IMG/VR virus record: IMGVR_UViG_3300032174_000006
Span: 1-62,842 of that record
Reading direction: 5' to 3' (one strand)
DNA: 62,842 nucleotides
Origin: a virus
Lineage: Duplodnaviria > Caudoviricetes
Shown here: one piece after another, positions 1 to 62,842 of the stretch
Position numbering within the stretch: the first letter of the stretch is position 1
Layout: each line of letters starts with the position of its first letter
Program-made: the position numbers and the translations under genes
Notes under the pieces: model-generated
What the model was told of the DNA's origin: nothing
What the model saw: the letters and a program-made list of their open reading frames with translations, nothing else
Databases searched by the model: none

Positions 1-127
1 GAATTCAACTGGAGGATACGAGAATGGCAAACGAAAAGAGAATCATCAACATTTTCATGGAAGGCGGGATCATTCAGGATATCCAACAGATTCCCAGCGA
101 TGTCGAGATTCACGTCTACGATTACGA
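1..127. repeat. 127-bp direct repeat identical to 62716..62842 (circular assembly overlap)
   Basis: GAATTCAACTGGAGG...GATTACGA occurs at both ends; 127 is a common assembler k-mer length. Confidence 0.95.
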
Positions 128-212
128 TATTGAAGGCGTGGATTCGGATCGCATCGAAAAGGACGCGCTGGGCGATGACTGCACGATTACGATTATGGGC
201 GGCGGGCAATGA
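24..212 (+). CDS. hypothetical early protein
   Basis: 62-aa ORF with GGAGG RBS upstream. Confidence 0.75.
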   Translation: MANEKRIINIFMEGGIIQDIQQIPSDVEIHVYDYDIEGVDSDRIEKDALGDDCTITIMGGGQ

Positions 213-315
213 TGCATCAGCAATCGCTCCCCGCGCGCATCGGAGTTTGGCTATTCGTCTATCTCTTCCGCGTGGTATTCCTCACGCTGACCGTGCTGGA
301 AAGGATATCCGGACG

Positions 316-513
316 ATGATGCCCGAATCGCGCACCATCCGTGACCAACGGATCGAGCGGTTAAATCGCCTGTACCGCAAGCGCAGATGGATCGCCGCGG
401 GCAAGATATCCTTCCATCTCACATTATCATTGCTCCTGTGGGCGATGCTGATTGGACTATGGTTCGGCGTGGCCGCTGGATTACGCCATCTCGCGCTATC
501 GCTTGGACGATAA
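316..513 (+). CDS. small membrane protein
   Basis: ATG at 316 within ORF 100..513; basic N-terminus then hydrophobic segment LTLSLLLWAMLIGLWFGVAAGL. Confidence 0.55.
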   Translation: MMPESRTIRDQRIERLNRLYRKRRWIAAGKISFHLTLSLLLWAMLIGLWFGVAAGLRHLALSLGR

Positions 514-525
514 CCCGGAGGATTC

Positions 526-690
526 ATGCGAGACAAACGAAACGAGCTGAAAGAGCAATATCTCCGGTCCGCCGAACGCGAATCACGCGAAGGGAACGAG
601 ATCCGCGCGACGATGTACCGCAACGAAGCATGGCTGGTGGATCACCCGGAAGGCTGGCTCGAATACATCCAATCGGAGGGAACGCGATGA
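526..690 (+). CDS. hypothetical protein (54 aa, below the ORF-track cutoff)
   Basis: GGAGG RBS before ATG 526; MRDKRNELKEQY...EGTR then TGA 688-690. Confidence 0.6.
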   Translation: MRDKRNELKEQYLRSAERESREGNEIRATMYRNEAWLVDHPEGWLEYIQSEGTR

Positions 691-802
691 TTAAACTATT
701 CCTTGAAATACTATGCCCGCGGTGGATTCCCCGAAACGAGGAAATCGCCATCCGCATCCGGAAATTGCGCTTTATCTCTACCAATTAAAAAGGAGACTCA
801 AA

Positions 803-1144
803 ATGTTCAAACAAGCGATGGTACTCGGAATGATACTCGCAAGCGCCGTATCCGCATCTCCGCAGCAGAAGCAAGTGAAGCCGAAGAACGTTTATAAACT
901 TGTCCCGTTATCCACAAGCGAAGCGATTATCACCTGCCAGAATGGCGGCGACCCGACGTTCAAACATCTCACGAATAACACGGTAATGATCAGTTGCGGC
1001 CCGACGCTCAAAGCGAAGTGGGACGGCCAAAAGTTCACCTGCCCAGATGGATTCTTCGTATGGGCGGATGAGGGGGAAGCAATCGCGGGGAAGGATGACT
1101 ATGCGTATTGCGGCAGCTATCCCCTGAAAGAAACCCGGCCATGA
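803..1144 (+). CDS. putative secreted protein with Sec signal peptide and 4 Cys
   Basis: AAGGAG RBS; MFKQAMVLGMILASAVSA|SPQQ signal-like N-terminus. Confidence 0.7.
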   Translation: MFKQAMVLGMILASAVSASPQQKQVKPKNVYKLVPLSTSEAIITCQNGGDPTFKHLTNNTVMISCGPTLKAKWDGQKFTCPDGFFVWADEGEAIAGKDDYAYCGSYPLKETRP

Positions 1145-1308
1145 TGAAAATTGCCCTGCAATTCCGCCGGCCGATTGTCATCACGTTCGGATTGATCGTG
1201 TTCCTATCCGGGCTCGTGGTGACAATCGCGGTGGGAGTCATCATCCTCGCCGCGATCCTCGCCATCTGGCCCGCGCTCGGCGTGCTCACGCATTGGAGGC
1301 AACCATGA
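1141..1308 (+). CDS. small membrane protein
   Basis: ATGA overlap with upstream gene; long hydrophobic stretch. Confidence 0.65.
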   Translation: MMKIALQFRRPIVITFGLIVFLSGLVVTIAVGVIILAAILAIWPALGVLTHWRQP

Positions 1309-1399
1309 CCGTCATCATCGCAATTATCTTGCTTGTCATCGGCGTGCCATTGCTGGACGGCATCGCGCGGGAAATCGGCAACTGGCTCAGGGGGAAACA

Positions 1400-1636
1400 A
1401 TGATCCTGTCCATCGTCATCGCGCTGGTGATATTCTTCTTCGGCATCCCGCTTGCGATATGGCTGTTCGTGCTTACCGTCAAAGCGATCGGCGCGGCGTT
1501 CCATTTCATCGTGGAAACATTCTTCGGCGCGTGTTTTGCCATCCTCGACGCCGTCGCATGGGCGATCAAACAGACGCTCCGCGCGATCCGCTGGGCTTAT
1601 CGCGGCGTCCGGGCGCAGGTGCAGAATTTAGGGTGA
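1400..1636 (+). CDS. small membrane protein
   Basis: hydrophobic N-terminal half, basic C-terminus. Confidence 0.65.
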   Translation: MILSIVIALVIFFFGIPLAIWLFVLTVKAIGAAFHFIVETFFGACFAILDAVAWAIKQTLRAIRWAYRGVRAQVQNLG

Positions 1637-1670
1637 AATTTGGTCCGCTATCTGCAATTTCGATTGAGAT

Positions 1671-2597
1671 TCAACTGGAAGGACGCCAGCGGCAGTCACT
1701 CGGGCGCGGATTTGGCGCATCTTTGTCGAACCATTGCGAGACTTCGACATGCGGCTGGCCGCAAGTTGAGCACAAGGATTTCCGCTTAGCTGCTGATTTG
1801 GCTGGAGTTGCTTCAGATAGCACCAAACCCTCAAACATTTTTACAGGGAATTCCATGCCCTCTGTAAAAAAGTCCTCCTCTGCCGGAGTATCAGCGCTAA
1901 GTGGCAGAATATCAGGGTTTTGCTTGAGCCTTACTCCCGTGGATCGGAAGCGATGCATGCCCTTGAACAGTGCTTGTTGCTCGCCACGATCAGTTGCGTC
2001 TTTGGGGAGATAGGCGGCCATGAGCCGATTTTCAAAATACCACCACAGCTGAAACAAGTGGGCTCTCTCGGTAGAGATCAACGTTCCTTCCGGCCAGTCG
2101 AGTTTTGGCGCGTCTATGTGATTAGGAACGATGTACAAAACGCGAATTACAAGGCGTCCCTTCCGATACCCTACAAGGTGGCGCCAGTTGTTTTGCATCA
2201 TGCCACCCAAACTATCAAAAAACTCATCCGCACTCGCGCGGCTTCGTTCTCCGGGAATGGATATCTCTTGGTAGATTGCGTGATGGTCTAAAAGAAGCCG
2301 CATGGCATCGTCTACTGCAGGCTGCCATCGGTCGCATGTTTCCTTTAGCATGCGCGGGCTGCAATCAATGCAGAAGGCCCCAGCGCAGCGTTGATAGGTG
2401 ACGTCAACATGACCAGCCGCACAGCGTTTCTTTGCGAATCGGCCGCAATAGTCCGCGCGTTCAGCCATCCCAGGCTCGCCGGCCGCGGCTAGGGATTTGG
2501 CGAACATGGATTTTGGCGGACTTGGGATATAAACGTCGAGGATTTGTTGGGTCAGGCGGGGATCGTTTGGATCAATCGTGCGTGCAGACGTGCTCAT
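1671..2597 (-). CDS. rolling-circle Rep/IS91-like (HUH superfamily) protein with degenerate HUH motif
   Basis: N-terminal Cys cluster (YCGR..RCAAGH..RCAGAFCIDC), motif-3-like AYLPK, ALFKGMHRFRSTG like the Rep_1 C-terminal motif, C-terminal CSTCG; GAGGTG RBS. Confidence 0.55.
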   Translation of the reverse strand: MSTSARTIDPNDPRLTQQILDVYIPSPPKSMFAKSLAAAGEPGMAERADYCGRFAKKRCAAGHVDVTYQRCAGAFCIDCSPRMLKETCDRWQPAVDDAMRLLLDHHAIYQEISIPGERSRASADEFFDSLGGMMQNNWRHLVGYRKGRLVIRVLYIVPNHIDAPKLDWPEGTLISTERAHLFQLWWYFENRLMAAYLPKDATDRGEQQALFKGMHRFRSTGVRLKQNPDILPLSADTPAEEDFFTEGMEFPVKMFEGLVLSEATPAKSAAKRKSLCSTCGQPHVEVSQWFDKDAPNPRPSDCRWRPSS

Positions 2598-2668
2598 AGA
2601 TACACCTCTCCCATACGAAATTTTGGCTCATGGCTCTCCGTGCGTCAGGGGCGGCCTATAGGTGGAAT

Positions 2669-2743
2669 CTCTGTGCTCTCTTTGAAGTTGGCGGGGGTAG
2701 TCTTCCTACTACCCCCACCACAAACCCACGAGAGAGTACAGGG
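2669..2743. other. long imperfect stem-loop / cruciform upstream of the Rep-like gene
   Basis: CTCTGTGCTCTC (2669-2680) pairs with GAGAGTACAGGG (2732-2743); inner perfect 9-bp stem GGGGGTAGT/ACTACCCCC (2693-2716). Confidence 0.7.
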
Positions 2744-2764
2744 GAAGTGACTATAAGCGGAGGG

Positions 2765-2794
2765 AGTATCAATTATACCCCATACCTTTGTCAA
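2765..2794 (-). promoter_or_regulatory. sigma70-like promoter for the Rep-like gene
   Basis: TTGACA-18 nt-GATACT on the minus strand. Confidence 0.5.
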
Positions 2795-2886
2795 GCAAAA
2801 TCGACATATCCCTAAAATTATTTTTCCCCATAACACTGTCAAAACACATCACATATGATCCCAGTGTATAATTCTCCACAATTCGC

Positions 2887-2916
2887 TTGACAACAGTGTA
2901 ATATCCGTGCTAAATA
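2887..2916 (+). promoter_or_regulatory. sigma70-like promoter for the rightward recombination operon
   Basis: TTGACA (2887-2892), then TGC-TAAATA extended -10-like element; GGAGG RBS downstream. Confidence 0.45.
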
Positions 2917-2934
2917 GAGAATCGGAGGGAAATC

Positions 2935-3186
2935 ATGAAAGCCAGAATAATCGCGATTCAATCCGGTTCCGACTACCAGGACGGTGAACGCCGAGTGGAA
3001 ATCCTCTTTGACGAAGCGGATAAGATGTACCGCCGCCTGCGCATCCCTGAAAAGCTGCTTGGAATGATAGGGTTACAGCTGGACAATGAGATCATCGTGG
3101 ATTTTACGCCCGCGAAGATTCTCCCCATCGACGCGCCGATTGCGCAGGTGATTCGGCATGATGAACAGGTGAAACGTGAGCAATAA
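2935..3186 (+). CDS. hypothetical protein
   Basis: GGAGGG RBS, 83 aa. Confidence 0.7.
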   Translation: MKARIIAIQSGSDYQDGERRVEILFDEADKMYRRLRIPEKLLGMIGLQLDNEIIVDFTPAKILPIDAPIAQVIRHDEQVKREQ

Positions 3187-4789
3187 AATATTCGTAGATC
3201 GCTCAAGATATGAGACTTATGGCCGATGTCCGCGGTCCCGGTTCCTGGAATATCACTTCGCCGGGGCGGGAATCGTCAGCGCGCGGCGACCGTTGCCGCT
3301 GGCGGTCGGGGGAAGCGTACATCATGGGCTGGAGGTGCTGCTGCGTGAGGGACAAGCTAAACTCACTTTCAACTACCCCGATGAGGAATTATCGTGGATG
3401 AATATTGAGGAGCACGCGGTTGAGAAGGCGCTCGCCGACTTCGCCGAATATCAATCCGCGCTGGAATTGCCGGACGCCGAACGCACGGCGGCGGTCGAGC
3501 CGAACACGATTCGCAACTTGGATGAAGCGATGAGCGTGCGAAGTGAGATGGACGAATATCTCTTCCGCGAGCAATCCGCGCTCGTGGAAGCGATGGTCCG
3601 GGCCTACGCGCGCCGGCGGCTGCGCCCGCTGCTGGAGCAATTCGAAGTGCTGGAGGTGGAACGCGAAGGGGAGTGGAAGCTATCGGAATGGACAGCGGAT
3701 TATACTGGGCGCTCTCTCCCTATTTACGATTCGCATGCCATTCCGCATGAATTGTGGTTCATGTCCCGCCCCGACGCCCTGCTCCGCGAGCGCGAATCGA
3801 ATCAACTGTACCTTCTCTCGTACAAAACCGCCGCATCCTGGGACGTCCGCAAAGCGCGTGACGCGGAGCACGACATGCAGGGGATGAGCGAGGGGATTGA
3901 GATTGAGCGGAGGCTCGCAGAATGGTGGGAGAATATCCATCGCATAGTTAAAGCGGTGGGTGAGCCGAAGGACCGCTCAAAGTGGGATTATCACTATCCG
4001 AATAGTGAGACGGTTATCCCAAATGCGATGTGCAATTTCCTTTTGGGGCTGGACGCCCCTCCCCGCATCCTCGCCGTGCGGATGGAATTCCTCTTGAAAG
4101 GCGAACGCTGGAAGGACCGCGACCTCTCCGAACGCTTCGGCGTGGAAATGCGCTCGCAGAAATCCCACTTGATTCGCCAATACGTCGCCGTCTCAACGCC
4201 TGCGCGCGGGACTGCTGGCTATAATATCGGTGACGTCAACTGGAGTTGGGACTTTATTCGAGAGGACGGCCGCGAATCCTCCCTCGCGTGGCAGAATTGG
4301 AAATCCCGCCAAGTGGAAAACGTGAAAGAATGGATCGACAAACTCGACGACGCGGCGGAAACGATGTCAGCCGAGGATTCCACGATGGGATTAGAACCGC
4401 GGCTGCTCGGATATAAATGCGACGCGCAAGCGGTCGGCGTGACGCGGCAGCATCCGCTTGACGCGGTATTCATCCCTCCGATAACAATTTTCCGAAACAC
4501 TGACGACCTCAGAGACTTGGTGGAACAGATGGAGCACCAAGAAAGACGAATCGCCGAGGGTGTAGCGCAAGTTAACGCAGCTACTGAGGATGGAGAACAG
4601 CGTAGTCTGCTAAACCAATTCTTTCCGCAAACTAGAAGGGCCTGCGAATATCCAACAACATGTGCTTTTGTTTCAATATGTTACGGAGGAGATGATATTC
4701 GTAAGAATCCTCTTGACTCGGGGAAATATAAGGTTAGAATTCCTAACCACCCGCAGGAGGGTTCTAACAATGGAGAAACTAAGCCCTGA
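3176..4789 (+). CDS. PD-(D/E)XK Cas4/RecB-like exonuclease with Fe-S cluster Cys
   Basis: N-terminal RCPR, GGSVH, EVEREG, RPDAL..SYKT, C-terminal CEYPTTCAFVSIC. Confidence 0.8.
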   Translation: MSNKIFVDRSRYETYGRCPRSRFLEYHFAGAGIVSARRPLPLAVGGSVHHGLEVLLREGQAKLTFNYPDEELSWMNIEEHAVEKALADFAEYQSALELPDAERTAAVEPNTIRNLDEAMSVRSEMDEYLFREQSALVEAMVRAYARRRLRPLLEQFEVLEVEREGEWKLSEWTADYTGRSLPIYDSHAIPHELWFMSRPDALLRERESNQLYLLSYKTAASWDVRKARDAEHDMQGMSEGIEIERRLAEWWENIHRIVKAVGEPKDRSKWDYHYPNSETVIPNAMCNFLLGLDAPPRILAVRMEFLLKGERWKDRDLSERFGVEMRSQKSHLIRQYVAVSTPARGTAGYNIGDVNWSWDFIREDGRESSLAWQNWKSRQVENVKEWIDKLDDAAETMSAEDSTMGLEPRLLGYKCDAQAVGVTRQHPLDAVFIPPITIFRNTDDLRDLVEQMEHQERRIAEGVAQVNAATEDGEQRSLLNQFFPQTRRACEYPTTCAFVSICYGGDDIRKNPLDSGKYKVRIPNHPQEGSNNGETKP

Positions 4790-5264
4790 AGAGTTTGTGC
4801 TGAGTTTTTGGTCGCGTGTTGAATTCACTGATACATGCTGGCTGTGGAAAGGGTCGTTGTACAACGGTTATGGATCTGTGCGAGCTTGGGGAAAATCCAC
4901 CAGTCCACATCGCGCAGCTTGGGAGATGTTGGTTGGAAAAATTCCTGCATCTTTGCAGGTGGACCATTTATGTAGAGTTCGGAATTGCGTGAACCCTATG
5001 CACATGGAATTGGTAACTGGAAAGGTGAACACATTGAGAGGTAATTCTCGTAGCGCGATCAATGCTCGAAAAACTCATTGCCCTCAAGGTCATCCCTATA
5101 ACCGCAAAAACACTTGGTCCGGAGATGGAATGCGTCACTGTCGTATGTGCAACAAGCTGCGAACTAGAAAAGCCAGAGCTGAACGACGCGGCGTGTATGG
5201 GAGAAATCATCGTCCGATGGCGGAGCGTTGCCGGGACAATTATGGTAAGAGGAAAACACAATGA
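4770..5264 (+). CDS. HNH homing endonuclease
   Basis: CWLWKG..GYG..HRAAW..DHLCRVRNCVNPMH..N; C-terminal THCPQGHPY..CRMC; GGAGG RBS before ATG 4770. Confidence 0.9.
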   Translation: MEKLSPEEFVLSFWSRVEFTDTCWLWKGSLYNGYGSVRAWGKSTSPHRAAWEMLVGKIPASLQVDHLCRVRNCVNPMHMELVTGKVNTLRGNSRSAINARKTHCPQGHPYNRKNTWSGDGMRHCRMCNKLRTRKARAERRGVYGRNHRPMAERCRDNYGKRKTQ

Positions 5265-5503
5265 CCCTTCTCCTCACCCCCCGCGCCTCCCGCGCCCTGC
5301 GCCTCTCGACCGTCACCCGCGAGCATTGTGAAGTCGTGCTCGGGATGACCAACGGGCACGTCCGCGAGGCGGCGAAGATTCTCGGCTGCGGCTGGACGAC
5401 GCTATACAGATGGATCGCGGAATGGAAGCGCGAGGACGAGAAACGCACGAAACGCAAGCACCCTGAGGAGGACGAGAAATGTCAATCATCTCAACCGGAC
5501 TAA
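5261..5503 (+). CDS. Fis-type helix-turn-helix protein
   Basis: VLGMTNGHVREAAKILGCGWTTLYRWI matches the Fis/HTH_8 pattern. Confidence 0.8.
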   Translation: MTLLLTPRASRALRLSTVTREHCEVVLGMTNGHVREAAKILGCGWTTLYRWIAEWKREDEKRTKRKHPEEDEKCQSSQPD

Positions 5504-6078
5504 GCAACAGCGTCATCGGCGGGCCGAACCATCAGCAGAACGCGATCCGCTTCCGGGCCGCGCACAGTTCACCCTTGGCTGCGTTTCGGTGCTATGTGAT
5601 CGACCACGCGGCGGGATATTCGGCGGGGACGGGCGGGAAACTTTGGGCAATATTGTATACGGACATTTCTGGCAGGCCGGGCGAATGGTTAGCGCAGGGA
5701 TGGAAAGTCCCGGACCCGGAATTTCCAGATCCTTCCAGTGGAAAGGGACGATTCCCACTTGTTTCGTGTTCCACTCGTGCACTTGTGAAAGGGGCCTGGT
5801 ACTGGATCGTCATCACCAACGGCGACCCCGACCCGGTAGCCAACTATTTCTCCATGGACTACCTCCAGAACGAAACGGTGCTGAACCAAGTGCCGGACGC
5901 GCAAGTGTACATGTCGAGACCCGGCATGCCCTGGACGCTCGTCCCGAAACTCATCCCCTCGCCGTTCGTGCTGCATTATTCCAATGGATTGTGGCAGGGA
6001 ATTGGTTATATCGGGATTGCGAACGGCGCGCTCGAATGTGGGACGATGTACGGATTCCCGGCGGGGAGTTGCGTGTGA
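5479..6078 (+). CDS. hypothetical protein, predicted beta-rich
   Basis: 199 aa, GAGGAGG RBS, aromatic beta-strand pattern (GAWYWIVIT). Confidence 0.65.
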   Translation: MSIISTGLSNSVIGGPNHQQNAIRFRAAHSSPLAAFRCYVIDHAAGYSAGTGGKLWAILYTDISGRPGEWLAQGWKVPDPEFPDPSSGKGRFPLVSCSTRALVKGAWYWIVITNGDPDPVANYFSMDYLQNETVLNQVPDAQVYMSRPGMPWTLVPKLIPSPFVLHYSNGLWQGIGYIGIANGALECGTMYGFPAGSCV

Positions 6079-6326
6079 AAACGTTTGAGGAATGGTACGC
6101 GCAGGCCGATACATTCAATGGCGCGGGTGACGCGGCTGAAGCTGCATGGCACGCCAGAGATGCCGAGGTGGACGCGCTGCGAGCGAAGCTGGACGAGGCG
6201 CGGAAGCTGGCCAAGCGACTTGATGAAATGGCGGATGATCGCACATCATCCTCAGGATATAGACTTGCCTGCGTGGACAATAGCCAATTGTTGCTGGCCG
6301 TCCTCGGCGACAAGGAGGGGAAGTGA
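6075..6326 (+). CDS. hypothetical protein
   Basis: GTGA overlap; KTFEEWY...AWHAR motif common in small phage proteins. Confidence 0.6.
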   Translation: MKTFEEWYAQADTFNGAGDAAEAAWHARDAEVDALRAKLDEARKLAKRLDEMADDRTSSSGYRLACVDNSQLLLAVLGDKEGK

Positions 6327-6622
6327 GCAACTTTCGGATTGCATGTCTTCTGGGTTTGGCGTTCCTGTTCGGATTTGAGGCTTGCAATTTTACTCTGGTT
6401 CGCCCAGCGCAAGCTCAAGTTCGAGACTTGCAGACTACGCTGCGCCGTCTGATGGATGCTGACAGGGAATTACAAAACTCCACAGAAAATCTTGAGCATG
6501 CTTTGAAAGTAACAATGGATCAGCGCGACAACTTCCTTGCGCAGATAAAGCAGCAAGCGGAGATTTTAAGACTGGTTGGCGGAGATCGAGGCTATGGCCG
6601 AATCTTTATGGAGAAAAAATGA
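6323..6622 (+). CDS. membrane-anchored coiled-coil protein
   Basis: hydrophobic N-terminus then heptad-rich helix. Confidence 0.6.
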   Translation: MSNFRIACLLGLAFLFGFEACNFTLVRPAQAQVRDLQTTLRRLMDADRELQNSTENLEHALKVTMDQRDNFLAQIKQQAEILRLVGGDRGYGRIFMEKK

Positions 6623-7161
6623 GCAGCGCGAGAGAGTTTGCGGAAACGATCTGGCGAGCCTCGATTAACTTCGAGACGGACAAAGAGCGTTCGATAAAAT
6701 GGCTCATGGAGTACACGGAAGCCCGCGACGCCGCCCTCCTGCGCGACGAGCGGGCACGCAAAGATGCAGCCTATTCTGAACGTGACCAGTTGGTATGCGC
6801 CATGTCGAAACTGTTCCCGGCCAGCCTTGAGCGTCATCCCGACGAGGATACAAGTTGGGAAAATGACTGGCGGTGGATTGTGTTTATCGACTTACCTACC
6901 GGGCAGTCTACTTGGCACATCCACGATTCCGAGTTGGCAATGTTCGATCACCTACCACGTTTTCAGGGTCGCAAGTGGGATGGCCACACTACGCCTGAGA
7001 AATATGCGCGTCTTGCTTCACTTAGCGGGGCCGAACTAGCCAGAGAGCGGGCACGGCTGGAAGAAGTGCGGAGATATATCAAATCTCTTAGTAGTCTGGC
7101 CAGTTGCGAGGGAATCGTGGAGCGGTTGGAGGCCATCCTAGACAGGAAGGAATCGACGTGA
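6619..7161 (+). CDS. WDGH-motif phage protein
   Basis: IDLPTGQSTWH...KWDGHTTPEKYARL signature. Confidence 0.7.
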   Translation: MSSAREFAETIWRASINFETDKERSIKWLMEYTEARDAALLRDERARKDAAYSERDQLVCAMSKLFPASLERHPDEDTSWENDWRWIVFIDLPTGQSTWHIHDSELAMFDHLPRFQGRKWDGHTTPEKYARLASLSGAELARERARLEEVRRYIKSLSSLASCEGIVERLEAILDRKEST

Positions 7162-7282
7162 GCGAACGTGACTGGCATCCTCACACGAAATATTTCATTG
7201 GTCCAGTCCACTACTGGGTAGCGAAGCACTTTCCAAGTTGGAACTCGTATTATTTGGGCTATTAGAAAAGGGAGAAATCGCA

Positions 7283-7687
7283 ATGACGAAGGAACCGTTG
7301 GGAGTGTGTGAATGGAAATTTCATCAGGGACTCGGTCCTCACACAAAGTATCCGGGTTGCGAAGGCTGGCGATCCGTTCGACCCGTAGATGCTGGTGCGC
7401 CTGCTGCGCCGCCCCGAGAAGATTTCGCTTCGATGATGTACACGCCGGAGGAGTGCGCTCACGTACCGGAGTTCGGCAAACCGCCAGTGAAAGACCAGAC
7501 ACATGCCGCCATCGACGAAGCGGTGCGGGTGGTGGACCGGATGACGTGCAGTGGTTGCGAAAAAGGGTATCCATTGAAAAAGGGTTGGCATGACACTTGG
7601 GATGATGGCTCTATTCACATGCTATGTAGCAGGCAGGGCCGCGCCATACTCGACGCCCTCGTAAAGTTGGGATGGAGAAAGGAATGA
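7283..7687 (+). CDS. hypothetical protein
   Basis: AAGGGAG RBS before ATG 7283; scattered Cys/His. Confidence 0.55.
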   Translation: MTKEPLGVCEWKFHQGLGPHTKYPGCEGWRSVRPVDAGAPAAPPREDFASMMYTPEECAHVPEFGKPPVKDQTHAAIDEAVRVVDRMTCSGCEKGYPLKKGWHDTWDDGSIHMLCSRQGRAILDALVKLGWRKE

Positions 7688-7860
7688 GCCAAATGTTCGA
7701 GTACATTCAGCTAGTGTTTGAATGGGGCGATTTGAAAGAACTAAATGGTCTATCGCAGGCTGGGTTCCGTGTTGTGCATGTTGAAGATTATCAGGTAGAT
7801 GTTGACTCCAGAATACGGGTCTGGAAACGGATAGCGTTGCTCGAAAGAGAAATTAAGTAA
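7684..7860 (+). CDS. hypothetical protein
   Basis: ATGA overlap; LNGLSQAGFRVV pattern. Confidence 0.55.
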   Translation: MSQMFEYIQLVFEWGDLKELNGLSQAGFRVVHVEDYQVDVDSRIRVWKRIALLEREIK

Positions 7861-7884
7861 GCTGGGATGGAGGAAGGAATCGCA

Positions 7885-8049
7885 ATGAGCTTCGATATGA
7901 ATCCGAAAGATGACGAGCGAGATGAAGAAGAGCAGTTTGTCTTCGCTATAGCGGAACTTGTTCAGGAAGGCAAAGTTTCGGTGGCCAAGATTCACCTACG
8001 AGCGTACATAGAACATCTGAAAAATAGTGAAGAGGTCGGTGGCCAATGA
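7885..8049 (+). CDS. hypothetical protein
   Basis: AAGGA RBS, tightly packed ORF. Confidence 0.5.
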   Translation: MSFDMNPKDDERDEEEQFVFAIAELVQEGKVSVAKIHLRAYIEHLKNSEEVGGQ

Positions 8050-8333
8050 CAACGCCGCGAGATTACACGCTGAAATATCAGGGTAAGAATCCGTTGGAAA
8101 AGTTGCGAGACGGAGAGCCTTACTTTTTCATCCGGGCGCAGGATTCGCTGTCCTCTGAGTCGGTCCAGCACTATGCCTCTCTGTTGAAACGAGAATCAGA
8201 CAAAGCGTATGCAGCGAACGAGGATGAGCGTGGAGCGGAACTTCTGAAGCAATCTCTCGGAGTGCTGCGCGTAGCCAATATATTTCAAGACTGGCAACAC
8301 GACCACAGTGAGTTTGTAAAACTACCCGACTGA
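8046..8333 (+). CDS. phage hypothetical protein
   Basis: ATGA overlap; DGEPYFFIRAQD motif. Confidence 0.65.
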   Translation: MTTPRDYTLKYQGKNPLEKLRDGEPYFFIRAQDSLSSESVQHYASLLKRESDKAYAANEDERGAELLKQSLGVLRVANIFQDWQHDHSEFVKLPD

Positions 8334-8354
8334 GCCAGACAGAAAGGAATCACA

Positions 8355-8855
8355 ATGAAGCTGACGAAGGAAGAAGAGTTGATCGTCCGAGCCAAAATGT
8401 GGGACAGAGTTTTGCCTACTGAAATAGCGCAAGCGTTTCGGGATTACAGGGACACCATCGACGCGCGGGAAACCGAGTTCGCCGCTCAGGTTGAGTTGAA
8501 GGACAATTTGATTGGTGATGCTAATTTCAAGATCAATCAATTACAGGCCGAGTTGACCACCGAGCGCGTATCGGCGGCGGTGATGCTGGAGCTGGCGGCT
8601 GAAAAATGCCGAGAAGCCCGTGGTTCGATGCTGGACCCAAACGACACATGGCAGGATGGATTTAGACAGGGGACGGAATCAGCTTATACGTTTGTCCGCG
8701 CCCTCATCCCCACCGACCACGCCGCTGCGCTGGCCGAGCACGACCGGAAGGAGCGGGAAGATGAGCATGTGAAACTATGCCCTAAATGTTCTATTTTCCC
8801 CTCCGAGAAATCAGGCTGCGAACGCCTCGCCCAACTTCGCTCCGGGGAGAAGTAA
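8355..8855 (+). CDS. hypothetical coiled-coil protein
   Basis: AAAGGA RBS, 166 aa. Confidence 0.65.
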   Translation: MKLTKEEELIVRAKMWDRVLPTEIAQAFRDYRDTIDARETEFAAQVELKDNLIGDANFKINQLQAELTTERVSAAVMLELAAEKCREARGSMLDPNDTWQDGFRQGTESAYTFVRALIPTDHAAALAEHDRKEREDEHVKLCPKCSIFPSEKSGCERLAQLRSGEK

Positions 8856-8885
8856 AAATATTATTACACTCGGGTCATTTTACCC

Positions 8886-8914
8886 TTGACAGCATTTTGC
8901 AAAGAGCGTATACC
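8886..8914 (+). promoter_or_regulatory. sigma70-like promoter of the replication operon
   Basis: TTGACA-17 nt-TATACC in an AT-rich gap. Confidence 0.55.
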
Positions 8915-8942
8915 AGTCACTCCAGAGGCGCACAACACGCGT

Positions 8943-9119
8943 ATGACAATTAAAAACACGAAGGACGAAATGCTATCCCTGCGGCTTTCCTCCCGCATCA
9001 TGCAGCGATTGCGCAAGGCTGCTGACTCCAGCGGGCAGCAGATGAGCGAACTGGCGCGGCAGGCGATCCTGCGCGCGGTCGAGCGGATTGAGAGATTAGA
9101 GGGAGGGGCGAATGGGTAG
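8943..9119 (+). CDS. ribbon-helix-helix (CopG-like) DNA-binding protein
   Basis: LSLRLSSRIMQRLRKAADSSGQQMSELARQAI. Confidence 0.75.
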   Translation: MTIKNTKDEMLSLRLSSRIMQRLRKAADSSGQQMSELARQAILRAVERIERLEGGANG

Positions 9120-10140
9120 GTCACTGTGTTGGTACGGCGGAACGGGCAGCTTCAAAACCGCCCAGATGAAATGGTTCGCCCGCTACATCGCGAAGAAAAC
9201 TGGGAAAGCTACGCTCCTGCTATCCACCGACGGCGGCGGCTGGCAAGCCTGCGAGCGGGAAATCTCCGCCGGCATGATCCGCCCGTACCGCTGCGAGGCG
9301 AATGTGCTGCCGCTCGTGCTCCTCCGCAAGATCAGCCAAGGCTACTGGCCGGAGAATCCGGAGGAGACGAATCCCGAACACATCAACCTCATCCCCGTGG
9401 ATTGGAACGAAGTCGGTGGCATCGGTGTCGAAGGCTGGACGTCGATCGCGCAGGTCGGCATGCGATATCTCCCGGACAAGGGAGTGAACGTCGGCGGCGA
9501 GGACCGTGCCAAACCCGGCTCGAACATGATGTTCCGGCTCCCCTTACACGTGGATGGCCGAGTCGTTTCGGAATCCTTCGGCTCAAACACTCGCGGCGAC
9601 TACGGCTTCATCCAACGTTTCCTCTACAGCTTGGTGATGAACTTCGGCGCGCTGCCTGCGGAAGTCGCCTACTCCGCGCTCGAAGCGAAAACGGAAGACG
9701 ATGATCGCGCGACCACGTATGGTCCAGCGATTGCGGGTAAAAAAGCCACCGCGGAATGCGGCGCCTGGGTCGGGGACCTCCTCCACGCCCACGACTTCAC
9801 CATCGCACGAACAGAAAAGGTATCGAACCCGGATCCCAAAGGCGCGGAGAAACAAGTAGACATGACGGTGATGGATACCGTGGTCCGTTATTACTTCCGC
9901 AAGCATCTCGACCCGATCACTGGCATTCCCTATCCGGCCAAGACCCGCGTCGTCCCGGAAGCCATCGCGGAACTCAACAAACGCTTCCCCGGCGGATACT
10001 TCGAGCCGACAACCGAATGGGGGATCGACCGCTATCTCGAAACGATGGATGAACTATCCATCATGGCGCCGGATGATCCACTCCGCGGGTGGCGGGAAGC
10101 GATGGACCGGAAGCTCGGGAAAACAGTCTCAGCCAAGTAG
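9112..10140 (+). CDS. AAA-family P-loop ATPase (Sak4-like recombinase candidate)
   Basis: N-terminal Walker A YGGTGSFKT; Walker B-like IGVEG; PAIAGK motif; adjacent SSB-like gene. Confidence 0.7.
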   Translation: MGRSLCWYGGTGSFKTAQMKWFARYIAKKTGKATLLLSTDGGGWQACEREISAGMIRPYRCEANVLPLVLLRKISQGYWPENPEETNPEHINLIPVDWNEVGGIGVEGWTSIAQVGMRYLPDKGVNVGGEDRAKPGSNMMFRLPLHVDGRVVSESFGSNTRGDYGFIQRFLYSLVMNFGALPAEVAYSALEAKTEDDDRATTYGPAIAGKKATAECGAWVGDLLHAHDFTIARTEKVSNPDPKGAEKQVDMTVMDTVVRYYFRKHLDPITGIPYPAKTRVVPEAIAELNKRFPGGYFEPTTEWGIDRYLETMDELSIMAPDDPLRGWREAMDRKLGKTVSAK

Positions 10141-10147
10141 GTGACCA

Positions 10148-10348
10148 ATGGGAGAGATGGCGGATTTCTATCTGGATTGTGAAACCGGAGAGGAGCCTCT
10201 TTACGATTATAGCGGTGAATTAGCGTGCCGCTATTGCAAGCGTGGGGGCTTTCACTGGGAACAGACGGACGATGGGAAATGGCGGCTGGTGACGAAAATC
10301 GGCCGAGTGCATCAGTGCAAAGCATACTTCGATTCAAAACGCACGTAA
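10148..10348 (+). CDS. small Zn-binding protein
   Basis: CRYC...HQC. Confidence 0.6.
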   Translation: MGEMADFYLDCETGEEPLYDYSGELACRYCKRGGFHWEQTDDGKWRLVTKIGRVHQCKAYFDSKRT

Positions 10349-10361
10349 ATTAAAAGGAGAG

Positions 10362-11153
10362 GTGAACGTAATGGGAAATTTCGGAGAACCAATCACAGGC
10401 GCGGGGGAACCCGGATCATCGGCCCCAGAGGAGCACAAGGCCAACGGCGCGACTCCGTCCGACGAGGTGCAGAATTTGCTGGACCCGAACGACCCGCGGC
10501 TCGTGTCGGAGGAATTGAACGTGAATCCCGACGCGGACGCGTACGCGCAGCCTGCGCCCCCGCCCGACGGGAAATATCGCGTCAAGCTGAAACTCGCGCG
10601 TAAGAAAGTCGGCAACGACGAGATGGATTACGTCGCCGCGCTGTGGGGGAAGGCCCCCGGCCAAGCGGTATTAGTCACCGGCATCGAAGCATCGATCATC
10701 GACCCCTCCGGGAAATACGACGGCCTGAAGGCGTACGATTTCAACGTCTCCACTTTCGTCGGCCGGGACTCCGCCACCAAAGTAACCTCCGTCCTCAGCA
10801 AACTCCGCAAGCCGGACGGCTCCCCCTGGGTGCCGCCGCACACGAAACTCTCCCCGAAGGGCTGGATGGAACTCCTCGTGAAAGCGCTCGCCGGGGAGCC
10901 GGAAGCTGGGATTGAGTCGCAATGGGAATACTCCTGCCAGGAATGCGGCAAAGCGGCGAAGGCGTCCGGGCAAGCGTATCCGCGATCGATCAACGGGATG
11001 CACAAATTCCCCGAGGAGAAGGATCGCTCGAAACGCGCCGCCGGGCAGCTCTACTCCCCGGAGATGAAATGCCCGCTGGTGGCGAGTCATGGCTACGGGA
11101 GGGCGCGCATCAGCATCGCGAGGTTTCTGTCTCTGGATGATGTGAAGAAGTAA
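10362..11153 (+). CDS. putative single-stranded DNA-binding protein (DUF669-like)
   Basis: PPPDGKYRVKL motif and position downstream of a Sak4-like ATPase; extra CQEC..C..H Zn motif. Confidence 0.5.
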   Translation: MNVMGNFGEPITGAGEPGSSAPEEHKANGATPSDEVQNLLDPNDPRLVSEELNVNPDADAYAQPAPPPDGKYRVKLKLARKKVGNDEMDYVAALWGKAPGQAVLVTGIEASIIDPSGKYDGLKAYDFNVSTFVGRDSATKVTSVLSKLRKPDGSPWVPPHTKLSPKGWMELLVKALAGEPEAGIESQWEYSCQECGKAAKASGQAYPRSINGMHKFPEEKDRSKRAAGQLYSPEMKCPLVASHGYGRARISIARFLSLDDVKK

Positions 11154-11158
11154 CACGA

Positions 11159-11511
11159 GTTCAGGGGCCGTAAAAATGCGTGGTCGCGCATCACCGCCGC
11201 CGGTCGGTGCCTGAAATACCGGCATGATATTTATATTCTGTAGCGGGACGGGGCGGCCCATCGAATCGCGGAGATGGGAACACACGAGCGGACAGCTGGC
11301 AGGGTACGGCCAACCTCAGCCGCCGTGATTGCGATCACAGGCTGCCTCGCAACTTTTGTTCGGACGGCTGGTGACGGTCATACAGAGCTGGGTGGCGAGC
11401 GCTTCGGCGAACACCTCGGCCCGGAGCATCTGGACGCTGGCTGGGTGCAGGTCGCCTGAACAATGCCGGGAGGGTAAGGGTAAGGCGTGTAGACGCGCCC
11501 TCCCGGCTCCA
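11159..11511 (+). ncRNA. candidate large structured non-coding RNA
   Basis: ~375-nt intergenic gap with closing stem GTTCAGGGGCC/GGTCGCCTGAAC, several internal hairpins, a cUUCGg tetraloop and a 10-bp terminal hairpin. Confidence 0.5.
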
Positions 11512-11531
11512 AATCTGAAAGGAGAATCACC

Positions 11532-11777
11532 ATGGCATCACGACTTGGACTCGGGAGAATCATCGGATGGGGGAAAGAAGCGGATCAGGAGGAGTTACAT
11601 TTCGTCCTTCACCGTCTCACTCAGATTGCGCAGGAGCGGGCATCGCGACTCAACGCGGCAGACGGTCACGCGAAGGTGAAGCGCGCGAAGCGTCATCGCG
11701 ACAAGCCGGAGGATATTAAACCTCCCGCGCCGGGTACAGGTACGCTGGACGCCCGTGATCTCTCCGTGGAGGCCTAA
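11532..11777 (+). CDS. hypothetical protein
   Basis: AAAGGAG RBS. Confidence 0.65.
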   Translation: MASRLGLGRIIGWGKEADQEELHFVLHRLTQIAQERASRLNAADGHAKVKRAKRHRDKPEDIKPPAPGTGTLDARDLSVEA

Positions 11778-11779
11778 GC

Positions 11780-13150
11780 GTGAGCGTCACCGACCAATTC
11801 GGCATGCTGGGCGACGATCCCATCCCCTCGGAGGATATTCTCATCGAGGCGGCGCCGGAGGATCGCCCCGTTCCCTGTGCGAGATTGATAGGCGTAGCTG
11901 GAAGTGGGAAATCGTATCAGCTCATCAAGCGCACCACAGAGGACGATACCTATGGTCTGCTCAGTTCCACAACCGGAGTTTCAGCCGTGAACCTCGGTGC
12001 GATCACCGTCCACTCCACGCTGAAATTTTCCGACACGATCAGCCTCCGCGACGCGTATCTATGTGGCCGCCTCGCCCGCACGCTCCACGACATCGGCCAA
12101 CGCTACCGCAATCTGATAATTGAAGAATATTCGATGCTGCATGGGGATCAACTGGACCTGATCTACCGCGGCGTGCAGGAAGCGAATCGCTACGGCGACA
12201 TGCAGGATCGACCGCTTGGAATATTACTGGTAGGGGATCTCGCCCAGCTCCCCCCGGTGAAAGGGCCGTGGGTGTTCACCGCCGACTGCTGGGAACATTT
12301 CGCGACGCATACCGAGAGACTGGACAAAGTGTGGAGGCAAGATGGGGGACCATTTCTTGATGCTCTTAATCTATTGCGCAGCGGCAACGGGCCTGCTGCT
12401 GCTGACCTTCTTACTCGCGCAGGGGCTCATTGGCATACTCAACTGGATAACGAATTCGACGGCACGACCATCCTCCCCAAGAACGATATGGTCAACCGAT
12501 TCAACTCCCTCGCGCTCTCCCGAGTCCCCGGAAAAGCGTTCCAAGTGACCTCCCGCCGCTGGGGCCTTCAGCGCCGCGAATGGGGCGAGAACCCCCGCAC
12601 GCACGAATGGGGCATCCCCCCGCGATTGGACCTCAAGATCGGCGCCCTCGTCATGGTCCTCGCCAATTCCCCCGATTTCAGCGTTGTGAACGGCGACACG
12701 GGCCATATCGAGGAAATTGACCCATCCGGCCGGGTAATCGTTAAACTCCTCCGTACGGGCCTCCTGGCCCCCATAGCGAAGATCGTACGAGCCGTCGAGG
12801 AATCGGATCGACCCCCCGGATGGTCCGATTCCTCCCCCCGCATCGACGATTCCGAAGGCGCGGTATGGCACGCAGCACCGCATCGGCGACGGAAAAGTGG
12901 GCGGTATGTCACCGGACAGATTGAATACATGCCACTTAGACTCGCCTACGCGTCCACGGTGCATAAGTCCCAGTCCCTCACCTTGGACCGCATCCAAGTG
13001 GACATCCGCGATAGATTCTTCGCGCAGCCGGCGATGGAATACGTGGCACTGAGCCGAGTCCGAACTTTAGAGGGGCTCCGCATCGTCGGCTCCCCGGAAC
13101 GTTTCGCAGCACAATGCACGATCGACGAAAGGACAACACCCTGGATATGA
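11780..13150 (+). CDS. Pif1/RecD-like SF1B DNA helicase
   Basis: GVAGSGKS, IIEEYSM, VGDLAQLPPV, NGDTG, LAYASTVHKSQSLTL, YVALSR. Confidence 0.92.
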   Translation: MSVTDQFGMLGDDPIPSEDILIEAAPEDRPVPCARLIGVAGSGKSYQLIKRTTEDDTYGLLSSTTGVSAVNLGAITVHSTLKFSDTISLRDAYLCGRLARTLHDIGQRYRNLIIEEYSMLHGDQLDLIYRGVQEANRYGDMQDRPLGILLVGDLAQLPPVKGPWVFTADCWEHFATHTERLDKVWRQDGGPFLDALNLLRSGNGPAAADLLTRAGAHWHTQLDNEFDGTTILPKNDMVNRFNSLALSRVPGKAFQVTSRRWGLQRREWGENPRTHEWGIPPRLDLKIGALVMVLANSPDFSVVNGDTGHIEEIDPSGRVIVKLLRTGLLAPIAKIVRAVEESDRPPGWSDSSPRIDDSEGAVWHAAPHRRRKSGRYVTGQIEYMPLRLAYASTVHKSQSLTLDRIQVDIRDRFFAQPAMEYVALSRVRTLEGLRIVGSPERFAAQCTIDERTTPWI

Positions 13151-13377
13151 GCCTCATTCAACGATTCATCGACAAGCTGAAAGGAAAGCCGCCCGTCATC
13201 GACACCCTCTGGGGTCCGATCCCCGAGCGCGCCCGCCTCCAGGCCGAAACGAACCTCCGCCTCGACCCGGACAAGCGCGCGCAGGTGCTCGCGATTCTCA
13301 TCAAGGAAGCGAAAGGGGACATCGAAGCGGGGAAGAAGGAATTCCGGCGGCGCTACCCTCGCGGGGGGCAAGTCTGA
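13147..13377 (+). CDS. hypothetical protein
   Basis: ATGA overlap with the helicase. Confidence 0.6.
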   Translation: MSLIQRFIDKLKGKPPVIDTLWGPIPERARLQAETNLRLDPDKRAQVLAILIKEAKGDIEAGKKEFRRRYPRGGQV

Positions 13378-13661
13378 TGCTCGACATGCTCGGCAACAAG
13401 ATCCACGAGAAATCCATCCTCTACTGGCACCCTGACCCCAACCACGGCGTCATCTGCCAGGTCGCCCACGTCACCGACGGCGGCATCTCCATGGGCGACT
13501 CAAACGAACTCACCCCGCCGATGTTAGTCATCCAGGTGATGATCCCCGTGACCAACACTCCCCGCGGCAAAGAGCCGATGCTCACGCAATTCGTCTGCGC
13601 GGTGAATCCCACCGCCGAAGCGGCGATCGAAAAAATGATGGCGGGGCAGAGGAAACAGTGA
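13377..13661 (+). CDS. hypothetical protein
   Basis: TGATG overlap; 94 aa. Confidence 0.65.
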   Translation: MLDMLGNKIHEKSILYWHPDPNHGVICQVAHVTDGGISMGDSNELTPPMLVIQVMIPVTNTPRGKEPMLTQFVCAVNPTAEAAIEKMMAGQRKQ

Positions 13662-14107
13662 CAACACGGGCCAAGCCGGATCCGTATGTGATAGTAGTGC
13701 TTTATTTGTGTGGACTGAGTACCCGACAAATTGGCAAGCTACTTTCGCATCCGCACGGGATGATCGCACATATCGTAAAGGCCGAGGGAATTTCTCGTAC
13801 TCAGTCTGCTGCTGCAATGTTGAGACAGCCACCAAAGAGCAAACATTGGAGAAGTTCTAGACAGGCGGCGCGTAAGGCATATCAGAGATATCATCAAATT
13901 AAGCTCACGTCGGATCAACATGTTCATCACATTAACCATAACCATACAGATAATAGAATTGAGAACTTGACCATACTGAATGCTTCTGAGCATACAAAGC
14001 ATCACCATCCCAAGAATCCAATTCCTCGATGGCTCCGTCCGGATCGTCGTGAGTATATGAAGGCGTATCTAAAAGAGTATGGGAAGACATATAAGAGGAA
14101 GTTGTGA
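13658..14107 (+). CDS. HNH endonuclease with N-terminal HTH
   Basis: VHHINHNHTDNRIENL..H..HH; GLSTRQIGKLL HTH-like segment. Confidence 0.85.
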   Translation: MTTRAKPDPYVIVVLYLCGLSTRQIGKLLSHPHGMIAHIVKAEGISRTQSAAAMLRQPPKSKHWRSSRQAARKAYQRYHQIKLTSDQHVHHINHNHTDNRIENLTILNASEHTKHHHPKNPIPRWLRPDRREYMKAYLKEYGKTYKRKL

Positions 14108-17043
14108 CTTCGCGCCAAAAACCTGAGTCTTGCCGATCGTGCGCCTGCGCCAGCCATGGTTCAGACTTTTCCCGTGTGGATGGAACTGGCAGCAATGGAG
14201 TTCTTTTAGTTGGTGAGGCTTCTGGAGAAATGGAGGCGCGGGAGCAGCGTCCATTTGTTCAATACGCTCCGGCGGGTTCGCTTCTTGAACGCACGTTTCG
14301 CCGGATGGGAATGTCTCGCGAGCAATTCTCAATTACAAATATCCGCCGCTGCCGCCCTAAGAACAATTGGGTACTTGGCGCGCCATGGGAATATTCCTCC
14401 GCGAATCATTGCCGACCAAACCTTGATGCAGTGATTGCTGAGCGCAAGCCACGATGTATAGTCGCGTTGGGTGGAGATGCGCTTCGTGAGTTGACTGGCT
14501 TAGCGGGTCCAGCACGGGGCATTACCCATCTTGCTGGATATCCTCTCCTTGGGCCTAATTCTATCCCCACAATTGGGGACTTCCACCCAGCATTTCTGCG
14601 TCGCGGTAAGGCATCTCACCAAGGCCTCTTCGCCCGCATCCTCCGCCGCGCAACGGAAATCGCCGCCGGCCGCGACACACAATTCCAATGGAACATCTCC
14701 CCGGAGGATCCATCGTCCCATGCCCAACTCAACTATCAAACCCGTCCCACCACAGATGCGGCAATGGCGTTTGCAGCTTACGTCCTCGACCATCCACAGC
14801 TGCCAGTTAGCTACGACCTTGAGACGCAAGAATCTGCATCCCTTGACGAGGACGCAAGAGAAGGATTTATTGACACTCACATCCGACTTGTGCAGTTTGC
14901 TATTGGAGGTGCGGGCGCTATTGCTCTCCCATGGGAGCCTGGATTCCAGAAGGCGATTACGTCCATTCTTCACTCACCTAATACGAAGTGTGGGCACAAT
15001 GTCTGGTTATTCGACAACAAAGTCCTCCGCGCGGCAGGTGAGCGCGAGGGAATTGATCTCGCGCCTGGAGGAATAATCCATGACACGCTTCAGATGTTTC
15101 ATCATTGGCAGCCTGATCTGCCTGCCCATTTGCAGTTCTGCGCTCAGTTTGTATCCTTTCCGTTCCCATGGAAACATCTGGCGGGTACTAATATTGAGTT
15201 CTACGGTTGTGCTGATGTGGATGCTACTCTACGTCTCTACACATTCCTCGAATCAACGCTGAATCGTGACGGCATCCTCGGCGACTCCACCCTCGGCTAC
15301 CTCGGTCAAGTCTACTCCGTCCGTCCCGTGCTCGCCGCCATGGAAGACCGCGGCATGCCCATCGACGACGCCGCGCGGATCAAACTCGACGAGGAATTCA
15401 CCCTCGCGCAACGGGAGATCGGCACGGAACTCGCCTCGCTCGCGCCGGATGAGTGTAAACGCGTGCATCCGAAGCAGGGGTATAAGGGGATTCCTCCTGA
15501 GGTGAAAGAGACTCTCCATTCTCTCGGACGCGCTGATGAGCCATTGGAGTTTGTCAGTGTGAACCACATCTTCCGAGATGGCGATGACGGCGAGTATTAC
15601 CGTTATGAACAACGCGAATTTACTGTACCAACCGTAGACGCGTTCTCTGGCGAGCCCGTAGCAATCCCCACGACCCGCTGGTGCCGCGTCTACGATTTCA
15701 ATCCGAACTCTAAAGATCAAGTGATCGCGTACATGCGCGCGAAGGGGCATCGCATCCCCAAGTCGAAGGAGGAACATGAAGACGGCACGCAGAAGGACAC
15801 GACGGCCGAGAAAGAACTTCGCCGACTTGCCGTCCGCACCGGCGATCAGTTCTATCTTAAAGTCGTGGAATATCGTGGATTTACTAAACTCCGATCCACA
15901 TACATTGATGGGTTTAACCCTCAGCCTGACGGATGCGTCCATACAACCTTTACGTTCGCTCCGGCCATCGGACAGCTCTCTAGTCGCAACCCTAACATTC
16001 AAAATTTCACGAAGCTGAAGCCCACCGTCGCGCTCGCGAAGGCCATGCGCAAAATGGTCGCCGCGAAGCCAGGCCACATTCTCACCGAATGGGACTTCAA
16101 ATCCTGCCATATCATCACCCTCGGATTTCTTGCGGAAGATCTGAACTACATGCGCCTCGGCCGACTCGACATGCACTCCTTCGTCGCAGGCCACTTTCTC
16201 AAACTCTGGGACGGATTCAAAATATTCAACGAATCCGACGATGAACTCCGTGCACGATTCAAATGGCTGAAATCCGACCCTGTCAGAAAGCGAGTCCGCG
16301 ATGACCAAGCGAAACACGGTATCCTCGGGATCGGCAACGGCCTCCGCGCGAAGGGGCTCTACGAGCGATACATGGAAAGTTTTCCGCCAAGTCCGTGCCT
16401 TGACTGCCAGGGCCGAGGCACTGATGCGGGAGTCCGAGGACTGCGTAAGTGTCGCAGTTGCGCTGGTGTGGGGCAGCAATCTGGCCAGCGTACTGCCGAA
16501 GCCGTCCTCGAAGTCGCCGAAGCCCTTTTCCCGCGCATCTTCCAGTACCAAGAAGCGCAACGTAAAGAAGCGCACGAGTCCCAGCGCCTCGTCACGCCCT
16601 TCGGCTACGCGCGCCGCTTCTACGAAGTCTATCGCTGGGACGGGAAGCGGAACGCGTGGGGGCACGGGGACCAAGCAGAGGAAGCGGTAGCGTATCGGCT
16701 GGCGAATATCGCGTTTGGACACATACGGGAGAAATTAAAGGAGCTGCATCATGCGGACCTCGATCGGAAATATGGACTATTCAATAACGTACATGATAGC
16801 TTTATGTTCCATTTTGATGAATCGCTATTGGCCGAGCACATTGCAGAGGTGCGCCCCCTACTTACTACTCCTTCTACTGTGTTGCGTCATCCTACCATTT
16901 GTCCGGAGGGATTAGTCATCGACGTCGAAGGTGCCTACGGACACAACTGGGGAGAAATGACGGAAATCTCCATCAAGGATATTCCACTCCATGACGTTGT
17001 TGGACGTGAATATGCTCATTCGGCGTCCCCGGATCCTCAATAA
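14104..17043 (+). CDS. polA: family A DNA polymerase with N-terminal family-4-like uracil-DNA glycosylase and 3'-5' exonuclease domains
   Basis: UDG: CRSC, VGEASG, PFV, TNIRRCRP, HPAF; exo I YDLET, exo II HN..FD, exo III YGCAD; pol: LSSRNPNIQN, motif A WDFKS, motif B AKHGILG, motif C VHDS. Confidence 0.93.
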   Translation: MTSRQKPESCRSCACASHGSDFSRVDGTGSNGVLLVGEASGEMEAREQRPFVQYAPAGSLLERTFRRMGMSREQFSITNIRRCRPKNNWVLGAPWEYSSANHCRPNLDAVIAERKPRCIVALGGDALRELTGLAGPARGITHLAGYPLLGPNSIPTIGDFHPAFLRRGKASHQGLFARILRRATEIAAGRDTQFQWNISPEDPSSHAQLNYQTRPTTDAAMAFAAYVLDHPQLPVSYDLETQESASLDEDAREGFIDTHIRLVQFAIGGAGAIALPWEPGFQKAITSILHSPNTKCGHNVWLFDNKVLRAAGEREGIDLAPGGIIHDTLQMFHHWQPDLPAHLQFCAQFVSFPFPWKHLAGTNIEFYGCADVDATLRLYTFLESTLNRDGILGDSTLGYLGQVYSVRPVLAAMEDRGMPIDDAARIKLDEEFTLAQREIGTELASLAPDECKRVHPKQGYKGIPPEVKETLHSLGRADEPLEFVSVNHIFRDGDDGEYYRYEQREFTVPTVDAFSGEPVAIPTTRWCRVYDFNPNSKDQVIAYMRAKGHRIPKSKEEHEDGTQKDTTAEKELRRLAVRTGDQFYLKVVEYRGFTKLRSTYIDGFNPQPDGCVHTTFTFAPAIGQLSSRNPNIQNFTKLKPTVALAKAMRKMVAAKPGHILTEWDFKSCHIITLGFLAEDLNYMRLGRLDMHSFVAGHFLKLWDGFKIFNESDDELRARFKWLKSDPVRKRVRDDQAKHGILGIGNGLRAKGLYERYMESFPPSPCLDCQGRGTDAGVRGLRKCRSCAGVGQQSGQRTAEAVLEVAEALFPRIFQYQEAQRKEAHESQRLVTPFGYARRFYEVYRWDGKRNAWGHGDQAEEAVAYRLANIAFGHIREKLKELHHADLDRKYGLFNNVHDSFMFHFDESLLAEHIAEVRPLLTTPSTVLRHPTICPEGLVIDVEGAYGHNWGEMTEISIKDIPLHDVVGREYAHSASPDPQ

Positions 17044-17311
17044 ACGCGAAAAACTCCTCCGTGCCGAGTTCTGTTTGAATATCTTGCAAGGTAATCGCGG
17101 GATCGGGGAGATCGCTGATCCGCACGTCGTACGCTTTCCCTAAATGATGAGGGTCCTCCGGTCCGGAGTGTATCCCATCGCACGCGCTGGTAATCGTGAT
17201 GTCATGCCCGATGCTCGCCGCCACCGCTACCAGCCCGGCGAGAATACGAAATCCGCCGGGGGCGATTACACTAAACAGCACCCCCGGCTTGACTCGCACC
17301 ACATTATCCAT
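16973..17311 (-). CDS. M15-type Zn peptidase, putative endolysin
   Basis: ITSACDG.HS..DPHHLGKAYD...EHIHVQ (H-x6-D and HxH ligands). Confidence 0.75.
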   Translation of the reverse strand: MDNVVRVKPGVLFSVIAPGGFRILAGLVAVAASIGHDITITSACDGIHSGPEDPHHLGKAYDVRISDLPDPAITLQDIQTELGTEEFFAFIEDPGTPNEHIHVQQRHGVEYP

Positions 17312-17315
17312 TCAC

Positions 17316-17624
17316 TTACCGCTTGCGCCGAGCAGCTGCCAGGCTGTAATTCAGAGTCAGCGTGTCAGCCGGCGGAGGGACCACGGCGGATACCGTAAAC
17401 GCAACCGTGTCCGTGAGATTATTCCCCGCGTCGATGACCGTCACGTTCGCGGTGCCTGCCGCCACGCACGTAGCAACGCCAGTCGTTGGATCCACGCTCA
17501 CGATCGCCGTGTTGTCGCTCGAAAAAGTGAGCGGCCCGATCGGCTGAACTGGCACTCCCGCAGCCGTTTCCACGACCGCCGGATTGAACACATTCCCTAC
17601 GCTTCCAGTAACAGGTGCTCCCAT
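17316..17624 (-). CDS. Ig-like (Big_2) domain protein
   Basis: TFSSDNTAIVSVDPTTGVATCVAAGTANVTV. Confidence 0.8.
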   Translation of the reverse strand: MGAPVTGSVGNVFNPAVVETAAGVPVQPIGPLTFSSDNTAIVSVDPTTGVATCVAAGTANVTVIDAGNNLTDTVAFTVSAVVPPPADTLTLNYSLAAARRKR

Positions 17625-17625
17625 G

Positions 17626-17793
17626 TCATTGTCCTCTTTTCGTATAAGTTAGTACGAGCTTGTCGGCCGGGGAAGGTTTCAAATCCTCGATAGCCTGGGC
17701 GATGTGGTGCAGTCCCGCCGCAACCGCCTCACCGGAGATGAGAATGGCCCGCGCAATATCCCGATTGTCATCGTCGTCGTGTCGATCCGCCAT
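17626..17793 (-). CDS. hypothetical protein
   Basis: GGAGGAGG RBS before ATG 17793. Confidence 0.6.
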   Translation of the reverse strand: MADRHDDDDNRDIARAILISGEAVAAGLHHIAQAIEDLKPSPADKLVLTYTKRGQ

Positions 17794-17862
17794 TTTCGCC
17801 CTCCTCCACCACGGCCGCCAATTTATCATGACTCTCATTACGCGTATGTTTAATTCCGCACA

Positions 17863-18342
17863 CTATTTTCTGCGGTTGTGTCGTTGTTCTAATCGTGTCG
17901 CCCATCGAACGTTTCCCTTTTCATAGTGTCCATTGTTGTCCATGCGTTCGATGGTCATCTTTGGATTAGGTCTGGGGCCCAACTCTTCCCAGAACGCCCG
18001 GAAGGATGAAAAGCGAAATTGAATTCCCCGTCCTCCGTAATCCTTGTATGATTTATTGTGAGGATTTCTGCATCGCTCTTGTGCGGCCCAATAAATTCGA
18101 TGCTCCGGCATCTCAGATGCCAGCTTTCCATCGAATCGCCTTCTCATAGAAGTATCACCATGCAGGCAACCACAGGAACGAACGCTTCCAGATTGGAGAT
18201 TTCCAGCGGAAACTATGGTGATTTTTCCATCTTCGCAGCAGCATATCCACATAATCTTCTTACGTTGCCGTCCCGCAGGCCACATTGCGGTAAGTCGGTT
18301 GAACTTCTTACCACTCAAATCATGGAATTTTGATCCGGGCAT
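17863..18342 (-). CDS. HNH-type homing endonuclease
   Basis: DLSGKKFNRLT..SCGC..RCRNP..YGGRGI..TIERMDNNGHYEKGNVRW. Confidence 0.85.
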   Translation of the reverse strand: MPGSKFHDLSGKKFNRLTAMWPAGRQRKKIMWICCCEDGKITIVSAGNLQSGSVRSCGCLHGDTSMRRRFDGKLASEMPEHRIYWAAQERCRNPHNKSYKDYGGRGIQFRFSSFRAFWEELGPRPNPKMTIERMDNNGHYEKGNVRWATRLEQRHNRRK

Positions 18343-19106
18343 TATCCTGTCACCGCCGTGAGATCCGCTTGAAGAGACGCCATGTCGAATCCAGAAGGAT
18401 CAACTCCTCGTTTATTTAACCAAGAAGGTGACAAAAGTATATATGCCTCATCCACATAACGTTGCCAAAAATCCCAGGTTAATTGCTGACGGGCTCCCCA
18501 CGTGATACACGTCAGCATATTACTCGGATTGTCATACATCGGCACGATCACCGCATGCCCGCCCACAATCCCGCCGTCATTCGCCACCACCGTCCACGGC
18601 TTCCCCTGCGCGTTCTGATCCATCGCGCTCTGCGGCACGCTGAATCCGATATACGCGAATCCGAATAACCAAATCCCCTGCTGCACATGCCCCTGCGTCT
18701 GCGGATTAATCGCCGCGAACGCGTTCAATCCCACGAGCCCGGATTTCGCTGTCGTGCTGTTCCGCCATGCTTTCAACGAATCCAGCTCATTCTCACCATT
18801 ATCCGTCGTCGTATCCCCCTGCACGTATCCGCCGTTCGCCTCATAATTCCCGAGAATGGTTGAATCCGGCACCGTCACCAGCCGCCCGTTGTCCATCGTC
18901 CAAATCTGCTGCGCGTGCCCCTTCGCCGATTCCACACAGCATCCCAGCTGGTCGTTCAGCATCATCCCCCAGTCGAAGTTGAATCCCCGACTCCAATCCA
19001 CGCGTGGCGGCGGCACGGCCAGCTTCGGCGTCAGATAACTCCCGAACTGTAGCGTCCGGTTGTCAAACTTCGCGGCTTTTTTCCCGAGCTTCCGCTGGAG
19101 GGCCAT
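18342..19106 (-). CDS. papain-like (C1) cysteine peptidase, probably lysis-associated
   Basis: VDW..NDQLGCC (Cys), GGHAV (His), ITWG. Confidence 0.7.
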   Translation of the reverse strand: MALQRKLGKKAAKFDNRTLQFGSYLTPKLAVPPPRVDWSRGFNFDWGMMLNDQLGCCVESAKGHAQQIWTMDNGRLVTVPDSTILGNYEANGGYVQGDTTTDNGENELDSLKAWRNSTTAKSGLVGLNAFAAINPQTQGHVQQGIWLFGFAYIGFSVPQSAMDQNAQGKPWTVVANDGGIVGGHAVIVPMYDNPSNMLTCITWGARQQLTWDFWQRYVDEAYILLSPSWLNKRGVDPSGFDMASLQADLTAVTG

Positions 19107-19693
19107 CAGTGAATCTCGATCTCAGGATGATTGTTGATCTTGCACACTTCGTTGTAATCCGCCTGGAAATCCTTCACATTTTTATACAACTTCGGCACGA
19201 CCGGCATGGTCTTCCCGCCCAGCGTGAGCGTCGCGCTCGCCATCTTCGTGCCCGCGCCCGCAGCCGGCAGCGCATTAATAAACCCCGCAATCGCGCTCAG
19301 TATGATATTCGCGAGCCCGATCACGATCGTCACGATCGGATTATTCCCGATATTCAGCGCGTTCAGGAAACTCTGGAAGTTGGACGAGATATCCACCAGA
19401 ATCGTGCGAATCTTCGCGAGCAGCGTCGCCTTGTCCGCCGGATTCGTATCCGCGTTATACTGGTCAATCGTCGCCTTCAAACTATTCAGCGCCGCGTCGA
19501 TCAGCACCACAATCGCCATCGCCGGGGACGGAACCAGCGCGCCCAGCAAACTTACAATCCCATTCACCGCAATAATCGCGGTAGGAATCCACGCGCTGAT
19601 ATCCGAGAAGATCCCGCATCCGGTCATGCTGAACGGCGCGGACAGCACGCCCACGAGCAACACCATCCGCCCCACAAATGTTCGCCTGTTCAT
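19106..19693 (-). CDS. Tat-signal lipoprotein
   Basis: MNRRTFV twin-arginine motif, h-region, lipobox-like MTGC. Confidence 0.7.
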   Translation of the reverse strand: MNRRTFVGRMVLLVGVLSAPFSMTGCGIFSDISAWIPTAIIAVNGIVSLLGALVPSPAMAIVVLIDAALNSLKATIDQYNADTNPADKATLLAKIRTILVDISSNFQSFLNALNIGNNPIVTIVIGLANIILSAIAGFINALPAAGAGTKMASATLTLGGKTMPVVPKLYKNVKDFQADYNEVCKINNHPEIEIH

Positions 19694-19911
19694 AGTATCC
19701 TCGTCATCTTTCGACCATCCACTCCACTCGACCTCTTCCAGATATCTCTTCTTTCAGGTCTTCCCATTCGGCACCAATCACAAAAACACTCATTCATCTT
19801 GCCGTGCGGATAATGTTTTCGACTGTCGTAGGGCTTATCACCCCACCAAGTTCCGTTCCAGAGAATTGCCCCAAGCAGTCCGACAATCACGACCATGGCG
19901 AGAACGGACAT
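19690..19911 (-). CDS. small membrane-anchored protein
   Basis: N-terminal TM, CFCDWC motif; its stop overlaps the start of the next gene. Confidence 0.5.
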   Translation of the reverse strand: MSVLAMVVIVGLLGAILWNGTWWGDKPYDSRKHYPHGKMNECFCDWCRMGRPERRDIWKRSSGVDGRKMTRIL

Positions 19912-19927
19912 TGTCGGCTCATCTCTC

Positions 19928-20152
19928 CTAGCGTCCCAGCTCGAACGCTGAATATACCCCGACGTACTGCAAGAACAGTAGAAATAGAAATAGGAATATG
20001 ATGATTCCGACGCACACAATCACAGGCTGTGGGACTCCAGGGACCAGCGAAAGCAGCCATTTCCCCAGAATAATCATTACCGCGACGCAACACGCGAACA
20101 CGATGAATCCGATCATGGCCGTGATGGGATTGAACAAAATCGCTGCGAACAT
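19928..20152 (-). CDS. two-TM membrane protein (holin/antiholin candidate)
   Basis: AAGGAGG RBS; two hydrophobic segments. Confidence 0.6.
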   Translation of the reverse strand: MFAAILFNPITAMIGFIVFACCVAVMIILGKWLLSLVPGVPQPVIVCVGIIIFLFLFLLFLQYVGVYSAFELGR

Positions 20153-20163
20153 TGACGCCTCCT

Positions 20164-20502
20164 TCACTCTTCCTCGTCCCTCAACTCAATCTGCTTGGTC
20201 CGCTGCTCCAGAATATACACCTTGTTCTGCAACACTTGAATGGCATTATTTGTGTCGTGTTTACTCAGCCGCAGATCCCGAAGCTCCATCGCCAGCCCGC
20301 CCTGCCCCTGCACGCCCAGCAATAATACCTTGATCGCCTGCAATTCCACCGCCAGCGCCTCGTACTTGCCATTACCATTCCCGTTACCATTTCCATTCGT
20401 CGGTTTCTTATCCATCCTGTCCATGAAATATTTCACGGACGCCCAGCCCATCCCGATAGATATGCTCGCGACAACCACCGGCAACATCTGTTCGAGGCTC
20501 AA
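20164..20502 (-). CDS. membrane-anchored coiled-coil protein
   Basis: N-terminal TM, NG-repeat linker, coiled coil. Confidence 0.65.
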   Translation of the reverse strand: MSLEQMLPVVVASISIGMGWASVKYFMDRMDKKPTNGNGNGNGNGKYEALAVELQAIKVLLLGVQGQGGLAMELRDLRLSKHDTNNAIQVLQNKVYILEQRTKQIELRDEEE

Positions 20503-20542
20503 CCGCGCACCTCTGGCCCATTAGAATTTATTCCTTTTCCCC

Positions 20543-20788
20543 CTACGGTTTGGCAATTTTCGCATCCTCTTTCATCGTGCTCACCTGCACCTGCTGCATC
20601 GTCGAGTGCGTGTTGGAATCCTTTGCCGCAAGGCCGATCATCAGCGTTCCCACGCCGCCGATGATAGATAGAATCTGCGTCTGCCGGGGAGTGAGCGCAA
20701 GCCCGCTGTTGATGACAATGATCGGGATTCCGGCGAGTAATCCTCCAAGAGAGGTCATCCAATTCTGCGCGGTTATATTTATAGTCAT
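20543..20788 (-). CDS. putative holin
   Basis: NWMTSLGG start, two TMs, charged C-terminus; AAGGAG RBS. Confidence 0.6.
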   Translation of the reverse strand: MTINITAQNWMTSLGGLLAGIPIIVINSGLALTPRQTQILSIIGGVGTLMIGLAAKDSNTHSTMQQVQVSTMKEDAKIAKP

Positions 20789-20798
20789 CAATCTCCTT

Positions 20799-21137
20799 TT
20801 ACTTCCAAAAGTGAAACACGAGCCCCACGCCGATTGCCACCGCCGTGTTGAGAAACAGCATCACCGCGCCTAGCATCCACATTCTCCCGTCCATGTTGCT
20901 CCGCCACAATTCCCCCGTGTTGATCTGCCCGCGCAGCACCTCATGCTGTACGTAATACTCCTTCGTGGTGAGAAACGCCGCGCGCTCCTCGGAAATCTGC
21001 GCCCGGAACTGATTCATCTCTTCCAGTCGGCGGTTCATTTCCGTCAGCGCCACCTTCAGAGCCCGCTCCGACGCGATCATTTCCGTTTCGATTTTCGTCA
21101 ACCGATTCTGCACGTCCGGCCCGCACCCCTCGCTCAT
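20799..21137 (-). CDS. coiled-coil protein with C-terminal TM (lysis cassette)
   Basis: ATGA overlap at 21137; coiled coil then WMLGAVMLFLNTAVAIGVGLVF. Confidence 0.65.
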   Translation of the reverse strand: MSEGCGPDVQNRLTKIETEMIASERALKVALTEMNRRLEEMNQFRAQISEERAAFLTTKEYYVQHEVLRGQINTGELWRSNMDGRMWMLGAVMLFLNTAVAIGVGLVFHFWK

Positions 21138-22042
21138 TTCGATACCCCCGTGGCCCTGACCGTCAGCCCGCCTTCCGTCATCGTGACCGTGTACGGCGTC
21201 CCGGCGGCGATCCCGGTGCTCGTCGCGACGCATGTATTCCCGTTCACCGTCGGCGTGCAGGTAATCTTCAGCGTCGGCGCGGGCGGGGGAGGCGGTGGAG
21301 GAGGCACTGCGCCCGTTACCACCAGCGTCACCGGAAGCGCCTTCGTCGGCGTCGTAAACTGCGCGATCGTCGCAATAATATTCCCGTGATATGTCCCCGC
21401 GCCGAGCCCCGCCGGATTCACCTTCACGGATATATAAAACGCCGTCGTCCCGGACACGGGCGTCGCACTCAGCCACGCACTATCACTCGCAATTGTCGTC
21501 GGCCACGTGCACGTCGGCACCCCGGCCGGTGGCGGACAAATCGACGTATCGATCACATGCGTAGTCCCGGCCGTCGGGACCGTCCCGCCGATCGTATACG
21601 CGAACCCTAGCGATTGTGGATTAAATCCCGGCGAATACGGATACTTCCCCGGCGGTGGGGGAGGCGGCGGCGGTGGCGTCACATCCGGCGGCGTGGTCAC
21701 GTTCACAGACGCCGACAGCGTGCTTTCCCCAGCCATCCCCGCCACGCACGTCACGCACACCGAACTCACCTGATACCCGAACGTGGTCGATGCGGGGAGG
21801 GAAGAATCCGTGTAAGTCGTCGCGGCGGTCGTGCCCACCATCGTGCCATTCCGGTAGATATTATATTGCACGCCCAGCGTCGTGCTGGCCGTCCAACTGA
21901 TCGCCGCGGAATGCGATCCGGTGAGTGTAACCTTCAGCGGACCATTCACCTGTGACACTGCGGCTTTATGCTGCTTCCCCTTGTTCCCGCACGCAACAAG
22001 AGACAGCGCCACGAGCATCCACGCGATCCATCTCCAGCTCAT
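21134..22042 (-). CDS. lipoprotein with FN3 and BACON/Ig-like domains and poly-Pro linkers
   Basis: lipobox LVAC; FN3 pattern W..S....YNIYRNG...YTD..L....YQV; SDSAWLS..P.SG..GTYHG.I. Confidence 0.75.
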   Translation of the reverse strand: MSWRWIAWMLVALSLVACGNKGKQHKAAVSQVNGPLKVTLTGSHSAAISWTASTTLGVQYNIYRNGTMVGTTAATTYTDSSLPASTTFGYQVSSVCVTCVAGMAGESTLSASVNVTTPPDVTPPPPPPPPPGKYPYSPGFNPQSLGFAYTIGGTVPTAGTTHVIDTSICPPPAGVPTCTWPTTIASDSAWLSATPVSGTTAFYISVKVNPAGLGAGTYHGNIIATIAQFTTPTKALPVTLVVTGAVPPPPPPPPAPTLKITCTPTVNGNTCVATSTGIAAGTPYTVTMTEGGLTVRATGVSK

Positions 22043-22043
22043 C

Positions 22044-22346
22044 CTACTGTACAAACCCGTGACTCTGGCCTCTCCCGATCGCCGCAGGCTTTTCATCCGC
22101 AATCTCCAGTTTCTTCGGCACCCAGCGCACCGAAATCTCGAAATCGCCCAGTTTCTTGAGCACCTGAACCAGCTTGCCGCTTCGATCTTTCTCGCTGATG
22201 CCCAGCTTCCGGAAGATATTCTGCTTATGAAAATTGACCGTGCGGATCGTTATGTTCAGCGCCGACGACATTTCCTTCGTGCTCCGCAACTGAAACATCA
22301 ACTCCAGCATCCTCGTCTCCGTGCTCGTGAATCCTACAAATCCCAC
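22044..22346 (-). CDS. LuxR-type HTH regulator
   Basis: STKEMSSALNITIRTVNFHKQNIFRKLGI. Confidence 0.85.
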   Translation of the reverse strand: MGFVGFTSTETRMLELMFQLRSTKEMSSALNITIRTVNFHKQNIFRKLGISEKDRSGKLVQVLKKLGDFEISVRWVPKKLEIADEKPAAIGRGQSHGFVQ

Positions 22347-22360
22347 GTTATCCCCCCTTG

Positions 22361-23344
22361 TTAAGCCACCCGCAGGATACCCTTCTCCCGAGGCATATAC
22401 AACCGGGTACTGGCTAAATTAGTATCTACTCCGTAGCACGCCCCTTGCCAAGCGCACGGCACCATCCCGTCGCACGCCGCCCGCGTCATCGGCAGCGCAT
22501 CCCACGTTGTCGATCTCCGTTCCGAAATCAGAACACTCGCCCTTGCGCCCTCTGCTAAAATCTGCCTCAGCGTCTCCCCCCGCTGCGCCTCCGTCGGCCT
22601 CGCGACCGGAACATCATGCCACAGCCTCCCCGGCGCGCCCTCCGCGAACATTGCATCCACCCACTCCGCCGCATCGAGCGATTGCTCATCCGCGAGCCAC
22701 ACAGGAATCCACCCTTGAAATGTGGTCCCATCCTTATGCAGAAATCGTATCCGTTTTGCGTTCTTCATGGTCGGATGCCGCCACCCTCTCGCCCACGGGG
22801 ACGCGCGCCGCCCATTCCGCGACTGTCCGATTTCGATCACGTGAATGGTCATGTCCAATCCCGTCGCCGCCATCTCCCCGGCGACGAACCAACTATGTAG
22901 CTCCCTCGCGAGGTCCGCCTCCGACCATTTATCTATCGTGACGATCCGGTGCAGCCCGTCTGCACTTGTAAACGCCAACGGTTGCCACGAGATCATGCTA
23001 TTCAGCTTGATTTCCGGATGCTCGTCGAGGCGCGGGAGTCCCATCCGCCCAGCTGCACGAAGTATGGTGTCCAGCAGGGCACATAAATCCATCGCGAGCT
23101 TATATGAATCCACCCCCGGTGGCGTAACCATCCCCGGATTCGCAGCGGCTTGTAGAAATTCCGCTCGCGCGCCCTTGACCACCTCCGCCGCATCCCCGCC
23201 CTGGCTGATCGCGAGTATCCCCTTGCGCAGCACGCCATCCAGCAGCTGCTTCGGCCGAAGGTGGATAATTTCCCAGTCTGCTGAGAGGAGCGTCTTACGA
23301 GAGCAACTTTGCAGGTCCGTCAACGAAGCCGCGGTGAGGATCAT
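22361..23344 (-). CDS. degenerate Cas4/RecB-like Fe-S protein, paralog of 3176..4789
   Basis: N-terminal LQSCSRK and C-terminal TRAACDGMVPCAWQGACYG mirror the paralog; no clear PD..xK. Confidence 0.55.
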   Translation of the reverse strand: MILTAASLTDLQSCSRKTLLSADWEIIHLRPKQLLDGVLRKGILAISQGGDAAEVVKGARAEFLQAAANPGMVTPPGVDSYKLAMDLCALLDTILRAAGRMGLPRLDEHPEIKLNSMISWQPLAFTSADGLHRIVTIDKWSEADLARELHSWFVAGEMAATGLDMTIHVIEIGQSRNGRRASPWARGWRHPTMKNAKRIRFLHKDGTTFQGWIPVWLADEQSLDAAEWVDAMFAEGAPGRLWHDVPVARPTEAQRGETLRQILAEGARASVLISERRSTTWDALPMTRAACDGMVPCAWQGACYGVDTNLASTRLYMPREKGILRVA

Positions 23345-25053
23345 TTCCCACCGAATGTCGTCGTCTTGCGCGTCTTTAGGTACTCCGCGCCCTTCTGTTT
23401 CGCATAACTCTCCAGTTCCGATTCTGGAACAGAATTAGGAATGGTGATCTCTTCGGGAACTCCCGGCACCTTCGCCCAGCGAATGCCCAGTGCATTCCGA
23501 AAAGTTATGCCAGAGGAGGACGCGGCAGTGGACGCTGCGGGTGGCGGAGGAATCTCCGCCTTCTGCCCCGCTGCCGTCGGCCCGGTCGCCACATCCGCGA
23601 TCTCCCTCGCTGGCCGCATCGCATGAATATCTCCCATCAGGCGATTGGTCCGGCCCGCCGGCCCTTCGCCCTTCCGCAATTTCCACTTATCCCCGAACAT
23701 CCGTAACCCCTGCGCGTCCTCCTCCGGGGTCAGCACACTCCGTTTCAATAATCCAGTAAGGAATCTCTCGGACGGGGTAGGCCGACCGTTCCCCGGCGCG
23801 CCGCCACTATTCTTCGCCTGCGACTTCTTCAACTCCCCCTTCGCCGAATCCTCCTCATCCCCAGCCTTCTTCGCGGCCTTATCCAGCGCGTCCTGCTCCT
23901 TCTGCCGCTTCATCAAATCGTCCCCGTGCTGGGTGCGCAACCGCTCCTTCTGCGCAGCGGCATCGTTCGCTTCCTTCTCGGCCTGTTTCATCTGCGCCTT
24001 GAGGGAATCCTGCTGATCCTGATAAAATTTTTCCTGCGCGGCGTCCGCCTTAAACTGTCGGCTCCCCGCTGCCTCCCGTTGCGCCTTCTCCGCCGCGTCC
24101 ATCTGATCCTGAATCTGCTTCAGCTTCGCCTGCGCGGTGATCTCCTTCTGCCGCGCGTCCTCCAGATCTCGTAGATTCTTGGCGTGTGTCTGTTCGGACT
24201 TAAACCGTGCGTTCTTCGCTTCCTTCTCCGCCTTCATCCGTGCGTTCTGCGCGTCCTCATAGCGTTGGCGAATCGCGTCTTGTTCTGAGGCTTCTTTATT
24301 AAACGCCGCCTCGCGCTGCTTCGCCGCTCGTTCCGCTTCCACTTCTGCCTGCGGACGACGCAATCCCGCCGCTTCATCCGCCCGCCTCTGGGCGACCTTC
24401 TCTGCCGCACGTTTGGCGGCGACTTCTTCTATCGGCGGCTCGGGCGGCGGGGGAATCTTCCGCTCAATTTCAATCGGCCCGATGCTGTATTTTGATTTCA
24501 GTCTTACATCTGGAATGTGTTCCCCTATTTTACCGGCTACCTTTCCCGCCCCCTCCGCAACTTTCGGCCCGAACGCCGCCGCCGCCACCGCTGGTATTCC
24601 CTCGCCAACCACTCCCGCAACATCTCCCTGCTGAGCGCGCTCGCGAATCCCCGGCGCATCTAGCCCTGTCGCTGCGGCGAGTCCGGATCCTACAGAGGGA
24701 ATAACTCCCTGCCCTTGATTTCGTGATTCTTCATATCCACCTGCCACGGATCGGATGACGTTCGGAATCGGTCCAAAACCCGAAGTCGCCACGGAAAACG
24801 CATCTGGCGTCTGCTTAACCGAGGGGATCATCGCCTTCGCCCCTGCTACTGCACCAGACACTAATCTGGAGATGGGACCTGTAGGCTGTGGGGTGGGGAG
24901 TACCGGCTTCGTGGCTCTCGTGCTCTCTCCTGCGCTTCGGGCGGCTGCATCAGTCTGTTGCGTCAGCGCATCGGGATGATTCGCGTCAAACCAGTCCGAC
25001 CCACTATCCGGAGTATGGGTATCGAACCAATCCTTTTCCTGCCCCTTGCTCAT
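23341..25053 (-). CDS. putative DNA ejection / internal virion protein
   Basis: DWFD N-terminal repeats, Gly/Ala-rich amphipathic segment, long coiled coil; podovirus position. Confidence 0.6.
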   Translation of the reverse strand: MSKGQEKDWFDTHTPDSGSDWFDANHPDALTQQTDAAARSAGESTRATKPVLPTPQPTGPISRLVSGAVAGAKAMIPSVKQTPDAFSVATSGFGPIPNVIRSVAGGYEESRNQGQGVIPSVGSGLAAATGLDAPGIRERAQQGDVAGVVGEGIPAVAAAAFGPKVAEGAGKVAGKIGEHIPDVRLKSKYSIGPIEIERKIPPPPEPPIEEVAAKRAAEKVAQRRADEAAGLRRPQAEVEAERAAKQREAAFNKEASEQDAIRQRYEDAQNARMKAEKEAKNARFKSEQTHAKNLRDLEDARQKEITAQAKLKQIQDQMDAAEKAQREAAGSRQFKADAAQEKFYQDQQDSLKAQMKQAEKEANDAAAQKERLRTQHGDDLMKRQKEQDALDKAAKKAGDEEDSAKGELKKSQAKNSGGAPGNGRPTPSERFLTGLLKRSVLTPEEDAQGLRMFGDKWKLRKGEGPAGRTNRLMGDIHAMRPAREIADVATGPTAAGQKAEIPPPPAASTAASSSGITFRNALGIRWAKVPGVPEEITIPNSVPESELESYAKQKGAEYLKTRKTTTFGGK

Positions 25054-26900
25054 TGAACTACCGTCGCGCCTAGAGATTTATAATGCTCGACTCGGTCTGT
25101 AGGGACATCCTTAGTCTGCCCATTCGGGGCGCGCATTTTCACCGTACCCTTCGCGCCGGAAGGACTCGGCGGCCCCGTCATCTTCTGCCCTCCCTTAATC
25201 TGCCCCCTCACCGCATCCAACTCCTCATCCAATGACCCCTTCCGATTCTCCATATCCTGTTTCAATATCTTGCTCGCCGCGAGCACGTTGGACAATGTCG
25301 CTCCCGGCCCCACCAGCGCGCCCACTTCTTCCCGCTGCTCGTTTGTCAGCACTCCAGTCATGTTCGGACTAGACAACACACGAGCGATTTCCGTGAGCGC
25401 GACATTTCGAGCTGTGTTATACGCCACCACCTCATCGCTCCCTAACCCTCCCGCTTGCACTTCGCGCAATGGTTTATTCACCCACGGCGATCCGCTATCC
25501 ACAATCTTCTCCGCCGTCTTCTCAAACAATTCCAAATTCTTCAGCGCGGTATTCTCGAACGCCCCGACCGCCCCGCGCTGCACCTGCAACCCGCTCAACT
25601 CCCGCGTCAGCGCGGTGAGCGCGGCCTTGTTCTGCACGATCTGGTCCCCGGTTCCAGCGGACGGCTTCCCCTTGCCCGACGCGATCTGCCCGACACGGTT
25701 AATAATCTGCAACCGCGCGTTCGCCCCGCCCAGTCCAAGATTCGGCAGCGTTCCACCTCGCATCACGATATCCGCAAACGCGTCCACCGCCTCCGGGCTG
25801 ATGTCCACGGGCTTTTCCTTCATCGCGTTCGCGTGCAGCTCCTTAATCGCGGCCTTCGCGTTGTCGTAATCCTTCTGCGTAGAGTCTGGGCCGAGGGTGA
25901 GGTTAGGCGGCAGCTTTCCACCTGCCAGCGCGGTGAGCGTCTGATTGAGATTCGCCGCGCGATCCGGCCCCAGCGGCTTCTGCGTCGCGGATGTTTTACT
26001 AGTCGTCGCCGCCTGATGATCGTCGATTTCCTTCGTGGTCGGCGTGCGCCCATGCTCGGACTTGAACGCATCCTCCCAGGAGGTGAACGGCGTCGCGGGA
26101 GGCTTAGCCTGCGCCTCTTTAATCTTCGCCGCGGACTGGATATCTGTCGTAGCCTGATCCATGGATAGCTTATGCCGATCCGCCATCATCGCCCGCTGCC
26201 CGGACATATCCATCGGCGCTGGCGTTGGCGCAGGAGGAGGGGGGACCGCCGCATTGCCGCCTGTGGCAGGGGGAGCTGCCGATGGCTGCGACGATCCCGG
26301 CGTGGGGGGAGGAGTAAGACCGTTACCACCAGATGCGCCGGATGCGCCAGCCGCGCCGGAAGAGGAATCCCCGCCATCCCCTCCCCCGTGCAGCTGCTTC
26401 GCCTTCTGCATAATCTCATGTACAGCCTTAGTCCCGTGCTGAAGCGCGATATCGAACAATCCCCGCTTCTGCTGCAATAGCGCCTTCTGATCCTTGTTCA
26501 CTCCGGCGATTTTCTGGAACGCGTCCATCGACAATTTCGCCCGATTGGTGTAATCCGCGATCTCCTCGGGAGTGAGCGGAGCGCCGGTCTTCGGATCCAC
26601 GCCGGAATCTTTAATCGTCAGCGCGGTCTGTGCGTTCTCCCAATGCATCCGCGCCTGCGCCAGCTGCTCTGCATGATGCTGCGCGAGTCCCTTTCCCACC
26701 GCTGACTCATCAAACGGATGCGTCCGCGACCCTGATAATCCGCCTAGCGCTTCGCTCACCGCGCTCGCGCGCGATCCAATCCCCCCGATCACCTTATCCT
26801 TCGTGCTGGTGGGAACATTCGGCACCGCGTTCGCGGCGTCCTGATCGGTCGGCGGAGGCGGAGTCAGCACGGGAACTGTGGATGTGTTGGTGTCGGCCAT
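25050..26900 (-). CDS. putative DNA ejection / internal virion protein
   Basis: helical, Pro/Gly linkers, C-terminal VKMRAPNG..VP...HY...GA motif. Confidence 0.6.
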   Translation of the reverse strand: MADTNTSTVPVLTPPPPTDQDAANAVPNVPTSTKDKVIGGIGSRASAVSEALGGLSGSRTHPFDESAVGKGLAQHHAEQLAQARMHWENAQTALTIKDSGVDPKTGAPLTPEEIADYTNRAKLSMDAFQKIAGVNKDQKALLQQKRGLFDIALQHGTKAVHEIMQKAKQLHGGGDGGDSSSGAAGASGASGGNGLTPPPTPGSSQPSAAPPATGGNAAVPPPPAPTPAPMDMSGQRAMMADRHKLSMDQATTDIQSAAKIKEAQAKPPATPFTSWEDAFKSEHGRTPTTKEIDDHQAATTSKTSATQKPLGPDRAANLNQTLTALAGGKLPPNLTLGPDSTQKDYDNAKAAIKELHANAMKEKPVDISPEAVDAFADIVMRGGTLPNLGLGGANARLQIINRVGQIASGKGKPSAGTGDQIVQNKAALTALTRELSGLQVQRGAVGAFENTALKNLELFEKTAEKIVDSGSPWVNKPLREVQAGGLGSDEVVAYNTARNVALTEIARVLSSPNMTGVLTNEQREEVGALVGPGATLSNVLAASKILKQDMENRKGSLDEELDAVRGQIKGGQKMTGPPSPSGAKGTVKMRAPNGQTKDVPTDRVEHYKSLGATVVQ

Positions 26901-26902
26901 GG

Positions 26903-27136
26903 CTATTTCCCCTTCGACTTCTTCTTCTTCTCATACTTCCTCGCCTGCTTTTTATTCAGCACGCGCTCGCCTTTATGCACCTTCGCCGGGCCGGTCTTTT
27001 TCACCTTCCCGCCGCGCTTGAACGAAGACAATCCGACGGAACCGGGACCGGAACTCGCGAGCCCGGATAATCCCTGCGCCCCTTTTTCCGCGTGCTCGCC
27101 TACCTTTTTGAACGCCCCATCCCCGCCTTCCGCCAT
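26903..27136 (-). CDS. small basic protein
   Basis: GGAGGAGGG RBS; KRGGKVKKTGPAKVHKGERVL, Lys-rich tail. Confidence 0.7.
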   Translation of the reverse strand: MAEGGDGAFKKVGEHAEKGAQGLSGLASSGPGSVGLSSFKRGGKVKKTGPAKVHKGERVLNKKQARKYEKKKKSKGK

Positions 27137-27152
27137 GATCCCTCCTCCTTAG

Positions 27153-27731
27153 CTATCCGAATATCGCACCGATCGCCGCTTGAATCGCGGCAGCCTGTTC
27201 CTGCGCGGCCTGCTGCCTCGCGTTCGTGGCAATGCTCCCCGCGTTGCTCGCCGCCGTGCCGCCGATCCCCGCCGCCTGCAATCCCAACTCCCTCTGCTGC
27301 GTCCCCACGTCCGCGATCTTCCCGCTCGTAGACGCTTCCGCCTGCGCCGCGCCGGGCCGCACGCCAAACAACGCATTATCAATCTTCGCCATCGTATCCG
27401 TCTGCTGCTGCTGATTCGCCCCCGCGACTCCTCCGCCGCGCGCCGTCCCGCTCGCGTTCTGCTGCCTCCGCGCCGCGTCCGCCCCGCTCAACGTCGCATT
27501 GATCGCCGGGGCCTCCGCCTGCTGCATCGCCGCGCGATTCCCCGTAGCGAGGCTCTTAAAATACGAATTCGCATCCCCGAGCCCGGACAATCCCGCGTTC
27601 GTCGTCGCCGTCCCCGCAGCGGTGTCCTTCTTCGCGGTGTCCATGCCGAAGTTGAATAAATTATTGAGATTGCCGATGGATTGATTCTGCTGCTTGGAAT
27701 TCTTCCCGCCGATGCCGAGGAATCCTTGCAT
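27153..27731 (-). CDS. putative pilot/ejection protein
   Basis: Ala/Gly/Gln-rich 192 aa following a GNAT-like gene, as in P22/T7-like podoviruses. Confidence 0.6.
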   Translation of the reverse strand: MQGFLGIGGKNSKQQNQSIGNLNNLFNFGMDTAKKDTAAGTATTNAGLSGLGDANSYFKSLATGNRAAMQQAEAPAINATLSGADAARRQQNASGTARGGGVAGANQQQQTDTMAKIDNALFGVRPGAAQAEASTSGKIADVGTQQRELGLQAAGIGGTAASNAGSIATNARQQAAQEQAAAIQAAIGAIFG

Positions 27732-27740
27732 TACATCCTC

Positions 27741-28118
27741 CTACTTGGCCACGTACACAGGCAAAGTTTCCCGTACCATTCCCCGTTTCTCAGCCATCTC
27801 CGCGATGATGTCATTCGACGCAACCAGCATCCAGCCCCTCGCCTGAATCTCCATCATGAAAGCAAGCATCCGGTCAGCGAGTTCGTTCGCTACTTCTGAT
27901 CCGCGCGTGGAAGGCCGGACCCACAACGGCTCCGTGTGGGGCACCAGCTGCATGACGATAAATCCCATCAGATCGCCATGTTCATCCTCCGCCACCAGCA
28001 CCCGCGAGGTCGGACGATTCAGCGACATCCACCCGCGCGCGACAAGTATATCCTCGAACCTGTTCCATTCGTCCTCAGTAGCCGTCGGCCCGTCAATCCA
28101 GCGATAACTAACTTCCAT
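27741..28118 (-). CDS. GNAT-fold virion-assembly protein
   Basis: VLVAED..G.LMGF..EPLWVRPSTRGS..A...GM pattern; position before ejection genes. Confidence 0.65.
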   Translation of the reverse strand: MEVSYRWIDGPTATEDEWNRFEDILVARGWMSLNRPTSRVLVAEDEHGDLMGFIVMQLVPHTEPLWVRPSTRGSEVANELADRMLAFMMEIQARGWMLVASNDIIAEMAEKRGMVRETLPVYVAK

Positions 28119-28177
28119 GCTGCCCTCCTACTCGACTTTACAAGATGAGAATGACAATTCTTAATTTCATTTTGCCT

Positions 28178-29872
28178 CTAATGACTGATCGAATAGCCGA
28201 CACAGGTGACGCTCGCCACGGACGCTAGGGATATCGTAAAGCTAGTGCTCGCGGAGCGCGTCGTGACTACCGGATTTGTGGCTCCGGTGTTGCACGTGGG
28301 ACTCGACGGTAATCCGGTATTATCATCGGTCTGCCAAACGCTGATTACGCTTCCGGTGTTAACAGCGATGCTGTTGACTGTATAAGTGGTCTGCGATGCG
28401 GGTATGGCGATCACTCCAGAAGCCGCCGCCGCGCACGCTGCCGGCGAGGCCGTCCCAGACGCTCCTCCAAGTAAGCAGGGGGTGAAGGAATTGAACGACG
28501 GACTGCTAACCAAACTTCCGCCGGTTCTGGTGATTTGTCCGTTGGTCCCCACGAGTTTATTTTGGCAGGTGTCGTAGAGCGTGCCACCGGAAAGCAGAAT
28601 AGCGACCGCGCTCACATTCCACGAATTCTCAATGTCCGAATTACAGAGATACGTGGTGCCGTTCGAGGTCAGCGTACCACCCTGCACGGCTGGGGCGGTT
28701 CCTCCGGGGATTTGTGTCATCAGATGATCTGCGTAGAGCGTGCCGTTATTTACGATGGCTCCCGTCGTTCCACTGCCGCCGCCTATCGTCGTGCCATTGG
28801 CGACGAATACGCCGCCCGAGTCGATCAGCAGTCCGGGGGTCGAAGAGATGTGATAGCCGCCGGTGTCCACCATGTAGCCACCGGAAAGTACGTGGAGTTC
28901 TGATCCCTCAACGCCGCTCCCGGTCATCGTCGAGCAGCAGCCCGTTACACTCATCCCCACGAAGCCGGTTTGCTGAATCTGGAGTTCCTTGGCCGTCGTC
29001 CACTGCGCAGCGTGCCACCCGATAAGGTTTGTAGCATTCGCGCTCGCCATCCACTCAAACACCGAAACGTTGTCGATGATTTCGCCGAACGCATCGTAGC
29101 CGGAGAAAACCGCCGTTGAGACGGCTGGGTTGATAAGTCCGTTTGCCGTCTGCTGGTACAAGCCATTCCATGAAAAATTGGAGTATTGATTCTTCAGGGT
29201 AATCGGAGGTACCACACCAAAGAACATGCAAACGTGTTGGCCATCGAATAGGCAGGTCGTGGTGTCGAAATCCGGCATCGGGTGAATAAAGGTAGAAAAT
29301 TGCCCACATCCGTTCACAACAGGCCCAAAAACTAATTGCGTTCTAACCGCCGTGCCGATCCCCTTATTGATGAACGTCCCGGCACAGGGCATCTGAAAGA
29401 TTCCACCACCGCCATTGACGAACGCATTCCACGCCGCCTGAAACGCCGCCGTGTCATCGTGGCCCCAGGCGACCATGCTGCTTACACCTGAATTCAGTGT
29501 GCAGTTGTTGCTGATGGTTATATTCGTGGCCGAATTTACCGTCAGGATGGTGCTCTTGGGACAGGCTAGGCCGCTTGCTTGCGTGGTGGCAAACACGATC
29601 TTGCCAACATCTGCTGAAGTGAAGACGCAAGCAATGTCTGAGGCGGAACAACTGACGGTGGGGCTGCCGATTGAAAAAGACGCGGTATAGGAAAACTTCG
29701 CGTCCCACTTCATTCCGTAATTCAAAGCATAGAAAACATTCCCATTTTGAAATGGAATCCCCGGTGTGTTGGGAGCTAAACCACCTCCGCCCGAGCCGCC
29801 GCCAACGTTCGACTGGGATCTAGCTACAGTAGCCACTAGCAGAAAAAGAAAAAGACCGGCCCATGAACGCAT
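28178..29872 (-). CDS. beta-helix (pectate-lyase-like) tailspike-like protein with N-terminal signal peptide
   Basis: MRSWAGLFLFLLVATVARS; HDDTAAFQAAW..GGG...P motif; G/N/T-rich repeats; paired Cys. Confidence 0.7.
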   Translation of the reverse strand: MRSWAGLFLFLLVATVARSQSNVGGGSGGGGLAPNTPGIPFQNGNVFYALNYGMKWDAKFSYTASFSIGSPTVSCSASDIACVFTSADVGKIVFATTQASGLACPKSTILTVNSATNITISNNCTLNSGVSSMVAWGHDDTAAFQAAWNAFVNGGGGIFQMPCAGTFINKGIGTAVRTQLVFGPVVNGCGQFSTFIHPMPDFDTTTCLFDGQHVCMFFGVVPPITLKNQYSNFSWNGLYQQTANGLINPAVSTAVFSGYDAFGEIIDNVSVFEWMASANATNLIGWHAAQWTTAKELQIQQTGFVGMSVTGCCSTMTGSGVEGSELHVLSGGYMVDTGGYHISSTPGLLIDSGGVFVANGTTIGGGSGTTGAIVNNGTLYADHLMTQIPGGTAPAVQGGTLTSNGTTYLCNSDIENSWNVSAVAILLSGGTLYDTCQNKLVGTNGQITRTGGSLVSSPSFNSFTPCLLGGASGTASPAACAAAASGVIAIPASQTTYTVNSIAVNTGSVISVWQTDDNTGLPSSPTCNTGATNPVVTTRSASTSFTISLASVASVTCVGYSISH

Positions 29873-29880
29873 TGTACCTC

Positions 29881-30312
29881 TCACTGGATAACCGCTGTGA
29901 CCTGCATCCCGTCCCCTGCTGTATCCGCGTCGATAAAATACTCATACAGGTTGAACACGTTGCGATTCAGCGCCGCGCTGCCGAGGGTAAACGTCTGCCC
30001 TGGGGATAGCGCCACGACAATCCCGCCCGTGTCGGAGGTGCCGCTGATTGGCTTCCTCACTATATACACGAGCTTGTTCGTCGTGTTCGCGCCGAGCATG
30101 CTTCCGCTCGCCTTGTAGGACTGGAAGATGATCTGCTGCGCCCGGCTCGTGTATTCATCCGCGCCCGCTGTCCCAGGAGTCGGCGTCTCCGGAGCGTTCA
30201 CGTTTGTAGAGTCCACGAGGGACATGATGCTCACTGGGATTCCGGGAGTGACCACCGCAATCTGCCCCAGCGGCCATATCGGCCCCTGCTTGTCCTTGAA
30301 TACTTGCGCCAT
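29881..30312 (-). CDS. putative structural protein
   Basis: GGAGG RBS, beta-rich, inside the tail operon. Confidence 0.6.
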   Translation of the reverse strand: MAQVFKDKQGPIWPLGQIAVVTPGIPVSIMSLVDSTNVNAPETPTPGTAGADEYTSRAQQIIFQSYKASGSMLGANTTNKLVYIVRKPISGTSDTGGIVVALSPGQTFTLGSAALNRNVFNLYEYFIDADTAGDGMQVTAVIQ

Positions 30313-30339
30313 GATTTAATCCTCCGGTCGGAGTATACT

Positions 30340-30648
30340 CTAGCTGAACTCGAAATGACCCGATGCTTTGACAAATTTGAGCGTGGCGCCATTCGCAAGT
30401 GTGTTTACATCTACCGGCGCAACATACAATCCCGCTATCTTAGTATTCGCAGGCCCATTTGAAGTTTCCGTCGCGCCAGCTTTCACCTTGGATTGCAACT
30501 CCGCATGACTCTTCTGCAACTCCGTATGTGCATCCTGCAACGAATACAGTTGATCGAGCACCTGCTTCAGCGCGCGCTGCGTCGTGTGTGGGTCCTTGAG
30601 CTGATCCGCCTGCGGGTACCAACGATTCTGCTTAGAGGGTTGACTCAC
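30340..30648 (-). CDS. putative structural protein
   Basis: short coiled coil, follows the nozzle gene. Confidence 0.55.
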   Translation of the reverse strand: MSQPSKQNRWYPQADQLKDPHTTQRALKQVLDQLYSLQDAHTELQKSHAELQSKVKAGATETSNGPANTKIAGLYVAPVDVNTLANGATLKFVKASGHFEFS

Positions 30649-33600
30649 GGTTGTTCGTACCTCCGAAATTCCGGCTGATTAAATACGGTGCGGTGCGTCC
30701 CCACGCCCCTACGCGAATTTCACTATCGTCGAGGAAAATCTGAAATGGATTCGCGCTGTTCGCGGTGAAATTGAACAGTTGCCCCTTGTTCGCGCTGACT
30801 ACGAATAACGTTTTCTGATACGCGCCGCCGGTCGAGGGAAGGGTGATCGGCGCGGGGGATTGGCCATCGTACGATTGAATCGTCAGCGTGACCGCCGACG
30901 CCGCCACATACGCTAGCACCACCTCGCGAATATGCCCGTACCCGGACATCCCAAACGACGCGCCGAACGTCCTCCACGCAAGCATCCTCGCTGGCTGGAT
31001 CGCGAAGCTCGGCTGCCAGAGGTATAGTTTCGTCGGCCCGGACTGCACGCTGAAGTCGTCTGCCCATGCGGTGAACAGTCCCATGAAATCGCTGACCACG
31101 GTCCCGCTGTTCGGCACGACCGCGACCGGATATCTCGTACGCGTGTTGCTGGAAACGAACGTTGTCGCCCCGAACACCGCCGCCCCGAGCGACATCGGCG
31201 TGAACGCAACTCCCAGCCTCGCCGCCGGAGTGAGGTCCACGAAGAAATCCCCCCATTGCTTCGGCGCGCGCACGTCCCCGCCGTCCCATTCGTTCGTCGC
31301 GAGAGTGCAGGGGATGGGAGTCGTGGCGCTGCCGAACGGATTGGCGAAGTCGTTGGTATTCTCCCGCTGCACGCAGCCGAACGTCGCGAAGCTGCCGAAT
31401 CCCACCACCGCCGACGCCGCGAATAACGTCTCTGGATTCGTCTGCGTCGGAATCTGCTCCACGTGGCAGCCGGCGGTGATGCCAGACGGATACACGTCGT
31501 AGCACCACGCCATCCGCTGAACGTTCAGCGTGAGACAGCGGTACACGGCGTTTGTATCCTGATAAATAAAGTAGAGATATCCGAGGGAATAGAACAATCT
31601 GAACTGAAACACACGGTTGTAATCCGGCGCGGCGATGGTCACGCCGTTGTAGATGTAATCCACGCCTTGGCTTCCCTCGTGCGGGAAGAGTTCATATAAA
31701 TCCGCGTCGGTGAGCGATCCCTGTGTGGAGGAATAAATCCCGTCCTTCGCGACCCAGTAGATATTCTGCCCGTCGTTGCAATGCGCGAACGGCGCGGCGA
31801 TGCCTCTCGTGAATGGCTGCTGCACGATCGCGTACCGCTGCGCGGCGTTTCCCTGCTGCGGATATAACGCCCACCACCGTTCCGGCGACGCGACGAAGGA
31901 TAATCCATCCAGCGTCTCGCCTCCGACAAGCGGCTCCGACGGCGGGGTGATCTCTAAATTGTACGTGTCCGGCGCGGCGTCCGGCGTGTTGTTCTTGCTG
32001 AACGACACCGTCCCCGGCCGGAACGGGTCCCCGCACGCGAACACGGTCCCGGTCGCGTCCGGCCCCCACATATACGGAAGCCGCTGCGCCGCGATGAACG
32101 GCTCCTGGATGATGTACGCGACGTTCGCTCCCGCGCCAGCGTTCTCCACGAATTGCAGGAGATAATTCGTCCCGGAAATCAACGTCGGCCGTGCCCATAG
32201 CGTGTACACGTTCAATCCGCCGAGTTGGATCAACGTGCCGGGGAGATAGCGGGTGATATCCGTGTCCATGGAAGAGACCACCGCGACCGTGCCGTTCACA
32301 ATCGACGCCACGCCGAAATTCGGGACATCCACGCTCGGCCATGGCTCGAAGTTATCAAAGTCCAGCGCCTCCCCGGCCTGCGCGGCGGCGTCGTCAAAAT
32401 TGTCGATGAACGTCGGGCTGCCGGTCGGCGTCGAGCCGATGAATCTCCATTGTGTGACCGCGCCGCCGTATCGGAAGATATCCCACGTGTCGATCTGTGG
32501 ATCGTACGCGGCGGATGGGAGATACACCGTTACCTGCCCGCGGCGGGGGTTGACGCCATATCGCGACGCTGGGGAGGGATTCCCGATGACTCCGGTATTC
32601 CGCGCCCGTGGCCGCACACGATATAGTAAGGGTGCGCCGATATCCCCGACGTCCGGCTGATACCCCCCGAACACGAATGGCAAATCCGTCGCCACGTTGA
32701 TCGTCCCGCTCGCGTTCCATAGAAATTGTATCTTCGTGAGCGTTTGAAGCGACTTCGTCTGATCGTTCCCCACCCGCGTAAGCGCACTAATCGGGAACAC
32801 TACCTGCGTCCACTGTCCGCTGCCGGGGAGCAGCTGCGTGCCGCTGGTCGTGTCGATGAATCCGGCCTGCGCGCTGATGGCCGCCGTCTCCGCGTCAATC
32901 CCTGCGCGCTGGGACGCCGTCTGCGATGTGGCAAGCTGCGTCGCGGAGTTCGCCACCGCCGCCGCGATATCCGACGGGCGGATGGTGTAATAGTAGAAAT
33001 TCTGCGTGAAGCTCGCGTCGCCGACGTCGAGGAGGAATTTCAATTCCGTGAGATTCGCGAGGGTGTCGATTTTAATCCCCAGCGAGATGTAATCCTCCTC
33101 CTGAAACGACGCGCCGGAAAGGTTGAACGGATTCGCGGGGACGGTCACGCTGGTCATCGTGCCGATTCCGGTGGTCACTTGGTACGTGGTATCCGGGTCG
33201 GTGATCGCTTGGCCCGCGACCGGAGGCGTCGCCACCCCGCCGCTCGGCAGACTGTAAAACACCTGCACCGTCGCGCCGTCGATCGTGAATCCGCGAACAT
33301 GCGTGCCGAAATTCACCGCCGCGACTGTGACGCCAAAGTTCGCCGCATTGACCTGCGCCGGAGTCCAAGTGGTGCCCCAGAGGTCTATATTAGAGCCATA
33401 AGTAACCGGGTGTATGCCGCTATTGAGGGAGGAATGGTCCGGTCCGAATTGTAATCCCCCCTTCAGCGCAAACACATTCCCGTCGCCGATGTCAGTGTCC
33501 GCCCTCGTGCGCCAGTTAACAGTGAACGCGATCCCTAGAATAGTCGCGGCGGCTGGGACGGCTAATCCGAATTGCGTGATGTTCAGATTATCGCTTATGA

Positions 33601-34735
33601 AATCCGCTCCCGTCACCACGACGAAGCTGGAGAATCCCGGCGTCCATGTGGGTCCGCCGCCGCCCGCGTCCACCGCCGATACCGCCGTCCCAGTCGCAGA
33701 TTGCGTAACCGGCGTCGCGGAGATGACGGAGATTGCGGGGACAGTGGTCAGCGCATCGGCGGTCGTGTGATTCGCCGTGGTGGAAGTCTCAATAGAAATC
33801 CCGCCGTTCGGCCCGGCGCTGACGCTCCACACGTAACAAATCTCCGCGCCGATGACGATCATCGTTCCCCGGCGGAGGGTGGACAAAAGTGCGTTCTGGA
33901 AGATCGATCCGCCGCCCTCGCTGGCGAGTCCCGCCGGCACGATCACGCATCGCCCCGTGGCGCCGGAGAAGTAATAGATGGACTGAATGGTCAGGGAATT
34001 CGGCAGCGCCGCGAACACGTCCATGACCATGAACTGCACCGCGTTGATGAGCACCGTCTGGAGTTTCTGATACGCGGCGGCGGTCCCAACCTGCACTGTC
34101 CAGATCGCCGCGCCGGTGGGATCCTGTAACACTACCCCCGCCGTGTCGCTGACCCGATTCGATGTCCCCGGCGCGCCCGCTGTCCCGCCTTGTGTGTATC
34201 CCGGCGCGCCGATTAGATTAATGTAATTCTCCTGCGGCGCGGCGTCCGGAGCGGATTGCGGCTCGGCGATTCCCACGTTGTTCACGGTTACGGTATTCGC
34301 GAGGCTTGGAGCGGAGAATTTCTTATAATCCCCACCGTTCGCGATATACATCCACGGTTGCGTAGAGGCGTTCGGACGGAAGGGGATAAGCGCCGCGCCG
34401 TTCGCGCCGACTCCCCCGGCCAGCGTGCCGACGTTCACCCCCGTGTCCAGCCACACCTTCCCGGCGGCGTCGTACGCCAGCGTGCGAGGCTGATTGCTAG
34501 TGGCAAGCGCCGCGTACGTTCGCATGTCGGTGATGGGGAAGAGCGCGCCGGATGGGCTGGCGGTGAATGACGCTTGCGCGCCGGGGCGGGATTGAATCGT
34601 GCCATCGGTGTAGCCGCGAACGTTGATCGCGATGGGATATTTTCCGGGAGGAAGGGTATCCGGGCGGCCTTTCGTCTTCATCCCGAGGAACTGGAAGCGG
34701 AATCCCTCGTTTGGCCGATTGAACTCGTCGCCCAT
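30632..34735 (-). CDS. tail nozzle / stabilisation (tubular B-like) protein
   Basis: 1367 aa, beta-propeller-like repeats, follows the adaptor; GMKT..DTLPPG..AINVR N-terminus. Confidence 0.65.
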   Translation of the reverse strand: MGDEFNRPNEGFRFQFLGMKTKGRPDTLPPGKYPIAINVRGYTDGTIQSRPGAQASFTASPSGALFPITDMRTYAALATSNQPRTLAYDAAGKVWLDTGVNVGTLAGGVGANGAALIPFRPNASTQPWMYIANGGDYKKFSAPSLANTVTVNNVGIAEPQSAPDAAPQENYINLIGAPGYTQGGTAGAPGTSNRVSDTAGVVLQDPTGAAIWTVQVGTAAAYQKLQTVLINAVQFMVMDVFAALPNSLTIQSIYYFSGATGRCVIVPAGLASEGGGSIFQNALLSTLRRGTMIVIGAEICYVWSVSAGPNGGISIETSTTANHTTADALTTVPAISVISATPVTQSATGTAVSAVDAGGGGPTWTPGFSSFVVVTGADFISDNLNITQFGLAVPAAATILGIAFTVNWRTRADTDIGDGNVFALKGGLQFGPDHSSLNSGIHPVTYGSNIDLWGTTWTPAQVNAANFGVTVAAVNFGTHVRGFTIDGATVQVFYSLPSGGVATPPVAGQAITDPDTTYQVTTGIGTMTSVTVPANPFNLSGASFQEEDYISLGIKIDTLANLTELKFLLDVGDASFTQNFYYYTIRPSDIAAAVANSATQLATSQTASQRAGIDAETAAISAQAGFIDTTSGTQLLPGSGQWTQVVFPISALTRVGNDQTKSLQTLTKIQFLWNASGTINVATDLPFVFGGYQPDVGDIGAPLLYRVRPRARNTGVIGNPSPASRYGVNPRRGQVTVYLPSAAYDPQIDTWDIFRYGGAVTQWRFIGSTPTGSPTFIDNFDDAAAQAGEALDFDNFEPWPSVDVPNFGVASIVNGTVAVVSSMDTDITRYLPGTLIQLGGLNVYTLWARPTLISGTNYLLQFVENAGAGANVAYIIQEPFIAAQRLPYMWGPDATGTVFACGDPFRPGTVSFSKNNTPDAAPDTYNLEITPPSEPLVGGETLDGLSFVASPERWWALYPQQGNAAQRYAIVQQPFTRGIAAPFAHCNDGQNIYWVAKDGIYSSTQGSLTDADLYELFPHEGSQGVDYIYNGVTIAAPDYNRVFQFRLFYSLGYLYFIYQDTNAVYRCLTLNVQRMAWCYDVYPSGITAGCHVEQIPTQTNPETLFAASAVVGFGSFATFGCVQRENTNDFANPFGSATTPIPCTLATNEWDGGDVRAPKQWGDFFVDLTPAARLGVAFTPMSLGAAVFGATTFVSSNTRTRYPVAVVPNSGTVVSDFMGLFTAWADDFSVQSGPTKLYLWQPSFAIQPARMLAWRTFGASFGMSGYGHIREVVLAYVAASAVTLTIQSYDGQSPAPITLPSTGGAYQKTLFVVSANKGQLFNFTANSANPFQIFLDDSEIRVGAWGRTAPYLISRNFGGTNNRESTL

Positions 34736-36069
34736 TACTCAGTCACCTCGGAATCCATAAGCGGCGCGAGATCCTTCTCTCGCTGCGACAAATCCGCCAT
34801 GATGGTTTGATACTCGCCGAGTTCGCGCAGCTTGGAGTTGTACATCGCGGCCACTTTGAGGAAGCGTTGGAACAGGGGCATCGTACGATTGAACTCCTCG
34901 CCCCCTTGTTTCCAAGCCGCAATGTGTTGGGCATAATCTAGCATCACGTCGAGAATATCCCTTGGCACTTGCACGAAATCCGCGTCCAGAACCGGAATCG
35001 GCGCATTCTCGACCACCGTCGCGGTCAGCGTGTACGCTCCCCCGTCCGCGATTGGCGCGAGGGCGAGCTTGTTTAATCCCGCGTGGAGGATTGTCTGGGG
35101 CGCTCCCGGCGCGGCACCCTGCCATCCCGTGTTATACGTATCCGCGCCGCGCACGGAATCAATCTGAATCGGCACGTTGTTCACCCGCATGGCGAGAAGC
35201 GCGGGGGCGGCGGACAGCGCGGCGAGCCCTAGCCGATACCGCGACTCGCAGTATTGCGCGCGTGGGATATCCTTCGCGTTGGATTCCTTGTTGAGAAGAT
35301 TCGCGAGCGCGCCCCATTTCACCACATGCGTCCAGTCATCAGGGATGGGGATGGTGGATGGCGTGCCGACGGTGAGCGTGCCACCCGCTTCGATCGTCAG
35401 GAGGTCGTAATTCCCCGCGTACGCAGGCGGCACGTCCGTGTCGAAGCTAATCGGCGGCTGGGCGGATAGCAAATACGCGAACGGTGTGCCGGCCGGGGCG
35501 GTCGTATACCCTGAATTGAACGCCTGCTCCGCCCAGGTATCCTCCGGCCACATGGTAGATGCGGATTGCGTGGGGAAGAGTGTGGACGGGACGTATGCCA
35601 TCCGCCGGACGTCGATAACCATGTCGGGGAGTTGGATGCGGCCCGCGACGGCGGGGATCAATCGTTCAGTGATCGTGCATCCGGTGATGCTGAGTGTCTC
35701 GTCCCGCTGCCGCGCGACCGCGTTCAGCACGTCATCGGCGGTGAACTGGAGGGATACGCCCGTCCAGGGATTCCACGCGACGGCTTCGAGCAGGTGATAT
35801 TGGATAATCGTGTAGAGATTCGTGTCGAGGACGTTCAATGACCGGAGAGTATTAGTGAGTGTGGTGATGTCGTACCATGTCTGCCCGGCGACGGCGGGGA
35901 ACGTGAAATCCCCTCGCCAGAACGCTGTCAGCGCATTCCACGTTCGCAACGCTTCGGTAATATATAAATTTAATTCCGCCGGGGACCAGAACGTCTGCGT
36001 GGGATCATACAGGCGATTGGCGAGTTCCTGCCGCACAGTGCCGAGCGTTGTGTAGGAGTATGTCGCCAT
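34735..36069 (-). CDS. head-tail adaptor (tubular A-like) protein
   Basis: TLGTVRQEL..RL.D...WS.AELN.YI.EA; IPDDW...V..GA. Confidence 0.65.
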   Translation of the reverse strand: MATYSYTTLGTVRQELANRLYDPTQTFWSPAELNLYITEALRTWNALTAFWRGDFTFPAVAGQTWYDITTLTNTLRSLNVLDTNLYTIIQYHLLEAVAWNPWTGVSLQFTADDVLNAVARQRDETLSITGCTITERLIPAVAGRIQLPDMVIDVRRMAYVPSTLFPTQSASTMWPEDTWAEQAFNSGYTTAPAGTPFAYLLSAQPPISFDTDVPPAYAGNYDLLTIEAGGTLTVGTPSTIPIPDDWTHVVKWGALANLLNKESNAKDIPRAQYCESRYRLGLAALSAAPALLAMRVNNVPIQIDSVRGADTYNTGWQGAAPGAPQTILHAGLNKLALAPIADGGAYTLTATVVENAPIPVLDADFVQVPRDILDVMLDYAQHIAAWKQGGEEFNRTMPLFQRFLKVAAMYNSKLRELGEYQTIMADLSQREKDLAPLMDSEVTE

Positions 36070-36072
36070 GCG

Positions 36073-36240
36073 TCATTTCTTTCCGCGCTTCTTATCCCGC
36101 TCATGCTTCCGAGCCATCTCCCGACCCTTCGCCGTTTCCTTGTTCCCGCGCATCGCGCCGAGCTTGTTCATTATTTTATAGGGAATATCGCTATCGGAGC
36201 CGTATCGCTTCTTCAGTTTCTCCTCAAGAAACTTTGGCAT
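36073..36240 (-). CDS. small basic protein
   Basis: GGAGG RBS; MPKFLEEKLKKRYG...KKRGKK. Confidence 0.65.
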   Translation of the reverse strand: MPKFLEEKLKKRYGSDSDIPYKIMNKLGAMRGNKETAKGREMARKHERDKKRGKK

Positions 36241-36242
36241 GG

Positions 36243-36440
36243 TCAGCCTCCGATAGCCGGACTCACCGGATCGCTCGGCAGCGGCAACCGATTCACCCCG
36301 CCAGGAAACATCCACGGGTAGTTCACCCACCGCAGCAGCGTTTTCAGCGGGTCATTCGGGAACTCGCTCGCGATGTCATAAAAAGTCCCCGCGGCCGCAG
36401 GTGCTTGCGGAGACAGCACGATATTCGGCTGCGGCGGCAT
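36243..36440 (-). CDS. hypothetical Pro-rich protein
   Basis: packed between neighbours, ATG 36440. Confidence 0.5.
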   Translation of the reverse strand: MPPQPNIVLSPQAPAAAGTFYDIASEFPNDPLKTLLRWVNYPWMFPGGVNRLPLPSDPVSPAIGG

Positions 36441-36441
36441 G

Positions 36442-36678
36442 CTATTCGTCCGTGTTGTCCGGGCGCGAGGTGCCGAGCCCTTCGCGGAGGGCACGGTTGA
36501 ACTTATCGCACATGGAATCATCATGCATCGGCTGCTCGCCGCCGCGAAGCGTGTCCTCGATATCCGGCGTCTGGTAGCAGTGAATCCGCGGAGCCATCAT
36601 CGGACGCTCGGCGGCGATCTGCGACGGATATATTTTATCCCGTGCGGGGCCGGAATTCGGATTCGGTTTATACGCCAT
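36442..36678 (-). CDS. hypothetical protein
   Basis: AAGGAGG RBS. Confidence 0.6.
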   Translation of the reverse strand: MAYKPNPNSGPARDKIYPSQIAAERPMMAPRIHCYQTPDIEDTLRGGEQPMHDDSMCDKFNRALREGLGTSRPDNTDE

Positions 36679-36694
36679 GACAATCCTCCTTAAC

Positions 36695-39028
36695 CTACAT
36701 AGGAAAGCAACTCAGCGACAAAATATCGCTATCCGTCATGGCGTGAGTGCCCATGACGTCGGTGTAATTCTGAAACGTGGCGGATGATACGGTAGATACG
36801 GTCTGGAGCACGGTCGCCTGATTGGTATTCTTCGTCGTGAGATTCGTCGCGGTGCAATTCCATCCGGTCTTCGCGACGGGCAGGCCGATGACGCCAGTGC
36901 CTGTGTTGCTCGTCCCCACGTTGATGCGAAACGCGGTCGTGCCGTTTGGATTCGCCACAATCGCCGCGCCCGTGCCGAAGCCGGAGGATATCGTCGGCGC
37001 GTTCAGGGATAGATTCGCCTGCCACACACCGAAGATACGGGTAAGAAACGCCCCTCCGCCTCCTGCCGCTACGACTCCCTGCGTACAATCCGAACAGAAT
37101 AATTGCGATCCGCTTCCGGCGATCGGCAGCGTTGCGAACGTGTATCCGACCGAATCGCTGCGCTGCACGATTACATCGTTCGGGCTTCCGCCAGAGTCGA
37201 AGGTCGCCACCGGATCGCCTTGATTATTCTCGTAATAGTTGACGAGGGTGTGGGTATCCACCCGCGAGATACAGAAGTGGATATGCAGGCAGGTATTGTT
37301 AATGAAACGATTGCCGCTTCCGTTCGTTGCGATGCCTGCCGTGTTATTGAAGAAATATGCCGCGTCCACGGAACTCGTGATGGTATCGTTCACGAAATTT
37401 TCCGAGACGATGTTGTCAAGAGTATGCTGGGCCGCGACGGATGTCAGACACACGCCATAGGTCGCCCCGGTCTCGGTGCCCGCCAAAACGATAGAGTTCT
37501 TGGAAATCTTGGCCGAAATGGTTTCACCTTTTATATTGATGGCGCAGAATCCGGAAGACGCGGTGGTGGTTAAGGTGATCCAGTTGCTTTCGACGGTTAG
37601 CACAACTGCGGTGGCCATCTGCATGCCGTCATTGTTGCCAAAGCCCATGATATTGTTAGCGTAAGTTCCTGCTCCTATCACCCCCGGTCCGTTCGCGCCG
37701 CCGCCGAAGATGGAATTGTTGGTGATGAGCGCACCGAGCGCGGTCTTGAGCGCCGTCCCTCCATTGGAATGAGAAATTAAATTCCCGGTCATGACCAATG
37801 AGTTGCCGCCAATGGTGGATCCATCCACAAGAATATGAGTGCCGGAATCGGTGATATAGTTGTCGTTAAACGTCGGCTGGCCGGTGATGACGATGCCCGT
37901 TCCGCTTGCGGTGCCGTCCCCGGCGATGTGATTCTCGGTGATGTATTCTAATCCGGAAATCTCCATCGCGTGCGTGCCCCAGTTTTCAATGTCATTGTGC
38001 TGGATGTACACCCATAAGCCCGCCGCGTTCTTGATTGCATCCCCGGCTTCGTTGAGGATCACGTTGTTTTCCGCGATGGTGTTGTTGAATAGCACAAGGT
38101 CGTTGCTGGGATTGATTACGATTCCGTTTCCTGTGAAGGACGCTTTCACGCCCTCGAAGTGGAGATATTTAATAACGTTGTTCGCTCCGTTCGTCTGGAC
38201 CTGGTCGATATTAGCGGCTTTGGTGAAGGTGGTGATGCTGCCGGGGCAGCCGACGAGGGACGCGCTGGAATTGTTGAGATTGATATTCGCGGTCTGGGAG
38301 ACGGACTGGCCGCAGAAGGTGAATACGGTCGCTTTCGTGGTGGTGACGGCGGTGGAGAGTGTTTGCGCGCCGGTCAGATTATCGCCCCGGCAGATTCCAC
38401 CAGCGGCCGGCAGTGCGGCATCACATGCGTTCATCTTCGCGCCGAGGTTCGCACCCGCGATCCCAGCCATGTCCAGCACCACGGTCCCGCCGGAGATTGT
38501 GGTCGCGGCGGAGAAGTAGGTCGTGTCGCCCGCCGCGCCGGATACCGTGGCGGTGCTGCAAGTCGGGCAGGAGATCACGCCAGTGGTGGTGATCGGGCTG
38601 GGCGTGACGACGATCGGTGAAGTGGCGGTGAAACTGGTCACCGTGCCGCTGCCCCCGCCGCCTGCGCTAGTGAGGATGAACACGTCGGAATAAGTGACCG
38701 GGCCGGGGAGCCCGCCGCCGGTCATGGTGATGTCGTACTCCCCGTTCGCCGCGTAGAATATCCACCGCCCGTTGGAGTTCGCGGTGAAGGGATTGGACAG
38801 GGGAGTGGAGGAGCCGGTGGAGAAGATCGTCGCCGCACCGCCGCCGTGAACGCTAACGCTGACCGTGCAGGAGGGGAAGGAGCCCTGTACCGTGTTGGTC
38901 GAGGATAGTCCGGAGGTGACGACAACCGTCGCGCCTGCCTCGCACCACCCCTGCGCGTTCGCGAGCTGCGCACGGGCCGGGAGCGCGGAGAGTAGAAGCA
39001 GGGGAAGCAGGTATAGAAACCGTTTCAT
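36695..39028 (-). CDS. beta-helix tailspike/fibre-like protein with N-terminal signal peptide
   Basis: ATGA overlap fixes the start at MKRFLYLLPLLLLSALPARA|Q; spike-like N-domain (LSNPFTANSNG.W.FYA..G.YDI), GGGGSGTVTS linker, parallel beta-helix N/I repeats. Confidence 0.75.
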   Translation of the reverse strand: MKRFLYLLPLLLLSALPARAQLANAQGWCEAGATVVVTSGLSSTNTVQGSFPSCTVSVSVHGGGAATIFSTGSSTPLSNPFTANSNGRWIFYAANGEYDITMTGGGLPGPVTYSDVFILTSAGGGGSGTVTSFTATSPIVVTPSPITTTGVISCPTCSTATVSGAAGDTTYFSAATTISGGTVVLDMAGIAGANLGAKMNACDAALPAAGGICRGDNLTGAQTLSTAVTTTKATVFTFCGQSVSQTANINLNNSSASLVGCPGSITTFTKAANIDQVQTNGANNVIKYLHFEGVKASFTGNGIVINPSNDLVLFNNTIAENNVILNEAGDAIKNAAGLWVYIQHNDIENWGTHAMEISGLEYITENHIAGDGTASGTGIVITGQPTFNDNYITDSGTHILVDGSTIGGNSLVMTGNLISHSNGGTALKTALGALITNNSIFGGGANGPGVIGAGTYANNIMGFGNNDGMQMATAVVLTVESNWITLTTTASSGFCAINIKGETISAKISKNSIVLAGTETGATYGVCLTSVAAQHTLDNIVSENFVNDTITSSVDAAYFFNNTAGIATNGSGNRFINNTCLHIHFCISRVDTHTLVNYYENNQGDPVATFDSGGSPNDVIVQRSDSVGYTFATLPIAGSGSQLFCSDCTQGVVAAGGGGAFLTRIFGVWQANLSLNAPTISSGFGTGAAIVANPNGTTAFRINVGTSNTGTGVIGLPVAKTGWNCTATNLTTKNTNQATVLQTVSTVSSATFQNYTDVMGTHAMTDSDILSLSCFPM

Positions 39029-39999
39029 TTCACCCATCCTCGGGACTGGACTTCTCCCATGATGGAGTCTACACTGCTTCGCCCGTAAATCATTGGACAA
39101 TATGACCCGGATTCCAGAATCGCAGGGGGACACCACGCGTGCGACATCTCCTCCTCGAAGGATAGGAATCCCGACCGGGAGATGGAATCGCCACGCGGGC
39201 GCCACCACATCGCGGTGGGGACGTTGAGATAGGTGGAAATGATCCCCACGCCGGCTTGATACGAGATTAGAAATTTAGAATTCTTCGTCACGGAGAAGAG
39301 TTCCCCGATGGTGGTCCGGCCGATGAGGTCGATCCAGTGGGAGGAGGTGCCGTTCAGCCGCGGCGCGAGCATGTGGGTGTAGTAATCGTGATCGTATTCC
39401 GCGCCGACGACGACGATGGGCAGGCCGAATTGCTTGAATATCCGCTCCCCGAGTTCCACCCATTCCGCAGGCTTCCATAACATGTTGCGATTATGCCCTT
39501 CGATGGTGTTGCCATGTAGCGGACCGGGATAGAACACCGCGAACGGGCCGAGTTTGGACCGCACCATGGCACCGTACGCGAGTTCTTTCGAGGTCAGGCG
39601 GAAGTGGGAGAATATTCCCCAGTTGATGTCATAGTGCGGTAGCCATTTCTCCAGCCGGATTCCGCGTTCGAGCGGGGCGTTGGGGATCAGCACGGTATAA
39701 TGCTCACCCTTAAATATATAGTCTCCATCTTCGATGTAATCCCAGTATCCGCCGGGAGTGAAAGGCGGCTTGTCCGCGCCGGAATTGTTCAAGAGGCCGT
39801 AATTCAGCCGCATGTCCACGGACCGGACGAACTCGAATCGACGGAGAAAATCCAGCGCGCGGTCTTGCAGCATATTGCGCTCGGAACAGGTGAGGAAGAC
39901 GTCGATCGGCTCGCCGGGGGCGAGTTTATCCCGGATGGCTTGGATTTTATGCAGCGCCCACACGCTGTCGCCGATTCCCTGCGGGAGTAAGAATTTCAT
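39025..39999 (-). CDS. GT9-like (heptosyltransferase-fold) glycosyltransferase
   Basis: PQGIGD..W, IVVVG, IDLIGRTTIGEL, FLISYQAG. Confidence 0.75.
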   Translation of the reverse strand: MKFLLPQGIGDSVWALHKIQAIRDKLAPGEPIDVFLTCSERNMLQDRALDFLRRFEFVRSVDMRLNYGLLNNSGADKPPFTPGGYWDYIEDGDYIFKGEHYTVLIPNAPLERGIRLEKWLPHYDINWGIFSHFRLTSKELAYGAMVRSKLGPFAVFYPGPLHGNTIEGHNRNMLWKPAEWVELGERIFKQFGLPIVVVGAEYDHDYYTHMLAPRLNGTSSHWIDLIGRTTIGELFSVTKNSKFLISYQAGVGIISTYLNVPTAMWWRPRGDSISRSGFLSFEEEMSHAWCPPAILESGSYCPMIYGRSSVDSIMGEVQSRGWVK

Positions 40000-40571
40000 T
40001 CGTTTCTCCTGTGATCCGTACGGATGAGAATATTCCCCGTCCCGTCCGGATAGTACGCCCAATCGACGCTTCCGCGATTGAGATTGTGCAGCGCGTTGAA
40101 AATCCCCCGGCAGACTTCCGTATCCTGCGCGTCATCGCATAATATCCATTTCGCGCCAGCGTTCCACGCGAGGGTGACATCGTGGGTGACATATTCCGCC
40201 GCGTGATTCCCGTCGATATGCGCGAGGTCGTACCATCGGCCGGGGAGTTCTGGGAGGGTGAGACTGTCCGCAACGATGATCTCAGAATGATAGCCGTGCT
40301 CGCCGAGGAGATCGGATACGAATTTCGACGGACGGACGGTGAACTTTCTCCCGTATTCGTAATCGTTGTCGATTCCGGTGTAGGTACAGCCGAGCGGGGA
40401 AACTTCGAGAAAAGCCAGCGCGGCCAGTCCCTCGCCGATGCCGATTTCGCAGATGGAATTCGGCTGAATCGCGGCGGCGATGGAGCGTTTGAACGAGACG
40501 TATTTCGCGGAGTCGAACGCGCGCGGCTCACGGAACGGGCGGAGAAGGGAATCTGCGACGCTAAACGGCAT
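39996..40571 (-). CDS. class I SAM-dependent methyltransferase
   Basis: ICEIGIGEG, YTGID, DLAHIDGNH, ILCDD. Confidence 0.85.
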   Translation of the reverse strand: MPFSVADSLLRPFREPRAFDSAKYVSFKRSIAAAIQPNSICEIGIGEGLAALAFLEVSPLGCTYTGIDNDYEYGRKFTVRPSKFVSDLLGEHGYHSEIIVADSLTLPELPGRWYDLAHIDGNHAAEYVTHDVTLAWNAGAKWILCDDAQDTEVCRGIFNALHNLNRGSVDWAYYPDGTGNILIRTDHRRNE

Positions 40572-41103
40572 GGATCACCATCAGCTTGCTCCAAGGATCA
40601 CGTTCGATCTTGAAATATTCGATGTGGATGTCGTAGGGGAGATGGGGCGTGATGCCGCGCGGCTCCAGCACGTCCTCGATCACGTAGATGCCTCCAGGGG
40701 ACAGCAAAGGGACGAACGTTTTCGCGGATTCAATTTGATGATGAGATTCATGCGATCCGTCGTCGATCATGAAGTCGATTTTGTTACCGATGCGCGCACT
40801 GGCATCGAACAGCGATCCCGAACTTGCTTGATCGCAAGGGTAGGAGTCAATCCGCTCTTCGTAAATCAGCTTCTTCTCGTCACAGTCCAGACCGTAGATC
40901 ATCGCGAGGGGGAAGTAATCCCGCCACATGCGAAGCGATGCGCCGGTGTCGATGCCGATTTCCACAACCTTGCGGATTGACTCCTCGCGACCGGCGAACA
41001 GGGAGTGGTAATAATGCGTGTATCCATGGCCGAGAGGTTCCGGTCGCTTATCTGTGCCGTATTTCTCCGCCAGAGCGCATAGAGGCGTATAAGTCACTTC
41101 CAT
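40561..41103 (-). CDS. SAM-dependent (sugar O-)methyltransferase
   Basis: KYGTDK..HGY, VEIGIDTGAS, IDDGSH, GGIYVIED. Confidence 0.85.
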   Translation of the reverse strand: MEVTYTPLCALAEKYGTDKRPEPLGHGYTHYYHSLFAGREESIRKVVEIGIDTGASLRMWRDYFPLAMIYGLDCDEKKLIYEERIDSYPCDQASSGSLFDASARIGNKIDFMIDDGSHESHHQIESAKTFVPLLSPGGIYVIEDVLEPRGITPHLPYDIHIEYFKIERDPWSKLMVIHAV

Positions 41104-41666
41104 ATGACTCCAATGCCTCCGCCGGAGATTCTCCCGTCTGGTGAGGTTCCCATGCCCTGCCACGCCTGCGCGGAGGCGAGGTCCCGGCCGATGATCTCCA
41201 CGGAGGGGTGGCGGAAGGCGATATCGTTCCAGATGCGGACGATATTCGGGATGAGGATATCATGGAATCCCACGAGCTTCTGCGCGACGGGGTACCACAG
41301 GTCGAAGTCCTTGCGCGGCGCGTTCCCGTCGTGGTCTGCGTCAATGAATACGACATCCGGGTATCCGCCGAGAACGTCTATCACCCGGCGGAAGGTGTCG
41401 ATGTCGTAGCTCGACCCGCGGATGTAATGTACGCCTTCTGTCGGGACCCCGTATTGCGGATTGTTGATGTCCACCGCGACGACGGACGGGATGCCGGCGG
41501 CGAGCATATACCCTGCGTGACCCGTGCCTAGTTCGACGTAGGATTTCGCGCCGGCCGTGAGACAGATGGACACCCAGGAGAGAAATTCCGGCTTGCGCTG
41601 CCCGAGCCGCGCGGTATCAAACTCGGGAAGTGAGGAAGATGGTCGCGCGCCGGTTGTCGTGTGCAT
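41094..41666 (-). CDS. class I SAM-dependent methyltransferase
   Basis: YVELGTG, VAVD, DVVFIDADH, VGFHD; GAGGTG RBS before ATG 41666. Confidence 0.85.
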   Translation of the reverse strand: MHTTTGARPSSSLPEFDTARLGQRKPEFLSWVSICLTAGAKSYVELGTGHAGYMLAAGIPSVVAVDINNPQYGVPTEGVHYIRGSSYDIDTFRRVIDVLGGYPDVVFIDADHDGNAPRKDFDLWYPVAQKLVGFHDILIPNIVRIWNDIAFRHPSVEIIGRDLASAQAWQGMGTSPDGRISGGGIGVIWK

Positions 41667-42213
41667 ATGCCACCTCGGAGGAGATTAATTTGTGCCCCGC
41701 CGCAACGAGTGTTTCCGCGAAGAGGCGTTCGGATACCCAGAGATTATTGCCGAATGAGGGGGAGCCGTCGTTGAACGTCTCGCCGGAGGTTGTTTGCATG
41801 TCGAATTGCGCGGTCTCGCCGAGGGAGAGGAATTTCGGGAATAGTTCCAGCCAGTTTTCGAGGTCGAAATGTTTCAGGAAAGCGTGCGCGCAGACGAGGT
41901 CATAGCACAGGCAGTTATTGGACAGAGTACGGACGTCCATCTGCTCGAATTTCAGTGTGGGATTGCGGCGCCTCGCGTAGGCAAGCGCCTCCGGATTCGC
42001 GTCGATGCCCATATACTCCGCATGGGGAAACTGCGCTGCCAGCATGCCTGCGAAGATGCCAGTGCCGCAGCCGAGTTCGAGGATCGTATAAGGCGTGAGG
42101 TGCGAGATCAGGGACGCAAGATGCTGCTTCTCATGGATCAAACGAATCCAGGTGTCATCCTCCCGCGCCAGCACCTCCCCGCGCAGGACTTCGCTCACAT
42201 CAGGGTATTTCAA
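41617..42213 (-). CDS. class I SAM-dependent methyltransferase
   Basis: ILELGCGTG, YMGID, YDLV. Confidence 0.88.
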   Translation of the reverse strand: MKYPDVSEVLRGEVLAREDDTWIRLIHEKQHLASLISHLTPYTILELGCGTGIFAGMLAAQFPHAEYMGIDANPEALAYARRRNPTLKFEQMDVRTLSNNCLCYDLVCAHAFLKHFDLENWLELFPKFLSLGETAQFDMQTTSGETFNDGSPSFGNNLWVSERLFAETLVAAGHKLISSEVAYAHDNRRATIFLTSRV

Positions 42214-43106
42214 TATCCACCTCCGTTCGGCAGCCCGCGCAATACAGCCGCCGGATCGGTACCGTATTTGTGGATGAACGATTGAAGATCATGTCCCCAG
42301 ATGCCCACCGCCGGATCGCCGAACGCGGTAGATTGATTGTGCAGGTGAACGTAGGGGATATTCGGGACAGCCAGCACGGGCGGGTAGCCGAGACGTGCGG
42401 TAAGGACCGGATACTCCATATCGTAGAAGATTCCGTCGTGCTCGCCGAAGCCGCCGATCTCCTCCCAGATGTGAATGGGAATGACGAATCCGGACGGTCC
42501 GAGCCGCGCGATGGAGATGATTCGGTCGGTGACGAAATATTTCACGAACCAATCAGTGACAGTCGTGCCATCTTCGGAGCCGGGGGAGCCGAAGTAGATG
42601 GGAGACACGCCGCCGGGGAGGAGGATTCGCCACGTGGACTCGGATTCAAGATCGCGCTGGTCCCATTCCGCCGGGGAGCGTTCCCAGATGGATGAATTCC
42701 CCGTGCGGACAAGAGCTTCCATCGCGGACAATGTAATTCCCGCCGCAGGGGAGGATTCTGCATACGCGAGCCATTTGGAGAGGTCGCCGGAGTTCTCAGC
42801 CAGTGGGGAGAAGATCGTGTCATCGTGAAGGCAGCACACATGGGAATGGCCGAGCTGCTGCATCCAGCGGATCGCCTCGTTGAAGCAGCCGTTGATCCAT
42901 CCGGTTGAGTAGGTATGGAGAACTTTCACGTTCGGCTGCGACTCGAAATATCCTTCGGGGACTTGCGCGCGGTTCCCCGGCCATACTTTTGACGAGGTGG
43001 CGAACGCGATATGCACGGGGAGGGTAGGCTCCATCCGGCGGAGAGAGCGTAATGCGCGGACCATTTTGTTCCCGCCTGTGGAGACGAATACGACGCCGAC
43101 GCTCAT
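42210..43106 (-). CDS. GT-A fold (GT2-like) glycosyltransferase
   Basis: CLHDD motif, IGGF.E, YDME, VHLH. Confidence 0.7.
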   Translation of the reverse strand: MSVGVVFVSTGGNKMVRALRSLRRMEPTLPVHIAFATSSKVWPGNRAQVPEGYFESQPNVKVLHTYSTGWINGCFNEAIRWMQQLGHSHVCCLHDDTIFSPLAENSGDLSKWLAYAESSPAAGITLSAMEALVRTGNSSIWERSPAEWDQRDLESESTWRILLPGGVSPIYFGSPGSEDGTTVTDWFVKYFVTDRIISIARLGPSGFVIPIHIWEEIGGFGEHDGIFYDMEYPVLTARLGYPPVLAVPNIPYVHLHNQSTAFGDPAVGIWGHDLQSFIHKYGTDPAAVLRGLPNGGGY

Positions 43107-44272
43107 GCGGACCTCGCGAGTTCCGGACTATACCACGTGAAGAATCTACCTTTGTAAGCGGTGCGGTATTTATGCGCGATGGCTTGGCTGAAGTTCCAGG
43201 CGAGGATCATCGTCGCGTCGGGTTGCTCAGCCAGCCAGTTCGCCACCGGGACGACTTGAATGCCCGTGCCGGGGATGAATTTCCCCTGTTTCGTCGGCGT
43301 GTCGTCCGCGATGATGGACATTTGGGCGTTCGTGATCCCGCAATAATTGAGAAATATCGTCGCTTTCGCAGCAGCGCCGAATCCCGCGACTACGCGATCC
43401 GCTAGCATCTCGCGGGTGGCGAGTTTACACTTTTCCACGCGGGATGAGAAATCGGAATAATACCCTGGGGAGTGGATGAAGAATGATTCCTGCGAGAGGA
43501 TTAGGCTGGTGGAATGGCCACGCGAGCCGATCTTCGACGCCCAGATGCGGAGGGAGCCGCCGTGCGTGTCGATCTTTTCGGTGCGGATGATGGTCATCCC
43601 GTGGCGGGTGAAGAGACGATCCAGCGCGGTCAGGGAGAATTGATAAACGTGTTCGTGATAGCACTGGTCGAACGCCGTCTTCGCGAGGAGTTCATAGAGA
43701 TATGGGACTTCGATAATCACTGTACCGTCCGGCTTCAGCGCGAGGGAAAGGCCGAGGACGAAATCGTTCAGGTCCGGGACGTGTGCAAGAACGTTGTTAG
43801 CGTGGATGATATCCGCTTGCGGGCCGAGACCCTTCGCCATCGCGGCGGAGAAGAATCCCCGCACGGTGGGGATGTCCAGTTTCGCGGCGGCGTCGGCGGC
43901 ACGCTCGGACGGGTCGATGCCGAGCACGGGGATCGGGCCGTAGTGCTGGAGGAGATAGCCGTCGTTTGAGCCGATCTCCATCACGAGGGAACGATTATCG
44001 AGGGGGATGCGCTTGCGGACGGATTCGACTAGGGATTTCGCGTGGGCCACCATCGGAGAGGAGTACGAGGTGAGGTAGGAATAGTCGGTGAACATTTCCT
44101 CGGGAGGGACGGTTTCAGTGAGCTGCACGAGCGAGCAGGTCTCACATAGTGCGAGTTCCAACGGATACTTTTTATATGATTCATCGGGGGAGTTCAGGAG
44201 AGAATTCGCCAGCGGCATTTCGCCGAGGGAGAAGATTGGATGAGTCCTGCTGCCGCAGCTTCGGCAATTCAT
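43103..44272 (-). CDS. NDP-hexose C-methyltransferase
   Basis: Zn site CRSC..CETC, EIGSNDG, HEH, HGGS, FGAAAK, DD.P.KQGKF.PG, LAWN. Confidence 0.9.
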   Translation of the reverse strand: MNCRSCGSRTHPIFSLGEMPLANSLLNSPDESYKKYPLELALCETCSLVQLTETVPPEEMFTDYSYLTSYSSPMVAHAKSLVESVRKRIPLDNRSLVMEIGSNDGYLLQHYGPIPVLGIDPSERAADAAAKLDIPTVRGFFSAAMAKGLGPQADIIHANNVLAHVPDLNDFVLGLSLALKPDGTVIIEVPYLYELLAKTAFDQCYHEHVYQFSLTALDRLFTRHGMTIIRTEKIDTHGGSLRIWASKIGSRGHSTSLILSQESFFIHSPGYYSDFSSRVEKCKLATREMLADRVVAGFGAAAKATIFLNYCGITNAQMSIIADDTPTKQGKFIPGTGIQVVPVANWLAEQPDATMILAWNFSQAIAHKYRTAYKGRFFTWYSPELARSA

Positions 44273-45408
44273 AATTGCTCCAGCGCGTCGCATACGGCGG
44301 AGACGGCGTGATCCATCCCCTCCGCGTTGTTTCGGAATAGACGATGAGACGGGTAGAAGTGATTATAGGTCCCGTGGATGCCGTAGTACGCGGCGGAGTT
44401 GCCGGGGAGGATAACCCAAGTGGGGATGCCCATGGCGCCCGAGAGATGCGCGACGGCCGTGTCCACGGTGATGACCAGTTTCAGCGTGGAAATCAGCGTC
44501 GCCGTGTCTAGCCATTCCCCATCGCGGTCGAGGTCAACGATAGGGCGATTCTCGCAGATATGAAACGCCTGCGCGGGAGAGAGGGAACGATTGCGGCGGG
44601 GGATTTTCTCCTCGCCAGCGGTGATACATAGGCCGATGTTATCCGTGGGAGGGGATTCGAGACGGATATATCGTTCGGTGGGGATTTCGGATGTGTCCCG
44701 GCAGAAATATCCCCCGAGCGACAGCACACACGTGTAGCAGTCATAGTCCGACGGGATCAGCGTCCCCTCCAGCCCTGCCACGCTCCCCGCAATCAATCGG
44801 TCGAATCCGTACATCCCGTCGAGGAGCGAGTGCATCGACGCGGGACACATATACGTGACCGTCGCGCCGAGGCCCTTCAGCTTGGGGATCCAGCGCATGT
44901 GGAGAAAATTGTCACCGAAGCCGCCGCCAGATAACACGAGGATGCGTTTATTGAGGAGAGAGGATCGCCCGTCCCATTCCGGGATGATGTTCTTCACCCA
45001 TCCCCACGGCGCGTGCGAGCGGGAGTAAATCGGCCACGCTTCGAGGAATCGGCCCATGCGGAGGAGGGAGTCGGAATACAATATCGCGGCATATGGATGG
45101 TCGGGATTGATGCGATACGCTTCTTCCGCGAGTGAGAACGCAGGGTAAAATTGCGATTGCGATTCGAGAATCACCGCGAGATTGATGAGGGTGGTAGGAG
45201 TGCGTTCAAGGCCGAGGGCGTGCCGCGCGGCGATCAGCGCGAGGTTCGTGCGGCCGGAGAGGAATAACGCGGAGGCGTGATTGGACCAGTCCAGCCAGTC
45301 GGAAGTGTAGGTAGGAGGGGAGAGGAATTTGTGGACATCGGCTTGCGTCATGAATGATGCCACGCAGCCATCGGCGCGGGTTTGATAGGAGTCGGTATCA
45401 GGAGTCAT
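44269..45408 (-). CDS. TPR + GT9-like glycosyltransferase
   Basis: TPR-like helices, WDG..L..K.ILV...GFGD, LVITVDTAVAHLSGAMG. Confidence 0.85.
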   Translation of the reverse strand: MTPDTDSYQTRADGCVASFMTQADVHKFLSPPTYTSDWLDWSNHASALFLSGRTNLALIAARHALGLERTPTTLINLAVILESQSQFYPAFSLAEEAYRINPDHPYAAILYSDSLLRMGRFLEAWPIYSRSHAPWGWVKNIIPEWDGRSSLLNKRILVLSGGGFGDNFLHMRWIPKLKGLGATVTYMCPASMHSLLDGMYGFDRLIAGSVAGLEGTLIPSDYDCYTCVLSLGGYFCRDTSEIPTERYIRLESPPTDNIGLCITAGEEKIPRRNRSLSPAQAFHICENRPIVDLDRDGEWLDTATLISTLKLVITVDTAVAHLSGAMGIPTWVILPGNSAAYYGIHGTYNHFYPSHRLFRNNAEGMDHAVSAVCDALEQL

Positions 45409-45442
45409 ATCCTTATTGTAATAATAGTGCTACAATGCCCCC

Positions 45443-45934
45443 ATGCCTGCACATCGAGATTGGCTAGTTCGCTTTCTTGAAAATATTTCAGTAAACGATC
45501 AAACCGGATGCTGGGACTGGATTGGATCATGCCAGCCCTCTGGCTACGGCCAGTTAAATCTCCAGCGCGAAGATGGAGCAGCCCGTCCTGAACTTGCCCA
45601 TCGAATTTCCTACCGCGTATTCCGTGGCCCCATCCCGACCAACATCAACCGGCCTACAATAGACCATCTTTGTAGAAATCGGAAGTGCGTAAATCCTGAG
45701 CATCTAGAAACCGTCAGCAATCGTGAAAATATTCTAAGAGGAACAGCCCCATCGGCGATGTACGCCAGAAGAACGCATTGTAATTACGGCCACGAATATA
45801 CCGAAAATAATTTAGCTCGACGCAGTAATCGTAGAGTACGAGAATGCAAAATCTGCAAGAGCAACTCGCAAAAGAAGTATAAACGTAACAAAAAGGCTAA
45901 AGCTGTGCGTAGGGACCGGCGTATCCGCTTATAG
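45443..45934 (+). CDS. HNH homing endonuclease (antisense to the late operon)
   Basis: CWDWIG..GYG..HR..DHLCRNRKCVNPEH; THCNYGHEY..CKIC. Confidence 0.9.
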   Translation: MPAHRDWLVRFLENISVNDQTGCWDWIGSCQPSGYGQLNLQREDGAARPELAHRISYRVFRGPIPTNINRPTIDHLCRNRKCVNPEHLETVSNRENILRGTAPSAMYARRTHCNYGHEYTENNLARRSNRRVRECKICKSNSQKKYKRNKKAKAVRRDRRIRL

Positions 45935-46898
45935 TGTTATAAAAACCCAACCCGCGGCCTGCCAGTCCCGGCATCCTCGCCGTGATCCAATTATCGACGG
46001 TATCTTTATCAACTTGACGGTCCTTTTGCAAGAGGCTTCTGTAATCCGCCATGGTCGCGCCGCGAAGATATTTGAAATCCGGACCGGAGGAGCGCGGGGA
46101 CATGTCTTTGTTCGCTTCCGCCCATTCGTACGCGAGGTCCTTCGCGCGGGCGAGAACGGTTTCTTCGCGGAGTTGCGGGGGGATCGTGTCGGAAGGGGAG
46201 ACGAGGTCGGCGCCGTTGCGGACGCCGTAGCACTGGTAGGTGAAGAGTTGGATCGGCTGGCCCCAGAGTTCGAATAGCGGGAATTGAAACGTCGCGGATT
46301 GGTTCACGGTGCTGGCCCCGCGTAGATCAAGTCCGATCGGCACGACGCGCGTGGGAAATTGATACCAAGTTCGTTGCGGGTCCATCGCGTCGATCTCCGC
46401 GCGGGTAGTGACGAGGTCGAGGTCGATGAACATTTGAGGATTGCGGACGCTGATCCAGGTGCGGAAGTCTTTGAATGAGGCGGCGTAGTAGAGCTGATAA
46501 ATTTGAAATGCTTGCCCCGCGCCGCCGGGATCGCCGAACACGCGGTCGAGTGTCGCGGCGCCGGTGACGGAATTGTACTGGATGATGGAGTAGATTCCCC
46601 CGACGCCGATACGGAATTGACGTTGGGTGATTAAGGAGTATGGATTCGCGACGACAGACGCGTTGATCGCCGCGATTGCGGTTGCGTCGAAGGTGATGGA
46701 TGCGAAACCTTGTGTGGTGGTCACTGTGCCGGTATTGCACAGCGGCGGCGTGATCCACGAGGATTCGAATAAGTTGAACGACCAGAGATTCGCGAGGCGG
46801 ATGGAGCGGTAGGCGCGATTAATCAGCGTGGGGGCGTAGGATATAGGGAGCTTCGGGACTGATCCACGAAGCTCCGTTTGCATCGAGATGAAGGACAT
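45897..46898 (-). CDS. head-tail adaptor/connector-like protein
   Basis: LINRAY..I....WSF N-terminus, L....DTIP motif; follows capsid genes. Confidence 0.6.
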   Translation of the reverse strand: MSFISMQTELRGSVPKLPISYAPTLINRAYRSIRLANLWSFNLFESSWITPPLCNTGTVTTTQGFASITFDATAIAAINASVVANPYSLITQRQFRIGVGGIYSIIQYNSVTGAATLDRVFGDPGGAGQAFQIYQLYYAASFKDFRTWISVRNPQMFIDLDLVTTRAEIDAMDPQRTWYQFPTRVVPIGLDLRGASTVNQSATFQFPLFELWGQPIQLFTYQCYGVRNGADLVSPSDTIPPQLREETVLARAKDLAYEWAEANKDMSPRSSGPDFKYLRGATMADYRSLLQKDRQVDKDTVDNWITARMPGLAGRGLGFYNTISGYAGPYAQL

Positions 46899-46916
46899 GT
46901 CCCATCCTCCATCCCC

Positions 46917-47096
46917 TTAGATCGACGATTTCGCGGACGCGCGCTTGCCGGGGGAGATTTTCCGCACCGGGGCTTTGTGATGGGAGTGGACGAGCGGCTG
47001 CTTGCCGCGCAGCTTCGGCCCGTGCGGCTGCTTCGGCTCTTTCTCGAATCCCAGTCCGGCTGCTACCGCTGGTGTGCTCATTCCGCTCTTGGCCAT
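46917..47096 (-). CDS. small basic protein (59 aa, below the ORF-track cutoff)
   Basis: GAGGAG RBS; MAKSGMSTPAV...HSHHKAPVRKISPGKRASAKSSI then TAA. Confidence 0.55.
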   Translation of the reverse strand: MAKSGMSTPAVAAGLGFEKEPKQPHGPKLRGKQPLVHSHHKAPVRKISPGKRASAKSSI

Positions 47097-47097
47097 T

Positions 47098-47451
47098 TTA
47101 CACTCCTCGAATCTGAAGTCGGATGGATTTCGTGTTTAGCGCCACGGCGTTCGCCACTTCCGCGGCGGTGGCGACGACGAACCAGCGCAGGGTCGCGGAG
47201 GCGACTGCGTTCGCTTTGTTCGCGACGGATGTGGATTGCCCAGTGAGCGTCACCATTACTTGATTCAGACCGTCGCTGGAGAGCGCGTCCACCTGCACAA
47301 GTTCAAATCCGCCGAGGCCGAAGTCGGAGGCGAAGATCGTCTCGCCGTTGCCCGCGCCGCCAAGATACGACGCCGGGCCGTCGTGATCGACGACAATTTC
47401 GATCTTATCCCCGATGGGGAGGGAATATCCGTCCATGATTCGATTCGCCAT
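47098..47451 (-). CDS. putative head decoration/structural protein
   Basis: AAGGAG RBS; beta-rich; capsid operon. Confidence 0.6.
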   Translation of the reverse strand: MANRIMDGYSLPIGDKIEIVVDHDGPASYLGGAGNGETIFASDFGLGGFELVQVDALSSDGLNQVMVTLTGQSTSVANKANAVASATLRWFVVATAAEVANAVALNTKSIRLQIRGV

Positions 47452-47460
47452 GGGGGCTCC

Positions 47461-48117
47461 TTAGATTCGTCCGCAGAAGATACCACGGGTGAGCATGACT
47501 GTGGAAATAACCGTCGATGACGGGAGCCCGTACGCGACTCCAAGCAACGCCGCCACGGTGATTTCGCTGACCGTCGCGCCGACGTCGGCAGGATAGCCGG
47601 AGGTGGTGGCAAGGTTCGCGGAAATTTTCGCGCTGACCATGTGACCGTCGCCGGATGTGGTCCCGAGTTGGAAGTTATCAAACAGCACGGATGCCGCGCC
47701 GGAGACCTGAATCCAGCCGAAGTTACCGGCAGTGACGACATTGATGAAGACGCCCGCGATATGCGTAGGGAGTGCGGCGGTCGGGTCCGCGTCGGTATAG
47801 ACTTTGTACGCGACGCCGATGTCCGCGGTCTTGTTGAAGGCGATGCAGCCACGCTGCACGGGGCGTACGCCGCCGGTGGCGACTTGGACGTATTCATACA
47901 CGCCGCCGAAGAGGGTGCCGATGACGGTATCCGAAAGCGCAAACGCGGTGGCATCGTCTAGCGCGATACGGTCTCCGGGGATATCCTGCGACACCGACGG
48001 TGACGTGACGCCAGCCGGGAGTGAGACGATCACCCCGCCCTGGTTCGCGTCGTTCACATCGTTCAGGAACTTCGCGGTGTTGAATGTAGCTTGCTTGGTG
48101 AGCATTCCTGCTGCCAT
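47461..48117 (-). CDS. putative capsid cement/decoration protein
   Basis: directly after the MCP; YEYVQ...GNFGWIQVSG motif. Confidence 0.65.
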   Translation of the reverse strand: MAAGMLTKQATFNTAKFLNDVNDANQGGVIVSLPAGVTSPSVSQDIPGDRIALDDATAFALSDTVIGTLFGGVYEYVQVATGGVRPVQRGCIAFNKTADIGVAYKVYTDADPTAALPTHIAGVFINVVTAGNFGWIQVSGAASVLFDNFQLGTTSGDGHMVSAKISANLATTSGYPADVGATVSEITVAALLGVAYGLPSSTVISTVMLTRGIFCGRI

Positions 48118-48147
48118 GTTGATCTCCTTTACGGTGCTACATTCAAA

Positions 48148-49293
48148 CTAGAAGCCTGCGCCGATGATCTGCGCGTTGTCGCGGGGGGAGGTCGTGTAAC
48201 AGTTGAGCGCCGCTTTCAGGAACATCACCACGAGGTCCGGGTTCGTTTGCGAGCGGATCGGAGGCGTGAAATTGAAATTGTACTCCGGATCGGCGGAGGG
48301 GCGGATTTTCCAGCCCTTCACGCGCAGCCAGAAGAACGGCTCGCCGGGGTTGATGGTCACGGCGGTGGAGGGGTAGTTCGAGATCGCGAGCTGCGCGGCG
48401 GTCAGCACCGGCATCGTGAACGTGGACGGCTTGATGGAAGTCGTCTGCGAGAGGCCGGAGGGGAGGATGGTCCCGTATTTGGTGGATGGCGCCAGCTTCT
48501 CCTCGAAGATCATGGCATCCAGCAGCTTGAGTCCGCTCATTCCGATGCTGACGTCCTGCTCCATCGAGAAGCGTTGTTTCGGCTCCTGGCGTTCGAGGAG
48601 ATATGCGTAGAGCGCCTTGTTGCAGACGCCGATGTCCGGGCGCTGGACGCAGTTGAGATATGCTTCCACGAGGACCTTGTAGGAGATTTGCCCCGTGCCG
48701 CCGGTCTGCGAGCCACACCAGATGGGGACCGAGTTCAGCACGTTCCCGACGACGCCGTTGCGGAGCTGGCCGCCGTAGGTGGTGAAGATGTTCCCGTCCC
48801 AGGAGGGATTGATGCCGTCGTTGAGCGCTTCGCTGATCCCGTTGATGAAGATGAGACGGTTCGACCCGGAGATGGATTGCCCGTGGCGGAAGAAGTCGAT
48901 GGAGATGTCCGTGTTGAGGGCCTGGACGGCGTTGGTCATGTACGCGTCCACTTCCTTGATCTTCACCGCGGGGCCGGAGCCCTGGATCACGTTCGTCCGG
49001 AACAGGTTCAGCGGGACCTGTTCAACATATTCTTTCGGGACGAAGGCGGTCGCCGCGAGGATTTGATTCTGCGTGACCTGGAGATCGGAGCCCGGCGCGA
49101 TCGCTCCGCCGTTCACGCGGTTGTACTGGAACGGGGTCTGCATAAGCGTGCCGCCGAGGAATTCGTCGAGGGCGCCGGAGGTGCGGAGCTTGCGCTGGAA
49201 GGCGGAATCGACGAAGAAACAATCGTAGAGGACATCGTCGCGGAGGTCCGCGAGAGTTGTTGCTGAAATCTGGTCAAATGTAGGATCTGCCAT
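48148..49293 (-). CDS. major capsid protein
   Basis: 381 aa after the scaffold, AGGAG RBS, strongly biased codons, INGISEAL motif. Confidence 0.8.
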   Translation of the reverse strand: MADPTFDQISATTLADLRDDVLYDCFFVDSAFQRKLRTSGALDEFLGGTLMQTPFQYNRVNGGAIAPGSDLQVTQNQILAATAFVPKEYVEQVPLNLFRTNVIQGSGPAVKIKEVDAYMTNAVQALNTDISIDFFRHGQSISGSNRLIFINGISEALNDGINPSWDGNIFTTYGGQLRNGVVGNVLNSVPIWCGSQTGGTGQISYKVLVEAYLNCVQRPDIGVCNKALYAYLLERQEPKQRFSMEQDVSIGMSGLKLLDAMIFEEKLAPSTKYGTILPSGLSQTTSIKPSTFTMPVLTAAQLAISNYPSTAVTINPGEPFFWLRVKGWKIRPSADPEYNFNFTPPIRSQTNPDLVVMFLKAALNCYTTSPRDNAQIIGAGF

Positions 49294-49308
49294 GTCACTC
49301 TCCTAAAG

Positions 49309-50145
49309 TTAATTCGTCCGTGTTCCCGCTTGTCGATCCGCCCAAGACTTTGCCGCGTGCGCGACCCGGTCGCCGGAACCGTTGTCGCCGTCCAGACCCG
49401 CTTCCCAGGGTGCTTTGTCACGGCCGGCCTTCGGGCGCGCGACGAACGGGGAATTGGAGGTGCCTGCCGGGACGGTGTTCGGATTCGCGTATTGCGAGGC
49501 GAGTTCGGCGGTGACCTTCTCGCGTTCTTCTTTACGAATCGCCGCTTCGTGCGCCTCGCGGTCGGCTTTGGAGCGGGCTTCGCGCGCGGCCGGGACGCCG
49601 TATTTTTCCTGCCAGTGCTGTTCCACCGGCTTCCGCGCGGCGACGGCTTCCTTGCGGAGTTCGCGGAAGTTTAATGGCTTGTCCGGGAACAGTTGCCGAT
49701 GCTCGTAGGCGATATCCTGCGCCACCGCGATCGCGTCGCCTTCGCGCTCGGCGATGGAGACGATTTCGTCGCGGGTGAAGTAGCGATTCGGGTCGAAGTC
49801 GGCGGCACCGGGCTTCGGGGCAGCGGCGGCCGCGGCGGCGGTCCCGTCCGGTTTGTATCCCATTTCCTCGGCCACTTTGCGGAGGGATTCATCAGTCGAG
49901 GAGACGACCAGCGCGCGGAGGCGGGCGGCTTCGGCGGCGGCTTTCGTCGCCTCCTGCTGCGCTTTCGTGAGATTCGGCTGGGCGACTTTCTCGTACCAGT
50001 CGTCGGCTTTTTGCTTGTAATCCGCGATGGCGGCGGTCGCGCGGGCTTCCTGCGCCTCGAATACCTTCTGCGCGAGCGGCGTGTTCATCGTCGCGATGTC
50101 TTCTGCTGTGGCTCCCTGCGATGCGAGAAATTCAGCGTATGTCAT
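49309..50145 (-). CDS. scaffolding protein
   Basis: charged helical Ala/Glu/Lys-rich protein preceding the MCP. Confidence 0.7.
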   Translation of the reverse strand: MTYAEFLASQGATAEDIATMNTPLAQKVFEAQEARATAAIADYKQKADDWYEKVAQPNLTKAQQEATKAAAEAARLRALVVSSTDESLRKVAEEMGYKPDGTAAAAAAAPKPGAADFDPNRYFTRDEIVSIAEREGDAIAVAQDIAYEHRQLFPDKPLNFRELRKEAVAARKPVEQHWQEKYGVPAAREARSKADREAHEAAIRKEEREKVTAELASQYANPNTVPAGTSNSPFVARPKAGRDKAPWEAGLDGDNGSGDRVAHAAKSWADRQAGTRTN

Positions 50146-50155
50146 ATTTTACTCC

Positions 50156-50461
50156 TCATGCTCCGACTGGCGGAGCGGCCGGTTCGGATGGTTCCGCGTG
50201 CTGCATCACGGCCGGCATTACCTCTCCCCGTATCAATTCGTTGATCTTCGCCACCGCTGCGCTCGCGCCTGGGTAAGTCTTCGCGATCGCGCGGAGTCCC
50301 TGCACCACCTCCAGCATCATCTTCGTCCCCTGTTCCACGGCTGGCGAAGGCGTCGCAGGCGCGGGGGAAGCGGAGACAGGAGAACTCGGCGTCTGCTGTT
50401 GGGCAGAGGAGTCGTCTCCGGTCGAGGGAGGCGGGGGAAGCGAAGGTGCTGGGGATGCCAT
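50156..50461 (-). CDS. hypothetical Pro-rich protein
   Basis: packed ORF upstream of the scaffold. Confidence 0.6.
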   Translation of the reverse strand: MASPAPSLPPPPSTGDDSSAQQQTPSSPVSASPAPATPSPAVEQGTKMMLEVVQGLRAIAKTYPGASAAVAKINELIRGEVMPAVMQHAEPSEPAAPPVGA

Positions 50462-50464
50462 TCA

Positions 50465-50632
50465 TCAAACTTTCTTGTGCGCCTGTTTGGAGGCTTTTTT
50501 CATGGTGCCGTGGGTCATGTTCTCGGAGCGGAAGTCCCCGGCGAGGGAGAGTTTGCGCTTGCCGCCGCCGAGCTTCGCGAGGTTGCCGACGAACCCGCCG
50601 TGTTTCGCTTTCGACTTGCCGTATCCTGCCAT
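50465..50632 (-). CDS. small basic protein
   Basis: AAAGGAG RBS before ATG 50632; Lys/Gly-rich. Confidence 0.65.
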   Translation of the reverse strand: MAGYGKSKAKHGGFVGNLAKLGGGKRKLSLAGDFRSENMTHGTMKKASKQAHKKV

Positions 50633-50821
50633 CGGGTACTCCTTTACGTTGCGGCTTGGGATGATTCTGTTCAGTGGCATTGCAATCTCATCGCGTGGTG
50701 CGGAATGGAAAGGGGAGCGATGGATCGCGCCAGTCGCCGCCCCCTCTCCGGTCAGATCCCTACTCGGGAGACGCCGCGATCTCGGATTAGGAGCGCGGAA
50801 TCGTTTCCGGGTGGGTAGCGG

Positions 50822-50866
50822 CTACTTCTTGTGTTTCTTGCGGCGGTTCATCACGTCGTTCTTCAT
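50822..50866 (-). CDS. 14-aa basic micropeptide MKNDVMNRRKKHKK
   Basis: AAGGAGG RBS upstream of ATG 50866; TAG 50824-50822. Confidence 0.5.
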   Translation of the reverse strand: MKNDVMNRRKKHKK

Positions 50867-50884
50867 GATCGTTATCCTCCTTGT

Positions 50885-50920
50885 AAAATAAAAAAGCCCG
50901 CGACGGTGAAGTCACGGGCC
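50885..50920 (-). terminator. intrinsic terminator between the portal block and the head genes
   Basis: GCCCGTGAC-TTCACC-GTCGCGGGC followed by TTTTTTATTTT. Confidence 0.75.
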
Positions 50921-50992
50921 GATTGATATTCTCCACGAGGGAGAATCAAATGGAAACCCACGGTGAGAGTACGTTACGGCAGGGGAGTGCTG

Positions 50993-51205
50993 TCAAGTCT
51001 TATTTTGATTAAAGTTTACTTTTTGTTCTTCGCGGAATCGCAGAGTGGCAGGTCCGCCGCAGGCGATGTCGATGAAGAGGGTGCCGGTGACATGTTCGCG
51101 GCGGATTTGCGCGAGCGCGGCGAGGACGGATTCGTCGCCGAGGTCGAGGGAGAAGTGGCGTTCGCGGATCACGCGGGTGTTTTCGGCGGTGATGGTGGAA
51201 GTCAT
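50993..51205 (-). CDS. hypothetical protein
   Basis: TAATG overlap with the portal stop. Confidence 0.6.
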   Translation of the reverse strand: MTSTITAENTRVIRERHFSLDLGDESVLAALAQIRREHVTGTLFIDIACGGPATLRFREEQKVNFNQNKT

Positions 51206-53301
51206 TATTTTGACGTACTAATAGTTGATCTGGCTCCAGAGTCCTTGGACTGTATAGAAGGGGGCGCATTAAATGTCGGCGGCCGACCTTCCGGCGCGGC
51301 ACCGTTCGGCTTCGGTGCGCCGGGCGGGGGAGCGCCAGCACCGCCGCCGCCGGGAGGAGTCAGCCCGAGAGACGCGGCGAGCGCCTGCCCTTTCGCGGCG
51401 AGTTCCAGCTCCATCATTTTTTCGCGCTGGAAGCGTTCGATGCAATCGTTGCCTTCGATGGTGCCGTAATTCGGGACGCTGCACGCTTCGGCGATGGTTT
51501 GTGAGTCGATCATGATGCCGACTTTGCGGAGTTGGATCAGCAGGAGCCGCATCTGCATCTGCGTCAGCTCGTGGAGAGAATTCGGGAGGATAAAGAATTC
51601 AAGGTTGTCGGCGAACGTGCGCGCGCGTTTGATGCGGTCGGTCGGGGATGGACGTTCGGTGTCCTCGCCGGGCATATGCGACGGGATGAGGGACGAGGGG
51701 TCGTAGTCGAATACCTGTGGTGCCACGCCATCCGCGCCCACCCACTGCATGATGCGAGCCGTGGTGTAATACTGGCAGATGAGATATTTCACCATCACGC
51801 CGAGGTCGCGCATCGGCGGTTCCATGCTGCGAGACAAATCCTCGATGATCGGCCCGTTCGCTTCCATGATCTTTTCGAGTTCGTCCATCGAGCCGACGGC
51901 GCGCATCTTCGCGAGCGCCATCACGTCGGAGATGCCCATTTGATTGTCGAGGGTGCCTTCGAGGTATTGGATCATGGTCATGGACTCGGGCGTGACCTTC
52001 AGCGTTTCAGCGTCCACGGTCAGGGAAAATGGCTGGCCTTCGATTGCGGAGCCGTCGAAGCCAATGCGGTCGCCGGGCTTGTATGGGTCATAGCGGCGCG
52101 CTTCGGACATGTTCACTGCGTTGGAATCGTAGGCGAGGGAAGGATTCAACTGTTGGCCGATTTTGTCCATGTTGCCGCGCGCGATTTTGTTGATGGAATA
52201 TTGGATTTCGTGACCGTCGTGGACGAGAGAGAAACCAAGCGGCTCCCACGGCCAGGAGTCCATTGTGAAGCTGACGGCTGGGACCATACCGTGCCAGTCG
52301 AAGGATGGGCCGTCGTAGGTGATGACTTGGTCGGAGGAGATGATGAGGCGGCGGTAGGGATACAGGCGCGCGTCGGTTTCGTTCGCTTTGCGGTAGATGG
52401 GAGTGCCGGAGCGCGGGTCTTCTCCGACGCGGATGTCTTGGCCGTAGAAGGGGACTTCGTAGGACCAGGAGGAGCCGGGCTCGCCCATCACAATCGGACG
52501 GTCGGTCTTGTTGATAGTGAGGTCGATGATGTAAGCGTAGCGGATTGGGACGAGGAGATCCGTCATCGCTTCGGTGGAGGAGCCACGTTGCGGCTTGCCG
52601 AAGATGCGCTGGAGAAGATTGCCGGAGGATGCTTTTCGCACGCCGTCGTTGGCGTACCAGTAGCGGGAGGTGGAAGGGTTCAGCTTCGACTGGTACAGAG
52701 GAAACATAGCGTGGGCCATATACACGGGCATCTCTTCGAGGATGGTAACAACGTAAGCCTGCTGCCAGTCGCCGGTAGCGGGGAGTTGGAACGGGAGAAC
52801 GCAGGGAGCGCCATAAGTAAATAGTTTAATATCTCCGCGTCCGGTCCCACCCATATCGCGACGGTAGACGGGTCGTACCCATCCACGTCCTGTCGCTGCG
52901 GCATACTGTAGCGCCTCCTTTATCGACGTGTCCGCGAACTGTTTGAGATACCACGCGCGGGTGACTTTGTTCATCATCGCGGCTTGGTCTTTGTAGGTAT
53001 TGTTCTCGGAGTGGTATCCCCAGAATGGACGGAGCTTCGACATCGCGCCGACGACTTCGCGGACGTTGCGCTTGAGGCGATTGGTGGAAACTTTCGAGCG
53101 GTATTCGGCGGAGGAGGGGTAGGACGGGTCCTGCCCGGCGAGGATATCAAGGGCCCGATTCCAATCTTTGAAGCCGCGTTGGGATTTGATCCACGCGAGA
53201 CCTTCCTGCGTGCATTCGTTCATCCAGCCGAGACGACGGTCCTCGGAGACCGCGGCGGGAGGGGCCTGCCATTCTTTGTAGAGTTTGTCGTCAGTTGCCA
53301 T
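51205..53301 (-). CDS. portal protein
   Basis: ~700 aa between terminase and scaffold; helical N-terminus, Pro/Gly tail. Confidence 0.8.
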   Translation of the reverse strand: MATDDKLYKEWQAPPAAVSEDRRLGWMNECTQEGLAWIKSQRGFKDWNRALDILAGQDPSYPSSAEYRSKVSTNRLKRNVREVVGAMSKLRPFWGYHSENNTYKDQAAMMNKVTRAWYLKQFADTSIKEALQYAAATGRGWVRPVYRRDMGGTGRGDIKLFTYGAPCVLPFQLPATGDWQQAYVVTILEEMPVYMAHAMFPLYQSKLNPSTSRYWYANDGVRKASSGNLLQRIFGKPQRGSSTEAMTDLLVPIRYAYIIDLTINKTDRPIVMGEPGSSWSYEVPFYGQDIRVGEDPRSGTPIYRKANETDARLYPYRRLIISSDQVITYDGPSFDWHGMVPAVSFTMDSWPWEPLGFSLVHDGHEIQYSINKIARGNMDKIGQQLNPSLAYDSNAVNMSEARRYDPYKPGDRIGFDGSAIEGQPFSLTVDAETLKVTPESMTMIQYLEGTLDNQMGISDVMALAKMRAVGSMDELEKIMEANGPIIEDLSRSMEPPMRDLGVMVKYLICQYYTTARIMQWVGADGVAPQVFDYDPSSLIPSHMPGEDTERPSPTDRIKRARTFADNLEFFILPNSLHELTQMQMRLLLIQLRKVGIMIDSQTIAEACSVPNYGTIEGNDCIERFQREKMMELELAAKGQALAASLGLTPPGGGGAGAPPPGAPKPNGAAPEGRPPTFNAPPSIQSKDSGARSTISTSK

Positions 53302-53851
53302 AAGACTTCCAAGAACGATGCGTACGTACCGCACTGACAGTTTGCTCAGAAATATTCAGTCTTCGAGCTAAGACTAAATTCGATTCGTTGGATACCCTAA
53401 TCATCGTAGCATTTTCCATTGTCAGTTTAGACCGGATTCCCCGATGTGCATTCATCGCAGGAGTAACGATCTCTAAGTGACTGGGATTTATACATGCCCG
53501 ATTTCGGCAAAGATGATCTAAGGGAAATCCTTTCGGAATAGGCCCAAAAGTAAGCTCAAAGGCCACGCGATGAGCTAACCGTACATTGGAAAGTCGTATG
53601 TTACAGATTCCGTATCCGGCGTGATTTAGGCAGCCAGTCCATTCCATACAATCTGGCCATCCCGACAAAGGAATCGGCCGCGTACGCGACCAGAAGCGGG
53701 TAAAACTTCTAAGAGGATGATGTCCATTTCCATGACTAGGCAAATAATAAACAGGCTGCCCCCTAACGTGGCCTAGCTTGCTATTTGTGTGCTTTGCTAT
53801 GGGAGCTTGTCCCCCACATCCGCACTGACACAGTCCGCTTTTATTGGACAA
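53291..53851 (-). CDS. HNH homing endonuclease
   Basis: CQCGCG, CMEWTG..GYG..HR..DHLCRNRACINPSH, C-terminal HTH-like segment. Confidence 0.88.
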   Translation of the reverse strand: MSNKSGLCQCGCGGQAPIAKHTNSKLGHVRGQPVYYLPSHGNGHHPLRSFTRFWSRTRPIPLSGWPDCMEWTGCLNHAGYGICNIRLSNVRLAHRVAFELTFGPIPKGFPLDHLCRNRACINPSHLEIVTPAMNAHRGIRSKLTMENATMIRVSNESNLVLARRLNISEQTVSAVRTHRSWKSYGN

Positions 53852-53860
53852 GGATTTTCC

Positions 53861-54331
53861 TCAAAAATTAACCCGATCTAAACTCACCCGTTCGTCATTC
53901 GTGCGGCGATTCTTCGGAGTGTCGTTTTCGCGCGAGTGGAGGTACATGGTCCGTTCCATGAAGCGTTGGCGATGACGGTCGCGTTTCTGTTCCTGAAGCT
54001 GAAGATACGCTTCGATGAAGTCGCGCTCGTAGGGAGTAGTAGAATCGCTCACCATTCGCTGACGCAGACGGTCGGTGATCTCGCGTTGCTTGCGGCCGAG
54101 GATCGCGTCGTCATGCAGGATTTCTTCCTCGCACGCGCGGCGTTCTTGTTCGATCAGGGTGAATTGCAGCTTATCAATCTCCCCGAGTGTGCGCGCGGCC
54201 TCGCGTGTGTAGCCGGATGGCGTGGGGAAATCGGAATACGGCGAGAGCATAAGGAATCCGGGCGGGTGAGCAGGGTCACGATGGTTGCGGAAATATATCA
54301 CCGCTTCGAGCGAGCCGAGGTATCCGTTCAT
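53861..54331 (-). CDS. hypothetical protein
   Basis: 156 aa between terminase and portal. Confidence 0.65.
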   Translation of the reverse strand: MNGYLGSLEAVIYFRNHRDPAHPPGFLMLSPYSDFPTPSGYTREAARTLGEIDKLQFTLIEQERRACEEEILHDDAILGRKQREITDRLRQRMVSDSTTPYERDFIEAYLQLQEQKRDRHRQRFMERTMYLHSRENDTPKNRRTNDERVSLDRVNF

Positions 54332-54347
54332 GCGGGGAAGTATGCGC

Positions 54348-56600
54348 TCAGTAGGAATGTTTTCGCAAGTCGGAAGTGTTGCCGTAGATGACGTCTTGGA
54401 TGGTGAGGACGCGCGAATCTCCTTCGCGGGAGGATATTACAGGTCCGGCGTACGGGGCGATGTCCACCGGGCGGAGGTAGGAGGAATCGTCGATGGAACG
54501 TTTCTGGGAGCGTTCGGCGAGGACGTCCATGTCGTGCGGGCAGAAGGTGGCCATCGCGCCAGCGAAGATGCGGTCGTCGTGGGAATCCTCGGAATGTTCA
54601 AGGCGTTCTTTACCTTTCGCCGTGTAATGCACCTCAAATTCCTTCATTTCCTCGATCAGCCAGGGGGAATTGATCTCCGCCCAGCCGTTCTGCGCGGATT
54701 GCACGAACGCGCCGGTGAGGATCGGGCGGGACCAGCCCCAAGTGAACCATCCGAGTTTGCCGCCCCGGCCGCGACGGTGGCGGGCGATGTCGGAGGGCTT
54801 ACCGTCGTAGCGGGTCATTTTGTGGAAGCAGCGGACGGGATATCCCATGCGGATCATTTGGAGCTGGCAGGTGTCGCCGACCGCGTCCACTTGTTCGATG
54901 GAGCAGTAGGGCATGGGATATTTTGTCGTCTCGGGGGACATGTGCTTCGCGTAGTAGGCACCGATGCAGGCGCCGAATGCGTAAGCCTCAGTGTGAGATA
55001 CAAATGGTGAGGTGAACTCCGCCGCTTGGAAATCAGGTTGCTGGGACTTGCCGAGCCCCCAGACGGAGATGCAGGTGGAATCGAGACCTTTGCCCGCGGA
55101 GGTGTCGATGCCAATGGAATATAAAATGTTCGGTGCAGGCGGATGGAAAACGATCAGCTTGCCGATCGCGTCGTCCATCACGGTTTCGCGGAGAGGAGAG
55201 GCGAAGCGGAGGGGGATCAATTCCCATTTGTATGTTTCACCTTTGGGGGACGTGAGGCGGACCGGGATGCGGGTCGCGGAGTAGTCGATGTCTTCGGAGG
55301 GCGGCTCGTGTGCGTCTTCGATGGATTGGCCGGTGAGACCGTAGATAGAGTAGTCGCGCTTCCGCCGATCATCAATTGCCTTAATCGTAGGGTGCCCAAA
55401 TACGGATTCAATCGAATGCTGGAGTGCTTCGTCATCGTCGCCAGCCATTTCTTGGAGAAATGAGGACTCGTTCCCTTTTTCCTTCGCTTCGTCATGGTTG
55501 ATCTCCCAGTACCATTGTTGGGAAAGCGGCATACGCCACAACGCGCCATGTTGGATACCCCGGCGGTCTTGCTCGTCGAGGAGGTGTTTCTGGAGGAGCG
55601 GTTGCGAGCGGACGTACAACTCAGCTTTGGCGATATGTAATCGTGTGTCGGCGTTCGGCACCCATTCATCAGGGATCGGGCGGATGGCGAGCCACGCAGG
55701 CTTCGGGTAGATGTCCACGCCGCAGAACCACGGGAGGAACATCGGGAACATGCGGGAGCGGGGCCAATGCGCCTTACTATAATACCAAGTTTCCGCCCAC
55801 CAGCCTTTGTTGCCGCGGCCCGTACTTTCGAGGATTCCGAGCACGTTGGTCGATGCGTGGACGGCTTTCCATAATCCCTCGTCGATCAGCATCACGGAGG
55901 ATTCGCCGTAGAGTGCGACTTCGCTGAGATGGTAAATCGTCGGAGTGGATCCAGTGGCGATGCCGAATTTCTGCGAGCCGTGTTGGAAGCTAACGCCGGA
56001 AGCCATGTGGCCGAATAGCATTTTCCCGCGATCGGATTCCACACGTGAGGTGTGCTGGGGGCGCAGCCATACGGGGAGCATGTCGTAACAGAGAAGGAGC
56101 ATCTTCGACATTTCGCTGGTCTTCGTCTGGTCCGCGCTGCCGATGACGGAGGCGACGCCGTAGCTGAATATCGTGCGGTGGGCGATCAGGAGTTCGGTGA
56201 AGATAGAGATGCCGAGTTGGCGGGCTTTCAGCGCGATGATCTCGATAGCCGCGTTGCGGGATTCGAGGTCGCAGATGATGTCGAAGTAGATGCGCTGCGG
56301 GACGCGGAATTTGAACCGTTGGATGACGCCTTCTTCGGTGCGCAGGAACGCATATCGCGTGAGGAAGTACGCTGCGTCGCAGAGGACGAGGATTTGTTCG
56401 TTGAGCATCCACGCGCGCTCGAAATCGTCGAGGTCTCTCGTCCCTACAGGCTGGCCCATGTCGCCGATGAGGTATTTGTTCCCGGCGAGGAGGCGTTTCT
56501 CGAAGGCTTCAACTTCGGCTGTCGTATGGTACTCAAGGCGGAAATTAAATTCTTTCTCCGCGAGGACGATCCGCTCTTGGACCTTACTTTCCGCGTACAT
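54348..56600 (-). CDS. terL: terminase large subunit
   Basis: Walker A LKARQLGIS, Walker B-like YHLSEV, coupling motif ESTG, RNase H-like IGIDTS and HDDR. Confidence 0.92.
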   Translation of the reverse strand: MYAESKVQERIVLAEKEFNFRLEYHTTAEVEAFEKRLLAGNKYLIGDMGQPVGTRDLDDFERAWMLNEQILVLCDAAYFLTRYAFLRTEEGVIQRFKFRVPQRIYFDIICDLESRNAAIEIIALKARQLGISIFTELLIAHRTIFSYGVASVIGSADQTKTSEMSKMLLLCYDMLPVWLRPQHTSRVESDRGKMLFGHMASGVSFQHGSQKFGIATGSTPTIYHLSEVALYGESSVMLIDEGLWKAVHASTNVLGILESTGRGNKGWWAETWYYSKAHWPRSRMFPMFLPWFCGVDIYPKPAWLAIRPIPDEWVPNADTRLHIAKAELYVRSQPLLQKHLLDEQDRRGIQHGALWRMPLSQQWYWEINHDEAKEKGNESSFLQEMAGDDDEALQHSIESVFGHPTIKAIDDRRKRDYSIYGLTGQSIEDAHEPPSEDIDYSATRIPVRLTSPKGETYKWELIPLRFASPLRETVMDDAIGKLIVFHPPAPNILYSIGIDTSAGKGLDSTCISVWGLGKSQQPDFQAAEFTSPFVSHTEAYAFGACIGAYYAKHMSPETTKYPMPYCSIEQVDAVGDTCQLQMIRMGYPVRCFHKMTRYDGKPSDIARHRRGRGGKLGWFTWGWSRPILTGAFVQSAQNGWAEINSPWLIEEMKEFEVHYTAKGKERLEHSEDSHDDRIFAGAMATFCPHDMDVLAERSQKRSIDDSSYLRPVDIAPYAGPVISSREGDSRVLTIQDVIYGNTSDLRKHSY

Positions 56601-57328
56601 CAGACTTCTTCCTCATCCCCGTCGAAATCATCTTCTCGCGTGACCGGGACCGGGATTGCGTCTTCGTAGGGCATGCGGCCGGGGAGATTCGATGGCGTGG
56701 CGGGCGGCAGCGCGCGGGCGTCGTTGAAACGGTCCACGAGGCGGCGGATGGTCGCCTCCGGCGGCGGCGCGGGGAGTGCGACTGCGGTGGACTGGGAATT
56801 CGATGCCGCAGTCGCGGACGCGTTGACGATGACCTGCGAGCCGCGCGGCGTGGGGAGGAATCCCACCGCTTTGTGGAGGAGCGTGCGGTCCTCGATGCCT
56901 TCGTCGGTGAGGGCCATCTCTACCGTCTTCTCCACGACGAGCGGATGCGCGGCGGAGGCGATAGCGACGGAACGCTGGCGGGAGACGCGTCCGATAGTCT
57001 GGACGATCGTATCGAGCACGTCGTTCGTGGAGAGTTTTAGGGAGAGGCAATATCCCTCGATTGGCACGAGATCGCGCTGGTCGTGTGGGAGGGAGTAGTA
57101 GAGATCGACAAGCCAGCGGGCGAATTCTGGTGGGGAGCATTTGAGATAGTAGAATGGGGAGACTGGGAGGTTACGTTTGCGCAGGGATTTCGCGATCATG
57201 CGGAGCTGCGGGGTGATAGGAGCCGTCATGCGGAGGTCGTCGCGGGTGATTTTTAATGTCTCGAACGCGAGCGCGCGGCGGATGCGGGAATCGTCCTTTT
57301 TGATCGGAGCGATGGCGGTATCTGTCAC
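56600..57328 (-). CDS. putative terminase small subunit
   Basis: position directly upstream of terL, helical; no diagnostic motif. Confidence 0.4.
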   Translation of the reverse strand: MTDTAIAPIKKDDSRIRRALAFETLKITRDDLRMTAPITPQLRMIAKSLRKRNLPVSPFYYLKCSPPEFARWLVDLYYSLPHDQRDLVPIEGYCLSLKLSTNDVLDTIVQTIGRVSRQRSVAIASAAHPLVVEKTVEMALTDEGIEDRTLLHKAVGFLPTPRGSQVIVNASATAASNSQSTAVALPAPPPEATIRRLVDRFNDARALPPATPSNLPGRMPYEDAIPVPVTREDDFDGDEEEV

Positions 57329-57570
57329 GTTGCGTCCTCCGGGATCTGGCCGAACTCCCTCGCTTCTTCTTCCTTCTGCCAGCGGGAGTTCGCTTCGGCG
57401 ACGTCGAAGGAACCGAATTCGGTGGCGCGGGGGAGGCGTTTCACATTCTCACGGTTAAATCGTGCGCGGGCGATTTCCGCGAGTTCTTGCTGCGCGTCGG
57501 CGATTCTCTCTAATGCTCTCGCGGATCGGCGGAGGAACACCAGCGTGCGGATGGATTCAGTGAATTTCAT
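57325..57570 (-). CDS. hypothetical protein
   Basis: ATGA overlap; RALERIAD motif. Confidence 0.6.
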   Translation of the reverse strand: MKFTESIRTLVFLRRSARALERIADAQQELAEIARARFNRENVKRLPRATEFGSFDVAEANSRWQKEEEAREFGQIPEDAT

Positions 57571-57784
57571 TGTGAGAATTCCTTGTGCAATTTCTCCACG
57601 TCGTCGCGGAGCTGCGGGATGCGCTCTTTTAGCGTGCGGATACGGATGCCCACGATGCGAGAGTTGATCTGACGATTCTCCCCGCGAAGCTCGTGGAATC
57701 GCTTCATCTCCCACAGCGCGTTCAGGCAGATTTCGGCGGACGCGGAGACGCGCATCGCGAGATCGGCCATCCGCCGCACGCTTA

Positions 57785-58273
57785 CTACGCTTCGGTGGTT
57801 TTCCATGCGGCGCGCACCTCTTTTGTGACGTCGGTGATAGTTACCTCGCCTGATCCTAGATCCGGCTGCGGGGGATATTTCACGAGTTCGGTTTGCGTCG
57901 TGCCGTCCGGGCCGCGCACGGTCACGGGAAGCGGGAGTTCGTGGCGGAGGCGCTCGGCGTTCGGGGAGGTGATGTCGCGATGGATGTTCTGGCCGGATGC
58001 GACGGATTTATTCGACGCAATTTTCAATGGCGGCGCTTCCATCGGCGAATCCACATGCGGCTTCGAGGCGAGCGTGACGGACGATTCCCGCTGCATGGGA
58101 TTGTCGAGATGCAGGCGGAGGGTGAGGTCGTAGGAGATTTTCCCGTAGGCCATGTAGTGCGAGAGCAATCCCTCCGCATCCAACAATTTCTCGAAATCCT
58201 TGCGGATGATCTCGCGGAGTTCCATCCCGGAGAGCGCTTTCTGACCGATGATTTCATTTGCGGTGGGGCTCAT
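57785..58273 (-). CDS. hypothetical protein
   Basis: GAGGTG RBS, ATGA overlap. Confidence 0.65.
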   Translation of the reverse strand: MSPTANEIIGQKALSGMELREIIRKDFEKLLDAEGLLSHYMAYGKISYDLTLRLHLDNPMQRESSVTLASKPHVDSPMEAPPLKIASNKSVASGQNIHRDITSPNAERLRHELPLPVTVRGPDGTTQTELVKYPPQPDLGSGEVTITDVTKEVRAAWKTTEA

Positions 58274-58464
58274 GCTGCACCTCGTTTGATTTTTATTGCG
58301 GATGGGGGATTGCTGAGAAAGTGATTCAGATCATCCTCGCAGGAGTCACATAAATCGAGTTGGGTTCCGGCTACGGTGATGGTAATCCATCGAGTAGGAA
58401 GAGATCCGGATATGACATCCGCCGCTTTCCAGCAGCGATCGCAGGTTGCGATTTGCTTTTTCAT
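58270..58464 (-). CDS. small Zn-finger protein
   Basis: CDRC...DLCDSC. Confidence 0.7.
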   Translation of the reverse strand: MKKQIATCDRCWKAADVISGSLPTRWITITVAGTQLDLCDSCEDDLNHFLSNPPSAIKIKRGAA

Positions 58465-58805
58465 TTTTTCCTCTTCCTTTTTCCTTTGACCCGCCCAATC
58501 CTACACCTTCGCCGCTCGATTGCAAGGCACAGGGCGCGGTCGAATTCGGTCCCGGATTGTAAAGGGGAATCCAGATCGCTACGGGTGATCGAGCGCCAAT
58601 CGAGATTCGCGGATAATAGCGTGGCCATGCGGCGTTTGTAGGCGTGGTGGAGATTACAGAACGCGTCCGCCGGATCGTCTTCCCGCTTCGCTGCGAGAAG
58701 GCATTGCGGGGACCAGAATTCGTCCCAGCGGAGTTTGATCGTCGCGAGCTTCTTCGGCTGGCGCGCGAGGGGCATGGCGTGGGCGTAGCCGATTCCTTCG
58801 CTCAT
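58461..58805 (-). CDS. hypothetical protein
   Basis: ATGA overlaps at both ends. Confidence 0.55.
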   Translation of the reverse strand: MSEGIGYAHAMPLARQPKKLATIKLRWDEFWSPQCLLAAKREDDPADAFCNLHHAYKRRMATLLSANLDWRSITRSDLDSPLQSGTEFDRALCLAIERRRCRIGRVKGKRKRKK

Positions 58806-58956
58806 CCCTTTACCTCAACATACTGCTCCTTAAAGAAAATAGTGAGCATATCTCCCTTATGATTCCCCTTTAGGTCAAAGAGCATAGTCAGTTCAGGAAT
58901 CAAAGGATGATCCATGGCGAATCCCACGGCGTTCGTGTTCACACGATGATACATTT

Positions 58957-59844
58957 TCAATCGTCGCGTCGTGTCGTCGGCCATGCTTCCTCCTGCGATT
59001 TCGCGAGTTCTTCCATCTCTGCTTGGGTGCGCGGCTGGCCCACTTCTTCCGGTGATACTTCTTCCACACTCGTTATTTCCGCGGGCTCGGTGTGGTCCCC
59101 CGCTGGTGCTGATTCCCTGGGCATATATCCAGAGTCAGAAGGAACCTCCTCCTCTGTCACGATTGATGTCTCCGGATCATGCGACGTCACCGTTTCCGGC
59201 TGCGGCTCGTCCACATTTCCTCGCAGATACGCGGACAGGGAGCCGGACCATTCGGGATCGGGCGGCGGCGCGAGCGATGGGATATCCTGCGCCAGCGGCT
59301 GCGGCGATGGGAGTCCCGTGTCAGGCGGCGGCGGGATCGCGATCGGCCCGGACGCGCGGATTTCTTCCAGCATGATTTCAAGCGGCGAGCGGGAATCCTT
59401 CGATTTCTGCGCGAGTTCGGCCTTGCGCGCGCGGAGGATCGGCCGAGGAGGATGCTTACGGGATTGCCGCCGGCCGCGCCAGTAGGCCGGTTCCGGATCG
59501 CCTGGCTTGCGGGAATTCTTAGTCGGCGGCTTATCCCAGGCGGTGGACGCGCAGCGGGCGCAGCATTTCGGCCGACGGGTAGGGTCATTCGGCCACCAGT
59601 CGTATCCGCAACGCAGACAAGTTACATTTTCCATCAAATTTCGCAGGGATCCATCCCCGGCGAGCGTGCGCAATTCCTTCCGCAACTCCTTCATTTGCAC
59701 CACGATATCGTTGATCCGCGCGAGGCGTTCGGCGATGATGAGATCGCGGGTGAGCGTCGCGCGGGATGGCTTGGGCGGATGCTGCTGCTCCTGTTCGCCC
59801 GCCTGATCGCTAGTAACGTCAATAGATTGTGTAGAATCGCTCAT
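58957..59844 (-). CDS. Zn-ribbon protein with disordered acidic C-terminus
   Basis: CLRCGYDW..P..CARC.S..W. Confidence 0.7.
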   Translation of the reverse strand: MSDSTQSIDVTSDQAGEQEQQHPPKPSRATLTRDLIIAERLARINDIVVQMKELRKELRTLAGDGSLRNLMENVTCLRCGYDWWPNDPTRRPKCCARCASTAWDKPPTKNSRKPGDPEPAYWRGRRQSRKHPPRPILRARKAELAQKSKDSRSPLEIMLEEIRASGPIAIPPPPDTGLPSPQPLAQDIPSLAPPPDPEWSGSLSAYLRGNVDEPQPETVTSHDPETSIVTEEEVPSDSGYMPRESAPAGDHTEPAEITSVEEVSPEEVGQPRTQAEMEELAKSQEEAWPTTRRDD

Positions 59845-60041
59845 TTAAACCCTACTCTGGCCTGCCATCCCGCGTAGCTCATCGTCGTGTTTAACTCAAA
59901 TCCGCTCATCATGATAAGCGTGGAACCGGTGGCGCCGTTGGGGATAAGCCGCTCCACGAGGTCGGAATTGACGAGATTCCGCTGGAGTATGGTCGCTTCA
60001 CCAGCGGGCCCAGAGATAATCTGCTCCACCTCTATCCACAT
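59841..60041 (-). CDS. hypothetical protein, first gene of the leftward arm (probably leaderless)
   Basis: ATG lies 7 nt downstream of a -10 box; no RBS. Confidence 0.6.
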   Translation of the reverse strand: MWIEVEQIISGPAGEATILQRNLVNSDLVERLIPNGATGSTLIMMSGFELNTTMSYAGWQARVGFK

Positions 60042-60048
60042 GCGGCGG

Positions 60049-60078
60049 AGGATAGCATGGGGTATAGGACACTGTCAA
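60049..60078 (-). promoter_or_regulatory. sigma70-like promoter of the leftward arm
   Basis: TTGACA-18 nt (ending TGC)-TATCCT. Confidence 0.65.
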
Positions 60079-60143
60079 TCACATTCCACCTTATACATAA
60101 TTTCCTTGCTATCATACTTATAATGTTATATATACACGCGATT

Positions 60144-60824
60144 ATGATTCCCAAACGTGTGCTGGATCTGTTCTGCGGCGCAGGCGGGGCGGCGATGGGG
60201 CTGCATCGCGCGTGGCCAGAGGCGGAGATTGTGGGGGTGGATATCAAGCCGCAGCCGAGGTATCCGTTTACGTTCATTCCGGCCGACGTAATGACGTTTC
60301 TAGGGTGGGCGGAACTTGGAACGTTTGATTTTATTTGGGCGAGCCCTCCATGCCAATGTTACACGGCCCTCCGCAGCGTTTTCGATTCCACCAAATATGC
60401 CGATCTCGTGGCTCCCGTGCGCGATAAATTAGACTCCTGGAAAGTTCCCTATGTGATTGAGAATGTCGTCGGCGCGCCGCTCCGGCGTGATTTGATGCTA
60501 TGCGCGGCTCCATTTGGATTGCGCTCTTACCGCCACCGTATCTTCGAGGCGACTTTTCCTATAATTCAGCCGGAACACCCTAAGCATGTCGTGCGCGTGA
60601 ATCGACGTAAGAAAAATCGTCGAGGCCATTGGGACGCGGGAGGATTCGTTACCGTTGTGGGCGATATCGGTAGTTATGTCGGTCCTAAAGCGATGGGAAT
60701 CGACTGGATGACCGGGAACGAATTGTCGCAGGCGATTCCACCTGCCTATTCAGAATACATCGCCAATCAATTCACCCTCGCCGACATCGCCGCGACTGAA
60801 AATAAAAATGAAAAATTCACGTAA
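60144..60824 (+). CDS. C5 cytosine DNA methyltransferase (orphan)
   Basis: LDLFCGAGG, SPPCQ, IENV, RHRIFE, QAIPP. Confidence 0.9.
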   Translation: MIPKRVLDLFCGAGGAAMGLHRAWPEAEIVGVDIKPQPRYPFTFIPADVMTFLGWAELGTFDFIWASPPCQCYTALRSVFDSTKYADLVAPVRDKLDSWKVPYVIENVVGAPLRRDLMLCAAPFGLRSYRHRIFEATFPIIQPEHPKHVVRVNRRKKNRRGHWDAGGFVTVVGDIGSYVGPKAMGIDWMTGNELSQAIPPAYSEYIANQFTLADIAATENKNEKFT

Positions 60825-61167
60825 GGGTCACATGGAGATAGCGGACACGGCCCCGGCGTCCCCACCCCTACGCCGGACAACTCAGCCGGCCGCGGGCGCG
60901 ATGGCCATACACATTGATGTGATGGCTATCATCGTATGGTCGATGCGCGATGGCGAGCGTGCACAGATCCGCATGATGCGAGCGCGCGCGACGGTCGGCA
61001 GCATGGCCGGCATCGCGATCCGACTGACAAGCGACAGGCGTGAGACATCGCGCGCGGCGTCGGCGACATCACGCGAGACATCCCGAGCGCGAACATGACA
61101 GTCAACAGATCACGCGCGAGCTAACACCGTTGCACGTTCCCCCATCCGTCACATTTCCTCCCATATT

Positions 61168-61248
61168 GGGTAATTTCTATCCATCATCAAGATTTTAGAG
61201 TGATTTGGCATGTAACCTTTCTATCCATTTGGGGTAATTTCTATCCAT
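61168..61248. repeat. direct repeats: GGGTAATTTCTATCCAT x2 plus a third TTTCTATCCAT
   Basis: 61168-61184, 61232-61248 and 61218-61228 in an AT-rich non-coding stretch. Confidence 0.85.
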
Positions 61249-61282
61249 TTCGCACTGTCAATCACAAACATTCATTTTTCTC

Positions 61283-61312
61283 TTGACAAGAGTTGTACTG
61301 TTTTGGTAATAT
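61283..61312 (+). promoter_or_regulatory. sigma70-like early promoter
   Basis: TTGACA-18 nt (ending TGG)-TAATAT, then GGAGG RBS. Confidence 0.7.
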
Positions 61313-61335
61313 CGCGGTATTGGAGGATGGCTCAC

Positions 61336-61548
61336 ATGACACTCGCACAGAAGAATGCAGCGTTTGAGCAAGGATTTGCAAACGGACAGGCGGACAAGCG
61401 GATCGGGTATACGAGCAAGTACGCTACCCACTGCTACAGCTCCGAACCGGAATACTTACGGCACTACAGCCGAGGATACAAGCGCGGACAGGCCGCGCCG
61501 CTACAGCGAACATTTGAAGTGAATCCTAAGGCGATGGAAGCGCGATAG
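61336..61548 (+). CDS. hypothetical early protein
   Basis: GGAGG RBS; FEQGFANG...YSRGYKRG motif. Confidence 0.7.
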   Translation: MTLAQKNAAFEQGFANGQADKRIGYTSKYATHCYSSEPEYLRHYSRGYKRGQAAPLQRTFEVNPKAMEAR

Positions 61549-61705
61549 GGTATCCGTCCAGCGCATCCTCGATGGTGCGCTGGGCGATTTACCTTACTCA
61601 AACTGGAGGCAACACCATGATGATTTATCTGATTTTCAGCATCCCGGCGGTGGCGATGGTGGCGGCGTTTGTGGTGGATTTTGTGCGCGCGGAGGGGGAA
61701 TAACG

Positions 61706-61960
61706 ATGAGCAAGGAAACGTTTCTAGTCATTCCGCCGGAAACAGTTGATGACGCCGAGGTCAAGAGGATGTATCAATTCGCTCGGTCCTGCGAGTGCTG
61801 GCTCTGTGGCTATCACATGAGTATCCGCAAGTATGCGGACCACATGGAACGGCATCGCACGGAAAACTGGGTACCACGCGACCGTGCAGCAAGAAAGCGC
61901 GCGGAAGTGTTCGCCGAATGGCAGCAAACGGACGCCACACCGGAAGATTTTTTGGAATAG
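61706..61960 (+). CDS. small C2H2-like Zn protein
   Basis: CWLC...HMERH; GGAGGGG RBS. Confidence 0.65.
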   Translation: MSKETFLVIPPETVDDAEVKRMYQFARSCECWLCGYHMSIRKYADHMERHRTENWVPRDRAARKRAEVFAEWQQTDATPEDFLE

Positions 61961-62019
61961 CAAGGGTAATCGAGAGCACAATTCGACCGGACAGGTCGTT
62001 AAACACGGAGAGTGACACA

Positions 62020-62337
62020 ATGGTCAGCACAAACGACAAGCTGGAATTCGCGTTCGTCATGGCGAGACATTCGAGCATCTGCCTGCGCGACTGCAAACGA
62101 ATCCTGCGTTACGCTGCGACGATTCAACGTCTCGCGGAAACTGCCTGCAATCGGGAATTGACCAAACGGGAAATCCTTAAAGACGAAGCGATGATGGCGA
62201 GGATCATTGAAATCTGCGCGCCGAAGGATATCGAAGCGAAGTTTGGCGGCGATCCTCGCGGATGCGTGGTAAAACTCAAGGTTCCGGATGGTTACACAAA
62301 CGACTGGGGCCAAGAAGGGATATGCGTGCCGGCATGA
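62020..62337 (+). CDS. phage hypothetical protein (GDPRG motif)
   Basis: GGAG RBS before ATG 62020; RLAETACN...GGDPRG. Confidence 0.65.
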   Translation: MVSTNDKLEFAFVMARHSSICLRDCKRILRYAATIQRLAETACNRELTKREILKDEAMMARIIEICAPKDIEAKFGGDPRGCVVKLKVPDGYTNDWGQEGICVPA

Positions 62338-62606
62338 GAATCGCACTCCTATTCGTTCTCACACTCTCCGGCTGCGCGATGCGCGTTCCGCATCTCAGCG
62401 TGGCGCATGCCCATGACTCATCCCCATCCGTGAAAGCATCCGCGGATGGGGAATCGGACGATGACGCGGATGCGGATTCAGACGACGATGATGATTCCGA
62501 TGTGGATTCGGATTCCGCACCAAGCGCGACGAAGGCGGATTTGCAACGCGCGATAAAAGACACGCTCACGAAATTGTATCAAATTCGAGCGAGTCAGCAC
62601 GATTGA
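62334..62606 (+). CDS. small lipoprotein with Asp/Ser-rich tract
   Basis: ATGA overlap; MRIALLFVLTLSGC lipobox; SDDDADADSDDDDDSDVDSDS. Confidence 0.65.
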   Translation: MRIALLFVLTLSGCAMRVPHLSVAHAHDSSPSVKASADGESDDDADADSDDDDDSDVDSDSAPSATKADLQRAIKDTLTKLYQIRASQHD

Positions 62607-62715
62607 GATAGGAATTGACATTCCCACGCCGGATTACCCTCCAGTTGCCGGCGCGGGATACGGGGCGCCCTCCCGCGATGCGGTAAAGCAGGGCGCCCTG
62701 ATTATTAAACTGGAG

Positions 62716-62842
62716 GAATTCAACTGGAGGATACGAGAATGGCAAACGAAAAGAGAATCATCAACATTTTCATGGAAGGCGGGATCATTCAGGATATCCA
62801 ACAGATTCCCAGCGATGTCGAGATTCACGTCTACGATTACGA
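62716..62842. repeat. copy of bases 1..127
   Basis: identical sequence. Confidence 0.95.

What the first reader, a model, noticed from the sequence alone, without database searches (positions are those of the whole stretch)
15973..16800. Family-A polymerase with a concertedly rebuilt nascent-base-pair pocket in a phage with no visible primase
Seen (E. coli Pol I numbering, by-eye alignment): catalytic D705 (WDFKS, 16093), K758 (16312), H881-D882 (VHDS, 16792) and all three exonuclease motifs are intact. The usual TGRLSS reads IGQLSS (R668->Q, 15973). DYSQIE reads DFKSCH (steric gate E710->H, 16108). KAINFGLIYG reads KHGILGIGNG (F762->L, Y766->N). NAPMQG appears to read AYRLAN (N845 and Q849 lost). 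Established: R668, E710, Y766, N845 and Q849 form the network that reads the minor groove, and E710 excludes ribonucleotides. Inference: these interacting residues changing together around an intact catalytic core looks like a new specificity, not decay. Options are rNTP use/self-priming (no primase or DnaB-type gene was recognised), bypass of abasic sites made by the fused UDG, or accommodation of a modified base.
Basis: partly seen in the sequence, partly recalled or inferred. Interest (0 to 1): 0.85.

Follow-up and report, generated by a model that had tools for sequence, protein, structure and literature searches.

The report
Phage DNA polymerase with rebuilt active-site pocket
An uncultured phage, and a large group of its relatives, copy their DNA with a Pol I-type polymerase fused to a uracil-removing enzyme, in which several residues long treated as fixed in this enzyme family are replaced in a conserved and coordinated way whose effect has not been tested.

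Summary
ORF 14104-17043 (+) encodes a 979-aa fusion of a family-4 UDG, a 3'-5' exonuclease and a family-A polymerase. Three alignment methods give the same map in E. coli Pol I numbering: R668Q, E710H, F762L, Y766N, N845A and Q849A. They also show E883S, Asn at 850 and one extra residue between R754 and K758. The catalytic residues D705, K758, H881 and D882 and the exonuclease residues are intact.

This is not decay. Q668 and H710 are near-invariant across a large metagenomic clade, whereas E. coli Pol I, N4, SPO1, a Manatee Spring UDG-PolA and 52 cellular Pol I all keep R and E. Positions 766 and 849 co-vary repeatedly (p = 0.0005).

The window is a complete 62.8-kb phage genome. Six primase and DnaB families gave no hit in it or in four relatives.

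- Nothing supports rNTP use or self-priming.
- No base-modification genes were seen.
- Abasic-site bypass now has a precedent in SP15-like UDG-PolAs (NAR 2026).

My best reading is an active, primer-dependent, proofreading replicase with an alternative pocket, coupled to uracil excision. It is a new variant of a known kind.

The parts
14104..17043 (+). Gene for the 979-aa UDG / 3'-5' exonuclease / family-A polymerase fusion (P0001). The GTG start overlaps the stop of the upstream HNH ORF by 4 nt.
   Evidence: PF03167 E 3e-15; PF00476 E 6e-20, above the cut-off; phrog_17, E 6e-50. AF2 model: mean pLDDT 88.9, pTM 0.87. Foldseek to Klenow, Bst and Taq: E about 1e-22, target-normalised TM 0.73-0.79.
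14104..14658 (+). Family-4 uracil-DNA glycosylase domain (about aa 1-185). The four Cys (C10, C13, C83, C103), E38 in GEASG, P50-F51, N79 and H161-P162 are kept.
   Evidence: alignment to TM0511 (1l9g/1vk2, E 4e-14). Family conservation (E38 225, N79 238, H161 247, C103 244 of 268 rows, the rest mostly gaps) and in the invariant columns.
14792..15363 (+). 3'-5' exonuclease domain with Exo I (D238, E240), Exo II (D304) and Exo III (Y367, D371). Approximate bounds.
   Evidence: All five residues are invariant or nearly so.
15964..15984 (+). The 'TGR' motif, read here as A-I-G-Q-L-S-S. Q624 replaces R668.
16093..16110 (+). Motif A, D664-F-K-S-C-H669. The catalytic Asp is kept and the steric-gate Glu is replaced by His.
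16297..16341 (+). Motif B / O-helix, R732-D-D-Q-A-K737-H-G-I-L741-G-I-G-N745-G. R754 and K758 are kept with one extra residue between them. F762 is L and Y766 is N.
   Evidence: Helix 726-744 in the model.
16396..16473 (+). Cys-rich insertion in the fingers with two CxxCxGxG motifs (CLDCQGRG ... CRSCAGVG, aa 765-790).
   Evidence: Two CxxC are present in 81 of 128 N766 members, 2 of 98 F766 members and 0 of 28 L766 members.
16690..16707 (+). Helix-Q segment A863-Y-R-L-A867-N868. N845 is A, Q849 is A, and a conserved Asn lies one residue later.
   Evidence: Continuous helix 858-883 in the model.
16792..16800 (+). Motif C, H897-D898-S899. H881 and D882 are kept and E883 is Ser.
11780..13150 (+). 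SF1 helicase of the Dda/RecD/Pif1 type, conserved upstream of the polymerase.
   Evidence: phrog_325, E 3e-48; AAA_30, PIF1. A homolog is present in 19 of 21 related loci.
10362..11153 (+). Conserved 263-aa protein of unknown family, tentatively an OB-fold/SSB-like protein. Not a recognisable primase.
   Evidence: Present in 18 of 21 loci. No Pfam, PHROG or PDB-profile match. AF2 pLDDT 71.6. Foldseek gave no match at E <= 0.001; the best by probability is PrgE at 0.84, with several SSBs at E > 1.
9112..10140 (+). Conserved 342-aa P-loop ATPase, weakly Sak4/AAA_24-like.
   Evidence: Present in 17 of 21 loci. Walker-A consensus. phrog_124 E 5.5e-6. AAA_24 matched in 2 of 12 members. No PDB profile hit.
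3176..4789 (+). 537-aa PD-(D/E)XK nuclease.
   Evidence: PF12705, E 1.9e-6; 30 of 30 Atlas feature hits are PDDEXK_1 clusters. Present in 12 of 21 loci, many of which are cut at the flank.
13658..14107 (+). HNH endonuclease ORF directly upstream of the polymerase. Probably a mobile homing-type insert and not part of the replication core.
   Evidence: A homolog is present in only 1 of 21 related loci.

Best explanation
The gene encodes the replicative DNA polymerase of a complete 62.8-kb phage with terminal repeats. It is a single chain with an apparently active family-4 UDG, an active 3'-5' proofreading exonuclease and a family-A polymerase.

The catalytic core of the polymerase is canonical: D705, R754, K758, H881 and D882. 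The pocket around the nascent base pair is built from a different, clade-specific set of residues:
- Gln for the Arg668 'fork' that contacts the primer-terminal base and the dNTP sugar;
- His for the Glu710 steric gate;
- Leu for Phe762;
- Phe, Asn or Leu for Tyr766 (Asn in this phage);
- Ala plus an adjacent Asn for Gln849;
- Ser or Ala for Glu883.

Shown: this set is conserved and co-evolving across hundreds of sequence clusters. It is absent from every other UDG-PolA and Pol I examined.

Inferred:
- The enzyme is still a primer-dependent, dNTP-selective DNA polymerase. His supplies the bulk under the sugar C2'. Gln and Asn supply shorter, uncharged hydrogen-bond donors in place of Arg and Gln.
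- The paired loss of a positive (Arg) and a negative (Glu) side chain next to the dNTP sugar is a charge-neutral swap.
- By analogy with SP15-like UDG-PolAs, the UDG domain surveys the template strand for dU ahead of the active site. The polymerase then has to copy past the resulting abasic site.
- Position 766 fills the gap of the missing base in KlenTaq and is the most variable, co-varying pocket position here. It is therefore the best candidate for tuning that step.
- Primers probably come from the host primase, from transcripts or from recombination intermediates. The conserved nuclease, Sak4-like ATPase, SSB-like protein, SF1 helicase and the terminal repeats all fit the recombination route.
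For: Residue map by four methods.

Family tallies over the 268 proteins fetched up: Q668 250 of 261 non-gap rows, H710 257 of 263, D705 259, K758 254, Arg at K-5 254, L762 230, H881 255, D882 259. At 766 the counts are N 128, F 98, L 28 and Y 4. Twenty-three further members read Q in 22 of 23 and H in 22 of 23, whereas 52 of 52 cellular Pol I read R and E.

Most apparent exceptions at 668 are in long proteins. In the one I checked (P0004), an intein sits inside TGQLS|S and Q is kept.

All outgroups are canonical: E. coli Pol I and N4 gp39 (T7 gp5 reads R, E, Y, Y, N, Q in the MAFFT alignment), the Manatee Spring split UDG-PolA and SPO1 gp31.

Co-variation of L766 with Q849: 16 independent pairs, 12 in the same direction, 0 opposite, 4 with no difference, p = 0.0005.

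The AF2 model is confident (pLDDT 88.9) and has the Pol I fold. UDG catalytic and Fe-S residues are conserved.

Precedent for dU excision ahead of the fork plus abasic-site bypass comes from PMC13697223 (abstract, sections 15 and 21, passages). The role of Tyr671, the equivalent of Y766, at abasic sites comes from a passage in PMC11273360.

The replication core is conserved in related loci.
Against: - There is no biochemical evidence for any member of this clade. Activity, sugar selectivity and fidelity are all inferred.
- In Klenow, mutations at R668, E710 and Q849 are reported to damage catalysis (my recollection, no call). A canonical-like activity here therefore depends on compensation that I could not model, because the tools return no coordinates.
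- The SP15-like enzymes used as the analogy appear to keep canonical pocket residues. The paper names Phe on the O-helix and refers to the E710 gate. Their phages encode PolX and a ligase. None was found here in 0 of 5 genomes, though the PolX control passed its cut-off in no genome.
- Absence of a primase is consistent with several priming routes. It does not by itself favour the one proposed.
Confidence: 0.6

Rival explanations
1. The pocket is tuned for lesions. The remodelled residues, above all position 766 and its partner at 849/850, exist mainly so that the polymerase can insert and extend opposite the abasic sites that its own cis UDG creates in the template. They may also set which nucleotide is inserted.
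For: - The UDG catalytic residues are conserved across the clade.
- Related SP15-like UDG-PolAs excise template dU ahead of the fork and bypass THF sites with dA (PMC13697223).
- In KlenTaq, Tyr671 (the equivalent of Y766) occupies the place of the missing base and guides purine insertion (passage in PMC11273360).
- Position 766 is the most labile pocket position here, with 29 changes of state on the tree, and it co-varies with 849.
Against: - The SP15-like enzymes manage bypass with what appear to be canonical pocket residues.
- Q668 and H710 are fixed across the clade while 766 varies, so the two fixed changes need another explanation.
- No AP endonuclease, PolX or ligase was found to finish repair. 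PolX and ligase gave 0 of 5 genomes, though the PolX control passed its cut-off in no genome.
Confidence: 0.15
2. Sugar selectivity is relaxed or changed. Loss of the Glu710 gate, the Glu710-Tyr766 pair and Phe762 lets the enzyme use rNTPs. At the extreme it starts chains itself, alone or with the conserved OB-fold protein, which would replace the missing primase.
For: - Three residues known to govern sugar discrimination (E710, F762, Y766) are all changed.
- No primase or DnaB family was detected in 0 of 5 genomes at least 93% complete, with six Pfam families tested.
- A family-A polymerase plus a small OB-fold partner acts as a primase in SCCmec (CCPol-MP; PMC7581432 passages; PMC10061031 abstract).
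- A conserved protein that may have an OB fold lies in the module.
Against: - His is as bulky as Glu, so a gate is probably kept.
- CCPol keeps E710 and F762, uses dNTPs and lacks the exonuclease domain. This enzyme has a full, conserved proofreading domain that would degrade short primers.
- Leu762 is common in ordinary phage PolAs (PMC6302109, PMC10201439).
- Many phages lack a primase and borrow the host's (my own knowledge).
- The OB-fold assignment is weak, with no Foldseek match at E <= 0.001.
Confidence: 0.08
3. The pocket is adapted to a non-canonical base in the phage genome, as in other UDG-PolA phages whose thymine is replaced or hypermodified.
For: [quoted passage not shown] The UDG is thought to keep plain dU out (PMC10201439; PMC13697223).
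Against: - Pfam and PHROG scans of the ORFs found no dUMP hydroxymethylase, thymidylate-synthase homologue, dCTP deaminase, dUTPase or other nucleotide-modification gene. The only related gene is a DNA methyltransferase at 60057-60824.
- The WDGH-domain ORF is linked to Tad3 anti-defence proteins and not to nucleotide metabolism.
- SPO1 itself has a canonical pocket.
- Known phage modifications lie in the major groove, which these residues do not touch (PMC13697223 discussion).
Confidence: 0.1
4. The gene is decaying, or encodes an inactivated polymerase kept for another role.
For: A few clade members are clearly degenerate. P0201, P0218 and P0234 have lost D705, K758 and other residues.
Against: - In the query and in about 250 relatives every catalytic and exonuclease residue is intact. 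The new residues are themselves near-invariant down to about 32% identity.
- It is the only polymerase found in a complete genome.
- Inteins target its TGQLSS motif, which is typical of essential active sites.
Confidence: 0.02

Closest known systems
SPO1-like and other 'unclassified' UDG-PolAs with an active-type UDG (Czernecki et al. 2023, PMC10201439; Missoury et al. 2026, PMC13697223)
   Same: An N-terminal family-4 UDG with its catalytic residues kept, fused to a 3'-5' exonuclease and a family-A polymerase. A phage replicase of about 900-1000 aa.
   Different: SPO1 gp31 reads TGRLSS, DYSQLE, F762, Y766 and N..Q, while this clade reads Q, H, L, F/N/L and A-N. SPO1 pieces score only 34-38 bits against the clade HMM. 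SPO1 encodes hmU-pathway genes and a primase (annotation), and none were found here.
SP15-like UDG-PolAs (YerA41, phiLo; cryo-EM and biochemistry, PMC13697223)
   Same: An active UDG in cis, with the only tested mechanism for this architecture: dU excision on the template ahead of the fork followed by abasic-site bypass.
   Different: Those enzymes are about 1300 aa (YerA41 is 1306) with two large inserts and a C-terminal domain. Their phages have hypermodified thymidine and encode PolX and a ligase. This enzyme is 979 aa, and no PolX or ligase was found in 0 of 5 genomes, with the PolX control weak. The paper describes a Phe on the O-helix and the usual E710 gate. I could not see its supplementary alignment.
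N4-like PolA (cluster 17 of Czernecki et al.)
   Same: The UDG-exonuclease-PolA order. An SF1 helicase lies just upstream. A Sak4-like ATPase followed by a roughly 265-aa protein (SSB in N4), and an exonuclease, lie in the same module.
   Different: The N4 UDG has lost its catalytic residues, whereas they are kept here. N4 gp39 has SGRLSS and DFASLE with Phe at B3. N4 encodes a 715-aa primase. Sequence similarity is marginal (tblastn E 2e-4).
Leu762 phage PolAs of viromes (Nasko et al. 2018, PMC6302109; leucine-B3 clusters of Czernecki et al.)
   Same: Leu at 762. Neighbouring helicases are of the non-ring type and not gp4/DnaB.
   Different: Leu762 alone is common and already described. The papers I read treat the TGR Arg and the A2 Glu as conserved. 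The Q668/H710 pair is not mentioned in the passages I read.
CCPol-MP primase of SCCmec (PMC7581432, PMC10061031)
   Same: A family-A polymerase in a module that lacks a classical primase, next to a small protein that may have an OB fold.
   Different: CCPol has no exonuclease domain and keeps E710 and F762. This enzyme has a full proofreading domain and a changed pocket. No sequence relation was tested.

Membership tests
Family A DNA polymerase (Pfam PF00476) | Profile match above the curated cut-off, and the Pol I fold | tested here: met
   71.9 bits against a cut-off of 34.3. Family profile against Klenow E 2.4e-44. Foldseek target-normalised TM 0.73-0.79 to Klenow, Bst and Taq.
Family A DNA polymerase | Catalytic carboxylates and basic residues: motif A Asp705, motif C His881-Asp882, motif B Arg754 and Lys758 | tested here: met
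   D664, H897-D898, R732 and K737. R732 is one residue further from the Lys than in Pol I.
Family A DNA polymerase | Arg of the 'TGR' motif (R668) | tested here: not met
   Q624. Q stands in 250 of 261 non-gap clade rows, and R in 52 of 52 cellular Pol I.
Family A DNA polymerase | Steric-gate Glu of motif A (E710, position A2) | tested here: not met
   H669. H stands in 257 of 263 clade rows, and E in 52 of 52 cellular Pol I.
Family A DNA polymerase | Motif 6 / helix Q residues Asn845 and Gln849 | tested here: not met
   A863 and A867 by MAFFT, the HMM and the PDB profile. Q is kept in that column only in L766 and Y766 members, 29 of 259 non-gap rows. Asn at the next position in 211 rows.
UDG-PolA architecture (Czernecki et al. 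2023) | [quoted passage not shown] | tested here: met
   PF03167 at aa 32-170. TM0511 E 4e-14. One confident single-chain model.
UDG-PolA with an active UDG (SPO1-like / SP15-like type) | UDG catalytic motifs A (GE..G) and B (HP.), the uracil-binding Asn and the four Fe-S Cys | tested here: met
   E38, G41, F51, N79, H161-P162 and C10/C13/C83/C103 are aligned to TM0511 and conserved in the clade. Enzyme activity itself is not testable here.
N4-like PolA (cluster 17) | UDG catalytic residues lost; Phe at B3 | tested here: not met
   The UDG residues are kept and B3 is Leu. The definition is from PMC10201439.
SP15-like PolA | Two large inserts and a C-terminal domain in an enzyme of about 1300 aa; PolX and ligase in the genome | tested here: not met
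   979 aa. PF14792 and PF01068 gave 0 of 5 genomes, though the PolX control rang only below its cut-off. The inserts were not compared structurally.
CCPol-MP type primase | Polymerase domain without exonuclease domains, in a tight complex with a small OB-fold partner | tested here: not met
   The exonuclease domain is present and conserved. Any partner interaction was not tested.
Leu762 virome PolA groups | Leu at position 762 with non-ring helicase neighbours | tested here: met
   L741. An SF1 helicase lies upstream. Phylogenetic placement within Nasko's groups was not tested.

The most novel reading that the evidence does not exclude
The Q668/H710/L762/N766 pocket makes this polymerase self-sufficient in a replisome without a primase. 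Working with the conserved 263-aa protein (possibly an OB fold), it would start DNA chains de novo or from rNTPs. That would be a second, independent case of a family-A polymerase turned primase, here inside a proofreading, uracil-excising replicase. A less radical version is that the pocket sets a new lesion or sugar specificity that can be read directly from the F/N/L766 and Q/A849 subtypes.
Probability: 0.07. Interest if true: 0.9.

Novelty: new variant of a known kind. Interest (0 to 1): 0.6.

Why it matters
Arg668, Glu710, Tyr766 and Gln849 are textbook residues of Pol I-type polymerases. They underlie minor-groove checking, sugar discrimination and abasic-site behaviour, and they are favourite targets of polymerase engineering.

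This large natural clade has replaced them all and still keeps a proofreading replicase under strong selection. It offers a ready-made set of natural pocket solutions: F766+A/N, N766+A/N, L766+Q and the rare Y766+Q. These can show which contacts are truly required and how fidelity, sugar choice and lesion bypass are coupled.

The clade also widens the newly described class of replicases that combine uracil excision with synthesis. It shows this in a phage group that lacks PolX, ligase and primase, so it raises a concrete question about how such genomes are primed and repaired. If the pocket merely does the same job with other residues, the result is still useful for annotation, because 'TGQ' and a His gate should not be read as inactivation.

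Tried and rejected
- Structural check of the residue register. AF2 gave a confident model, but the tools return no coordinates or residue-level superposition. I could not measure where Q624, H669, N745 and N868 point. The one-residue ambiguity at helix Q was instead settled by sequence: canonical Q849 aligns to the column where L766 and Y766 clade members keep Q.
- Primase hunt.
  - PHROG and Pfam scans of 51 ORFs found none.
  - Six-frame searches with PF09250, PF13155, PF01807, PF03796, PF01896 and PF08275 gave 0 of 5 genomes.
  - PF00940 (T7-type RNA polymerase) gave 0 of 5, but its control rang nowhere, so that search says nothing.
  - tblastn with N4 gp43 primase gave nothing below E 0.89.
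- The two conserved unknowns.
  - Profiles A1 and A2 against the PDB gave nothing usable.
  - The A2 model gave only weak OB/SSB-like Foldseek rows.
  - Pfam on A1 found AAA_24 in 2 of 12 members.
- I briefly suspected that the WDGH-domain ORF (6619-7161) was a nucleotide pyrophosphohydrolase linked to a Z-genome. I rejected this because the Atlas links the domain to Tad3 anti-defence proteins, and a full-text search for the word found nothing relevant.
- The SP-15 hit H72 turned out to be a stand-alone UDG gene and not the polymerase, so I did not read SP15-like pocket residues myself.
- A complex prediction of the polymerase with the 263-aa protein was not run. The report does not claim that they bind, and SSB-polymerase contact would not separate the hypotheses.
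- I did not use sequencing runs.
The supplementary alignment of PMC13697223 and the motif logos (figures) of PMC10201439 may bear on whether TGQ or a His gate has been noted before.
- The claim that the Q668/H710 signature is not in print rests only on searches and on the passages read.

Full report
WHAT IS THERE

The window is a complete virus record of 62,842 bases with direct terminal repeats. CheckV rates it 100% complete, and the first and last 127 bases are identical. ORF 14104-17043 on the + strand starts with GTG and overlaps the stop of an upstream HNH ORF by four bases. It encodes 979 residues.

Pfam finds a family-4 type UDG domain (PF03167, aa 32-170, E 3e-15) and DNA_pol_A (PF00476, 71.9 bits against a cut-off of 34.3). 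PHROGs gives phrog_17, DNA polymerase, at E 6e-50. An AlphaFold2 model built on 36 family sequences is confident, with mean pLDDT 88.9 and pTM 0.87. It matches Klenow, Bst and Taq large fragments at Foldseek E about 1e-22 and target-normalised TM 0.73-0.79, at 15-18% identity.

The public gene call for this protein (P0002, 937 aa) starts later. It would cut off the conserved CxxC and GE motifs of the UDG domain, so the GTG at 14104 is the better start.

CHECKING THE OBSERVATION

I fetched E. coli K-12 polA to fix the numbering: R668, D705-E710, K758, N845 and H881. Four alignment methods then gave the same map:
- phmmer against Taq;
- MAFFT of 92 sequences including E. coli Pol I and T7 gp5;
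- a family HMM against E. coli Pol I;
- a family profile against the Klenow chains of the PDB.

The map reads R668->Q624, D705=D664, E710->H669, K758=K737, F762->L741, Y766->N745, N845->A863, Q849->A867, H881=H897 and D882=D898. The exonuclease residues D355, E357, D424 and D501 correspond to D238, E240, D304 and D371.

- E883 is Ser (S899).
- A conserved Asn (N868) follows the Q849 column.
- The Arg corresponding to R754 is kept (R732), with one extra residue before the Lys. Cellular Pol I sequences align their Arg to that column with a gap.

IS IT DECAY OR A TRAIT?

A word-indexed search found 292 relatives at E <= 0.001 among 8000 scored candidates. The best 120 were listed, at 46-100% identity, and nearly all carried both Pfam domains. 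A full HMMER scan of 1.84 billion cluster representatives found 11,104 proteins at E <= 0.001 and 703 at E <= 1e-30, of which the best 150 were listed.

I aligned all 268 proteins fetched up to to a family HMM, with these counts:
- Q at 668 in 250 (S 7, G 2, K 1, E 1, gap 7)
- H at 710 in 257
- D705 in 259
- K758 in 254
- the Arg at K-5 in 254
- L at 762 in 230 (H 16)
- H881 in 255
- D882 in 259
- Ser or Ala at 883 in 228
- at 766: N 128, F 98, L 28, Y 4

Twenty-two rows deviate at 668 or 710:
- Several are fragments.
- Ten are S, G or K calls at 668, nine of them in proteins of 1178-1335 aa and one (P0128) in a 756-aa protein. In the one I checked (P0004), an intein of about 266 aa sits inside TGQLS|S and Q is in fact kept.
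- Three (P0201, P0218, P0234) are truly degenerate.
- Three have single odd residues.

A second search seeded with the most ancestral-looking member (P0153) added 23 clade members. Q stood in 22 of 23 (the last was a gap) and H in 22 of 23. The same search added 52 cellular Pol I, which read R, D, E in 52 of 52 and K, F, Y, N, Q, G, H, D, E (or D at 883) in 49 of the 50 that aligned through; one more reads H-G-E in motif C. A score gap from E 4e-40 to E 6e-12 separated the two groups.

The known UDG-PolAs I could read are canonical:
- N4 gp39 reads SGRLSS and DFASLE.
- The Manatee Spring split UDG-PolA, MW202554, reads R, E, Y, Y, Q.
- SPO1 gp31 reads TGRLSS and DYSQLE with F, Y, N and Q.

The Q/H pocket is therefore a derived, conserved signature of one clade within the UDG-PolAs.

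CONCERTED CHANGE

On a FastTree of 255 clade members, built without the trait columns, position 766 changes state 29 times. N against the rest changes 11 times and L against the rest 18 times. Column 849 switches between Q and non-Q 15 times.

The two positions move together:
- L766 with Q849: 25
- L766 without Q: 3
- F766 without Q: 98
- N766 without Q: 121
- N766 with Q: 2
- Y766: 2 with Q and 2 without

Of 16 phylogenetically independent pairs that differ at 766, Q849 goes the same way in 12, the opposite way in 0, and does not differ in 4 (sign test p = 0.0005).

The query belongs to one large clade of 116 tips (113 N, 2 F, 1 L) with local support 1.0, nested among F766 sequences (FastTree; deep branches are weakly supported). 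These are FastTree results on metagenomic proteins. Recombination between phages could contribute to the pattern, but either way the two positions are inherited as a functional pair.

It also supports the alignment register at helix Q.

THE UDG DOMAIN

Alignment to the T. maritima family-4 UDG (1l9g/1vk2, E 4e-14) lines up the following: CxxC at the N terminus, GEASG with GEGPG, RPF, the Asn in ITNIRRCRP and the His in FHPA. Across the clade E38, G41, P50, N79, H161-P162 and the four Cys (C10, C13, C83, C103) are conserved wherever the N terminus is present. By sequence this is the active type of UDG. It is unlike N4, whose UDG has lost its catalytic residues (PMC10201439).

THE REST OF THE REPLICATION MODULE, AND THE PRIMASE QUESTION

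Twenty-one related IMG/VR loci were found. Many come from 57-65-kb contigs. The genes conserved with the polymerase are:
- an SF1 Dda/RecD-like helicase (19 of 21 loci);
- a 263-aa protein of unknown family (18 of 21);
- a 342-aa P-loop ATPase, weakly Sak4/AAA_24-like (17 of 21);
- a 537-aa PD-(D/E)XK nuclease (12 of 21, with many loci cut at the flank).

The order Sak4-like ATPase, then a roughly 265-aa protein, then helicase and polymerase recalls N4. There the roughly 265-aa protein is the SSB, and a 715-aa primase is also present.

The 263-aa protein gave no profile match. Its model has pLDDT 71.6 and a disordered first 68 residues. The model gave no Foldseek match at E <= 0.001. The most probable row was the SSB-like PrgE (probability 0.84), with several bacterial and phage SSBs further down. 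I therefore call it possibly SSB-like and no more.

No primase turned up:
- PHROG and Pfam scans of 51 ORFs found none.
- Six-frame searches with Prim-Pol, Toprim_2, the DnaG zinc ribbon, DnaG_N, AEP small subunit and DnaB_C gave 0 of 5 genomes. These were this genome plus four relatives at 93-100% completeness. The controls rang in 3 to 14 of 14 known genomes.
- The T7-type RNA polymerase search is uninformative because its control rang nowhere.

The 'no visible primase' part of the finding holds at the level of profile searches. A novel primase among the small unknown ORFs cannot be excluded.

COMPARISON WITH WHAT IS KNOWN

UDG-PolAs are a described architecture.
- Czernecki et al. 2023 (PMC10201439; abstract and passages) define N4-like cluster 17 and note SPO1, SP-10, SP-15 and unclassified UDG-PolAs. 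They present the TGR motif and the A2 steric gate among conserved positions in 19 clusters, and single out B3 (762) as the variable one.
- Leu at 762 is common in viromes, where it goes with non-ring helicases (PMC6302109, passages).
- Missoury et al., NAR October 2026 (PMC13697223; abstract, sections 15 and 21, passages), solved structures of SP15-like UDG-PolAs. The UDG domain excises dU from the template ahead of the fork. The polymerase bypasses the abasic site, preferentially with dA. PolX and a ligase co-occur in those genomes.

In this phage group PolX and ligase searches gave 0 of 5 (the PolX control was weak). The enzyme also lacks the size of the SP15-like proteins.

In KlenTaq, the Tyr equivalent to Y766 fills the place of the missing base at an abasic site and guides purine insertion (passage in PMC11273360). 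CCPol, the only family-A polymerase known to prime, keeps E710 and F762, lacks exonuclease domains and needs a small partner (PMC7581432 passages; PMC10061031 abstract).

I found no mention of a natural TGQ motif or His gate in four full-text searches or in the passages read.

HOW IT MOST LIKELY WORKS

Shown: the catalytic and proofreading residues are intact, the UDG is of the active type, the pocket set is conserved and co-varying, the fold is confidently Pol I-like, and the genome has no recognisable primase.

Inferred:
- The enzyme is the phage's primer-dependent replicase.
- His669 still blocks a 2'-OH by bulk.
- Gln624 and Asn868 replace Arg and Gln as shorter, neutral hydrogen-bond donors to the minor groove.
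- Losing Arg and Glu together is a charge-balanced swap around the dNTP sugar.
- The UDG surveys the template for dU as in SP15-like enzymes, so the polymerase must cope with abasic sites. Position 766 (Asn here) is the likeliest tuning point for that.
- Primers come from the host, from transcripts or from recombination intermediates.

I put 0.6 on this reading, 0.15 on a pocket built mainly for lesion bypass, 0.1 on a modified-base adaptation, 0.08 on changed sugar selectivity or priming, and 0.02 on decay.

VERDICT

This is a new variant of a known kind, a UDG-PolA with a remodelled nascent-base-pair pocket. It is large enough and clean enough to be worth biochemical study. None of the more exciting functions is yet indicated by evidence.

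Noticed in passing
window 16396-16473 (aa 765-790 of the polymerase): An insertion in the fingers carries two DnaJ-like CxxCxGxG motifs and is probably a zinc-binding knuckle. Two CxxC occur in 81 of 128 N766 clade members, 2 of 98 F766 members and 0 of 28 L766 members. pLDDT dips to about 71 here. Its function is unknown.
   Followed up: partly
P0004 (homolog, 1260 aa); also P0030, P0057, P0121-P0123 and other homologs of 1180-1400 aa: Many clade members carry inteins. In P0004 a roughly 266-aa intein sits inside the TGQLS|S motif. One homolog has the Pfam intein-splicing domain PF14890 and another has PF07591. Other insertion sites were not mapped.
   Followed up: partly
P0201, P0218, P0234 (homologs): Three clade members have lost D705, K758 and other catalytic residues but keep full length (852-880 aa). 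They may be inactivated paralogues or pseudo-polymerases.
   Followed up: no
window 13658-14107 (+) and 53291-53851 (-): There are two HNH endonuclease ORFs. The first abuts the polymerase start and has a homolog in only 1 of 21 related loci. The second lies between the terminase and portal genes. Both look like mobile homing-type inserts.
   Followed up: partly
window 6619-7161 (+): A 180-aa protein with a WDGH domain (PF25311, E 2.4e-9). The Atlas finds this domain joined to the Thoeris inhibitor Tad3 in some phage clusters, so it may be an anti-defence gene.
   Followed up: partly
L027-L030 (genome contigs): Relatives of the polymerase lie on contigs of MAGs labelled Terracidiphilus and Acidobacteriota. 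These include a 231-residue exonuclease-domain fragment at 48% identity inside a 2.5-Mb contig (L030). One further relative lies on a short Solirubrobacterales contig. This is a host lead (Acidobacteriota) and perhaps a prophage remnant.
   Followed up: no
window 54348-56600 (-): The presumed large terminase is 750 aa. Terminase-like matches occur only at aa 75-184 and 614-692, so it may carry a large insertion or an intein.
   Followed up: no
L031 (MW202554.1) 1727-2986 and 3138-4364: In this Manatee Spring podovirus the UDG-exonuclease part and the polymerase part of a UDG-PolA are annotated as two separate ORFs 150 bases apart. This could be a split gene, an intron or a frameshift.
   Followed up: no
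window 1-127 and 62716-62842: An exact 127-base direct terminal repeat, which agrees with the IMG/VR class given.
   Followed up: yes
window 30632-34735 (-) and 36695-39208 (-): Two very large ORFs (1367 and 837 aa) in the structural arm have no PHROG match at E <= 0.01.
   Followed up: no

Follow-up and report, generated by a model that had tools for sequence, protein, structure and literature searches.

A predicted Sec-type leader and conserved cysteines in a tailspike-like protein of a soil podovirus

The tailspike-like gene and its neighbourhood

The window, i.e., the whole stretch of 62,842 nucleotides that was analysed, is a complete 62.8-kb podovirus genome in which a portal is present. 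The cultured phages Tunturi 1 and Tunturi 2 (PP887698.1 and PP885685.1), podoviruses of ~63 kb infecting Tunturiibacter, belong to the same lineage, and by kinship with them the source is assigned to Tunturi-1-like podoviruses of soil, with Terriglobia (Acidobacteriota) as the host group. Between the window and the Tunturi phages, the major head proteins are 30.7% identical and the N-terminal domains of the spike are 42.7% identical.

The gene TSP1 encodes a tailspike-like protein of four parts, namely, a Sec-type leader, an N-terminal beta-sandwich, a linker rich in Gly, Ser and Thr, and a long right-handed beta-helix (Table 1). Re-reading of the minus strand confirmed overall the gene and the features named in the preliminary description of this DNA; the motifs CPTC, ACD...IC, TCLHIHFC and FCSDC and the linker GGGGSGTVTS are all present in the translation.

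Table 1. Positions of TSP1, its predicted parts and neighbouring features in the window.
Feature	Position	Strand	Basis and remarks
TSP1 tailspike-like gene	36695..39028	−	ORF and translation, 92 relatives, structure model; 777 aa + stop (P0001)
Leader, residues 1–20 (predicted Sec signal peptide)	38969..39028	−	K2/R3 n-region, Leu-rich h-region, A-R-A at −3 to −1; AlphaFold2 helix 2–13
N-terminal beta-sandwich, residues 21–120	38669..38968	−	Cys29/Cys54 pair; proposed particle-anchor domain; pLDDT 90
Gly/Ser/Thr-rich linker, residues 121–180	38489..38668	−	GGGGSGTVTS and CPTC; pLDDT <50 at 122–179
Right-handed parallel beta-helix, residues ~181–655	37064..38488	−	pLDDT >90; Foldseek matches
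C-terminal region, residues 656–777	36698..37063	−	Poorly modelled, pLDDT 34–60; Cys725 and Cys774
GAGGA Shine–Dalgarno-like motif	39037..39041	−	Read from sequence; 8 nt ahead of ATG 39028
Upstream gene, weakly GT9-like (heptosyltransferase-like)	39025..39999	−	Stop overlaps TSP1 start
TSP2, second large leader-bearing protein	28178..29884	−	568 aa; 16 Cys, all after leader
444-aa conserved tail-module protein, leaderless	34735..36069	−	Weak PHROG tail/structural matches; syntenic with spike gene
1367-aa conserved tail-module protein, leaderless	30632..34735	−	Synteny
333-aa conserved protein, leaderless	45897..46898	−	Tunturi 1 homologue gp11 annotated 'tail protein'

The ATG at 39028 and the stop codon (TGA) of the ORF ahead of it share nucleotides in an ATGA overlap. 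The overlap, which had been taken to fix the start of TSP1, is indeed present, but alone it is insufficient for this, because a second in-frame ATG is located 9 nt upstream, at 39037 (MGEMKRF...), without a Shine–Dalgarno motif of its own. The reading frame is open upstream as far as the GTG at 39208, and relatives of TSP1 start with MKR, MKK or MRR. The second ATG and the open frame leave some room for the leader being a chance feature or the effect of a wrong start codon; this is extremely improbable, since the spacing of the GAGGA motif is right for the ATG at 39028, the leader is encoded at the same place in most distinct relatives (85 of 101), and all candidate starts lie upstream of the leader, which is therefore translated whichever is used. 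The same leader is obtained from either ATG.

The AlphaFold2 model of TSP1 contains a helix at residues 2–13, a beta-sandwich at 23–118, a disordered stretch at 122–179 and a beta-helix from 184 to ~650 (pLDDT >90). Together with the Foldseek matches, it bears out the resemblance to a phage spike (N-terminal domain, linker and beta-helix) noted earlier. The beta-helix matched beta-helix glycanases and tailspikes, as well as phage tail proteins of the pectate lyase superfamily (the latter with E values down to 1e-10); the podovirus tailspikes P22 gp9, Sf6 gp14, HK620 and CBA120 TSP3, which likewise consist of an N-terminal particle-binding domain followed by a right-handed beta-helix, were matched structurally with E values of 1e-3 to 1e-2. 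At the sequence level, no match for TSP1 was found in Pfam, PHROGs and NCBIfam, and comparison with PDB sequences gave 0 matches at E up to 1.

The fold of the N-terminal domain matched the N-termini of the spikes of P22, Sf6, Pam1 and Pan3 (Z 6.3–7.7; P22 gp9N and Sf6 gp14N at Z 6.6–6.8), with the values for P22, Sf6 and Pam1 (6.6–7.7) lying within the range of common beta-sandwich arrangements. Transthyretin-like or carboxypeptidase regulatory-like beta-sandwiches (3e8v, 5aq0 and 1qmu) were matched at Z 6.8–7.8, with no Pfam match. A profile of this domain matched 65 of 93 proteins, and among 92 relatives, N-terminal domains with 50–87% identity are joined to unrelated C-termini. TSP1 is likely to be a spike that binds or cuts polysaccharides.

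In 43 of 80 related loci, the spike gene has homologues of the genes for the 333-, 444- and 1367-aa proteins as same-strand neighbours. Leaders were found in none of the homologues of the 333-aa protein (0/29) and the 444-aa protein (0/28), and the crude leader test was positive for one of 32 homologues of the 1367-aa protein. The 444-aa protein is a candidate docking partner of TSP1; a complex prediction for the N-terminal domain with the 333- and 444-aa proteins gave a score of 0.00 (mark 0.32), which counts neither way on binding. The leader-bearing TSP2 gave no match in the searches for protein families. No lysis genes were identified within the window.

The name 'GT9-like', given earlier to the upstream gene, can be kept as a weak likeness: TIGR02195 was matched with an E value of 0.0024 and 17 bits, far under the cut-off of 134.6, RfaF with an E value of 0.45, and PF01075 is present in 14–19% of members of the Atlas clusters. 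A gene of this kind adjoins the spike gene upstream in only three of 80 loci (L002, L009 and L015) and is absent from most relatives; general coupling of the two genes was rejected on this ground. A heptosyltransferase with its exported beta-helix substrate is a system with which the upstream gene and TSP1 may be compared; the GT9 likeness is weak and the pair is as rare as stated.

The search for viral loci was performed with an alignment of 18 rows, the 70-row version being too diverse, while TSP1 as a single protein retrieved no relative in it. A scan of 185,579 species genomes yielded 24 pattern matches and 0 relatives, i.e., neither a prophage copy nor a host link.

Leader and cysteines in TSP1 and its relatives

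The N-terminus of TSP1 reads MKRFLYLLPLLLLSALPARA, followed by QLANAQGWCE; the cut is predicted after Ala20, with Gln21 as the predicted mature N-terminus. Judged by sequence, the leader has all features of a cleavable Sec signal peptide processed by signal peptidase I, which agrees with the n-, h- and AxA c-regions recognized in the preliminary description. The leader test applied throughout was a crude home-made rule, not a trained signal-peptide predictor.

The leader was found in 85 of 101 distinct N-terminal domains, collected from protein matches and viral loci and including P0033, the N-terminus of which is cut, and L034, the leader of which is under the hydrophobicity threshold, both relabelled by hand as leader-bearing; the remaining 16 are leaderless. 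In most of the 55 leader-bearing protein matches, two to three Lys or Arg residues precede the hydrophobic core. The uncharged stretch has a median length of 13.5 residues (range 8–20 in 78 measured leaders, at most 15 in 67 of them), which is typical of signal peptides and under that of a membrane anchor; the latter was rejected for TSP1 as requiring a longer stretch. A small-x-small cleavage site is kept in 81 of the 85 leader-bearing relatives, is located 8–10 residues ahead of the conserved cysteine in 73 of these 81, and has Ala at position −1 in 65. The residues of the leader vary freely among relatives while its features persist; conservation of the signal in homologues, a point raised in the preliminary description, was thus found along with divergence of its sequence.

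Other types of signal were rejected for TSP1. There is no cysteine in or right after the leader, as the lipobox of a lipoprotein signal cleaved by signal peptidase II would have at +1. Tat signals have a twin-arginine motif and a core of weak hydrophobicity; the n-region of TSP1 carries KR and the core after it is rich in Leu, and some relatives begin with MRR yet do not have the remainder of the twin-arginine motif.

Leaders occur more selectively than expected by chance and are almost never found in core particle proteins. Of the minus-strand ORFs in the window that are 150 aa or longer, the test was positive for four of 46, and it was positive for one of 151 core virion ORFs from 40 related loci.

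All 16 cysteines of TSP1 (positions 29, 54, 154, 157, 202, 213, 239, 261, 495, 527, 580, 586, 645, 648, 725 and 774) are located in the mature part, and none in the leader; with pairs counted in sequence order, the beta-helix contains five of the eight. The cysteine content is 2.1% in TSP1 and 2.8% in TSP2, versus 0–0.7% in the remaining tail-module proteins of the window. Among the protein matches, Cys29 is present in all 55 leader-bearing N-terminal domains and Cys54 in 52 of them, while Cys29 is found in none of the nine leaderless ones. In the set of 101 distinct domains, 84 of the 85 leader-bearing ones contain Cys29 and 79 contain both cysteines, the exceptions being L050, devoid of both, and five others without the second; the conserved Cys29 and the cysteine pair are missing from all 16 leaderless domains.

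Of 54 full-length relatives with a leader, 48 have an even number of cysteines in the mature part (binomial p 3e-9, the proteins being mutually related), and leaderless relatives are divided into five with even and four with odd counts. Three contrasts of leader and cysteines are located on supported branches of the domain tree, all in the same direction (sign test p 0.25, an underpowered test); the link is not phylogenetically independent.

The cultured relatives possess similar genes. A tblastn search of the phage collection with P0001 matched only the two Tunturi records, the proteins of which differ from TSP1 in their C-terminal parts. In Tunturi 1, leaders were found in gp12, the homologue of TSP1, as well as in gp13, gp14 (annotated 'tail spike protein'), gp16 and gp17 ('virion structural protein'). 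The genes with leaders are grouped in a single block in Tunturi 1, after which the lysis genes follow. In the main text of the paper on these phages (PMC11924767), signal peptides, tail fibres and mass spectrometry go unmentioned. Leaders were found in 0 of 15 structural CDS of Tunturi 3, an unrelated podovirus that infects the same strain, and the possibility that the host imposes the trait was discarded for this reason.

Accordingly, the link between leader and cysteines, the cleavage site, the parity of cysteines, the leaderless core proteins and the Tunturi 3 control give good support, at the sequence level, for export and oxidative (disulfide) folding of TSP1, as the preliminary description had proposed. 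Judging by these features, TSP1 very probably acquires its fold outside the cytoplasm, the compartment in which the other parts of the particle are assembled.

Possible routes to the particle

TSP1 may be the main receptor-binding tailspike of the phage, made as a Sec preprotein, folded with disulfides in the periplasm and docked late; the probability of this reading is estimated at about 55%. TSP1 would be synthesized with a cleavable Sec signal peptide, cross unfolded into the host periplasm, lose the leader after Ala20 and fold there with up to eight disulfides. The N-terminal beta-sandwich would then dock onto capsid–tail particles assembled in the cytoplasm, either when the two compartments are united by lysis or following release, with joining at lysis being the timing inferred here. 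Attachment to the particle as a receptor-binding protein is suggested by the place of the gene in the tail module, by the N-terminal domain with swapped C-termini and by sister phages with leaderless versions of the spike in the same slot (L018, L023, L027, L029, L039 and L045).

Tailed-phage assembly is wholly cytoplasmic in the textbook scheme, and spikes of tailed phages are not known to assemble anywhere else. The tailspikes P22 gp9, Sf6 gp14, HK620 and CBA120 TSP3 are folded in the cytoplasm and lack a signal peptide such as that predicted for TSP1. In these phages the spike joins the particle last, and spikes of P22 attach to spike-less heads in vitro. The virion proteins pIII and pVIII of filamentous phages have Sec leaders, with assembly at the membrane and extrusion, whereas the phage considered here is tailed, with a portal and a capsid.

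Leader-bearing proteins have a precedent, by analogy, for reaching particles of a tailed phage. The proteins gp085–087 of the Cellulophaga phage phi18:3 (KC821620.1; Pachyviridae, a podovirus of a Gram-negative host) all have leader-like N-termini, as does TSP1, and are noted in GenBank as structural 'based on experimental MS/MS proteomics analysis'. Unlike the TSP1 phage, phi18:3 has a host of the Bacteroidota, and gp085–087 contain only 0, 1 and 3 cysteines; the tblastn search of the phage collection showed no sequence relation of TSP1 to phi18:3.

A full-text literature search found no paper on tailed phages in which spikes or fibres bear signal peptides, and a search on Bcep781 yielded nothing relevant. 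In the passages of PMC13001222, PMC13452462 and PMC5723332 consulted, the matter is routine use of SignalP or a single leader-bearing NosD-like viral protein.

The leader and the cysteines fit equally well a protein that is exported and never becomes part of the particle, i.e., a free depolymerase or adhesin, located in the periplasm, attached to the surface or released, which may clear slime or capsule for the escape of progeny or destroy receptors against superinfection. Such a role is unlikely, though far from negligible, for TSP1: the combination of a conserved N-terminal domain with swapped C-termini is the usual build of particle-bound receptor-binding proteins, and the leaderless same-domain versions held by sister phages in the same slot are hardly secreted enzymes. 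It would suit TSP2, which bears a leader without an N-terminal anchor domain, and some relatives of TSP1, for example P0020, which pass directly from leader to beta-helix; besides the 1367-aa protein, however, the window contains no large leaderless candidate for host recognition, and leader-bearing proteins are reported in the Cellulophaga phage particles.

Secreted tailspike-like enzymes of bacteria do exist, which also favours a free enzyme. WceF of Pantoea stewartii (PMC7949094) is reported to be exported and to have a tailspike-like beta-helix, as proposed for TSP1, but is an enzyme of a chromosomal slime cluster, neither encoded in a phage tail module nor part of a particle; its chain 6tgf_E is among the weak structural matches of the N-terminal domain of TSP1. 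The mosaic adhesive trimer fibres of Bdellovibrio (PMC10769870) are reported to resemble phage fibres and to leave the cytoplasm, but belong to a predatory bacterium.

It is improbable that the hydrophobic N-terminus plays no part in export during infection, with TSP1 folding and docking in the cytoplasm, its cysteines oxidizing only after release, and the N-terminal helix acting in assembly or tethering the protein to a membrane. Established knowledge of cytoplasmic spike assembly would agree with this, as would the sister phages that do without a leader on the same domain, and the tree-based test of the leader–cysteine link is underpowered; the fixed distance of the small-x-small site from the domain, an uncharged stretch too short for a membrane anchor, the divergence of the leader sequence with retention of its features, the absence of the cysteine pair from every leaderless form and the prevalence of even cysteine numbers all argue against it.

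Under export followed by late docking, the same route may be considered for the lineage. The chances are about even that in Tunturi-1-like podoviruses all outer host-recognition proteins are Sec-exported, disulfide-bonded in the periplasm and fixed at lysis to spike-less particles built in the cytoplasm, with the trait gained or lost genome-wide, since sister phages have leaders on all spikes or on none. Additional decoration of the Ser/Thr-rich linker of the spike by a phage cassette of GT9-like and methyltransferase genes is much less likely than export and docking alone.

If true, export followed by docking would be an assembly pathway undescribed for tailed phages: a lineage with working export signals on its host-recognition proteins would extend the assembly scheme by one more compartment and by docking at a late stage. 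A direct test is feasible, as cultures exist of Tunturi 1, Tunturi 2 and the host. Such a pathway would also explain disulfide-stabilized spikes in soil phages, and an oxidizing compartment would be needed to fold such spikes, which is relevant for the expression of these enzymes and for host-range engineering.

Gene and predicted fold of TSP1

The window spans 62,842 bases, has direct terminal repeats and represents a complete virus genome; its products include a P22/SU10-type portal protein and an HNH endonuclease. The ATG of the gene for the tailspike-like protein TSP1 overlaps the stop codon of the upstream ORF (ATGA), and GAGGA is located 8 nt 5' of this ATG. The preliminary description considered the start to be fixed by the overlap, which is indeed present, but another in-frame ATG is located 9 nt farther upstream; the hydrophobic N-terminus is identical from either candidate. 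The protein begins with MKRFLYLLPLLLLSALPARA, followed by QLANAQGWCE, and the translation contains the previously named linker GGGGSGTVTS and motifs CPTC, ACD...IC, TCLHIHFC and FCSDC. None of its 16 Cys residues is within the leader, the putative Sec-type signal peptide.

Features of the window
Feature	Coordinates	Strand
Family A DNA polymerase fused at the N-terminus to a uracil-DNA-glycosylase (UDG)-superfamily domain, 979 aa	14104-17043	+
Second HNH-like ORF, Cys-rich, end of late region	17863-18342	-
195-aa protein, lipobox-like MTGC, then more hydrophobic segments	19106-19693	-
Small membrane-type protein with GNGNGNGNG repeat	20164-20502	-
322-aa protein, lipobox-like LVAC, viral BACON_2 domain (E 2e-5), two long proline runs	21134-22102	-
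Two large Cys-free proteins (570 and 616 aa), long low-complexity Ala/Lys/Glu/Pro-rich stretches	23341-26900	-
TSP2, 568 aa, leader-like N-terminus, then Gly-rich stretch; 16 Cys, all past the leader	28178-29884	-
TSP1 gene, 777 codons	36695-39028	-
Sugar-modification-like cassette between head genes and spike	39025-45408	-
HNH endonuclease gene, abuts portal gene	53291-53851	-

The AlphaFold2 model of TSP1 (70-row alignment; mean pLDDT 81.6) predicts a helix at residues 2-13, a beta-sandwich at residues 23-118, a disordered stretch at residues 122-179 and a long beta-helix from residue 184 to about 650 (pLDDT >90), followed by a poorly modelled C-terminal part. In Foldseek searches, the body resembles right-handed beta-helix enzymes and tailspikes, namely, GH87, AlgE4, PL6 lyases, CBA120 TSP3, Sf6, P22 and HK620 (E 2e-4 to 1e-2), as well as phage 'pectate lyase superfamily' tail proteins (E down to 1e-10). 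The beta-sandwich (N-domain) was modelled by itself with pLDDT 90, and its top Foldseek rows are tail-complex chains of cyanophages Pam1 and Pan3 (E 0.06-0.1). An all-against-all structural search gave Z 6.8-7.8 with transthyretin-like and carboxypeptidase-regulatory-like sandwiches, 7.7 with Pam1 chain 7eeq_A and 6.6-6.8 with the N-terminal spike domains of P22 and Sf6, all below the level separating kinship from shared arrangement. These predicted fold matches are consistent with an anchor domain and are no proof of one.

Two proteins encoded by the cassette upstream of TSP1 are weakly GT9-like, and one of these has TPR repeats; the cassette also comprises a C-methyltransferase gene, whose product has a zinc-binding domain, and four more SAM-methyltransferase-like genes. 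The GT9 likeness ascribed to the gene adjoining TSP1 is weak. The cassette occurs in some relatives only (L002, L009/L015; parts in L003 and L028), and this GT9-like gene touches the spike gene only in L002, L009 and L015. Neither an N-terminal anchor domain nor a family match was found for TSP2, the second large leader-bearing protein. The 322-aa protein is probably an exported lipoprotein. The 195-aa protein is adjoined by a 254-aa member of PHROG 19005 (function unknown), and this region may be the lysis region; no lysis gene was recognised in the window. The 570- and 616-aa proteins occupy the position of ejected internal proteins in podoviruses.

Leaders and cysteines among relatives

The protein search yielded 92 matches to TSP1. 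About a dozen have its beta-helix in common, with 56-79% of the query aligned at 39-46% identity; the majority of the rest match the first 110-130 residues only, at 50-87% identity, and continue into unrelated C-terminal parts of 440-1350 residues. Receptor-binding proteins usually consist of a conserved anchor and exchangeable distal parts. The N-domain profile was detected in 65 of 93 proteins. A scan of viral contigs detected 124 relatives, of which 80 loci were retained. The N-domain gene is located beside homologues of the window's conserved 333-aa, 444-aa or 1367-aa proteins, on the same strand, in 43 of these; the remaining 37 are either short contigs or more distantly related phages with the second half of the N-domain only. 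Both gene orders found there begin with portal, scaffold-like, major head protein and 333-aa; next come either an optional sugar-gene cassette followed by spike, 444-aa and 1367-aa, or 444-aa, spike and 1367-aa.

Leaders were assessed from sequence features and comparison, using a crude rule devised for this analysis. The start of the domain is intact in 64 protein hits; 55 of these carry a leader of at least 17 residues, and nine start 3-9 residues before the domain. Pooling protein hits and viral loci, with identical rows dropped, gave 101 domains: 83 with a leader by threshold, two relabelled by hand as leader-bearing (P0033, with a cut N-terminus, and L034, with a weakly hydrophobic leader), making 85, and 16 leaderless. 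A small-x-small site is present in 81 of 85 leaders, located 8-10 residues upstream of the conserved Cys in 73 and with Ala at position -1 in 65 of these 81. The uncharged stretch has a median length of 13.5 residues (range 8-20; 78 measured), which, judged from sequence, is that of a signal peptide and not of a membrane anchor. Leader sequences vary widely among relatives, and these features are retained. The window has 46 ORFs on the minus strand that are 150 aa or longer, and the rule fires on four of them: TSP1, TSP2 and two lipobox proteins. Across 40 related loci with a length of 15 kb or more, it fires on one of 151 core ORFs (portal 0/17, scaffold-like 0/10, head protein 0/30, 333-aa 0/29, 444-aa 0/28, 1367-aa 1/32, 750-aa 0/5).

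The N-domain has two conserved Cys, positions 29 and 54 of TSP1. Counted over related sequences, the first is present in 84 and both in 79 of the 85 leader-bearing domains, the exceptions being L050, lacking both, and five lacking the second; the 16 leaderless domains all lack the first, and three keep the second. The Cys count of the mature part is even for 48 of 54 leader-bearing full-length relatives (binomial p 3e-9), and leaderless relatives are divided into five even and four odd, again over related sequences. Cys content is 2.1% in TSP1 and 2.8% in TSP2, versus 0-0.7% in other tail-module proteins of the window. On an N-domain tree built with both Cys columns removed, leader state changes 11 times; the supported-branch contrasts for the leader-Cys link all have the same direction, with p 0.25, short of significance because there are only three. 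Export and oxidative folding of TSP1 are very likely.

Proposed attachment to the particle

The favoured reading, with a probability of about 0.55, is that TSP1 is exported and then docks late onto the particle. We infer that it joins the particle because it has an anchor-plus-cassette make-up and a fixed tail-module position, because leaderless versions fill the same slot in sister phages, and because, the 1367-aa protein excepted, no other large protein without a leader is a candidate for host recognition. The P22 spike is added after all other parts and binds heads that lack spikes in vitro; by analogy, late docking would be a plausible mechanism. A precedent for leader-bearing particle proteins is provided by Cellulophaga phage phi18:3, in which gp085-087 all have leader-like N-termini and are noted in the GenBank record as structural 'based on experimental MS/MS proteomics analysis'; the phi46:3 homologues have leader-like N-termini too. 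A full-text literature search found no paper on signal peptides of tailed-phage spikes or fibres. The alternative that TSP1 is exported but stays free of the particle agrees just as well with the leader and Cys evidence and is less likely. That TSP1 is not exported at all is improbable. TSP1 is filed here as a tailspike with an export route.

Distribution of the trait across genomes and cultured phages

Tunturi 1 and 2, two podoviruses with genomes of about 63 kb that infect Tunturiibacter psychrotolerans X5P2, are the closest phages in culture; their identity to the window is 30.7% in the head protein and 42.7% in the N-domain. In Tunturi 1, leaders were found in gp12 (the TSP1 homologue), gp13, gp14 ('tail spike protein'), gp16 and gp17 ('virion structural protein'); the leader-bearing genes are followed by lysis genes and then by the 444-aa and 1367-aa homologues. 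The Tunturi paper (PMC11924767) mentions neither 'signal peptide' nor 'tail fiber', 'tailspike' or 'mass spectrometry' in its main text.

Tunturi 3 (L084, PP885686.1), an unrelated podovirus infecting the same host strain, has conventional, leaderless and Cys-poor tail fibres. A leader trait imposed by the host is ruled out, because none of the 15 structural and tail-fibre CDS of this phage has a leader.

Both N-domain genes of locus L021 have leaders, and both of L039 are without them. Further large Cys-rich leader-bearing ORFs are frequent in loci with a leader-bearing spike; among leaderless loci, none was found in L018, L027, L029, L039 and L045, and one in L023. Leaders are a whole-genome trait and a trait of this lineage.
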